Source: Saccostrea cucullata (taxonomy: Eukaryota). Taken from it: 64,000 bases of DNA. The first letter of the stretch is position 1. Each line of letters begins with the position of its first letter. The stretch lies in the NCBI RefSeq assembly GCF_032062105.1, contig NW_026925128.1:1-64000 (forward strand). Reading direction: 5' to 3'. Below the pieces are notes generated by a model. The model ran no database searches, was not told the origin of the DNA, and saw nothing but the letters and a program-made list of their open reading frames with translations. A program made the position numbers and the translations under genes. Shown here one piece after another: positions 1 to 64,000 of the stretch.

Positions 1-12048: not shown

Positions 12049-13916
12049 TAACTTGGGTAATGCAGTTCTTTAGCAGATTTCCCCTCTTGCTATACCTATC
12101 GTGCCCTTCCTACCCCCCTCTCCTTACATGATTTTAATACTTTAGAATCTACACTACCCAAGGATGTTTCCACATAAGGTTCAGCTTTCCTGGACCAGTG
12201 GTTCTTGAAAAGAAGATTTTTAAAGATTTGTTCCATACATTTCTATGTAAAACTTGCATTCCCTATTGCAGCGATGCCCAACCCCGGGGGTCATGATATT
12301 ATCAATTTAATATCTACACTACCCAAGGATACTTCCACATAAGTTTCAGCTTTCCTGGCCCAGTGGTTCTTGAGCAGAAGATTTTTAAAGATTTGTTCTA
12401 TATATTTCTATTTAAAATTTGGATTCCCTATTGTGGCCCTGCCCTACCCCCGGGGGTCATGATTTTAACAATTTAATTTCTACACTACCCAAGGATGCTT
12501 CCACATAAGTTTCAGCTTTCCTGGCCCAGTGGTTCTTGAGCAGAAGATTTTTAAAGATTTGTTCTATATATTTCTATTTAAAATTTGGATTCCCTATTGT
12601 GGCCCTGTCCAACCCCTGGGGGTCATGATTTTAACAATTTAATTTCTACACTACCCAAGGAAGTTTCAGCTTTCCTGGCCCAGTGGTTCTTGAGAAGAAG
12701 ATTTTTAAAGATTTGTTCTATACATTTCTATGTAAAACTTGCATTCCCTATTGTGGCCCCGCCCTACCCCCGCGGGTCATGATTTTTACAATCTAGAATC
12801 TACACTTTCCCAAGATGCTTCCACATATGTTTCAGCTTTCCTGGCCCAGTGGTTCTTGAGAAGAAGAGTTTTAAAGATTTGTTCTATATTTTTCTATGTA
12901 AAATTTGCATTCCGTATTGTGGCCCCGCCCTACCCCCGGGGGTCATGATTTTAACAATTTAATTTCTACACTACCCAAGGATGCTTCCACATAAGTTTCA
13001 GCTTTCCTGGCCCAGTGGTTCTTGAGAAGAAGATTTTTAAAGATTTGTTCTATACATTTCTATGTAAAACTTGCATTCCCTATTGTGGCCCCGCCCTTCC
13101 CCCAGGGGTCATGATTTTAATAATTTAATATCTACACTACCCAAACATGCTTCCACATATGTTTCAGCTTTCCTGGCCCAGTGGTTCTTGAGAAGAAGAG
13201 TTTTAAAGATTTGTTCTATATATTTCTATGTAAAATTTGCACGTATTGTGGCCCCGCCCTACCCCCGGGGGTCATGATTTTTACAATTTAACATCTACAC
13301 TACACAAGGATGCTACCACATAAGTTTCAGCTTTCCTGGCCCAGTGGTTCTTGAGAAGAAGATTTTTAAAGATTTGTTCTATACATTTCTATGTAAAACT
13401 TGCATTCCCTATTGTGGCCCCGCCCTTCCCCCAGGGGTCATGATTTTAATAATTTAATATCTACACTACCCAAACATGCTTCCACATATGTTTCAGCTTT
13501 CCTGGCCCAGTGGTTCTTAAGAAGAAGAGTTTTAAAGATTTGTTCTATATATTTCTATGTAAAATTTGCATTCCGTATTGTGGCCCCGCCCTACCCCCGG
13601 GGGTCATGATTTTTACAATTTAACATCTACACTACCCAAGGATGCTTCCACATAAGTTTCAGCTTTCCTGGCCCAGTGGTTCTTGAGAAGAAGATTTTTT
13701 AATTACCCAACCCTATATTTTTCTTTTCTTGATTATCTCCCCTTGGAAAGGGACATTAGCCCTGCATTTTAACAATTTAAACTCCCCCTTACCCAAGGAT
13801 ACTTTGTACCAAGTTTGGTTAAATTTGGTCCATTGGTTCTTGAGAAGAAGTCTAAAATGTGAAAAGTTTACACTGTAACAGACGGACGGACGGACAGACG
13901 GACGACGGACAAAATG

Positions 13917-13958
<42 letters not shown>
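12016..13958 (-). mobile_element. HINE-like element with ~10 homogeneous ~166-bp monomers
   Basis: subTIR GCTCACCTGAG, 3' hairpin GGCCCATGGGCC, (ACGG)n microsatellite, A/T-run flanks with no TSD. Confidence 0.9.
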
Positions 13959-13962
<4 letters not shown>

Positions 13963-14317
13963 GATAGGTTGGCAATACATTCATAACAGCATTCATTATT
14001 TTAGACTCTCTCTTTCCTTTCAATGATATGAAGAAACAAAATGATGAAAAAAGTTTCAAAAACAAAATACTCAGCAGATCATACACAGCAATTAATTAAG
14101 AGTGTCTGCATTCGATATCTGCCAAAAAAATTCTCAAAATAAGAAATCTGCCAATGCAAATACTGTAGTATGATAAATAATATTGCACATAAATGATATT
14201 CAACCACAAGTATTATTCATACATCCCAAGACAACTATAAATTAATGCTTGTTTGCCCTTTTCTGACTTAGTCGAGAGAGGGCAATAATACATTTTTTAA
14301 GGTGACCCCATATTCTA

Positions 14318-16183
14318 TCACACTTCCTCTAGGTATTCAGCTGGTACCCATCCCTCCCTCCCATCAACCCTGGCATACCACCAGTCATCCTCAGATGAAT
14401 CAAGCACTTCTACCACCCAGCCCTCCTTAAATCCAAGTTCTGTGTCACTCTCTGGAATAAATTCTGCACAAGTTTTGTATTTGACTGAAGAGACAGAGTT
14501 ACTTCCCTCTTCAGGGGAGGTAAATCCAGAATCACAAATAGGGGAAGGGGATCTCGGTGCACACCCACAAGGCTCAATGTAAGTGGCTGGGGCCCATCCC
14601 TCACTGGTTCCCACCCTCACCAACCACCAACCCTCAGTTTTTCTCAACACTTCTAACTCCACTCCTTCTTCAAATGAAATTTCCCCATTTCCATCTGCTT
14701 GATATTTTGCAATAGTTTTATAGGATTGCGATGACGCAGATGATTTTGAGGATATTTTACCTTGCTCAGAGTCTTCTAATTTTGCACCATATATTTTTTT
14801 AACAATTGGGGATTTCTTCGGTATTGCGGGTTTACAGTCAGTATTTGTGTCTTCTTTTCCAAGATTAGAAGATAACTTTGAAGCCAGATCCTTTGCAAAA
14901 CCGCATTTCACAAGAGACTGAGGGGAACCCCCCACATTTTTATTGTCCTTCACTTCATTTTTAGGTAGCACTGGCTTTTTAGGTTTTGCAAGAACAGGTG
15001 GTTTTGACTTGGGCTTGCATGATTCTTTTTTCCAACCTGGCTGAACGTTCTTGTCAGTTTTGTTTGCTTTTGTCACAGCTGTTTTAGAATCCTCTTTGCC
15101 CCCTGTCTTATTCAATTCTATTTTAGGTGGGAGAATTGGTGTCCTGTTCTCACTGATGGTTTTTTCTGGAACTACAGGCTTTGATGGAAAGGATTTCTTT
15201 GGTTTTTCTACAGCACTATAGTGTTGAGATGTTATTACTTCAACATTTGATTGTCTCCTTAGCCTTGCTTGTAAAGCATTTGCTAATTCTGAACTTTCCT
15301 CCTGCATGCTCAGTCTTTTATGGGCTGCCTCATTCTTTGCTGGTTTCAGATGAACAGCAGGTTTATCAAATTTAGGGGGTACTCCTGGCTTTTCTGGTTT
15401 TGGAACTGTTTTGTTTGAAAAATCAGGATTTGATCTTGCTTGACTAAGAGGCAGCTGGGAAACCTGTACACCAGTCTTTTTGGGGAATGTATTAAAAATT
15501 GAACTATCTGTATTGTCATTTTCATCAGTTGTGGTTTTCCGAGATTCAAATTTTGCCTTCAGTATTTCAGCTAAATTATTCCCACCATCGCTATGGATTC
15601 TCTCCCTTGGCACTTGTGGCGGCACTGAGAGTTTAGGAGAGTTCTGTCCTACACTGTCCGGTCTCATGGGTAATTTTGGTGGTAGAACTGGTTTCTTGTC
15701 AGAATCTGAACTTGAGCTAGATGACTTTGCTTCTAAATCAGGTTTTGACACCTCCTCTGATATCCTTGTATCTAATTTATTCTTTAAAGCGGCAGCCAGA
15801 GAGGAGCGGTCTATGGGGGGAGGCTTTGGACTGCTGTCCCTATTTGCTACAAATCCAACAGGTGGTGGAGGGGGTCTGGAAGTTGGCCGTTTTATGGCAT
15901 TGGCATTCCTCTTGACCCTCAACTCAGCCTGACTAGTCGGCCGGACAGATTCAGGCTTCTCCTTCACCAGATCTGGTGGTTTGGGTATATCAGGCTGTTT
16001 AGAAAACACAAATTTAGGTTTTTCTCCCTCCTCATTATTATTATTGACTGGGACTTCATATTTAACCTCTTCGTATTCATTGTTGCGAATCGAGGTGTCT
16101 GGATGCTCATAATCTTCTTCATCACTATCAATAGCTACTTCAGAATAGTTTTCATCGTAACGTACATCATTAGGTATGTTATC
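14318..16183 (-). CDS. SH3PXD2A: Tks5-like large terminal exon: Tyr/acidic cluster, Pro/Lys-rich region, SH3-4 and SH3-5
   Basis: Acceptor CTCAG at 16184; 1866 nt open to the stop; in frame with the 563-aa ORF in the track. Confidence 0.93.
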   Translation of the reverse strand, partial: DNIPNDVRYDENYSEVAIDSDEEDYEHPDTSIRNNEYEEVKYEVPVNNNNEEGEKPKFVFSKQPDIPKPPDLVKEKPESVRPTSQAELRVKRNANAIKRPTSRPPPPPVGFVANRDSSPKPPPIDRSSLAAALKNKLDTRISEEVSKPDLEAKSSSSSSDSDKKPVLPPKLPMRPDSVGQNSPKLSVPPQVPRERIHSDGGNNLAEILKAKFESRKTTTDENDNTDSSIFNTFPKKTGVQVSQLPLSQARSNPDFSNKTVPKPEKPGVPPKFDKPAVHLKPAKNEAAHKRLSMQEESSELANALQARLRRQSNVEVITSQHYSAVEKPKKSFPSKPVVPEKTISENRTPILPPKIELNKTGGKEDSKTAVTKANKTDKNVQPGWKKESCKPKSKPPVLAKPKKPVLPKNEVKDNKNVGGSPQSLVKCGFAKDLASKLSSNLGKEDTNTDCKPAIPKKSPIVKKIYGAKLEDSEQGKISSKSSASSQSYKTIAKYQADGNGEISFEEGVELEVLRKTEGWWLVRVGTSEGWAPATYIEPCGCAPRSPSPICDSGFTSPEEGSNSVSSVKYKTCAEFIPESDTELGFKEGWVVEVLDSSEDDWWYARVDGREGWVPAEYLEEV

Positions 16184-19100
16184 CTGAGAAATGAAGAAAG
16201 ATAGTGGATAGGAGAAAGATTATATATATATATTCATCTTCAGACAGATTTTCTTGTTTGTACAGATTTTTATCTTTCTTACAAATTTTTTTTTGGTGAT
16301 ACTGTTCATGTACTCTTTATTAGATTAATTATGATTTTGAAAGACTTGATGAATAAAATGCATTTTTTTCATTTCACAGAAAATCTGTCTGATATTCATG
16401 CAATACAAAATTTTAAAATGTATAAAGATTGAAAGTTACATTAGAAAATTATTGCTTTATATAAAAAAGAGAGAGATATTACAATGGTATTTTTATACAT
16501 ATAAATATTATCAAGATTTTTCTTAATCATATATTCAAAATGCTTTGTTAAATATCAAAGAACCTTTACTATAGAAGAAGCATGCCAGTAAATGTTTAAA
16601 TATTAATTTTGATGTTTGCCAAAAGAATTTAAGAAATTAAATATTTTCCATTTAAATTTTAGAAAAACTATTTTGGATATGATTAACAATGGAGAAAGTC
16701 TGCACTACAAAGAGTTATCTTATTTTATAATTACACATAATATATCTAACTTTAATCATACAAGCTACTGACAATAAATTATGAAGATGCAGACTTTCCT
16801 ACGGTCACTTTCAGAGATATCCCGCTTTTGGTGTTTTTTAATCTGTATATATACCTCCTGTATATCTGCCATCTCCTTGCCCTCTATGTAAGTAGAGGGG
16901 GCCCAGCCCTCATTACCTCCTATCTTCACAAACCACCAACCATCAGCTGTCTTCTGCTTCACCTACAGAAAACAAATCTTTTGTGAAATTAAGTTTTTCT
17001 CTTTTGTTTTTAGGAAGTCAACAAATCTGCACAAAAACATTTGACTTTCAAACTGGAAAGCTTAAGATCTTACCTCAACATTTTCACCTTTCGAGAAGCT
17101 GATACCATCTCCAACTGTGTCAGTAAAGTCAGCAATAGTTACATACTGAGTTTTCTTCTGTTTAGGAGGTTTTATATCTATTTTAATCTGAAAAAAAAAA
17201 AATTAAAAACAATATACACATGCACTTTTCCAAGAATTTTATCTTTCTTGGAGTTACTTCCCTTATCATAATATTTTCATTTCCTTACATTTTTGATAGA
17301 GCTCTGTCTGGGAGGGGGCCTGATGGATCCTCCTCTCTCTAGGGACAGGGACTTTTTAGACAGGTAGGGTTTAGTGGGGCGGGGCGGGGGGTCTGGTTCG
17401 TCATCCCACGAGTCATCCCCTTCGTCCTGCATTAGATCACTGATGTCCTGTAGTCCCCCCACTATCTGGACTCCTGAGGCGCGTGCGACTCTCTCCATGT
17501 GAGCTTTCTCAGCCTTCATCATGTATGTCGCAGGTGCCCATCCCTCTTTTCCATTTTTTCTATAAATATGAATTTTTATCATTTTATTATCCTTTTTTAA
17601 CAATGCAAAACCTTTTCCATCAGGGAGTGTACACTTCAAAAACATATAATCATCAACATTTTATGTCTTTGTAAAATAAGATCACTAGCAAGGACATACT
17701 GGTTAAGGGATATTATTTTTGAAACAATTTCATCTTTTTACTTATTAACAATGACTGTAATATAATTTTGATTGAATTGATGTGATTTTTTCACCCATGA
17801 TTCTTCAAGTTCCTTTAAAAACCAAACAGCCAGAAAAAATGATATTTCGTACCAATGATGGACTCATAACACTGTAATGTGGAACAATGTAAACTCCACC
17901 GATTTACAGCTAAAACTCACCGGATCCACCACCAGCCATCCAGATTTTTCTCCACTACCTCCACCACTGCCCCCTTCTCCAGGGGCAGCTCGTCGGAATT
18001 AGCGGGGTAGTAATCATCGGTGCAAATGAACTGTTCCTCTAAGGGAGAGAATTCATCACAAAATCGTTAGCAACACTTCCTTAGTCGTACTATTATGTAT
18101 CAGTTTACATGTATTTCTTAAAGGAAAATGGATATCAAATTCCTATACTTTTGTGTGGTGATTCATATATGTGTGATTGTATAAAATCAATAAAGGAACT
18201 TTTAACTTTGATAATACTGATTGTAAAAAAAATTCATATATGTGTGATTGTATAAAATCAATAAAGGAACTTTTAACTTTGATAATACTGATTGTAAAAA
18301 AATTACATTTAAAGGTAAAAACAAAATATTTTTTTAATGTTGCAGAAAAAATAAACATATTAAACCATACTGATGTTTTTCAATTTAAATTGTACTAAAA
18401 GAGTTCACAATTATACAACATACAAAATCTACCATTTTGGTGGTATAGAGGGATATATAATTTTTTATCCACTGGAATACAAAATTAAACTGATGCAAGC
18501 TGGCTGTAAAAATAATCAATGAATAGCTCTCATTTCAATTTGAATCTTAATTCTATTTTGACAACAAAATTAATCATATCTTTTATTTGTGTATCAATAC
18601 ACCTTTATATGAGTGTGCATGGTCCTAATTGATAGACCTTTCACATGCCTAAATTATGTAACTCTGAATCAAAACGTAGTCAAGAAACAAAATCTATACA
18701 CATGTATTTCAGAATTATGTTTTGATAACCAAATATTGACCCACTTACAATCATTAATAAAATGTCTCTAATTTAGAAATACAGTTTAAGTTTCTTGTAC
18801 ATTGTAAATACATAACAATAAAAATTTTCCAAAAAAATGTATGGTTAATAGGTATTGTAAGTTCATATTTCATGCAGTTAATGTATCAATGACCCACACT
18901 TAGCTAGGAACAAAGGGGACTAAATTATGAGAACAGGAGCAATATTATCAATGTCCAGTCACCTTCCCCGGGCCTCGCCCGTTCACTCAGTTCCTCTTTG
19001 GTACCGTCCGCCCGTTTTAGATAAGTACTGGGCACCCATCCTTGTTGGTCCTGAACGTGGACAAACCACCAGCCTGAAAATTCACCACAACCAGAACACT

Positions 19101-22100
19101 ACAGAGCTTGCTGACAAAAAGTTTTACAATACATGTATATAACATGTACAACCCCCCACGGTATATAGCAAAACAGATTGACATATGTCAACATAAAGAA
19201 ACTGATTCTCTAGAGTGAATTCAGAAAGGTCATGTAGTTCTTTTTTATGTAATTATCTCCTTGTCAGCAAACTACCATAGATGTGAAATAAACCATGACA
19301 CCAGAACAGTTTTTTAAAATAATTTTTTTACCATAATTATGACTTTCTCCGTCTGAGTCATTCTGATAAAAGAAGACACCTCTTATGTCTGTATGGGTGT
19401 CATTCTCATACAAAACGACAGACTGTCTATCAAATACACTGTCAATGTCTGCTTCTGATTCATTGGTTACTATCATGTTCAAAGGAAAGAAAATTACAAA
19501 AAATGAATTTTAAAGATACAAAAAATCATGCACACTTTATTTTCCAAGAAAGATTTATGATAGGAACAACCTCATTCTCATATTCAGACAAATATGTAGT
19601 AATTATATAAACCCCCAAAAATAATTACAGAAAAACTATAAGAAACCCAACCCCCAAGCAAAAATTTAAAAGTAAATGAGAAGTGTAACCCTTTAATCAA
19701 ATTGAGAGTTTAGTTTTCATTATGTAAGCTTGCATTGTGGTTTCCTTTCACATGTATGAATTAAATGTCTTCCTTTTTGAATCCTCACATTAATGACATT
19801 AATTTAGTTAGTCTCTATACATCTAAATTATTACAACTGAACCCCTTTACAGTGTTATTTTACACAATGACATGAACATTACAAAACTACTGTAAACCTT
19901 CTAGGTGGAAGGTAAAGGAATGTCCCACAAAAGAGCTTTGGTAGAAAGTATATTAAAGGGATCATAACAACTAGGGGACGCCATCCTTTGTTCCGATGTA
20001 CTGTATATAGATCTATACTGGCAATACCTACCACTTTCCGTTTTCTCTATGACCTCGACCTCCGTGCCAGCTTTCAGATTTAGGTCCCATTTGTCCTCTT
20101 TCGTATAGTCAGCTATGGCCCTGTACTGTTCCCCAAGCCTGGGCTCTGAAATCTTACTTGCTGTGTCAAATGTGGCTTTCTTCTTCCTTCTGCAAATATA
20201 CAGATATGCAAATCAGAGTAAAGCAGAGTGCTGACAAATATTTAATCAGAGACTCTCAGTCTTTTATATAGATTTTTATTAAACATTCACTCACTGATTC
20301 TTTCTCTGCAGACATTAAAAGGTTTTTATCATGTCTCAAAATTTTTTGACATTACATTAAGTTTATATGCTATCAAAATCATCCATCAAAAGTTCTTGGC
20401 TGGATAAAAAGCTATATTACAGTTAAATATAGCATAATAAGCCAAAAAAGGGGGGGGGGGTGTTTATCATCAGGGAATTTCATCAGAAATGGTATATAAT
20501 GTGTTCCAGTATATGGATGCATGAATAAAGCTTTAATTCGTACACAGATATTTGATATTTTCCTTCATACAGAGGTGTGATCCCTTTAAACTGTTGTCCT
20601 CAGATGATAGCAATGTCCTTAATAAACTTAAATTGGTCATTGAATACAACAATCTATTCTTCCTTTATTGTGTTCATACAGTTACATGATTTCCTGTTTC
20701 TCCTACATACATATATACACGGACTACCAATCGTCTTCACTGATGCGGGGTGACTAGAAGTGTATTACGTTGATGTTCCTAATAAAACATTCCTATCCTA
20801 TACATATAAACAACCCTGTCACATGTCAGGCATATCGGGCCTCATGTTAGATTTCACGTCTTACGACATTATGAATGAATATATTCCTGAATGATGCTTA
20901 ATTTCTCTTAATATAGGCACAAAAAAACCTTTATGAATATCATGATATTTATTGTCCAAAGATACATCAGTATTTATAGAATTAAGGACACAGCCTTAAA
21001 ATGAGCAATATTCACCTTGTCACAAAAATTTTACCATAAGACATTGAATTGACTAAAAATCCAATTTTTACTCAAATTTTTGAAGATTTATTTTTAATTT
21101 AATCCAATTTAAACCAACACAAAATAAAGTAACAATAGATTTATAAAATCTCATCATTATCAGATTTTATTTCTGAATTTAATATCAAAGAAGCTAGTAA
21201 TAATTATTTTCTGACTGAATTTCTTCAGCTTACTCTAATAAACCATATCCTGCTTTCCTTGGTCATATACACCTAATGGAATTTAATGGATTACCTAATT
21301 AAGAATTAAAATACCTGCACAAGGTACAAGAATAAGTCCAGATCAACTCCATCAGCATACTAAAAATAGACGGAGTGTCCTCCCCTTCTATAACAGGGGG
21401 GTCTCGACTCACATTGGACATGATAATATAATCTGAGTCCGAATTCTCCGACAAAGCTTCTAGATTATCCAGATTGTCCATTATTCCATTAATCTGCTGT
21501 TTATATAATGAAATGGAGTCTATCCCCTTTTTCACCACGCAAATTGCATCTTATTCATAATCTCCTCTCCAAAGGAATGCATGCAAATAATTCTCTTGTT
21601 CCACCTAACATGAGCATGTTCACCAATTTGTATTCCATGTTCACAATTTATACAGTCCAATTAAAAATGAAAGATTTTTAAAAAAAATTTTTCTGCTACA
21701 AGAGAAATCACAATGAACATCAAGTGTATTAAATCAAAGCACCCCCAGACAGCTCTGATGTTAATTAAGGAAGGAGAAAAACATCCCTGTCTATCCCTGC
21801 CCGGGTGCTTAATGATCTATCTTCCTGGCTGACAGGTAGAACCACCCCGAGGCCCCACCGGCCAATACATTAGCAGAGAATTGTGTACCCTTATGTAACA
21901 GTACACTGTCGTTTCGTGTAAGGTTTAAAGAGTCAGTGTGATAATTGATGTAATAAAGTTATATCATTAAAGGTCGGAAACTGCAAGTCAATTTAAACTT
22001 TACAATTAGATATTCCAAAATAAATACCTTTCAAAAGACACCCCCCCCCCAAAAAAAAAATTAAGACATTTTTGGGGGTTATCAATTTCTTTTACAAATG

Positions 22101-24055
22101 AATATGAAGGTAATAATTTGATTTAAATATCTGCAATAATGGCAAAAATACAATTATTTTATTATATAAAGTGCTTCATAAAACACAAAATTATTTTGAC
22201 TCTCCATCTGAGTACATTTATTTTCAAAATTAACATCTGTATTAAGACTTAAGTGAAGACACCTTTCAGAGGGTAACACAAGTGTTAGATACCGGTATAC
22301 TATTATGATGGTAACAGTAATGTTATAAATGTTTCATAAACCACGGAAACCAACCATAACGTTACTCAAATTTATTTTTGGCTTTACTGACATCCTTATA
22401 ATCTTATTATTCTCAATATCTAACAAGCTGTTACATTACGTTGTAAATATCCACAGGTAATTGTAGCTATATACTGCAGAGTTGTTTGAATGTGTTGTAA
22501 AGTATCAGGTGTAAATACCTGTATAGTTAAACAAATAGAAAGTTTATCTTTGTTTAGTTTCCCACTCCTTTGTACACAAGATCACCAGAAGAGATAATCC
22601 TTATAGTAACACTCAGGTCATTTCTAAATAACCATGAACACCTCCAACTGTTTAAATAAGTTTCCATTTCATTTAATGTATAGTATTGTTTATTAAAGCT
22701 TGATTGTAATAACATTCTACAAAACATTCACAATTGAAAATAAAGAACTAATTTTGTACGCTTCAGACAAAAACTCCACACAATATTATTTCTTTAGCTT
22801 GTTGTTCTGCTTTTCCAAGCTTGTTGCTCTAGACTACAATTCCTAAATTGTTGCTTTATTATTTCTTACCTGGTCATTCTACTATTTTCCAACCTTGTTG
22901 CTCTACAGTTTTCTAGCTTGCTGCTTTACTATTCCTTGCTTGTTGCTTTACTAATTCCAAGTTCAACTTGTAGGATTACTATTTCCTAGCTTGTTGCTCT
23001 AACATTTCATAGCTTCTTGTTTGAATCTACTATTTCCAAGCTTGCTGCTTTACTATATAGCTTGTTGATATACAATTTCCTAGAGAGTTGCTTAACTATT
23101 TCCTAGGCTTGCTGCTCTATCATTTCCTACTTGCTGCCTAGTTGTTCCTTTACTATTTCCTAGCTTGTTGCCCTACTATTTTCCAACTAGTTGATCTAGG
23201 ACCATTTCCTAGCTTGTTGCTCTATTATAATATATCTTGGCTTATTGCTATTCTATTTCCTAGCTAAAATATTGTTCTATTATTTCTGAGTTTGTTGCTT
23301 TACTAATTCACAGCAAGCTTGTTGCATTATTTTCTAGAATAAGCTAATGTTAATTCACTATTCCCTAGAATATAGCTTAACTATTTCTTAGATCTTGACT
23401 ATTTTCTAGTTACCATTTTGCTTACATACTATTTCACAGCTTGCTGCTTGCCTAATAAACTACATCTTAAACATAAAGAAGAAAGCAGAATCCATGTCAT
23501 ATACAAAGAACTTTTATCTATCTATAAATCTCACTAGACAGGCTACTTCTCTTGCTTAAATTTCCTCTGCATCTTTCTTCCTTTCTGAGTATTCTTCTCA
23601 AACTTTATTATTTAACAAGAAAAGGTATGTAAAATTTTGTTTACCAGATAATTTCTGTAAACTTTTTTAAGGTACATAATTTAAGTCACTCAAAATTTAT
23701 CACACTTTTTTTGTTACATGTAACTGATCAATAAATTCATGAGTTTAGTGTTTTGAAGTGAAATAAGCTTCTGTATGCATTTGTTTTAATCATATTTGAT
23801 AGTGTGTACATGATTATCTAAGTGGACAAGAGAAATGCAAAGGTGTTACAATGTAAAATATGTTTACAGTACAAAACATTATTATTTTTGTGTTTTACAA
23901 CTTTAATATTCTCTTTAAATCACACATAGGGAGTTGATTATTTCCTTTATGAGGAGTATAATTCCCACACGAAAAAGAAGGAAACGGCACAATTGAATAT
24001 TTCACATCCATCCTCACAAGCAAATCTTAATTAACATGCAATTACATCAATACTT

Positions 24056-24095
<40 letters not shown>

Positions 24096-24634
24096 GATTT
24101 GACCATTCTGTTCTTTACCAGATTCCCCCTTGTAATACAAATTTTGACCCCACTCTACCCCAATGATCATAATTTAAACAATTTATAAATCTACATATCA
24201 TAGGATGCTTTGATTCAAATGTAATAAAGTGCATTCCCCATTGTGGCCCGACCTACCCAAGGGGTCATGATTAGAACAATTTAGAATCTACACTACCCCA
24301 GGATGCTTCCACATAACTTTCAGCTTTTCTGGCCCAGTGGTTCTTGAGAAGATTTTTAAAGATTTTTCCTATACATTTCTATGTAAAACTTTGATTCCCC
24401 ATTGTGGCCCCGCCCTATCCCCGGGGGTCATGATTTTAACAATTTAGAATATACACTACCCCAGGATGCTTCCACATAACTTTCAGCTTTTCTGACCCTG
24501 TGGTTCTTGAGAAGATTTTTTAATGATCCCACCCTGTTTTTGTCGTTTCTTGATATTTTGTGAAAAAAAAAATATATCATTTTAACAATTTAAATTCCCC
24601 TTCACCCAAGGATGCTTTGTACCACGTTTGGTCA

Positions 24635-24696
<62 letters not shown>

Positions 24697-24737
24697 AGAT
24701 AGACAGCTAGACGGACGGACGGACGACGGACAAAATG

Positions 24738-24784
<47 letters not shown>

Positions 24785-27700
24785 TACAAAAATTTTTTTG
24801 TTTGTACATGTTACATACTTACCTTATATAGGTATGTGCGGGGGTCTGTTTTATAAAAGGTCAAATACTGAACTTGATTTGCACCCCCCCCCCCCCCCCA
24901 GGCAATCTAATGATTAAATAAAGAAAACCACATTCAGTCTTTAATATTTTTAGTATTCTTGTCTAATTTAAAGAAAATAATTATTATTGTTGACCTTTTA
25001 TATCATGCTGATCTAACAACTATAGCTAGGTTACATTTAATCTAAACTTTTTGACAAATATATAGTAATCCCTGATAAAAGGGATATAAAATATTTATCT
25101 TTGACAAGATGATTCAATATGATTATCACAAATCATATATTATGAAGAAACATTAATTAAAATGAACTATGATCCCATCCCTAGCAAGCACCAAATCTTT
25201 TAGATAAAAAGATCCTCTTAACAAATTGACTATTAAATACAGAGTTGTTGAAATTTAAGATGTACACTGTATATCAACTGATAAAACAGGCACTAACAAG
25301 TAATTTACACATGACAGTACAGTCAAACTTGTCTTAGCGGCCACCCGAAATCAACGGCCACTCGCGATCAGCGGCCACTTTCAGTTCCCCCCGAGGATTT
25401 TTACTATATATTTTAACTGGAATAAACGGCCACCTATGTAACGCGGCCAGCGGCCACTCAAATTCCCCACCCACAGCCTTATTGACACTGTAATAGGCGG
25501 CCATTTCGTCACTTGCTGTGATTCTATTGTGTCTTTTAAACTCAATCGCTTATGTAATTATATCCCGATAGCCAATTTAAACTAGCTATTAATGCAATTA
25601 AACAAATTACTATTAGATACACTGAACTCTGTTTGCATTTATGAAAAAATCTGTTAGATCAATTTGTAATTATTTTTCAAGATCGCCGATTGCAAAATAA
25701 AAATAATTTAAATACAATTGATGCTTTCCTCTATCTAAAGAAATTCACACCTTTTGAATTTTGATTCCATGTAGAAGCCCTAATTGCTACTCTTGTGAAA
25801 ACAAAGTGCTTCATGTGGCATGATTATCTCGTGAATTTCACTATTAACAGACAATCGATAGGGATTAGTCACGCTCTACTGCATATGACACCTGTGTTAT
25901 GGAATGATTTCAACTGCGTCAATACATCTCTCTGGTCAACTGGTTAATTTTATTTCTGTGTCTTATGTTACATAGAAATTCTGATAGATTTATAAACAAT
26001 AAAATTTCCCAAACTTTAAAAACTTCAGCAAGTAAGTTAATTGCCGATGAATTAATGGAAGGGGGGGGGGTTACACTGCTGACCATTTTTGAACATATGC
26101 AAGTGAAATTTTTATTGACATATTCTTACTGGTACTTAACTTTCTATGCTTTATTTTATTTACCATTAAACTGTATTTTTGTGTATTTTTTTTTTTTCTT
26201 TATAAAAAAGGATAATAGTCAGACACTGTATGTATTTCTTGTTTGACTAATATGTAGGAACAGAAACATGCACAAAACCTTAAAAAATTCTAATTCTTTA
26301 ATAGTTTTTTGAATGAGCTTGAATTATTATATATACACATAAATAGCCTTTGTTAAATTGACCTGTTTTATTATTTTATTAATTTCACTGTTGCGCTTAA
26401 TGTTGTTTATTCATTTCCCGAATATCTTTTTCGAGGGCAAACTGGAATAAGAGGCCACCTGTCTTAAGTGGCCAGTTTCCAGACTTCCCAAAGGTGGCCT
26501 CTTAAAACAAGTTTGACTGTATTTGACTTTGATGATCTTATGCAAGTCTAAACATAGGTAGAAGCACATTCAGAAATGTATACCTATAGGTCCTTAAAGG
26601 TCAAGGTCTCAAATACCCAGTGAATGTTCTCTACAATCTGTTATACTTTCATTTAAGTTCTTTTATTTATTAATATATTTACATCCATTGAATATTTTCT
26701 CCTTTATTTCTTAAGAAAACCCATTGCGTTAATCACTGCATGAACTACATTAGACATGTCACGCGACTGTACCTGTGCAGATTTCTTGATCAGTGGCTGT
26801 TCCATCAATGAAACATATAAAGACGTTTGCATCCTTAATACAATAATTAATCTTTTTAATCCTACTTTAAATGATTATTTTCACAGATATAAATATAAAC
26901 AATAAAATGTCTTTTTTGTTTGTTAATTATTCTAAATTAACATCAGCTATTGCAGAAAAAATTTACATAACCCGCTTACGCGGGTTATGTATTTTTTCTG
27001 CAACAGCTGCTTCCATTAATTCCAGTAATAACAAACAAAGAAAACATTTTATTGTTTAAATAAACATGGGATAGTGAGAGTTTAAGAAATCAGCATACTG
27101 GTAATTTTGTACCCGTGAATTAAATAGAAAGAATATGCGGAATTATGACCCCACCGAAAAAAAGTACATCTACAGTATTTTAGTGAATAGCTCCAGACAT
27201 TGCTATACAGTTCAGAAAATTGTTTTCAATTAATTCAGCTTTATAACTTTATGTTGGCCATCCTTTCCTTTCCTCATAAATTAATGATAAAACAAATTAT
27301 ACAATTCAGTAAAAATTATCAAAGTTTTCATCTGAAATCATTTCCTTCAATTAAAATGATCAATTCTCTGTATCAGAACAACTGCCATTTCCTTGTTGTT
27401 ATCTGTATAAATACATTATGTACCTTATTCCTGATTAACCACAAAATCATGTTTCAATAAATGATGCAACATAATCTTCACTGTCTTCTGATCTTTAAGT
27501 ACACAAATACCAACTCTCAAAACAATTCATAATCATAATAATTGTACAAATCTTTATTTTAAATGCACACAAATTAGAAAATTTAATGGGTGAATCGTTT
27601 TATGTATTGTTTCATATGAGAATGTTTTAGATCAATCTGGGGAAAAAAGCATATAATAAAGCTGAGAAGAATGTTTTGGTACATGTATAAGAAGGCTTAT

Positions 27701-30700
27701 ATAAAATATATCTTACTATTTGTTCTTAAATTCTGTTTGTTTTTTGGGTTTTTTTTTAACAGAATCTCAAAAGAAATGTTTGCATAAAAACTTCTGTAAA
27801 ATTCAGACAATCATAGTTTATAGCTTTAGGCCTTCAATTTCAAACTTTTAAACATTTTTAGCACTCAATTCAGACATTATATATCAACATGCTGTGTGCA
27901 CTCTAAGACAAATAAAATTTATCTCACTCCCTCCATCGAGATCAAAGACATGCTTTACAATCTGTATACCTTAAAAGTTGATAGATTTAAGCAAAAGTGA
28001 CTCCCCATCATTCAGAATTAGTCAAACTTACGGTAGATATATATGTACTTTGACTGGCCATTTGCAGTACATTTATTCTACATTCATGCCTAAAAAGAGG
28101 TAGAGCCACTGTGGGCTTTATTTGGCCCTGAGAATTTCTGAAAAATCAAAACCACTCAGTTTAGGTTGCAAATGCAGTATTTATTACTTGGAGTATTGGT
28201 GACCACCTATCTATTCATCATGATGTAATTTTCCATCTAGTCAATGCATTTTGACGTCATAAAATACATCATTTTCTTCATATCCTGTAAATTCCTTTGA
28301 AAATGACCTAAAGTTGAAGCATTTTTTCAATATTTCATATAGAACACAACCTCTGATCCAAAATATGCAAATACATAATGAAAGCTCTGTTTCTGAAGAT
28401 CAAAAAACATGTTTTACTTTTTGGATCATGGACTGTGCTCATATTTTAATTCTTTGCAAAAGATAGTCAAATACGCATGGCCTTTTCTGCAAATTTCAAG
28501 AACATTGCAATTTCTCAAACCTGTTTTCCAATATCAAGATTCTCAAAACGAAATTTTATTATAGAAAATAAAAGCACCAAGTGTCTACTTTATTTTGATA
28601 TATGAAATGGGAAAGAGGATGGTAGTTAATTAATTGATATAAGTACAGGGCCATTTTATGCATAAGATGGCTCTTGCTCTTTAAACACTCATTGGGCATG
28701 AAGAAAAAGAATACAGTATATTTTGTTTCTGATAAACTTTGTATCATTATCATGAATATTTTCATTTTCAAAACACAATTTTTGAATGAAACATCATAGA
28801 ATGCCTGATGTAAAATTATTTTAAATTATTAAGAAAGTGAAGTAAATTTGGACTATATTAGTTTTTTCTCAACATTATTCAATCAGTGCAAGTACTTAAT
28901 GCATACAAATGTCATAAAGCTGACTGATCACCTTCAATAATATTGCCAATACCAGGCGACTTTTATGTCCACTTTATAACAAAAACCACAAACTGCCCCT
29001 GATAAAATCCGACTTTTTACCATCTCATTATCATTAATAAGGACTCGTCTCTCAGTCAAAACACTTCATGACTAACATTGAAGTGGGTGGCTTTGAATAT
29101 AACACTGAATCACTTAGCTGCAGAACTGTAGCTCTCTGACAAAAATATACACTGGAGAGCTTAGATACAGTGCCAACCATTGAAAAAAAAAAACTGTCTT
29201 TGCACATAAAAAATGTGCTGTTTCATCAATTTTTTTCTCTGTGTGTTTTCAAACTGCCATCTCAAAATACATTTGTATTACTAATCTAGTGCTCCTACCA
29301 TATTTTTTTTTATAATTTCCACAACAAACCATTTCTTATAATTGTTAACAGCCCTCTCTAGTCTGAAATTGAGACTCAATTTGTAAGTTTGAGATGGCAA
29401 GATTTAACTGTATATACTTTCATAAAAAAATTATCATACATGTACATTTGCTCTCATAAATTTGCATTTAAAAAACATTTAATGAAATCCCTACCAGTGA
29501 AACCAGAGGGGACTATAGGTTTCTTCTGAGTCTGTCTGTCCGTCTGTGTAAAATGAGCTGCTCTGGTCAAAGTATGCATGTATAAATATCTGATGGCAGG
29601 GAAACAAGTCTTTCTTTGCAAGGCAGATCGACTTCATTCCAAGACATTTCAATCATAATTTTCATAATTAAGTAATTACCAAAATGTCCACAGGGGAACT
29701 TTTTCATATAAAAGATACTATAATATGACATCCTAAACAGAAAAGGGGATCCCGGTGTCATATAATATATTGAACCCTGCGATATTTTGAACCCGGGTTC
29801 AAAATATCGCTGCGAAATATTGAACCCCCCTATAAAATATTGAACCCGGGGTTCAAAATATTATGGCAATAAAATATTGAGTCCCCCTGTCCATTTAATT
29901 TAAGAGGTAGGGGCAAAATATTATGGCCATAAAATATATATTTTACAGGGAGGGGGTTCAAAATATTATGGCCAGTCCCCCTGCCCATTTAATTTTAGAG
30001 GGAGGGGGGCAAAATATTATGGTTCCCCCTGCCCTTTTAATTGATGAGGTAGGGGGTTCAAAATATTATGGCCATAAAATATTGAACCCCCCTGCTCTTT
30101 AAATTTAAGAGGGAGGGGTTTCAAAATATTATGGCCATAAAATATTGAATCCCCCTGCCCATTTAATTTTACAGGGAGGGGGTTCAAAATATTATGGCCA
30201 TAAAATATTGAATCCCCCTGCCCATTTATTTTTACAGGGAGGAGGTTCCAAATATTATGGCCATAAAATATTGATTCCCCCTGCCCTTTAAATTTAAGAG
30301 GGAGGGGGTTCAAAATATTATGGCCATAAAATATCGAGTCCCCCATCCATTTAATTTTACAGGGAGGGGGGCTCAAAATATTATGGCGATAAATTATTCA
30401 GTCACCCTATTGAACTGTTTTGAAAAGGGAATGATGATATAATATGCCTGCAAATAATCTAAAACCCTTCTCCCACTTACACACTTCCACTGGCCATAAT
30501 ATTTTGAACCCCCTCCCTCATCAATGAAAAGGGCAGGGGGACTCAATTTTTTATGGCTATAATATTTTGAACCCCCTCCCTCATAAATTGAAAAGGCAGG
30601 GGACTCAATATTTTATGGCCATAATATTTTGAACCCCCTCCCTCATAAATTAAATGGACAGGGGGACTCAATATTTTATGGCCATAATATTTTGAACCCC

Positions 30701-33700
30701 CTCCCTCATCAATTCAATATTTTATGGCCATAATATTTTGAACCCCCTCCCTCATAAATTAAATGGACAGGGGGATTCGATATTTTATGGCCATAATATT
30801 TTGAACCCCCCTCCCTGTAAATTAAATAAGCAGGGGTACTCAATATTTTATGGCCATAATATTTTGAACCCCCCTAGATGTAGAATTAAATGGGCAGGGG
30901 GACTCAATATTTTATGGCCATAATATTTTGAACCCCCTACCTCTTAAATGAAAAAGGTAGGGGTTCAATATTTTATAAGGGGGTTCAATATATCGCAGCG
31001 AAAAAGTGAACCCAGGTTCAAAATATTATGCGATATTTTGAACCCGGGTTCAATATATCGCGGTATCAAAATATTATGCTACACCGGTAAGGGACATGTA
31101 TTGCTTAGGCAATTATACTCTCAGAATGCTTGTTTCAGAAGATATTTTCATAAGCAAATCAGACAACTTACTCTGAACAGTTTCTCATAAATTGTGCTAG
31201 TTGCATACTGGAGATACTATGAGCAAGTTAGCTCATGAAATTATACCCCTAATGCAATTTTTCATATTTTGCTATTTGCAATTTCATAACTGTCATGACC
31301 TAGAACTTCCAAAAATGACTTTGCTGTAGAAAAAGACACATGCTTTGATTATAAAAAATCTTTGAGTAAAATATAAACATCCATTGTTTCTTATTAATAC
31401 AGAAATTAATAATTAATGAACCTGATATGAATTTTCCTCTTTTTTCTGTCAGTGGCCTTGAATTTACCAAAATGATCTTTAGGGATAGATCATGACACAC
31501 CCTATAAGTCATAAGAAGTCTTTGTAACCTTGAACTTGTTGTAATGACCTTGTATCAACATCAAAATCTACCTTACATGTAATATTTGCTTCATTTTTAT
31601 TGATATAAAAGCTATAAATGCCCATTTCCAAAGAAAGAAATTAATTTAATTTGTCTGCAAAATGGGCATTTAATCTTCCTACTTTGCAGAAAGCAATAAT
31701 TCTGGAATATTACAAATTATTCAATAGAAAATAAACTTTTATGTAATACACTGAATAATTATATAACTAGTATTTTAATGATTTTACTTTATGTAGTAAA
31801 CACATAGGAAGAAGGAAGAAATTATGTAGAATTAATTGCCTTTATGAACATGATGGTATTTAACTCTTATTACAAGGAGGAACTTAATTTTAGCACTCAG
31901 TGGATGAGCAAAGCAGACAATAATTTGGTCTATACGAAAACCATATGACATTTATGAAGAAGCTACTCAAAAGAGGAGACGAAAAACTTGTAAACAAGCA
32001 AGAGAAATAAATACTCAATTTCACTGACATAAATTAATGCAAACACTCAACTTACGGATCTGAGGAAAACGAATTTTTAATCCGAGTAAAAATACTTCCA
32101 AGAGAAAGTTTTGAAGAATCTGCAGACTTCATTATAAAGCAACAAAAATTGTCATCCTCAAAAGAATCATAACACAGAAAATAGCATCTAAGCACAAACA
32201 AATGAACACAACTAGGTATAATTAGAGTGTGGTATTAACTTTTCAGGATATAAATGCATGGCCACTAGATTCAGGCTTGAGTCACTCAATATTAAGTAAT
32301 GCATGACGATCAGCTTATGATGGACAAGGATCAATTTCTGACAACCTTTAGTCCAGTGTTTGTGCAGGTGACTTAACATTTGAAAGATCTCAAACTGTAT
32401 GTCTGGTCTTTGCCAACCACAGACTGAAAGAAAACCTGCCTGTATACCGCAAACATCTTCACATTGCATATCTCGATCATCAATTATTGGCTTGATCGAT
32501 GCACAATGCAATTTGGAACTGGTAGGTCATCTTAGTGCGCATTCAATGGCTATATTCAATTAATAAATGTACATCCTTATTTGTACCAAAGTAAATATAA
32601 AATTGTGAGTAAATTTATCACATTTAAATAACTGAATCAAAATTATACTTGTATGTGTACTCTAGCTATTTAGATTACCTTTGTCAAATTTATAAAAATT
32701 CCACAACTTGTTCAATTTTTTTTTGACTGATTAAATATGTAAAATATATACGCGGGACGGAAATCCAAGCGTACTTAATATAAATGTAAGGCATATAGTG
32801 ACAATCAGCATTTGCAGATTAAACAGAAATTGTTATTGTGTATGCGAAAAAAGGTCTACAGTATATGGACATGGTCATTTCTGAATCAGCATTTGCAGGT
32901 TACATTTTGTGTATGCGAGGGTAACATGATACTTGTCATGACTTGTGCCATTTTATCAGTAAATTGAATTTTATTGTTTTGAAATTCTGCCTGAATCTTA
33001 ATGTGTTTTGCTAAAAGAAACTCCAACAAGACAACATATACTTGACACAGTTATAAAGTTAAACACATCAGGTAGAGAAAATGTTATTTATGACCATCCC
33101 TGGTATGAGCTCATCTTTAATTTTGAAATATGTATTTTTTGTGACTTTCCATTAGTATAAGTTATCATTTAATATGTCTTTCTTGCTTCATATAAACTTA
33201 ATTAACACTTTAGGAAATTTGAGAAAAGTAATCATAATATAGACAAAATAATCTTATATTACCTAACTTTTCAATACCATTCACAGATATTTTACCCACT
33301 TTTATGATATGGTGTCTGTCCCAGTATTAAATTCAAGTACCTGTAGGACCCCAGTGAAAGTGTTTATTGAATAAACAAAGAGTTTAAGTAACCTTTTCCT
33401 ACCCTAGCAGGTAAAAGTAACATGGTGTACAATTTTGTTACAAAGAAACGACAAGATTCTTCTATGACTCAAAAAAATATACTAATATTAACCAATTGTA
33501 AAAATATATTTGTAATTCCATATGCAAACATTTTTAATATTTATTTACAATCAGATATATGTGTAATATATGTGGTTTTAAATAATTCACACTAACCTTA
33601 AACCTTCTAGTCCTAAAAAATTCCAAGTATATGGACCTCACAACTTTGCTGGAAAAAAATCTAACTAAAGAAACCTATGTACTTACTGAACATGAATATT

Positions 33701-36700
33701 GTCCACTGCCCAAGAATTACGAATTCTGCTAACAGTATCTGAAACACTATCCTTAATTCGATGTACAGCAGTCAACATGGTCTCTTATTTTAAAACTGTT
33801 AAAATATTTTTGTCACCATCAAGTGATGAACTGATATGTCGCACAGCAGTTTCCTATCGATATGTAATCAAAGAGAAAAACGCATTGTCACAAGGAAAAA
33901 AAATATGGGATTAGCCAAGATTCTGTTCAAGAGGGAAGTAACATTGTTTTATGATCCATTGAAGACCTAAAATAAGTGAGACAGAAGGGAGATCTTTGTT
34001 TGCACCTGTATCCTTTAGGGGACATTTCAAAATTTAAATGGATCAATTTCACATCTCTTTCAAGTTTGATGGCCTTATCTAAGCCAGGACATATATAGAG
34101 TCCTCAATGAAAGAGAAGCACATATGACTTGAGAAAAGATGCCTGCATGGTCACACTGCATTTATAATGAGACAAATAGAACTTCATCCACCTGAGGTAT
34201 TGTTAAATGAATGAATTTATTTCAATAATGATCATATGGTAACTTAAATACATCATATGTTTTTCAAAGATGAATATTTACCAATCAAATCAAAATTAAT
34301 ATTACAAAAAATGCATTTTTAATTCAATTTTGTACAGTATACGATAAGCCTGACAGTCACCAATTTCATACTTGCAATAAATAATCTTAAATGAAATTTG
34401 TTCATGACACCTTAATGTATCTGTTTACAGGTAAATAAGGGGGAAAACATTGCAACATGATAAGTTCATTAGCTGACTCACTATAGGGTCAATGTTTGTT
34501 CAGAATAGTAAATACCTAATTAATAAGGTCATGGACTGTCCAAATGTTTAACATGTTCCAGAGATATGGAAAAAGTCAACACATCAATGTGTCAGGCACA
34601 GAGAGACATGAAGAAAGACAGATCAAATTATCCTTATAGTTATCTATGTAAGGTCCATGTATGTCTAATGTTAGGTGTCTCTTTAAGGCTGATCTGTAAC
34701 TATGTCATATTTTATCATTATCAGAACAAGTATATTTTGCTTAAATGTTTGGCATTAGGTTTCCTTTCATCTTTCTATAACCTGGTATTAAAGGATAAAA
34801 TGCTATGACATTAAAACAAGGATTTAGGTCTTAGCTATTTCCATTGAATCCTAGAAATGTGTACTTATCACCAAAACCATAATAAGGTCACTGGTTATCA
34901 AACTGAATAGTAACAACCACATGTCTATATTGCAGTTCTCAGTCTTAAATGGTTTTGCCACAGACATTAAAATCTTTCATTGCACTAAGATCCTCCCCTT
35001 TTTGTATCAGTATTTCTGGCTATATATAACTCTTTTGTTTCAATACAATATCTCGAGAAGCTTTTGCAATGAAATTTTACACAACAACTCTCTATGGCCT
35101 ATAGAAGACCTCTATCAATTTTGAGATAAAAAGGTCAAAGGTCAAGGTTAAAAAAAAAAAAAAAACACTTTTGTTTCTAGTACATGGTATCTCAAGAAAC
35201 CTTTGAGCTTTTGCGGTGAAATTTAAACCACAACTCCCTGTAGCCTAAGGAAGACCCCTATTGATTTTGACATCAAATGGTCAAAGGTCAAGGTCAAAAT
35301 TCATATGTTCTGTGTGTATATGTAAAACTTTCATTTCCTTGCAATATTTCAAAAACCTTTTGCCTTCTAAAAGTGCCCCTCTTGATGGCAAAGATTCAAC
35401 AGAGCTTTAAAGTATTTTCCATTCACAGTTATGCTCTCAAACCATTTTCATTCATAAGGTATGCCATCATCAAAAAATGACCTATCAGCGAATTCTTTTA
35501 TCACTCCTCCTTCAAATATCATTCTAGACTGTATAAAAATGATTTTAAGATAACAGTTGTAATAGTCAATTTCCTTGCCCCCTATTTATCACAAACATAT
35601 AGAACTTCTAGTCTTCCTTGTTTCTTACATAAGTTTGTACTTAAAGTGTGTATTGTTTTTATAGTTAGTATGTGAAGTACAAAGCACTTCTAGTGTATTA
35701 CATATGAACATGTACTGCATCATGTAATATTATTATCCTCCTTCTCAAACTACTATGAAATTAACTCTCGATCTTCCTGCTGCATTGTTTTAAATGCTTA
35801 CTACATCAAGCATAAATAAAGAAGTTTATAAATTCAATCCACATTCATAATTTGCAAGAAATCAATTAAATAAGAGGGAATCATGTGTTGAATTCAATAC
35901 AAATAAACTTTTGAAATTAAGTAGACTGTAATTATGAATTGTTGCATAGGCTAGTTGCTTGCTGGAAAAAATCACTATAAATTACCCACAAATAGCATAA
36001 TCCTCTTATGAAGCATTATTATCTGCAAAAATATGCTTATTTCATTGTTGGGCTATGTTATTCTCTGATTATTTAAAGAAATTTTTTTCTTCCTTCCTTC
36101 TTCACTGAGAAATTTTATGTCTTAAAAATCTTTAAAAATTTTAAAATACTTAACTCACATCCCATTTTTTCTTCATATGCATCGTCTATATAATTGTATG
36201 TTACGGTTGCACCTAAGCAGAGTGTTTTATCACTAAAATAAATGTTCTCTGGACTCGGTTTAACAACAGAATGGGTTCTGTGCATTGGGAATTAATTTAG
36301 CAAAGAAAAACACTGGAGATGGAACTCTAACTCAGTGCATTTACTATGAAATTTAATTCAAAGAGTTTCAAACATCAACATGCCTCACATGGCGTGTATT
36401 TTTAAAGTTAAAATGTTATGGAAAAGTTTTTAATTCTTCAATTTATACAGTAAAACCCAATTATTGCGAAGTCACTGGGACCTATGAAATTACTTTGCTA
36501 TATATCCGTATTTCGTTATATCCGTACAAGGAATTCGTTAAATTTATATGGCTGGGATCCAAGATAACCGCTACATGTATATCCATGAATTCGCAATATC
36601 CGTGTTCATACAAGACAAGTTTTACTATGATAAGGATTGAGTTTTTGGGTAAAAGATATCCACAGTCTTTAAAGGGTTTGTTCCCATATTAATTTGATAG

Positions 36701-39700
36701 TCGTTTTTAATGGAACCAATTATTTTCTCAAAACTTGTTTTGGAGCGATTTTGCAATATTCTGCTATATAACATAACTATATATATATGCCTTTGTTCTT
36801 GCAGAGCCGTCCGATAATAATAATTACCAGTCTGATAATATATTATCGGATGGCAATGATAACAAAATCGGACGGTATTTAAAAACCAAAAGAAGAGTGG
36901 TATATGTCCACCCTCCTAACCCCCATCCCCACCTCCCACCCAAAAAAAAAGGAAAAAAATCAGGGAAAGCAATCGCAAAGAAATTTAGTTGCTACAAAAT
37001 AGCAAATCCATGAAAAAATCGAGTTTAAACCGTCCTCAAAATTAATACTTCCCATCTTAAAGTGTTTTTGATACAGCACTTTGAATAAGCGAATTTAAAT
37101 CCATTTCTGAGAAATAATCGGCAAATCTATTTATTTTATACGGATGTTACTAAATGGCTGCACTTGTAAAACCTGAGAATTTCCATTATATAAACTAAAA
37201 CTCCAGGATGAAAATCCGCATTTTTACTTTCCATGGTGGCGGTAATAATTCCACCAAAAAAATTCTGTATCAGGTCAATTTATGCACAAAATAATAAAAA
37301 TGTTCCAAAATAAAAAGGAAATCCTTCCCCACCGGACCCCTGTCTTGCTTATCTAAACGACTGCCATTGAATGAATGAAATGAAACAAGAGTTCACCCAC
37401 TGTTTTTACTGTCTCTTTTCTTTTGTCTACTTATTAGACGGTTAAAAAACAATTGATGCCTAAACTCCCATTGTGTTATTATCGGACTCCTCCAGGTAAC
37501 TTTTGGACATTTAAATGGCAATGTTTTAAGTAAGATATATGCCTCATACTATTCTATATGTAAAATTATCAGACAGTTTTCGGCCCTAACGGGCCTCAAA
37601 CAGTCTGATAATTTTACATATATAACAGTATTCAGCATATATCCATAGATATTCTAACTGTGGAGAGGGTTTGTCAGGAGACACAGTTAGATTATTCTAA
37701 GTTAACTAGGTTGCTCCAACAAATAAAATGGGGAAAATATACTAATTTTTTTTGTTGTATTTATCTAAGTACAATTAAGTTAAGTTACCAGAAGTCTCTT
37801 TCAAGACTGTTAGAGCAGATCTATTGGTTTGTACTTATATCAAAGGAAGAGAAAAGTAGCTTAAGACTTGAAACTTTGCAAAAGCAATAACTAGAATAAT
37901 GTTCCTTGATTAAGTCTCTTTTTGTGGCAAGATTGCAATAAGACTACAACTGTAGGAGTAGCTTTAAATAAAATTTTACAGAATTTACAATTTTAGTTAC
38001 CAGGGCAACATCATTCATCAAAAAATAAAAAAACAAAAAAGACAAATATGTATTTCAGTGTAGTCTACTTGCCTGCCACATATTATATCATAATCAGACT
38101 AAAACTGTATTTGTAGTAGCATTTTTAAAGTATTTCACAGAAATTTCTATTTTTAGTAACCACAACAACACCGTTCATCGAAATAAAAAAACAGAATAAA
38201 CAGATTATGTAACTTAGTGAAGTCTACTTATGCCCAGACCAAGACTGTAGCATTTTGAAAGTAATACACAGAAATTTCTATTTTTAGTAACCACGGCAAT
38301 ACCGTTTAAAACCAAGATAAAGAATTATGTATCTTAGTGTAGTCTACTTGTGTGCTAAGTTATATTGAAATCAGACCAAATCTGTAGGAGGAGTAGCATT
38401 TTGAAAAGATTTCACAGAAATTTCTTTTTTCAGTAACCAAGGAACACCGTTCATCGAAACTGAAAACTGATTCACAGAATAATGTATCTTAGTGCACTCT
38501 ACTTGTGTGCCAAATTATATTGAAATCAGACCAAAATTGTATGAAAAATTGTTTACAGACAGAGAGACAGATGGCCGATGGAAACATCACTATCGTCTCT
38601 GACCAGTAGAGCTAAAAATATTCATGTCATTGAATAAAACTCTCAAAGTTATTGCAGAATGACCAAGTTAACTGTAGATATCCTGGGCAAGTTATCTCCC
38701 CTGTACTAATTAAATATCACAGAGAAAATGCCTATCCTGAACTTTGTTTACGTGCCTTCTATCATTAAACTCAGTAGATGAATTTGATACTAGGTTCAAA
38801 TTACTAACATATAGGTAACTTGTTTTGATAGCTAGCTATAGAAAAATTGTCTAACTTTGAAGCTAAAAAATAGCTCAATACAGAAAAATTTCCTTTAGCA
38901 CATATGAAATGTTTTGTTTTGCCATTTACCTTATACAGTATAACAAATTTTAGTGGAAATTTATTATCATGGGTACAATGTAGATGCAAGCATACCTTCA
39001 ATAATAGTTCAATGCAGTAAAATTCTTATGCTTTGTAATATTTATAGGAATTCGTGGATTGGAAGTCTTGTTGTAGTTATAAGTTGTATAATGGACACTT
39101 TAGTAATACTTCAACTAGATTTCACAATGTGTTATTACATAGGAATGTGCACTAAATGCACGAAAAAAAAACCCAACATGCCTGCAGGTCTACATATTCA
39201 AGTCTCATGAGTCTCTCACCATACAATTTATTCAGCTTTATCTGCTCTAGGCATGAATGCAGAATCCAGAGGTCATAAAATGTATACTTATTTAAGGATC
39301 TGTGGGTTTTTTATTAAAAAGCCTTTGTATTAACCTCCCAAAAATCATTTAATATGGATTTTAGCCTATGAACTCCACGGGTTTTTTTTGGGGGTGGGGT
39401 TTTAAATATCACAGTTTGATTTTTGTGGTCTTCTGTTGATTACTCAAAATGATTATATTAGGGTAACAGGTGTAACACCTGCATGACAATGGAGATGAAA
39501 ATTAAAAGTTAAACATGTTAAAGGTCACCTGAGTCCAAGCATGTAAACTCAGGTGACACAGAAAAAAAAGCTTGCCAAAGAAATGTATCCAGCAAGTGAT
39601 TATTTCTTTTAATTCTTTTTTTTTATACACTGTACAAGGAAGAATAGCCCATTCTGAGATGTAGCATATACTTCCTGTGTTTAGAATTTCTTTTACAAAA

Positions 39701-42700
39701 CAATGACACATATATACTTTGTACTACATTTTCAGACATATATATCACAATAAAGAGGCAAGGGAGGAGAGACAAGGGAGGGAAGCAGTACTTATTTGTC
39801 CTCTGCCACAATACAGAGATGAGGGAGGAGAGACAAGGGAGGGAAGCAGTACTTATTTGTCCTCTGCCACAATACAGAGGTGAGGGAGGAGAGACCTCAT
39901 CACAGGGAAGCAGTCTCTCCTCCAAACTGATCTCTGCCATAAAATACAAAGATGAGGGATATAGGATATAGACAAGTCATTTTTTTTGAAGTCATAAATT
40001 TTCTGCCACAATACAGAGGTGAGGCAAGGAGAAAAATTCGTATTTTTCTGGGAGGGAATGCATTTTATAAACAATCCTACTAATTATAGTTGCCACATTT
40101 TATACAGAGATTATTTTTGTGGAGAGACAAGGGAAAGTACAAGTTTTACTTAAATCTTAAGTGTCCTATTTTGGGAGGATTAAGATGTCATCCTCCTAAA
40201 AACAAAATATTGAAGAACTAAAACCAGCACCTCATCACACTGGGAGATTCTCTCCTCCAAACTGATCAGAGCCTGGAATAAAAAACAAAAATGGTGACTG
40301 ATATACTGTATATATTTGCCTACAAGTCATTTTTTTTTAGTCATAAATTTTTGTCCAAATAATTGTGTCCGATCTTATAGGCAAGTCATAGAAAAATTCG
40401 TATTTTTCTGGACAACGAAATGCATTTTATAGACAATCCTACTAATTATAGTTGAACAATGTCATTTTATACTGAATTATTTTTGTGTTGAAAGATTATG
40501 GGTAAAGTACAAGTTTTACTTAAATCTTAAGTGTGCATAACTATTTTTTAATGATTAAGATTGGAGAAAAAAGTACATTTTTTTAAAACAAAAATATTGA
40601 AATGTAAATATATAAAACACGGGAAAGGGTTACATTTATAAAATTGTCAACCAATTCTGGCAAAAAATTCTACCGACTTATAGGCAAGTCAATGACAAAT
40701 CCCTCCAAAATATCTGCAAAAAATACAACCAACGTAATAGGCCATTATATACGGTATAAAGCTCATCACTTTGGTCTTTTAGTGAAGCTCAACTTTGTAT
40801 CATTTGATTTTACTTTGTGCTTGGTTGATATGCTTTTCCATGAAGCCAAGATATAACTGATTATATTTATGAAATATCTGTCTTATTTTTCCATTTCATG
40901 ATGTGATCAATCGATTGGCTTGCCTGATAATTTGCATAAATACCGAAGGCGTTTATGCATAAATTTATCACGCAAGCCAAACAAATGATCATTGTCATGA
41001 AATCGAAAAATCTGACAGTTATTCCTTATATTTACATGCTCTTAAAAATTATCTGCCAATACACGGTGCTACAAGACTTTTATATTTCACACATGTATAT
41101 TTGAGGCCATCATTGTCAACAACTTTAAGCCTCTGCACGTGATTTTTTTAACCATGCCATAACTTTTAAACGGAACCAGTGCATTGATGTAATCCTTATG
41201 AGAAGAATGCAAAGTACACCTTGGCTATTTGTAATTTTAAAAATGTTAACCTTGGTCACAAAAACATTGGAAATGTATAATATATATGTATTCTTTATGA
41301 CAAGGGGATACCAAAAACTTTATATAATATGTGATTATTCTTCAATAACTTACAATAAGTCTCCCCCTTTTCTCTTTTTATTTACTCTTTTTACTTAGTC
41401 AGGCCCCTTTTTAATTAAAAAAAAATTTCCTTGTCTGGCAGAAACAACAATTGTTATTTAAATCTAATTTAAGTTTTGAGGAAAAGTAGCAATATTTCTT
41501 CAAACTTATTGTATTAACATAGTACATAATAAACTTCCTGTCTAAATATAGATTTCCTTGACTTGGTATGGTTACACAATACATGTACTGTTATATTTAT
41601 GGTGTACATTTAGGGTGTTGTAAAAAATATATGCTTCCTTAAAAACAGTCGCAGTGTTTGCTGCTGGAATCAACCTCTGAATATTTACAAAAAAGGATTT
41701 AATTAAAAAAATATACAAAATAATTTAATATTTATATGATTGACTGATTGATTGATAAATTGATTGGTATACCCTCAATACTGAATTAACCCTTGATTGC
41801 CCAGGCTATTGCACAGTGCAAGATGTTAAATGACTTAAGACTTAAAGTTCTAACTTCTGTCTGAAGATGAAAAACTAAATAAAGTATTTTTACAGACAAT
41901 CACTAGGAATATATTTTACTTATGAAGGGAGTAAACCAATTACCTGTAAAATTACTATGCTAGTAAACCCTCTTCTGAAGATGACAACAGAACTCACCTT
42001 ACAATAATCATCTATCTGACTTAGTCTCTTCAAGGCCACCTCTCTCACCTGACTGCGGCCAAAGTATATTTTACCTGTATAAAATTAGATGGTTAATTAA
42101 TATGAGAAATGACCACAACCAAGTTCATTCCTCTGTTGCCTACCTTAACAATATCTTTAAAATCAATTCTGTATATATACATATATTTAAAAGTGTGTTG
42201 AAAGTGTTGATAGAATGTGACTTGAATTTAAAATCCCTATATTACCTGGGAGAAATGGAATAACTCTTTGGTTAGGGTCCAGCTGTCCTGATTCTACTGG
42301 GAATTTCTCTAATAATGAGTGCTATTGTACAAAAACAAATTAAATGATAAGACATAATTAAATTGGTTTCAAAGCAGTGAAGGATCTCTAATTCTCCTTA
42401 AAATTTAGCCTCATTCTTCATGTGAACTGAAAAAAATTTTCAACCAAAATTACATGTTTCTAAAAAAAGATAGTTTAATTTTCAGTAAAAATTAACTTTT
42501 CTTATTAAATAAGTTTGTGCTTTGAACAAGGACTTGAAAAAATGCCATTATTTGTGCTTATCTTAAAAAGCCTAGCTTGCACAAATATTAAAGGTCCTGA
42601 CCAATACTTTTGTTTAGGCTATATATATTGATTTTTTTAAAAAGAAATTTACAGCAATATTATTTCTCATACAATTTTTATTACATGCACATGTACAAGA

Positions 42701-43752
42701 TTATGTCATAATAAATCACACATTGTGCAATAAACTACTGTTTGTCATTGTTCAAGCAAATATTACCCCATCAGAACTTTTAATGCCGGGTTTTCCCTAA
42801 AACTAAGTTATTACCTGAAAATCAAAGAACCTGCTGTATCGTCTGTAGATAATATTGACAGTCCTAGTATTCCAAGTGACTCGGATAATGTAGACCTACA
42901 AAGGATGAGATGAGAAATTATCAATATTTGGAATGTCTGTCACAAATTAGAAACCTAAATTTCTGTATTACACTGTGTCAAAACTATGACTGACAAGTCC
43001 ACTAGCAGATTTTAGGGGGGGCATAGCCAATTTTCCAAGTATGGCATGACTAATATTAATAATGACATTATCATTATGTAACTTTGGTTAAATTCATAAT
43101 TAATGGTCAATAAAAATCAATTAAGGTTTTGTGACTCCTTGTAAATTATGTAAAATGCTGTTTTTCAAATATGAAGTTTTTTTCTTTTAATAAATGAAAT
43201 ATCAGCGAACATATAAACTAATCAATACCACTATTTCTGTGTCTGGTTTTAATCTTAAAATACACGAAAACCCAGGAGCTTCAAGGGGCTTTGCCTCCTG
43301 GACCCCAACCTGGGTTTTGCCCGGACCTATTCTATCATGTCTATAGAGAATAGACTCTTCTGTGTGAGTGTCAAAGTGGTAAGAGAGTGTTAAAAAATTG
43401 TGTTTTTACCAATATCCACAATCTTACATTTCATCAATCTTGGAACAGTTTCGGCAAATTTACACACACAAATCTACCATTTACTTTACATTCCTTACAT
43501 GTACCTATAATCCTATATCATGATGTTTATAAAGCCATATAAAGTTAGGTAATCAGATATTCTCTTCAGGCTAGGCCTAGACACATGTTACACCTACTGT
43601 TTACGAAGGGTCTTTCTATCTGATAAAATTTCAGAGAAAATTAAAGATCTATTGAAAAAAAATATACCTACATAATGTTTGCTGGGTTTTCTTCGTTTCT
43701 GTACATCGGAGACTTCCACATTTGTGATCTTTCTCTCCCCTCTTGATCCCAT
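14318..43752 (-). CDS. SH3PXD2A: Tks5/SH3PXD2-like adaptor (PX domain + five SH3 domains), multi-exon gene span, ~1050 aa
   Basis: Hand-spliced exons (minus): 43752-43672, 42895-42815, 42321-42246, 42074-41998, 40272-~40161 (corrupted), 20189-20032, 19073-18963, 18038-17921, 17559-17289, 17187-17074, 16962-16855, 16183-14318. All are GT-AG and phase-compatible except the donor of exon 5. The N-terminus ([67 protein letters not shown]) closely matches the Tks4/Tks5 PX domain. Five SH3 domains with GWW..GW[VA]P..Y motifs follow. The symbol denotes the SH3PXD2A/B family; invertebrate copies are likely co-orthologous. Confidence 0.92.
16855..16962 (-). CDS. SH3PXD2A: Tks5-like exon, SH3-3 C-half ([21 protein letters not shown])
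   Basis: TAG/GTATAT flanks, 108 nt, ends in phase 0. Confidence 0.92.
17074..17187 (-). CDS. SH3PXD2A: Tks5-like exon, SH3-3 N-half ([25 protein letters not shown])
   Basis: CAG/GTAAGA flanks, 114 nt. Confidence 0.93.
17289..17559 (-). CDS. SH3PXD2A: Tks5-like exon, SH3-2 end plus Pro-rich linker (PPPRP, RPPPR)
   Basis: AG/GTAAGG flanks, 271 nt. Confidence 0.93.
17921..18038 (-). CDS. SH3PXD2A: Tks5-like exon, SH3-2 ([39 protein letters not shown])
   Basis: AG/GTGAGT flanks, 118 nt. Confidence 0.95.
18168..18305. repeat. ~71-bp tandem duplication (2 copies)
   Basis: Near-identical adjacent copies. Confidence 0.9.
18963..19073 (-). CDS. SH3PXD2A: Tks5-like exon, SH3-1 C-half ([19 protein letters not shown]...)
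   Basis: Phase-1 acceptor TTTTCAG, 111 nt. Confidence 0.95.
19332..19476 (-). CDS. Candidate alternative first exon D ([48 protein letters not shown])
   Basis: 145 nt open, G|GTAAAA donor in phase 1, matching the acceptor at 19073. Confidence 0.5.
20032..20189 (-). CDS. SH3PXD2A: Tks5-like exon, SH3-1 N-half (RKKKATF...[32 protein letters not shown])
   Basis: Phase-2 acceptor TTGCAG, donor GTAGGT, 158 nt. Confidence 0.95.
21315..21481 (-). CDS. Candidate alternative first exon C ([10 protein letters not shown]...[17 protein letters not shown])
   Basis: ATA-ATG start, 167 nt open, CAG|GTATTT donor in phase 2; GC-richer stretch containing a CCAAT motif upstream (~21740-21900). Confidence 0.6.
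22790..23450. repeat. Degenerate ~25-bp minisatellite (TACTATTTCCTAGCTTGTTGCT)
   Basis: Many diverged copies. Confidence 0.85.
24061..24780 (-). mobile_element. HINE-like element, short copy (2-3 monomers)
   Basis: Same termini as 12016-13958. Confidence 0.88.
25320..26519. mobile_element. Non-autonomous Tc1/mariner(pogo)-type element
   Basis: TA|CAGTCAAACTTGT...ACAAGTTTGACTG|TA termini, repeated subterminal GGCCAC motifs. Confidence 0.85.
26896..27058. repeat. ~165-bp palindrome/hairpin
   Basis: TAAACAATAAAATGT...TACATAACCCGC-TTAC-GCGGGTTATGTA...ACATTTTATTGTTTA. Confidence 0.85.
29752..31087. mobile_element. Foldback-type element: CCGGTGT termini, two arms of ~60-bp tandem repeats in inverted orientation
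   Basis: Left-arm unit GGTTCAAAATATTATGGCCATAAAATATTGA..; the right arm is its reverse complement; ~90-bp spacer at ~30400-30490. Confidence 0.85.
32056..32132 (-). CDS. Candidate alternative first exon B ([25 protein letters not shown])
   Basis: ATA-ATG start, 77 nt, CC|GTAAGT donor in phase 2. Confidence 0.55.
33687..33778 (-). CDS. Candidate alternative first exon A ([30 protein letters not shown])
   Basis: ACC-ATG start, open for 92 nt, CA|GTAAGT donor in phase 2, matching the acceptor at 20189. Confidence 0.55.
36448..36628. mobile_element. Degenerate small TA-flanked MITE
   Basis: CAGTAAAAC..GTTTTACT termini, internal TTCGTTATATCCG motifs. Confidence 0.45.
37534..37643. repeat. ~110-bp palindrome/hairpin
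   Basis: 20-bp perfect stem segment TATATGTAAAATTATCAGAC / GTCTGATAATTTTACATATA. Confidence 0.88.
37800..38580. repeat. Diverged ~120-170-bp tandem repeats ending in an (ACAG) microsatellite; HINE-like remnant
   Basis: Recurring TTTTAGTAACCA..CACCGTT and GTAGTCTACTTG. Confidence 0.6.
39755..39900. repeat. 61-bp minisatellite (GAGGGAGGAGAGACAAGGGAGGGAAGCAGTACTTATTTGTCCTCTGCCACAATACAGAG..)
   Basis: At least 2 clean copies; fragments continue into 39900-40140. Confidence 0.85.
40161..40272 (-). CDS. SH3PXD2A: Tks5-like last PX exon ([16 protein letters not shown]...EDD.LNPPK); 3' half corrupted in this sequence
   Basis: Good acceptor (TTCCAG). The first 16 codons match the family motif (ISQCDEV). 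After that the frame is disrupted and there is no GT donor. The region is interleaved with a duplicated intron segment. Confidence 0.7.
40862..41030. repeat. ~165-bp imperfect palindrome
   Basis: TTGGCTTGC.TGATAA..TGCATAAA / TTTATGCA..TTATCA.GCAAGCCAA. Confidence 0.75.
41998..42074 (-). CDS. SH3PXD2A: Tks5-like PX exon [25 protein letters not shown]
   Basis: CAG/GTGAGT flanks, 77 nt. Confidence 0.95.
42246..42321 (-). CDS. SH3PXD2A: Tks5-like PX exon [26 protein letters not shown]
   Basis: AG/GT flanks, 76 nt, contains the IPxLP motif. Confidence 0.95.
42815..42895 (-). CDS. SH3PXD2A: Tks5-like PX exon [27 protein letters not shown]
   Basis: AG/GT flanks, 81 nt, contains the PX RRY motif. 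Confidence 0.95.
43672..43752 (-). CDS. SH3PXD2A: Tks5-like exon (PX start) [27 protein letters not shown]
   Basis: ATG at 43752; donor GTAGGT; 81 nt. An upstream micro-exon ATGCACAG|GTAAG (43970-43963) could splice in frame to an acceptor at 43756. Confidence 0.9.
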
Positions 43753-44090
43753 ATTCCTTTAATAAAAATAATGTGTAACACTCATACCGTATCAATCATA
43801 AGTGAGTCAACTAAAACATGAGCTGAAGGCGCAACCAAAACAAAGTGTCACTAAACCGGAAACTGCACTTGAGACTTGCAAAAGCAAATGTTGTCTGTGT
43901 GTGTATTCGCTCCGAATAAATATACCAAGACAATGGAACAGACCGACCCACTCAGGTCTTACCTGTGCATATTTGTCGTATCAATATTACGACACTGGAC
44001 AATCCAAGCATAAAGTGCGATAACTCTCGAAAGCGTGGTTGACAACAGCGAAGGTTTCTTCAACACGTACCCCTTCCTACTTTTCAAGAT

Positions 44091-45780
44091 TTTTTATACC
44101 CCGTAAATGAAAATTCGGGGTATATAGTTTTTGTCGTGTCCGTCCGTCTTTAGGTCTGGCTGTCTTTCTGTCAGGGGGGGGGGCACTTTTTTCCCCAACC
44201 TTACTTATATTGTAGGAAAGGTACACAGAAAGGCTGGTCCCCCCTCCCACTATTAGTGATGTACGGAAAATGTAGTATAATAATCCCTTTTTTTGGTTTT
44301 TTTTGTACGAAAGCCCAATGAGCTAACTTTCGTTGGTAAAAAAAAAGTAATTTTTCGCGTTATAACGCGAAACTTTCGCGAATAAACGCGTAATCGCGTT
44401 ATAACGCGAAACTTTTGCTGTTTAACCAACCTTTTGCTTTAGCCTCAACCTTCTTTTGATTTTATCATCAAGTTTATTCATTACAACGATAAGCAAAAGG
44501 CTTTTTTGATCTTGGAGTATCACAAGATAAATTTTACACTTTGAATTGTCAATGTTTTCGTAAGCAATGGAATGACAACGTGGTGCAACCTCAAAATAGG
44601 ATATCGAATTTCCACAGTGAATCCAACGGAGACAAAAGAAAATCTGCTATCCAATTTTCACAAATGCGGTGGGACACAATTGACAAATTTACCTCATTTT
44701 GTCAATTTTCTGAGATCTTGATCTCTATAAAATAAAATTATTTAAAATTCTCTAGAGAGTGCACAAAAAGGACACCAGAAAGGGTTGATTTTCCCCGAAA
44801 TTAATAATCTTGTTCAAAGTTTAACTTTTGGAAAACTCGCATAAAATTTGAATTGTTTGAACAGCGTTGAGAAAGACAAATTGTGAAGGTAAAGATGGAT
44901 TCAATGGCAAGAAAGCTTAAAATTTAACTTGTGATAGTCCAAGATCAAAATAGCTTTTGGGCTTTCGTACATTGGGCTTTCGTATTTTTGCTTGTCAACT
45001 TTTTCGGGTAAGTAAAAAAAAAATTTTCTCTGGCTGGCCCCCCACTTTCAAAAACGATGCTACGTGGCTGTATATTATATCATTATATGAAGGATGTGGA
45101 GATATTAACGAACAGTATTCAATTTCAAAGTCCACCATGGCCTTCTATTAGAAGGTCATAACTTTGATCTTTTCACCTTGACCCATAAGATTAACGTAAT
45201 TAAAAAAAAAACTTTAACACAGGCCATTACTTTTGCAGAAAGTTCTAGAGCTTTTATACTTCTCATATGTTATCCTTGTAAGAAAACCTTTCATTGGATA
45301 ACACGAGCTATGACCTTGACCTTGGAGTTTGACCTACATTTATAAATAAATCTTGACCATACTTTTGAAGGACTAGCTAGGGCTTTCATGCGTCACATAT
45401 ATAATCCTTGTGACAAGACCTTTTATTGGATACCAACAGCTTTGACCCTTTGACCTTGACTTTGGAGTTTGACATACTTTTTTAAAAAAACTTTATCCTT
45501 GCCCATTACTTAATTTGAAGGGTTATAGGGCCACGGCTTTCATACTGAATCCATATGTAATCCTTGCGACGAAGCATTTCTTTAGAAACCAAAAACTTAG
45601 ACCCTTTGACCTTGACTCTGGAGTTTGACTTATAAAATCTTTCAAAAACTTATCATTGACCATAACCTTTGAACAGGTCGTGCGCTGCCCAGGCTTTTAT
45701 GGTGCAGTTGTATTTCTTGTGAGAAGACCTTACTTTGGGTACCGACATATTAAATTTGCATTTAAGAAAAGTTTAATTTT
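44091..45780 (+). mobile_element. HINE-like element (TTTTTATACCCCG head, GTCC microsatellite, TGACCTT repeats) interrupted by other repeat sequence, between the two promoters
   Basis: Head hairpin ATACCCCG..CGGGGTAT; internal repeats similar to 4850-5380. Confidence 0.55.
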
Positions 45781-46044
45781 CGCTATGTTTGGTTTGGACA
45801 ACCTTTACCTGATAAAATACTGGAATGATTTTTTTTTAATTCTTTTAAAAATATGATATCAAATTGATTTTTGATATCGTCATCAATGATATTTTTAATA
45901 CGACTTTCAGATAATCCTAATTACAGGCAAAAGTGGTCATATCGCGGGTCCCTTATCATAATAGACCTCTGATATGAGCGTACGAAAGAGAAAAACAAGT
46001 CGATAATCAGACGAATAGTTTATGGTGCAATTTAATAAATAAAT

Positions 46045-46072
46045 TACGCATGCGCTTTTAATCACAGGAAGT
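46045..46072 (+). promoter_or_regulatory. UPF3 proximal promoter: NRF1-like CGCATGCGC and ETS-like CAGGAAGT
   Basis: Housekeeping-type motifs 60-90 bp upstream of the ATG. Confidence 0.45.
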
Positions 46073-46132
46073 AGCAGACTAAAAATGTAAAAAGTTTCAG
46101 TTTTGGATTTTCTCATTTTTCACAGTATCAAG

Positions 46133-46207
46133 ATGACACAGAATAAACCTGTCAAAGTTGGTAAAGGTGTTGAACGAAGGAAAGATGCAGGAACATTACC
46201 AACAAAG
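46133..46207 (+). CDS. UPF3: UPF3 coding exon 1 (MTQNKPVKVGKGVERRKDAGTLPTK)
   Basis: AAG-ATG start, phase-0 donor joining to VVIRRLPP. Confidence 0.8.
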
Positions 46208-49200
46208 GTGGATTTTAATTCTAGATTAAATTACGTAGAGCCTTTTTCCGTAAAATGCTGTTGTCAGTGATGAGAAACTTGAAAAAAGTTTGGTATAAAT
46301 CCCTTCAGATGTCAAAATTATACTTTAATAATATATAGATTAGTATGATTCTGTGAATATTTGTTCATTTTAAAGGATATTTTGCATTTCCTGTCCGTGG
46401 TCTTCTTTCATAGACCATAGCATTTTCAGTTTTGATGGTGTCCTAGTGGTAAACAGGTAAACTTCTTTAAATAGATTTTATGTTAATTCAGCAGTTCTGA
46501 TCTATCGTTTTTCTTATCAGATCTTCACCAGAAGTTGTAGTGAAAAAAGATTAAAAAAGAAAAAGATAGATAACAGACACTTATTCAAGTGGCTATTAGT
46601 TAGTTTGAATGATCTGTAACTGTGTCTAGGGACAAGCCCTCACCACTGTAAACAGGCTATGTACCATACATTTGCAATGTAGCAAAACAGAGCAGATTTG
46701 CTTTAAAATGATTTTGAAGAATACAAAAGGAGTTGCACTGAAAATAACTACTAAATGAATCAAAACAAACCTTTTTAAGATTGTATATGCCTTTTATCCC
46801 AAAAAATAATCCATATAAAGAGGAAAATTTAACTAATTTTCTCCCAATTATTCTTCAAATTTACCTGTCATGTTTACATTAAAAACTCTCTGGAATATTC
46901 CTAGTAAATGCACTGTGTTCAATTTTTTTTACCCGCCTTTATTTTGCTACATTGCAAATACACGGAATTCTATCCTTAAACCAGGTCCATATGACAATAT
47001 CATTTTAACAATAGAATGTTCTATCTACTATTGAAATAACTGCAAATATTTGAGATAAAAATCAAGACTTCATTTGCTGTGCTGTTGCACTCTAAAAATA
47101 AAGCACTAATTTAATTTAGTTGCCAAATGAGAACGTAGTTATTGTGATGATTTGGTTTCTGGATATAAACCTGGGTACATGTAGTTCAGTAGGTAGGGCA
47201 CCTAATTGGTGATGCAGGGGTCCTGGGTTTGAATCTCAGCCCAACCATACATATTCGTGTTTCTTGATACAAATGAAATGCTTCATGAATTACCGTAATA
47301 CACTGTATTACACTGTATTTAAATGAAATCATTTCCAAGCTTCTCTGCCCTTAGTATTTCGAAGATTTACAGAATTCAAATTATTATTACATGTAGTACA
47401 TATAGTAAAATATTATATTAGTATTTGTTAAGTCAAAGTAAATTGCATTCTCATGTAAATAACAATCATTACCTCAATACTTCAAATAAAAAAGAAGATA
47501 CCAACTAAGAAATTCCAATGCTGATATGCTGAAAAGTCAGTCTTGTGATGTTAATTATAATCTAGTCACCTATATCTGTATTTATTATCCCTAAATTGAA
47601 AAATAGTTCCTAGTAATTTATGTTTTCTGTAGTGTCCATTGCACTTAAGGAACACAAATTCAAACATGGAAAAGGAAATGTAAAAAGTGCATTGATTAAT
47701 TAAGGAACAATGTTTTATTTTCAATGCATCAATAAAAAAATGAAGGGGTGATTTCCAATACTTTTGTAATTATGTATTTTAACAAAAATATTAAAGCTTC
47801 CTGTCAAATATTACAATGTTGTAATCTTGAAACATATTAAATCATAAGATAACGTTATACATATATTTCATCCCTGTTTTAACATAATCAATGTTGCCCT
47901 CAAACCAAGTAAATATTAATATATAAAGGTGTTTAATTGTAGGTAGTCATAAGAAGATTACCCCCAAGTCTTACCCCTGAGTCTTTGATTGAACAGATTT
48001 CACCTTTGCCTGAACATGATTTCTTCTACTTCGTAAAAGCAGACATGAGGTAAGATATGACTATAATTAAACTATCCTTGGGTCAAATGCTGACTGAAAT
48101 TTTTTCATACCAATTGTTATGCCATTATTTACACTGAATTGTCTTCGGATATTTCTGTTTTCCCAATCATAACAAAGAGCACTATTTAATTTGTTTTTAT
48201 GGACTTTTGGGAAAATTCAGTGTTTTCCCTAAGAAGTGGCTACTGGCCAAATTGACTGCTTCAATTGACGAAAATGCCGCTTTGAAATAAAAATTTGTGG
48301 TAAGATCTACAGAGATTCTGTTCATAAACCTCAGCCCCTAGCCTGTTACAGCTGATCTCTAACCCTTTACTTTAAAATAAAGGGAAAACACTGAAATTTC
48401 TCTGCATTTCTAATGTTTTTAGAGGTCCACCTATTTGATTTGTTTTTATGCTTGTAACCAAAGTAACTGCAATGGTAATGTAACAATTAACTGCAAAGTT
48501 GAGTAATTTGAAGTGCTTTTTTTTCCGCTTGAAAAGCGGCTACTGGCCAAATTTGCCACAGGTGTGCTTAACAATTTGATGAAAATGCTGCTTTGAAATA
48601 AAAATTTATGCCAGTATGTAAGATGGACTTACAGATTGGCATAAACGTCTCTCTAGTGATGGCCATTCCAGTTGGTTTAGCCTGTTACAGCGAGGTGTTG
48701 TGGTATCTATTGTGGACATAACCCTTTACGATTTTTTAAAATAAAGGGAACTCCACACACTAGTGATTTGTAAATTTCTATTTGATGTTATCTGCATATT
48801 TCATGTATATAATATTTTGCAGAGGGGATATGCTCCAGTTGGTGTCCATGTAAGATATAGATTGATGTGTTGATGCTTAGCACGTTACATTTTTTGTACT
48901 TCTCCCACAAAGTCTACCTGCAGCTTCTCTGATCTGATGTGATGGTCACTAATCTGTTGATATATTACCGTTGATAGAAGGCCCTCTGGCATGTCGTTTA
49001 TGTTATAAGAATTTTGGAGAGACACAAGTATGCTTGTAATCTTTCTAACAAAGTAACTGCAATGGTAATGTAACAATTAGGGTAACTGCAAAGTGGAGTA
49101 ATTTGAAGTATATTTTTAAATATTTTTTAGCTTATTTATTAATGCTTTTTAAAATGCTCATGCACTTGTACATACAGTAATTAGGGTTTCCCACACCTCT

Positions 49201-52200
49201 AAATGACCCGCTTGTTTATAAAAACGGGAGGGTATATAGCTTTAATCGGTATGTCCGTCTGTTACGCATTGATATATTGTTGGGTACCCATCTGAAGGCA
49301 AAGGCTTTTTAATCCGCAACTCCTTATACCACTGAATGAAATTGAATGAAACTTTCACAGAATCTTTATTACATATTGCCATTGTGCACCTCCTATTGTA
49401 CTTTTTGATCCGACACGTTTTGGGTTTCCCATAGGAAAACATGGACACTGTCATTATATTCATATGGGAGGCAGGGGGTATCATTTAGTGAGTACCTCTA
49501 GTTTAATATGGAATATATGTCAATAAGCTAATACAGGGATATTTTCTTTATGTCTTGCAGCCTCGGAAGTAATGCATTTTCCAGAGCCTATCTCAACTTT
49601 GCAAATCCCTCAGAAATCTTCATCTTCAGAGACAAGTTTGATGGTTATGTGTTCATTGACAGCAAAGGTATAACTTAACTGTTGGCAATTTTTGTTCAAT
49701 TGCTCAGGCATATATATCTATGAAAAAGAGAGATTTTTTTTGTATAATATTTCTTAACAGTATGATTGATCTTGAACAAATCAAAAAAATGATTGTTGTT
49801 GGAAGTACTTATAAACTAAGGATGCTTTTGTGCATGTTTTTAATATTTTTTATTACTTATATATTTTATATCATTATGAAGTAGGTTAATAAGGCTAGAA
49901 GGATTAAGTATTATGTGTACCAAGTAATTTTTAGATCTTCTGTCCAAATACAAACATTCACTAGTATATGTACTAGCTCTCAAAATTATAAACCATATCA
50001 TTTTATTCTGCTTGGAAAGGTATAATTTTTTATTGCCTTAAGATTGCCTGTATGTTTGTTAATCTATTGTCATTATTGTAGGAAATGAGTATCCTGCAAT
50101 TGTGGAATTTGCTCCATTCCAGAAAGTTCCAAAAAGAAAATCAAAGAAACCAGATTTAAAGAAGGGAACATTGGAACAAGGTTATTTTAAAACACTCTGA
50201 AGAAAGGGGGATATCTGTCTTTAATATAATTCCTTATACTGATTTCTGAATTTGAATTTCTACTAAATGGCAGTTTACTTTCTCATAAAATGGTGTTGAT
50301 TAATTTTTACGTTTCAAAATTGGGGGAATACTGTTTTGTTTACATTTTCTTATTATTTATTTATTTTTAAGAAAAATAGAAGCAATTACTTGCTAAAAAT
50401 ATACAGCAAAAATCTTTACGGGGTTTCATCATGAAAGGATGTGGGATCCAGAAGCAATTAAAATAAGCAAAATTTCAGTTTTTTTTTTTAGTTCTTTGTT
50501 TTTGTTGTTTTGTTTAACACAAAAGAAGTACATGTATTCCACTCAGCTACCAATATATATTTATATATCTATTTGCAATTTTTAATGCCTAAATAACTTG
50601 TATTCTGTGTAGAAACAAGCTTTGAACACTGTTGAAATTGGGAATAAAAAATGATAAGAAAGAAGAGGAGGGGTTTATGTTTATAAATTTTAATTTTTGT
50701 CATTAATTTTATTTTGTTTAGCTACCCACCAACCTTTCTTTAAGTGGGGAGGAGGAGACATTGATAATAAAGCCTTATTGTTCATGTTGTTTAAATTATC
50801 ACAGATATAAATATTCTATATAGTTTATTAAATTATTTTCCTTTTTAAACTACTTCAGTGATTTCATTTATTTATAAGAGACTGTTTCATGTTCATATAT
50901 TCAGCATTTCTAGAAAAGTTTTGACATTTGACTGATAATATACATGTATATGAATTTGTTGGTTTGTTTTGTTGTTGATAGTTGTTTTTCTAAATACAGT
51001 GAAAACTGTCTAATCCGACACCTGTGCAATCCGTCACACTGTAAATTCCGACCTAAAATTTCTTTCCCATTTGACTAATTTTCATGTTAAGAAGAGGGTA
51101 CAGTTTGAGCTTTATTGTGCCCTAAAAAATTAATGTTCTTAAAAAGTTATGAAATTGGCTTTAACAATAGTCGAGTAGATGAATATGATAAATCATCATA
51201 GAATATTGCATTAAGGAGGACCTTTATGGAAATATGACGTCATTAATTTGGTACATTTCTAAGTTTGATGCAGAAAAGCCCCAAAATGACTCATTTCTGA
51301 GCTAATTTTCTTTTAGAAAATAATGCCTGCCACCGTCGCCCGCGTTAAGTTTTGGATATATTATGTAAAATGCTATGAAAAATCACATATCTCAAAATCT
51401 TTCTGGGCGACGGTGGCAGAGTATGTTTTCTGAAAGAAAATTCCACTGAAAATTGATGTCTTCTGCAACTTTTTAAGAAAATACGGGAAAATGTACAAGT
51501 TAATGACGTCACAATTAGCATTTAGGAGGTCATATGAGAAAAACGGTTTGTGTATTCTTACTGCAGGGAATTCCTATAATTCAGAAAGACTGAAATTTCA
51601 TTTTTTATATCACTTTCAAATTTAAGAAAATATAGGGCTTAATTTGTATTGAAACTGTACCCTCTTCTTACACTGTGCAATCTGACACACTGCCTATTCC
51701 AACACAAAATTTGTCTCCCAGTGCATGTCGGATTAGACAGGTTTTACTGTACTAGTAATTTTGTATCTAACAGATGCAGATTATGTAAAATTCAAAGAGT
51801 GGTTAGAATCCCCTGATAATGAAGATGCTAAAACTATTGATGAATACCTGGAGGAACTTGAGGCCAAGGAGAGAGAAATGAAATGTAAGTCAGAAATTTC
51901 TTTATAAAGCAGAGATTTTGATACTGGTTAAATCTCAATATAAAAGTTGTGATAAAATAAAGGTACAGTTGCAGTTTGCATAGAATTGTTTTGATCATAA
52001 AATCCCAGTAAATGATGTTTTCTGGGGGGAGATTTGGTTATCACCTTGACCTTCTGTCTGTCTGTCCATCTGATCATATCCAGGCCATGACTTTGTAAAA
52101 GAGAATCATTGAAAGCTTCAGAAAAATTTCAAAGTGCTTCCAAATGAACCAAAAGATTGTTACCAACATAACTTGACCTAAAGTTTTCTACTTAAGTTCA

Positions 52201-55200
52201 ATGTCATTTAGAAAAATATTCATTTTGTGTCATGAAGAACTCAAGGCAGTTAATAAAAACTGTTTATTAATTATATGAAAAACTTAATGAAACTAAAATT
52301 GTTTTGATTTTAGCAAACCATGGCTGTGTGAAAACTTCTACTCCTTTAATTGAGTATCTGAAGAAACGTAAAGAAGAGAAAAGGGCAAATATTTTGGTAG
52401 GAAATAATGTGTTACTAGTTCAAAATAATTCCAGATTGAGAAATACTTGTATATTCAATTCATTTATTGACAACACCATACACTGGCGTATAGTCATGAA
52501 TGCTACAGATTAACATATGGTACATAAAAATATCAGGTTTGTTGCAAAACGGAAGTGAATGCTGCCTTGATTTATATATATACTCTTTTAACAGAAATGC
52601 TTTTACCATGCTTGTGAACATGCATACTTTTGTTTGTGTAGAAAATTCAAGAAGAACGCAAGAGACGAGAACAAGAAAAGCGCAGGCAAAGAGAGGAAGA
52701 AAGGCGGAGGCGAAGGGAGAGGGAGAGAGAGAAGGACAGAGAAAAAGAGAAAGATAGGGCAAGGGATAAAGACAAGGAAAAGCCTCCTAGTATTGACTTA
52801 TCTGTGAAGGTATGTGGAGTAGCAGTAATTGAATTTATGGTACTGTATACAGGGAAATTTTCGCCCCCGTTTTATTTTCGCCCCTTTCGCCTTACTATCA
52901 TTTGGGCGAATTTAAAACAGGGCGAATTCAAAGAATACAGTATAATTTCTTAAACAAAACTATGACAGGGCGTTAAAACGGGGCAAAATTGTTCGCAAGT
53001 GTGAAAGGGCGAAAATAAGAAGGGGCGAAAATAACCCTGTATACAGTAATATTATAAAATGAAATTTAATGGAGGATCTAATATGCGTAATTTTTTTCTA
53101 GGAATTCATCATGCAGGTATCACATTCTTGTGTTTTAAAATTTAGTCAGAGTTTGGTGTTTCAATGTTATGGACAAGTCATACAATTACTGTAAACCAGC
53201 TATATTCAAAACATCTTTTATTTACTGTAAAAGCACAAATACATGTTTTATTTGTAACAATATTCAACAAAATTAAATCCCACACGAAATTTTTATATGA
53301 CTATATGTTGAATAGGTTAACTCTTAAAACAACGAAATTAAATGCGCACGAAGCTATTTTTGATGACAAAACAACGAAATTTTATACCCACCAAAATTTG
53401 TGCTTCTGCAGTATGATTCATCATTTCAAACTCCATCTGCAATTATTTTCCCAATGGAGGAAACATTTTAAAACACAAATACACATGTTAATAATTTATT
53501 TGCAGTAAGAAATATTTTTGAGGAAAATAAGTTTGTAAAACTCATAGATATTTCCCATATGCAAATAAAACCTGGTTTACAGTGTTATGAATTTTTTTCC
53601 TTTTGTTAATTTAATTTTTTTTGTTTCTTTTGTTGTTATTTAGATAAACAAGTGTTATTTCCGTTAATAAAATAATGCTGAAAAATACATTTATACATAT
53701 ACCTTTTCATTTAACCATTTTAGTTGTTGAAAAATCCTGACAGAGAAGAAAAACAAGACAAAGTGCCATCATCAGGTAGGGGTGATGTAAAGTCAGCCAA
53801 AGATGAGGACATCAAAAGGAAGGAAAGAGAAAAACTGCGCTTCTCTAAAGAAAACAGGGAGAAAATGAAGAATGAGAAATCAGCAGCCAATCAGGACCGT
53901 CCAAAATCTGGAAGAGATTCAGGAAGGGGCTTTGGCAGGGATGATCGAGCTGAGAGTAGAAAAGATAGGCAGGAGTTAGACAGACGTCCAGAATCTGGAA
54001 AAAGACTGGACAAGACAGGCAGAGAAGACAAGAAGTATGGAAGAGATCGAAACTGGGACAAAGATAGAGAGAGTGAGAGGGATAGACAGAGGGAAAAGAG
54101 GAATAATGAAAGAGGGTAAGGACTTAGTGTAACGGGTAGGAAATATTCATTTCTGTGTGTGGCAAACAAATCATCAATAGAAACTAGTAAATTAATCAAA
54201 AACAACTGAAATTTTAAGTTAAGCCTTGCTGTTCTGTTGATTTCAATAATTACATGTATTGTACTTGTTTAGGAAGAATTAAAAAGTCTTTTAAGATTTG
54301 ATAATTTTTTAGGGGCAGTGCGAAGAAAGACACTGAGAGGAAAACTTCAGTGAAAGGAGAGGTGAATATATATAAACACTCAGTAATTCAATGTTAAAAG
54401 TTTTACCTAAATATAGATGCATTAAGAAATATATATTTGCCAAAAAGTGGTTGATTCAGAATATATCAAATTTCCCTAGGACACAAATCTCAAAGACAAG
54501 AAGGAAACTGATGATACTAAATCCTCCTCTATCTCAAAAGAGTCAGAAGACAAGGATACCACTAAAGAGAGGAAAACCTCTGCAGCCAGCAAAGAGGTAG
54601 AGGAGGCGTTAGATGATGACAGCTCCAAGAGTACGTCCAGCAGACGAGGGAGCCGTGAAGGCGAGAAACAGATGTCAGTCGTGGATATCGACTCTAGTGA
54701 CACAAAATCAGAAATCTCGGTGGATTCAGCAGGGGAGGATAGTAAATCTAAAAGCAAAAGGCTGGAGAAATCTAGAAGTAGGGATGATTTAGAAGACAAG
54801 AAGAAGAAAAGAAGGGTAACTCTTGCATTACTTCAGTTGTTCACTATATGCCTTCAATGTATAATGTATGTATGTATAAAGTGATATCATTTTTCAAGGG
54901 ATATGAGTTTTAAAATTTTGTCCGTCAGTAATCAAATGGGGATTAGCTTGTAATGGAGAGCCTTAAATGATGCGTGGCTTCAAAACCAGCATTTTTAAAA
55001 TTATTTTATACAGAAGGGAAGGAAAGAAGGACAATTTTATATACAAAGGGAAGGAAAGAGGGACAAAGTTGCAAAATCTGAGTATTTTTAATTTTGTGAA
55101 ATTTTTTATATCTTTAAAATTTGTAATCAAAGCTGACTGCAATTTTCACTCAAAGTATGTCTGATACATGCACTAGCTAATTGTGCATAAATAAGTGACT

Positions 55201-56315
55201 TGTGTTGGTAGTCCATTTCCAAAAAAAATGTAATAAAAATGGTACACATATTTTAATTGAAAAGAAATCATATTTCATATATTTGTTGCTTTTACAATTT
55301 TAGGACAGGCCTGAGAGAGAAATCTATGACCCCAGAAAGGCAGCAGAAAGAAGGAGAGCAGCAGGGGAGCCAAGACAAAAAGGTGGGTAGTCTTTTTCAA
55401 AATAATTACTTTATTTACAGACTGAAAGATATTGATGCCTACAGATAAGTAAGTTTTCTACTTTGGAAAAGGCCATAGAAAAATTAATTTCTTGGTTCAC
55501 AGGCCCTCCTTCATCTCTTCCAAGGGTGCCTCATTGACCCTTTTGATTCCTAAATCAATAAAATCAACAAATCACCTCCCTTATCATTTTTTGAGGTTTT
55601 GTACAGTGTAAAAAGCTGCCTCGTCATGTTTTTGGGGCAATAAAAAAGTAAAAAAAACCTCCCTCCCTCATCATATTTCCTGAAAAAAAGCCCTGAGAAC
55701 CAAGGATTTAATTTTGCATGGCCTAAAGTTATCTGAGATGTGAATGTATTATTACTAAATTGATTATTTTTAGGTTGAAGGTAAGATACATGTTTAAGAA
55801 AACTCCTTTATATAGTCTCTTTAATAATGGAATTGTTAATAATAATTAATAGAAACAGAAGGCACTATGTTTGCTACTGTTGCCCTGTTCTTTTCTTAGA
55901 TGATAGAGAAAAGCCAAGAAAGCAGAGTTCAGATGACAGGTCAGGGGAGAAAACTCCACGCACATCACCAAGGGACTCCCAGGAAAAAACAGAATCAAGA
56001 CCAAGCTCTGGGGAAGGAGGTCCCAAAAAGGAGGCAGAGGCAAGTGATAAAACAAAGGGATCCTCCCCCGAGATCCCTGAATCCAGTGTCACAGAAATGA
56101 GGGAGGAAGAAAATTGCAGTAACAATGCTTCTAATGAGAGTGTAAAGCCGGCAGATTATGAGGAAGATATCGGGTCGTCCGTGGATCCAGTGAAGGTCCC
56201 GGAGAAATGCCCCCAGCAGGAGCCTCCTGTCAAGGCAGAGGAACAGGTGGCTGTCGAGACAGAAATAACGGCACCAGAGGATAATATTGTGGAGGATGAA
56301 TTATCCGTTGACTGA
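46133..56315 (+). CDS. UPF3: Regulator of nonsense transcripts 3 (UPF3), 12 coding exons, 673 aa
   Basis: Exons: 46133-46207, 47943-48049, 49561-49667, 50082-50180, 51774-51884, 52314-52396, 52642-52809, 53724-54115, 54313-54361, 54480-54815, 55304-55382, 55900-56315. All GT-AG, 2022 nt in frame. Contains the UPF3 RRM-like domain (KVVIRRLPP..; SRAYLNF..FRDKFDGYVFIDSKGNEYPAIVEFAPFQK), TPLIEYL, a charged coiled coil and an EJC-binding-like motif RRDRPEREIYDP. Confidence 0.95.
47172..47250 (+). mobile_element. Degenerate tRNA-derived SINE head / tRNA-like pseudogene
   Basis: TAGTTCAGTAGG (A box) ... GGTTTGAATC (mutated B box). Confidence 0.45.
47943..48049 (+). CDS. UPF3: UPF3 exon 2
   Basis: VVIRRLPPSLTPESLIEQISPLPEHDFFYFVKADM. 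Confidence 0.95.
49561..49667 (+). CDS. UPF3: UPF3 exon 3
   Basis: LGSNAFSRAYLNFANPSEIFIFRDKFDGYVFIDSK. Confidence 0.95.
50082..50180 (+). CDS. UPF3: UPF3 exon 4
   Basis: NEYPAIVEFAPFQKVPKRKSKKPDLKKGTLEQ. Confidence 0.95.
50997..51749. mobile_element. TA-flanked MITE (CAGT.AAA.CTGTCTAATCCGACA TIR) hosting a nested element
   Basis: TIRs at both ends with TA flanks. Confidence 0.85.
51090..51668. mobile_element. Nested TIR element (AGAAGAGGGTACAGTTT...AAACTGTACCCTCTTCT)
   Basis: 17-bp perfect TIR, TA on both flanks, internal inverted TGCCACCGTCGCCC. Confidence 0.85.
51774..51884 (+). CDS. UPF3: UPF3 exon 5
   Basis: DADYVKFKEWLE...EELEAKEREMK. Confidence 0.93.
52314..52396 (+). CDS. UPF3: UPF3 exon 6
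   Basis: KTSTPLIEYLKKRKEEK. Confidence 0.93.
52642..52809 (+). CDS. UPF3: UPF3 exon 7
   Basis: R/E/K-rich coiled coil, AG/GTATGT flanks. Confidence 0.9.
52843..53046. mobile_element. MITE, TA|CTGTATACAGGG...CCCTGTATACAG|TA
   Basis: TIR plus repeated TTTCGCCCC / GGGCGAAA motifs. Confidence 0.85.
53189..53582. mobile_element. Degenerate MITE (CTGTAAACCAG TIR)
   Basis: CTGTAAACCAG / CTGGTTTACAG termini. Confidence 0.5.
53724..54115 (+). CDS. UPF3: UPF3 exon 8
   Basis: LLKNPDR... R/D/E-rich, GG|GTAAG donor. Confidence 0.9.
54313..54361 (+). CDS. UPF3: UPF3 exon 9
   Basis: 49 nt, restores the frame between exons 8 and 10. Confidence 0.8.
54480..54815 (+). CDS. UPF3: UPF3 exon 10
   Basis: S/D/E/K-rich, ends in KKKKRR. 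Confidence 0.85.
55304..55382 (+). CDS. UPF3: UPF3 exon 11 (EJC-binding-like motif DRPEREIYDP)
   Basis: RP..xIYxP motif; AG/GT flanks. Confidence 0.88.
55900..56315 (+). CDS. UPF3: UPF3 terminal exon (acidic tail)
   Basis: Acceptor TTTTCTTAG, TGA ending at 56315; AATAAA at 56592, 56651 and 56674. Confidence 0.88.
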
Positions 56316-56770
56316 GGGCATGGGGATGAAATGTTGAAGTACAGATTAAGTTAATTGGTTATGTTGTCAGTATATGTGTTCCTGTCAGAGAGGTCAAGGT
56401 TATGAATTTATTTCAATGCAGGGGGAAAGTGTTAAAGGTCAATTGTAAAGACAGAATTCAACATCTGATCTATGTATGGTTATTTTTACAGAGAAATGAG
56501 TTTAATGCTACATTTCTTGTAATGTCCATTTGATTCATGATGATTTTCAATGAGAAAAATCCTTTGAGTTTTCCTTGATTTGTAAGTTACCAATAAATTG
56601 GATTATTCTCAGCAAGAGGTAACAATTGATTGTGTATTCTCCAAACATCAAATAAATGAATGATTTTAACATTAATAAAAATTAAAAAGTTCAAACAAGA
56701 AACAATGATATTGTTCATATTTATAGTTTATTCATCACCTGAGTGACTCAGGTCACCTTTTACCATCTGT

Positions 56771-57600
56771 TTTTAGCTCACCTGAGCCAAAGGCTCAATT
56801 AAGTGAGCTTTTCTGATTAAAATTTGTCTGTTGTCTGTCATCTTTGTTGTTGTTGCCCTTAATTGTTGTCGTCATTTTCCTTGTCATCCATGAATGGAAG
56901 ATATGTTTTATATACTTATTACTCAATTGCATACAGATTTAAATGATCTAGCATTTGTTTGTCAATAAAACATCAAAAATTAAAATTTACTTTAAAATAT
57001 GCTTTGAAACACAGGGAAATAATAATAGAAAATTAATCTGAAATTGCTACAGATATTGGGGAAAAAAAATTGTACAGACCTGGAAGTGGATCAATGGCAA
57101 ATCCCTCCAAAATTGACTGATTAAAAAAGGCAGTGATTCGTTTACAAAAATTTATTATTTCTAAATCCTGGCTCCCGGGGGCAGTGTTCAGACGTTGAGT
57201 TGGGTGGATATATATAGAAAATGTATGTTTACATGATTTAAATGAATACTGAACATCACTGTGCTGGTCCAAAACTGCTTGTTTGGTCATTCTATGCATG
57301 GGGTTTTGAGTCCTGAAGGGCCACGCCATTCAAGGGGAGATAATTGGGAATTAATGAAAATTTGGTGGTATGTTTTAAAAATCTTCTTTGATCAACAAGG
57401 AATATATAAAGGTATCAAAATTAGCATTTTTTAAAGCATGACCAAAGTTTTACATAGAAATATATAGGAAAATTCTCTTCAAGAATCATGAAAAATAGAT
57501 CATAATATCAGGTAAAAATACAATGTGTACATTTAGGATAAAAAGGCCTTAATTGATCATATTTATTTGGAAGCATCCTCAGGTAAAAATTCAGTCCAAA
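56771..57600 (+). mobile_element. Decayed HINE-like remnant
   Basis: TTTTAGCTCACCTGAGCC..GGCTCA head and satellite fragments at ~57290-57590. Confidence 0.5.
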
Positions 57601-57612
57601 GTTGTATCATGT

Positions 57613-57804
57613 ATTTGATTGTATATTGTTTAACGTCCCTCTTGAGAATGTTTACTCATATTGAGATGCCACCACATGCTGGTGGCACTCAGGGCCATTG
57701 AGCAGGGAGGGATTTTTTTTGCACCAGCACTCACTGCGACACGGAACCTCAGTTTATACGGTCTCAGCTGAAGGACTGGTTTCCATGTCCCACAGTGGGA
57801 TTCC
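57613..57804 (-). mobile_element. 5'-truncated SINE, same family as 2545-2880
   Basis: Shared GCCATTGAGCAG.GAGGGAT..CCAGCAC..CTGCGA.ACGG.ACCTC. Confidence 0.7.
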
Positions 57805-60548
57805 ACAGCACAGGTAGCAAAGGAGATGAAGCACTACAACATTTGTCTCCTAGGACTTCTAAGTTAGTGAGACAAGATGGCTACAGACAGGACAGCTGAG
57901 ACTAACCACCTGGGAAACACTGTTGTATTCAGGACACACCGAGGAGGGAGCCCACCACACTGAAGATGTAGGCCTGATGTTATTCATGGATGCACAACAT
58001 GCTCTCATCGGATCGGAACCTGTCAACTCCCGGATAATAACAGACAAGTTTAACACCAAGTAAAGTAAGATCAAGTTGAACGTCATACAATGTTATGCCC
58101 CCACAAATGGTGCTGATGAGGAAAAGAAAGACGCCTTTAACCAGCAACTACAGGTAGTCTTGGATAAAACAGAAGAAAGACAATGCTCATGGGCGATGTC
58201 AGTGCCAAGATTGTAGCTGACAACACTGGCTACAGTGATGTCATGGACACACAAGGACTGGGCAACATGAGAACGGAAAGAAATTTGCAGACTTATGCTC
58301 CCAAAACCAGCTGGTAATAGGAGGAAAAGGATTCACAAGGCCACATGGAGATCCCCTGAACATGTTACAGAGAAGCAGATCGATCATTTCGCATCAACAA
58401 GAAATTTCAAAGAGCATGGAAAGATGTCAGGTGATGAGAGGAGCAGACATTTCATCAGACCACCTTTTGCTGATGACTGCATTAAGACTACGCCGGAAGA
58501 AGTTCAATAACATGAGGACAAGGTACAATATGAGTGTCCTCAAACAGAGATATGAAGACAGCATTCTATCTCAGCTTGTCAAATAGATTCCAGCTACTAC
58601 AAGACCAGCTAGAAAACAATGATACCAACATTGAGACTTAATGGCAGCCATCAAGATAATGTGGCATGGCATATGCGAGGAAAGCGGTGCTGAGTACAAG
58701 CAGGCCAAGAACAGCAAAGGCAAAAGCTCAAGAGGACTATACAGCCACAGATAAAGAAGTTAAGAAAAACACCAGGAAAGATAAACGGCATTACATTGAC
58801 AGCCTATCCAAACAAGCTGAAGAAGCAGTGGGACAAGGAAACTTGAAAGAACTATATGATCACAAAGAAGCCCTCCAACAAGTTCCAGTAAACAGACAGG
58901 CAGTGAGAAGCAAGAACGGGAAACCTCTAAAGACAAAAGAAGAACAATGGAATAGTCGGGCAGAACACTTCGGAGAGCTATTTAACAGACCAACACCAGA
59001 AACACCTCTGGACATACAACCAGCCAATAAAGACCTTCCCATCAATTGCGATAAGCCAACAAAGACAGAGATCATGAGATCAATTAATAAACTTAAAAAT
59101 GGAAAAGCGACAGGGCCTGACGAGATACCAGCAGAGGCCCTCAAAGCTGATACAGAGACAGCCGTTTAATAACATCCCAAACAACCTCATCAATAAGATC
59201 TGGGAGGAAGAGAACATTCTGGAGGAATGGAAAGAAAGTATTCTTATTAAGATGCCAAAGAAGGGAGATCTGAGGGACTGCAGTAATGCTCCTGTCAGTA
59301 CTGGCAAGGTCCTCCACAGAATACTTCTCGAGGGAATGAAAGAAGCAGTGTACCAAAAGCTCTGTGACCAGCAGGCTGGTTTTATAGCCAATAGATCATG
59401 TGCACCAGATAGCAAGTCTGTGCATCATTATAGAGCAATCTCTGGAGTGGAAATCCCTTCCCCCTCCTATGTCAACTTCATTGACTATGAGAAAGCATTC
59501 AACAGGGTGGACCTAGAAACATTGTGGAAGATAATGAGGAACCATGGAATTTCAGAGAAGTTAATCTCCCTGATTCGAAACACCTACCAAGGCATGATAT
59601 GCAGAGTTGGCATTGTTGTCCAGATGTCTGAGAATTTCAAGATCAAGACAGAAGTTCGACAACGATGCTTGCTGTCACCATTTCTTTAACTCTTGGTCAT
59701 TGATTGGATCCTGAGGTCTACCACATCAGGCAAGAACAGTGGTATACAGTGGACACTCCGGAAACAACTCGACGATCTTAATTTTGCCGATGACCTGGCT
59801 TTCCTTTCACACAACCAAAGTCAGATGCAGGATAAAACAACTCGCCTTGCAACAACTTCGGCAGGAACAATCAACTTGAAGAAAACAGAATTCATGAAGA
59901 TAAACACCATGCACTGTCCAAACACCAGTCAAAGTTGGTGATGAGCCCATCAGAGAAGTCCTTCATCTACCTGGGGCGTGTGATGGACAGACAGGGTGGC
60001 ACAGGTCTTGTTATCAAGTCAAGAATTGGCAAGGCAAGAACTGCATTTACCATGTTAAAGAACACCTGGGCCTCAAAAAACATCCGTTTTACCATCAAAC
60101 TGTGGATCCTCAATTCCAATGTAAAATCCTACTGTATAATGCAGAGACGTGGAGGTTGACCAAAAACCCTGCAGGAGATCCAGACATTCTACAATACCTG
60201 TCTAAGGCGCATCCTCAACATCAAGTGGCCTGAAAGGATCCCCAACGAAGAACTATGGAAGAGAGCAGGACAGCTAGGAAACAATGGACGTACAAATAAG
60301 ACAGAGGAAGTAGGGCTGGATTGGACACACGTTTAGGAATCACACGCCAGGCCCTGACTTGGAACCCACAAGACAAAAAAGGAGAGGACGTCCAAGAAAC
60401 ACCTGGAGGCGTGACTCGGATTCAGAGTAAAATACAAAGGATATGACTTGTCAGGATGCAGCTAAAACAGCTCACAATCGAGTTCTTTGGAGAACTGTCG
60501 CTGATGGCCTATGTTTCTCAAGAAACGACAGGCCTAAGTAAGTAAGTA
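57805..60548 (+). mobile_element. Decayed RTE-like non-LTR retrotransposon (APE + RT pseudogene)
   Basis: APE motifs (SETRW, IQCYAPTN, SDH); RT motifs (QAGF, FIDYEKAF, LSPFL, FADD); many stops and frameshifts; (TAAG)n 3' tail. Confidence 0.92.
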
Positions 60549-61230
60549 CCAGTACTGGGTACAATATTTGGGAGAATACAGACACCAGTGAATCAATATC
60601 TTGCAGTACAGTTACCATTTGTTTAAAACATTCATTCTTTATTTTATTGCTTGTATATTAATTAAGATATGAAAAGTTCAACTTTCGTTCTTTACCGTCA
60701 TGTTTTGAGTTGACAGGTATATGTAATGAAAATTTTTCTAATTTGGAAAATCTCTGAATTCATAGCAATGCTTTAATGCGCTTTAAACGTTTTTTCAACA
60801 ATTTTAATTAAACTTTTAACTCTTGATGATCTACTACGTTGCATACAGAAGATTAAGGTTCAATTTATGTCAAAGAACTTAAAATTCAGCGCATGTAACT
60901 TGTTTTCTAATTGCCAACATGTCGCAAAACCTTCACAAGGACGACAAATGCCTAGAATGTCTCTGCATTTATGTTTACAGACGTGGAAAAATTTTAAAAA
61001 TTACTAGTAAAGTAAAAACATTTGATCTCTACGTGAGGCACTTTTAAAAAGACAGAAAGTCAATTCGTTGTTTAATTTTTTAATGGAAATAGAACCACCA
61101 TATTTCCATGTATGACCAATGAAAAAAGTAAAGAAAACGAACAGTAACGGATGTAAAAATATCTATTTACAATCCAAATATTTAACCAAAACAACACGGG
61201 CTAATAGAAATTCATGAGGTGGGTCTTTTA

Positions 61231-62700
61231 TTCCCACTTAGCCAAAATTCTGAATTTCTTATTCCCATCTAGCCAAAATTGGGATTTTCACACCTGGGTG
61301 GTCACCTGTTTATAGTCTGTTTCATGCTTAATTTACCTGTAATATTTACCTGTGATGTACTAGTTCATTAATCATATAAATAAATATCATGAATAGTTGT
61401 TTTAGATATAAGAATAATAAATAAAGTCCTACTTATTAATTATTTTAAAATTCATACCTAATATCAATTAATTTAAAAAAAAAATTATATTTTAAAACAC
61501 AGGTTATAGCAATAGATATGAAAAGAGAATGGAGCATGTTAAGCATGATTTATTTAAATAAATTAATTAAAAAAAATGACTTGATAAATTCATTTATCAA
61601 CATAGAGATAAAAAAAAATTAAACCCCAGACAAGAAAGAAAAAAATTGACATATTGGTATTATTACTTATAAATAACTAGGACAATAAAGAGATTGATAG
61701 AAAAAATGAAAAAGCAATTGAGTTTAATTTATTATGTATGAATATTAGTGCTAATTATTAAAACTCATGTACGCACATGATTAAAATTGGATTAAGTGCC
61801 TTCATGCACACGTGTGTTTATAATATATTTCTTATACGCATATGTGCAATTAAAAATAAGTATTTTATTGACAAAAAAATCAAAACAGTATAAACACAAC
61901 TCATATAACCCTCAATTGTTGTAACATTAAATTTGTTTAAATTATCAATATATAATTTGATTTATTTAGTACACTAGAATATTATACGTGTCCAAAACTG
62001 ATATTAAATTCATAATGTACCAAAAAATCTCATTTAGAAGTAAAGTCACTGTCTTTAGAAAAAATGTCCATATTCATTTTAAAAAGCCATTGATTTCTCC
62101 CTTAATATCAGATGCACATTGAAAATGAACAAAATGCATGTAATTTGAATGATAGAAAGAGAAGAAAAAAACTTATATAACTCTGATCTTGCACAAGTAT
62201 GAGCATAATTTATTTGTAAAACGTTTATTTGAAAATGAACACTATTGGCCTTAACAATTATTTTATCATGCAATCATTTTATCAAATTCAATTTTTTTAG
62301 ATTAATTTGATTTTTTTCATTAAATGAATTACAATTTAAACACATGAATTACGGTAGATTCCAGATTCAAATAAGCTAAAATATCAAATCACAGATATTA
62401 AAAATGAATAGATATATTTTTTAAATTACAAATTAAATCAATGCAAATGAAATTTAAAAAGAAAAATTAATTTTTTATTAATAATTAATTTGAATAATTG
62501 AAAATATGAATTTATTAATAAATATTGAATTCAATACCATTCAATTAATTGTCAGACTTTTTCAAGGGTTAATCTAAAACAGACTATAGGTCACCTGTAA
62601 TTAATTTCTTTTGTTCTCTCCCTCCCCTTACCTGTACACCATTCCCACTTAGCCAAAACCAGTCACCGGTACTTTTTTCAGAATTTTGGCTAAGTGGGAA
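61231..62700. mobile_element. Non-autonomous TIR element with very AT-rich interior
   Basis: 24-bp perfect TIR TTCCCACTTAGCCAAAATTCTGAA (61231-61254 / 62677-62700), extra motif copies at ~61263 and ~62642, inner inverted TATAGTCTGTTT. Confidence 0.8.
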
Positions 62701-62913
62701 GACACCGTGGGATCAGTAGCGTAGAAGTAGGTGTCCCCCCTGTCGACTGATCACAATTAAAACACTGCGAGCCCTATCAGTTGAACAGAATACTCTGTAT
62801 AGTCATATGCACAAGATTTTATAGTTTCGAATTTCAAATAATGGTCTAACTATTCATAGAAAACAACAGCTAAATTATGACCCCAATGAGCTTTTGTTAA
62901 TAAGGCCATTATA

Positions 62914-64000
62914 CGAGGGTTGATCCAAAAGTAATGTCACAACTTTGATAAAATTGCTATGAATTGACGTAAAGCAACAAAATTATACGTATACATGATG
63001 GAAGCTTTATTTATTTCAAATCGGATTTTAAACAATGCGCGTTTATGGTAGTCGCCGCACCTAAATATAACGTCATATGACGGATACACACCGTCATACT
63101 TTAAGCGTTTCCCCTTCTTTTCATAAAAAATATTTGTGATTCGCACACACTTTCACTAATTCCACTTTCTTCAAGAATTCTTGGTACTATTATACACTCT
63201 TTTCATAATTCATCTCTCTGTCAAAATTTTTTTAACAGTAGCATCAGACAAACTTAAAAATTCACATATCACTCTATTAGTCTATACGTCTGTCTTTTTT
63301 GACAACATCAGACACCATTGAACGTTTCCGTCCGATCTCATATCTTTCGGTCTTCTTAACCTCTGCTAATCATTCAGTGACCAATCACCCGCCCAAAATT
63401 GCTGAAACCATCTATTAAGATGTCTCTTATTTACATTCTTTATTCCTTAAGTCTGACTGATTAACGAAAATGTCGCTAGTGATGATTCCCATATTTTGAA
63501 GCAAAAATGCATTACAACTCGTCGAGCCTTTTTTCCCCATTTCGACAATCCTTTTGTTCAATTCAACAGAGTAAAACAACAATATTTTATATTTATGATC
63601 ACAAATACCAATGCCGTCTTTTAATTTTCAATTGTAGACTAGAAAATGACAAGAGTTGTGTCTTAAAAAAAATTTCTGAGATTCGGTGCTTTTTAGAATC
63701 TTTTTAATGTGTTTGTCTTTTTCATTCTAAAAAAAAATACACTTTAAAAAGTGACGTTCCGTTGTGACGCGGTGACACTCCCTAAGCTCTATGTTTTAAA
63801 CATCTATGAAATATATTCAAATAAACATGATAAAGTTAAATTTTCAATGTTAATTAGATTCATATTTGTGAATCTTTTGGTATTATGTACTTCATAATAT
63901 GACGCCAAATATAAAAGATATGTATGGTGGCATATTTCTGTCCCTTGTGTGCAAGTTATTTTTCTCTCAAATATGTCGACATGCAAGATTGATATGTTAA
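62914..64000 (-). mobile_element. Decayed, internally deleted mariner-like element; other end not seen in the window
   Basis: TA|CGAGGGTTGATCCAAAAGTAATG terminus; minus-strand remnant at ~63170-63415 reads RWFQQF..GDWSLND..RP..KKDRR..SLSDATVKKILT..VPRIL, resembling the mariner HTH to WVPxxL region. Confidence 0.7.

What the first reader, a model, noticed from the sequence alone, without database searches (positions are those of the whole stretch)
19332..33778. Cassette of phase-matched alternative first exons that would swap out the PX domain of the Tks5-like adaptor
Seen: the 20-kb intron after the PX exons contains three short ATG-initiated open exons (33778-33687, 32132-32056, 21481-21315). 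Each ends at a GT donor in phase 2, the phase of the acceptor at 20189 that opens SH3-1. A fourth (19476-19332) ends in phase 1, matching the next acceptor (19073). Known: vertebrate Tks5 has PX-less short isoforms from intronic promoters. Inference: this invertebrate locus has a larger set of interchangeable N-termini on a common SH3 scaffold, a multi-promoter 'variable exon' system. Caveat: I found these by searching for donors, so some phase matches could be chance.
Basis: partly seen in the sequence, partly recalled or inferred. Interest (0 to 1): 0.8.

Follow-up and report, generated by a model that had tools for sequence, protein, structure and literature searches.

The report
Oyster Tks5 gene: alternative first exons
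[quoted passage not shown] They are already in the public annotation. The fourth looks like an unannotated internal exon, and in this species the exon joining PX to the rest of the protein has decayed.

Summary
All four open stretches, their GT donors and their phases are exactly as described. Phase matching alone is not beyond chance. This intron offers 66 phase-2 GT donors reachable from an ATG.

Outside evidence settles it. A, B and C are letter for letter the N-termini of RefSeq isoforms X2, X3 and X1 of the Saccostrea cucullata SH3PXD2-like protein. Each is joined to the exon that opens at 20189. The same three N-termini recur in S. echinata, Ostrea edulis, Crassostrea virginica and Magallana gigas/angulata. 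A and C reach Pinctada. ATG, frame and donor are conserved, dN/dS is about 0.1 for A and C, and each exon has a conserved upstream block.

So the cassette is real but already annotated, and the kind is known from vertebrate Tks5beta and Tks5short.

D is not a first exon, because its ATG is window-specific. It is a conserved, unannotated, frame-preserving cassette exon (19469-19332) in the n-Src loop of SH3-1.

The exon linking PX to the scaffold has decayed in this genome only.

No RNA reads were available.

The parts
41998..43752 (-). PX-domain coding exons 1-4 (about 43752-43668, 42895-42815, 42321-42243, 42074-41998)
   Evidence: RefSeq S. cucullata P0052 (135 aa) maps at 100%. Pfam PX PF00787, 44 bits. 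Single copy in the assembly. Window-lineage base changes are 5 in unchanged codons against 3 in changed codons.
40183..40272 (-). PX-linker exon 5. The 5' half is intact. The 3' half is degraded by frameshifting insertions, an in-frame TAA at 40185-40183 and loss of the ancestral GTAAGTA donor.
   Evidence: Five-species alignment: S. echinata, O. edulis, M. gigas and C. virginica share one exon length and a phase-2 GTAAGTA donor, and only the window differs. The exon is also intact in Pinctada.
34405..34560 (-). Conserved non-coding block about 650 bp upstream of exon A. A 34-nt core (34481-34448) is invariant except for one base in C. virginica and contains TGAGTCA (34480-34474).
   Evidence: Alignment of five oysters. 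Coordinates.
33687..33778 (-). Alternative 5' coding exon A (30 codons + 2 nt)
   Evidence: Identical to the N-terminus of P0044 (S. cucullata isoform X2). Orthologues P0050, P0002, P0010, P0003 and Pinctada P0041. ATG conserved in all five oysters. Donor conserved, GC-AAGT in O. edulis. dN/dS 0.10-0.32.
32180..32380 (-). Conserved block directly upstream of exon B, with an invariant TGACTCA (32284-32278)
   Evidence: Alignment of five oysters. Coordinates.
32056..32132 (-). Alternative 5' coding exon B (25 codons + 2 nt)
   Evidence: Identical to the N-terminus of P0046 (S. cucullata X3). Orthologues P0043, P0054, P0059, P0073. ATG and GTAAGT donor invariant. Window versus S. echinata: 4 synonymous and 0 non-synonymous changes.
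21720..21940 (-). Conserved block 240-460 bp upstream of exon C. A further conserved stretch lies about 50-110 bp upstream of the ATG.
   Evidence: Alignment of five oysters. blastn hits in O. edulis, M. gigas and C. virginica.
21315..21481 (-). Alternative 5' coding exon C (55 codons + 2 nt): an acidic stretch followed by a hydrophobic helix-like segment that ends in two Cys
   Evidence: Identical to the N-terminus of P0047 (S. cucullata X1). Orthologues P0001, P0053, P0075, P0072, P0039. Intact exon in the C. virginica genome and a C-like exon in Pinctada. Variable sites by codon position 13/9/43, dN/dS 0.06-0.12.
20032..20189 (-). Common exon: basic RKKK stretch plus the first half of SH3-1. 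Phase-2 acceptor, phase-1 donor.
   Evidence: Protein identical in S. echinata and M. gigas; O. edulis differs at one residue and C. virginica at two.
19332..19469 (-). Candidate cassette exon D (138 nt, phase 1 to phase 1), which would insert 46 residues just before the WW of SH3-1
   Evidence: A pyrimidine tract plus AG, a GT donor, a length divisible by 3 and a stop-free frame are present in all five oysters. Only this one of six frames is stop-free in all five. A D-like exon with the same phases occurs in Pinctada. tblastn E 9e-38 to 2e-5. It is in none of the 85 proteins held when one search was run; later fetches show it only as unspliced ORFs.
18963..19073 (-). Common exon: second half of SH3-1, phase-1 acceptor

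Best explanation
The window carries the Saccostrea cucullata orthologue of the Tks5/Tks4 (SH3PXD2) adaptor on the minus strand. The long intron between the PX-coding exons and the exon that opens SH3-1 holds three alternative ATG-bearing 5' exons, A, B and C. Each is spliced through a phase-2 donor to the common acceptor at 20189, so three PX-less proteins of 945, 940 and 970 residues share one scaffold of five SH3 domains. This much is shown by exact identity to annotated isoforms and by conservation. Each exon probably has its own promoter, because each has its own conserved upstream block. That step is inferred. The N-termini probably replace PX-mediated lipid targeting. A and B look like short basic amphipathic helices and may be old duplicates of each other. 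C has an acidic stretch, then a hydrophobic helix with two Cys that abuts the RKKK stretch. These functional readings are inferred and weak. D is not a start exon. It is a conserved, frame-preserving cassette exon that would place an acidic loop with one or two Y-x-N motifs in the n-Src loop of SH3-1. Its conservation is shown, but its inclusion in mRNA is not. In this species the 3' half of the PX-linker exon has decayed and lost its donor. The ancestral PX-plus-SH3 long form therefore cannot be made, and the PX exons stand as a separate 135-residue reading frame. The sequence state is shown for this assembly. The biological consequence is inferred.
For: Identity: P0044, P0046 and P0047 (RefSeq XP_062606299, XP_062606300, XP_062606298) map to the window at 100% over every residue, with first exons at A, B and C. 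Recurrence: the same three N-termini are joined to RKKK in S. echinata, O. edulis, M. gigas and C. angulata. In C. virginica A and B are annotated and C is intact in the genome. M. gigas UniProt K1Q5T9 and the Pinctada imbricata GenBank record KAK3095649, which are not RefSeq models, have C and A respectively. Sequence conservation: ATG, donor and frame are conserved. Third-position excess and dN/dS about 0.1 hold for A and C. B has 4 synonymous and 0 non-synonymous changes against S. echinata. Only A and B have GTAAGT donors in the intron, against 0.21 expected. Conserved upstream blocks are seen. For D. For PX-linker decay; no second copy exists in the assembly; RefSeq models PX as a separate gene, P0052. 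Domains: five SH3 stretches in P0047 and PX in P0052. The vertebrate precedent, Tks5beta and Tks5short from starts downstream of exon 5, is described in PMC4178035.
Against: No RNA reads could be examined. No RNA run was listed, so no junction or transcription start was seen directly. RefSeq XP models are computational, and their RNA support could not be inspected here. Searches for spliced transcript fragments found only unspliced ORFs or nothing. D shows weaker coding constraint (dN/dS 0.23-0.57, codon-position counts 19/17/24) and is in no annotated isoform. The window appears to be the same assembly as RefSeq, so the decayed linker exon is not independently confirmed. Structure predictions of the N-termini are of low confidence (mean pLDDT 47-48). 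Hydrophobic moments are only marginally above shuffles.
Confidence: 0.8

Rival explanations
1. A, B and C are coding but are not true first exons with separate promoters. One or more non-coding leader exons lie upstream, possibly a shared one, and the three are chosen by mutually exclusive splicing.
For: An AG preceded by a weak pyrimidine tract lies 17 nt upstream of the ATG of A. The most conserved non-coding block lies 650 bp upstream of A and begins with GTGAGT, which could be a donor. No transcription start data exist.
Against: B and C each have their own conserved block immediately upstream. The three exons are spread over 12 kb. The sequence after that GTGAGT is more conserved than the sequence before it, which suits a regulatory element better than an exon end.
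Confidence: 0.2
2. D is a conserved non-coding element, such as an intronic splicing or transcriptional regulator, and is never included in mRNA.
For: It is in no annotated isoform. The profile search found only unspliced ORFs. dN/dS is 0.23-0.57, and synonymous divergence between window and S. echinata is low (0.11 against 0.52 in the neighbouring exon).
Against: Only one of six frames is stop-free in all five oysters. Lengths are 138, 138, 117, 156 and 150 nt, all divisible by 3. The AG acceptor and GT donor sit at homologous positions in the phase of the flanking exons. The same layout is found in Pinctada. A Y-x-N motif is present in every species.
Confidence: 0.25
3. D is an alternative first exon starting at the ATG at 19476, giving a form that begins inside SH3-1.
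For: In the window the ATG is in frame and the donor is in phase 1, matching 19073.
Against: The ATG reads ACG in S. echinata and has no counterpart in O. edulis, M. gigas or C. virginica, whereas the AG 6 nt downstream is conserved. The product would carry half an SH3 domain.
Confidence: 0.04
4. The decayed PX-linker exon is an assembly error or a rare null allele. The species normally makes a PX-bearing long form.
For: The evidence comes from a single assembly. The window is 100% identical to the RefSeq models. The PX exons are intact and still look constrained. A Pinctada annotation also splits PX from the scaffold although its exon is intact, so split models can be artefacts.
Against: The changes are several non-homopolymer insertions plus many substitutions confined to about 60 nt, while the 48 nt before them carry one substitution. 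All other exons are clean. No alternative haplotig exists in the assembly. No GT in phase 2 precedes the stop (read from the sequence shown).
Confidence: 0.25
5. All four are chance coincidences of ATG, open frame and GT in an AT-rich intron.
For: 66 phase-2 GT donors are reachable from an ATG in this intron.
Against: See: exact matches to annotated isoforms, conservation in six or seven species, and purifying selection.
Confidence: 0.01

Closest known systems
RefSeq isoform models of the same gene (S. cucullata XP_062606298, XP_062606299, XP_062606300) and their orthologues in S. echinata, O. edulis, C. virginica, M. gigas and C. angulata
   Same: Exons A, B and C and their junction to 20189 are exactly these models.
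   Different: The models are automated predictions. No paper was found that discusses them. They do not contain D. They show PX as a separate gene without explaining why.
Vertebrate Tks5beta and Tks5short, the PX-less products of SH3PXD2A (PMC4178035, and Li et al. 2013 as cited there)
   Same: PX-less isoforms start downstream of the PX-coding exons. Each has a short unique N-terminal peptide on the common SH3 scaffold, and a second promoter is proposed.
   Different: Mouse Tks5beta extends exon 6 upstream by 29 bp rather than using a separate spliced exon. Oysters have three such starts and Magallana four. Whether the peptides are homologous was not tested. In this oyster the PX-bearing form appears to be lost.
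Variable first-exon clusters spliced to constant exons (clustered protocadherins, UGT1A). This comparison comes from general knowledge.
   Same: Several alternative 5' exons, each with its own upstream conserved region, join one common acceptor.
   Different: Here there are only three or four exons, and they encode 25-56 residues rather than whole domains. A and B may be duplicates (hhalign P about 1e-3) but C is unrelated. There is no evidence on how the choice is made.
Neuronal c-Src N1 insert in the n-Src loop of its SH3 domain. This comparison comes from general knowledge and applies to D.
   Same: An alternative exon placed in the n-Src loop, just before the conserved WW, of an SH3 domain.
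   Different: D is 39-52 residues, not 6. Its inclusion in mRNA is not shown. The vertebrate Tks5 alternative exons are described as lying on either side of SH3-1, not inside it.

Membership tests
Tks5/Tks4 (SH3PXD2) adaptor family | Multiple SH3 domains (five in Tks5) on one chain | tested here: met
   Pfam SH3_1 and SH3_2 give five stretches in P0047, which maps 100% to the window.
Tks5/Tks4 (SH3PXD2) adaptor family | N-terminal PX domain on the same polypeptide | tested here: not met
   PX exons are present (PF00787). In this genome the linker exon has a frameshift, a stop and no donor. The feature is met in S. echinata, O. edulis, M. gigas and C. virginica. The gene is therefore an orthologue, but here it appears to yield only PX-less products.
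Tks5/Tks4 (SH3PXD2) adaptor family | Orthology by sequence to proteins named SH3PXD2A/B | tested here: met
   The best hits are all SH3 and PX domain-containing protein 2A/2B-like, 65-88% identity over the last exon.
Internal-promoter PX-less isoforms (Tks5beta / Tks5short type) | An ATG-bearing exon downstream of the PX exons, spliced in frame to the SH3 scaffold | tested here: met
   A, B and C. The junctions are taken from annotated models, not from reads.
Internal-promoter PX-less isoforms (Tks5beta / Tks5short type) | A separate transcription start for each form | not testable with these tools
   No RNA run was listed. Only conserved upstream blocks point to it.
Internal-promoter PX-less isoforms (Tks5beta / Tks5short type) | Protein products detected | not testable with these tools
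   No proteomic data were available.
Alternative cassette exon (for D) | AG acceptor and GT donor, length divisible by 3, open in the frame of the flanking exons | tested here: met
   Met in five oysters and in Pinctada.
Alternative cassette exon (for D) | Included in some transcripts and skipped in others | tested here: inconclusive
   Skipped in all annotated isoforms. Inclusion was never seen; the profile search found only unspliced ORFs. No reads were available.

The most novel reading that the evidence does not exclude
In S. cucullata the ancestral Tks5-like gene has split. The PX exons survive under constraint as a stand-alone 135-residue PX protein. The five-SH3 adaptor is made only from three internal promoters with their own N-termini. 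A deeply conserved but never annotated cassette exon (D) can place a Y-x-N phosphotyrosine-type docking loop inside the n-Src loop of SH3-1. This would be a natural PX knock-out of a Tks adaptor and a new regulated SH3 variant.
Probability: 0.3. Interest if true: 0.55.

Novelty: new member of a known kind. Interest (0 to 1): 0.38.

Why it matters
PX-less Tks5 forms are known in mouse and human, but their role is still debated. This analysis shows that oysters keep three such forms, with start codon, frame, donor and upstream DNA conserved, and that two of them reach pearl oysters. PX-less forms are therefore an old and selected part of how this adaptor works, not a vertebrate or tumour oddity. 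A species in which the PX link has decayed would be a natural test of what the scaffold does without PX. For annotation, exon D and the broken linker exon are two concrete points that the public models do not capture.

Tried and rejected

(2) Spliced transcript fragments in the protein collection. A search with the common SH3-1 stretch of P0010 returned only ORFs read from unspliced DNA. A search with the B-type N-terminus of P0073 found no candidate.

(3) Profile search with D from five species against 1.84 billion representatives. It gave four strong hits, all unspliced ORFs from Crassostrea/Magallana-like DNA, and three weak hits not followed up. None was in a spliced context.

(4) AlphaFold2 of the C-type and A-type N-termini with SH3-1. 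Mean pLDDT was 48 and 47, so only a tentative helix at 39-55 (C) and 3-22 (A) can be read. No fold search was attempted on such models.

(5) ESM Atlas search with the C N-terminus gave nothing usable.

(6) Pfam on the A, C and D peptides gave nothing above threshold.

(7) A as a duplicate of B. hhalign gave P about 1e-3 over 16 columns with probability 22%, which is suggestive only.

(8) A third GTRAG phase-2 candidate at 35723-35629 aligns only with S. echinata at intron-level identity. It was dropped as chance.

(9) The Magallana-specific fifth N-terminus (P0076) has no counterpart in the window.

I did not build or search a joined D-containing protein or a joined PX-plus-SH3 model for this genome. 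Exons were handled one by one by reference, or through database proteins.
Full report
**What is in the sequence**

- A (33778-33687) is 92 nt with donor GTAAGT.
- B (32132-32056) is 77 nt with donor GTAAGT.
- C (21481-21315) is 167 nt with donor GTATTT.
- These three start with ATG, are open, and end in phase 2.
- D (19476-19332) is 145 nt with donor GTAAAA and ends in phase 1.

The exon opening at 20189 begins with the third base of a codon, followed by RKKK and the first half of an SH3 domain. It ends at 20032 in phase 1. The next exon opens at 19073 with the WW half of the same domain. The A and C regions are single copy in the 1.17-Gb assembly.

**Is it more than chance?**

From the window alone, hardly. 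The 19,993-nt intron (32% G+C) contains 66 distinct GT donors in phase 2 that an ATG reaches through at least 75 open nucleotides. The other phases have 54 and 56. Shuffles give about 34 for phase 2. With a GTAAGT donor, only two candidates exist in the whole intron, A and B, both in phase 2. Shuffles give 0.21. C would not stand out by its donor.

**Identity of the gene**

The last exon (16186-14321, 622 codons, two SH3 domains) finds "SH3 and PX domain-containing protein 2A/2B-like" proteins of oysters. The best hit is Saccostrea echinata at 88%. Cluster members include five Saccostrea cucullata RefSeq isoforms and a separate 135-residue PX protein. All of these map to the window at 100% over every residue. 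The window is therefore S. cucullata, most likely the annotated assembly itself. P0047 has five SH3 stretches and P0052 has a PX domain.

**A, B and C are real and already annotated**

The N-termini of S. cucullata isoforms X2 (P0044), X3 (P0046) and X1 (P0047) are letter for letter A, B and C. Each is followed by RKKK from 20189.

The same three N-termini occur in other species:
- S. echinata: P0050, P0043, P0001.
- O. edulis: P0002, P0054, P0053.
- M. gigas and C. angulata: P0010, P0073, P0075, P0072.
- C. virginica: A and B are annotated (P0060, P0059).

C also heads M. gigas UniProt K1Q5T9 (P0039), and A heads the Pinctada imbricata GenBank record KAK3095649 (P0041). Neither of these is a RefSeq model.

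I fetched the orthologous loci and located the exons by tblastn. The order PX, A, B, C, SH3-1 is the same in all oysters. C is intact in the C. virginica genome. A C-like exon ending TGCAG|GT in phase 2 lies between A and SH3-1 in Pinctada.

In the DNA alignments the ATG and the donor are conserved in all five oysters. O. edulis has a GC-AAGT donor for A.

Substitutions fall mainly on third positions. Counts by codon position are A 8/10/20 and C 13/9/43. dN/dS is 0.10-0.32 for A and 0.06-0.12 for C. B has 4 synonymous and no non-synonymous changes against S. echinata, and 11 against 5 with O. edulis.

Magallana has a further, lineage-specific N-terminus (P0076) between A and B, with no counterpart in the window.

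**Promoters (inferred)**

At distances where the introns no longer align, a few blocks in the long intron still do.
- One lies about 650 bp upstream of A (34560-34405). Its 34-nt core is invariant apart from one base in C. virginica and holds TGAGTCA.
- One lies directly upstream of B (32380-32180) and holds an invariant TGACTCA.
- One lies 240-460 bp upstream of C (21940-21720).
- Smaller ones lie at 22580-22503 and 20814-20700.

Each alternative exon thus has its own conserved flank. This fits separate promoters but does not prove them. The heptamers match the AP-1 consensus, which I recall from general knowledge. No binding was tested.

**D is something else**

D is conserved too: tblastn gives 9e-38 in S. 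echinata, 7e-12 in O. edulis, 1e-7 in C. virginica and 2e-5 in M. gigas. Its ATG is not conserved. It reads ACG in S. echinata and has no counterpart elsewhere.

What is conserved is the following:
- a pyrimidine tract and an AG six bases downstream of that ATG;
- a GT donor after ..ATG;
- lengths of 138, 138, 117, 156 and 150 nt, all divisible by 3;
- one frame, out of six, that is free of stops in all five species.

That frame is the one set by the phase-1 end of the preceding exon and the phase-1 start of the following one. Pinctada has a D-like exon with the same phases.

D (19469-19332) is therefore best read as a cassette exon. It would insert 39-52 acidic residues, with one or two Y-x-N motifs, between ...TESG and WW. 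By general knowledge of SH3 structure, that position is the n-Src loop.

Constraint is weaker than for A-C, with dN/dS 0.23-0.57. The exon is in none of the 85 proteins held when one search was run; proteins fetched later show it only as unspliced ORFs. A five-species profile search of 1.84 billion representatives found it only in ORFs read from unspliced DNA. Its inclusion in mRNA is thus not shown. I put about 0.6-0.7 on it being a real exon.

**The PX link is broken here**

The exon that ends the PX region and carries the linker to 20189 is 102 nt long. It ends GA|GTAAGTA in phase 2 in S. echinata, O. edulis, M. gigas and C. virginica, and the same end is present in Pinctada.

In the window its first 48 nt carry one substitution. 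The rest carries several insertions that shift the frame, many substitutions and an in-frame TAA (40185-40183). The donor is gone. No GT in phase 2 precedes the stop, and exon 4 ends in phase 0, so no in-frame join to 20189 is available. I read both points directly from the sequence.

The assembly holds no second copy. RefSeq models the PX part as a separate 135-residue protein that reads into the degraded stretch (P0052).

Over 109 PX codons, with O. edulis as outgroup, the window lineage has 5 base changes in unchanged codons and 3 in changed ones. S. echinata has 9 and 1. The numbers are small but do not look like free decay.

"Swapping out PX" may therefore be moot in this species. The scaffold seems to be made only in PX-less forms, and the PX exons may encode a stand-alone protein. 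This rests on one assembly. I put about 0.25 on an assembly or allele artefact.

**How it most likely works**

- Shown: three alternative 5' coding exons join one acceptor and give three PX-less five-SH3 proteins, conserved across Ostreidae and in part in Pinctada.
- Inferred: each exon has its own promoter, and the N-termini provide different localisation or partners in place of PX lipid binding.
- A and B have the periodicity of a basic amphipathic helix, with maximum moments 0.58 and 0.52, reached by 7-8% of shuffles. They align weakly to each other (P about 1e-3).
- C has an 18-residue hydrophobic stretch (mean 0.48 on the Eisenberg scale) with a narrow polar face and two Cys, directly before RRKKK.
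- AlphaFold2 draws helices there, but at pLDDT below 65.

**Comparison with what is known**

In mouse and human, Tks5beta starts in intron V by a 29-bp upstream extension of exon 6. Tks5short starts in intron VII. Both lack PX. A second promoter is proposed, and exons 7 and 10 are alternatively spliced (PMC4178035). The alternative splice sites are described as lying on either side of SH3-1 (PMC6991978).

The oyster system is the same kind of arrangement, but with more starts, separate spliced first exons, and a candidate exon inside SH3-1. I found no paper on this gene in molluscs.

**Limits**

No RNA run was listed, so there were no reads, junctions or start sites. RefSeq models are predictions.

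Noticed in passing
window 14762, 14119-14099 and 11189-11172 (minus strand): RefSeq isoforms X4 and X5 (P0048, P0049) leave the last exon at an internal donor after 14762. They end in short terminal exons (7 residues at 14119-14099, 6 residues at 11189-11172), which gives forms without SH3-4 and SH3-5.
   Followed up: partly
window 58200-60230 (plus strand): Several overlapping open frames resemble a reverse transcriptase of a non-LTR retrotransposon, broken into pieces. This is judged by eye from the translations.
   Followed up: no
window 52500-56320 (plus strand): Long Lys/Arg/Glu/Ser-rich open frames suggest a neighbouring gene for a highly charged protein.
   Followed up: no
window 24800-24050 and 13970-13010: A dispersed or tandem repeat family is also present in the S. 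echinata, O. edulis and C. virginica loci. In C. virginica it forms arrays with a period of about 157 bp (L004:11180-12660).
   Followed up: no
L005:2180-2915 (Pinctada imbricata): The 5' part of the PX-linker exon is present in three tandem copies. Only the last runs on into the intact linker and donor. The Pinctada annotation splits PX from the SH3 scaffold although the junction exon is intact.
   Followed up: partly
window 20814-20700 and 22580-22503 (minus strand): Two further conserved non-coding blocks lie in the intron. They are shared with O. edulis and with C. virginica or M. gigas. Their function is unknown.
   Followed up: partly
window 30400-30020 and 30700-30920: Open frames contain a repeated ...[13 protein letters not shown]... 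unit on both strands, a tandem repeat inside the long intron.
   Followed up: no
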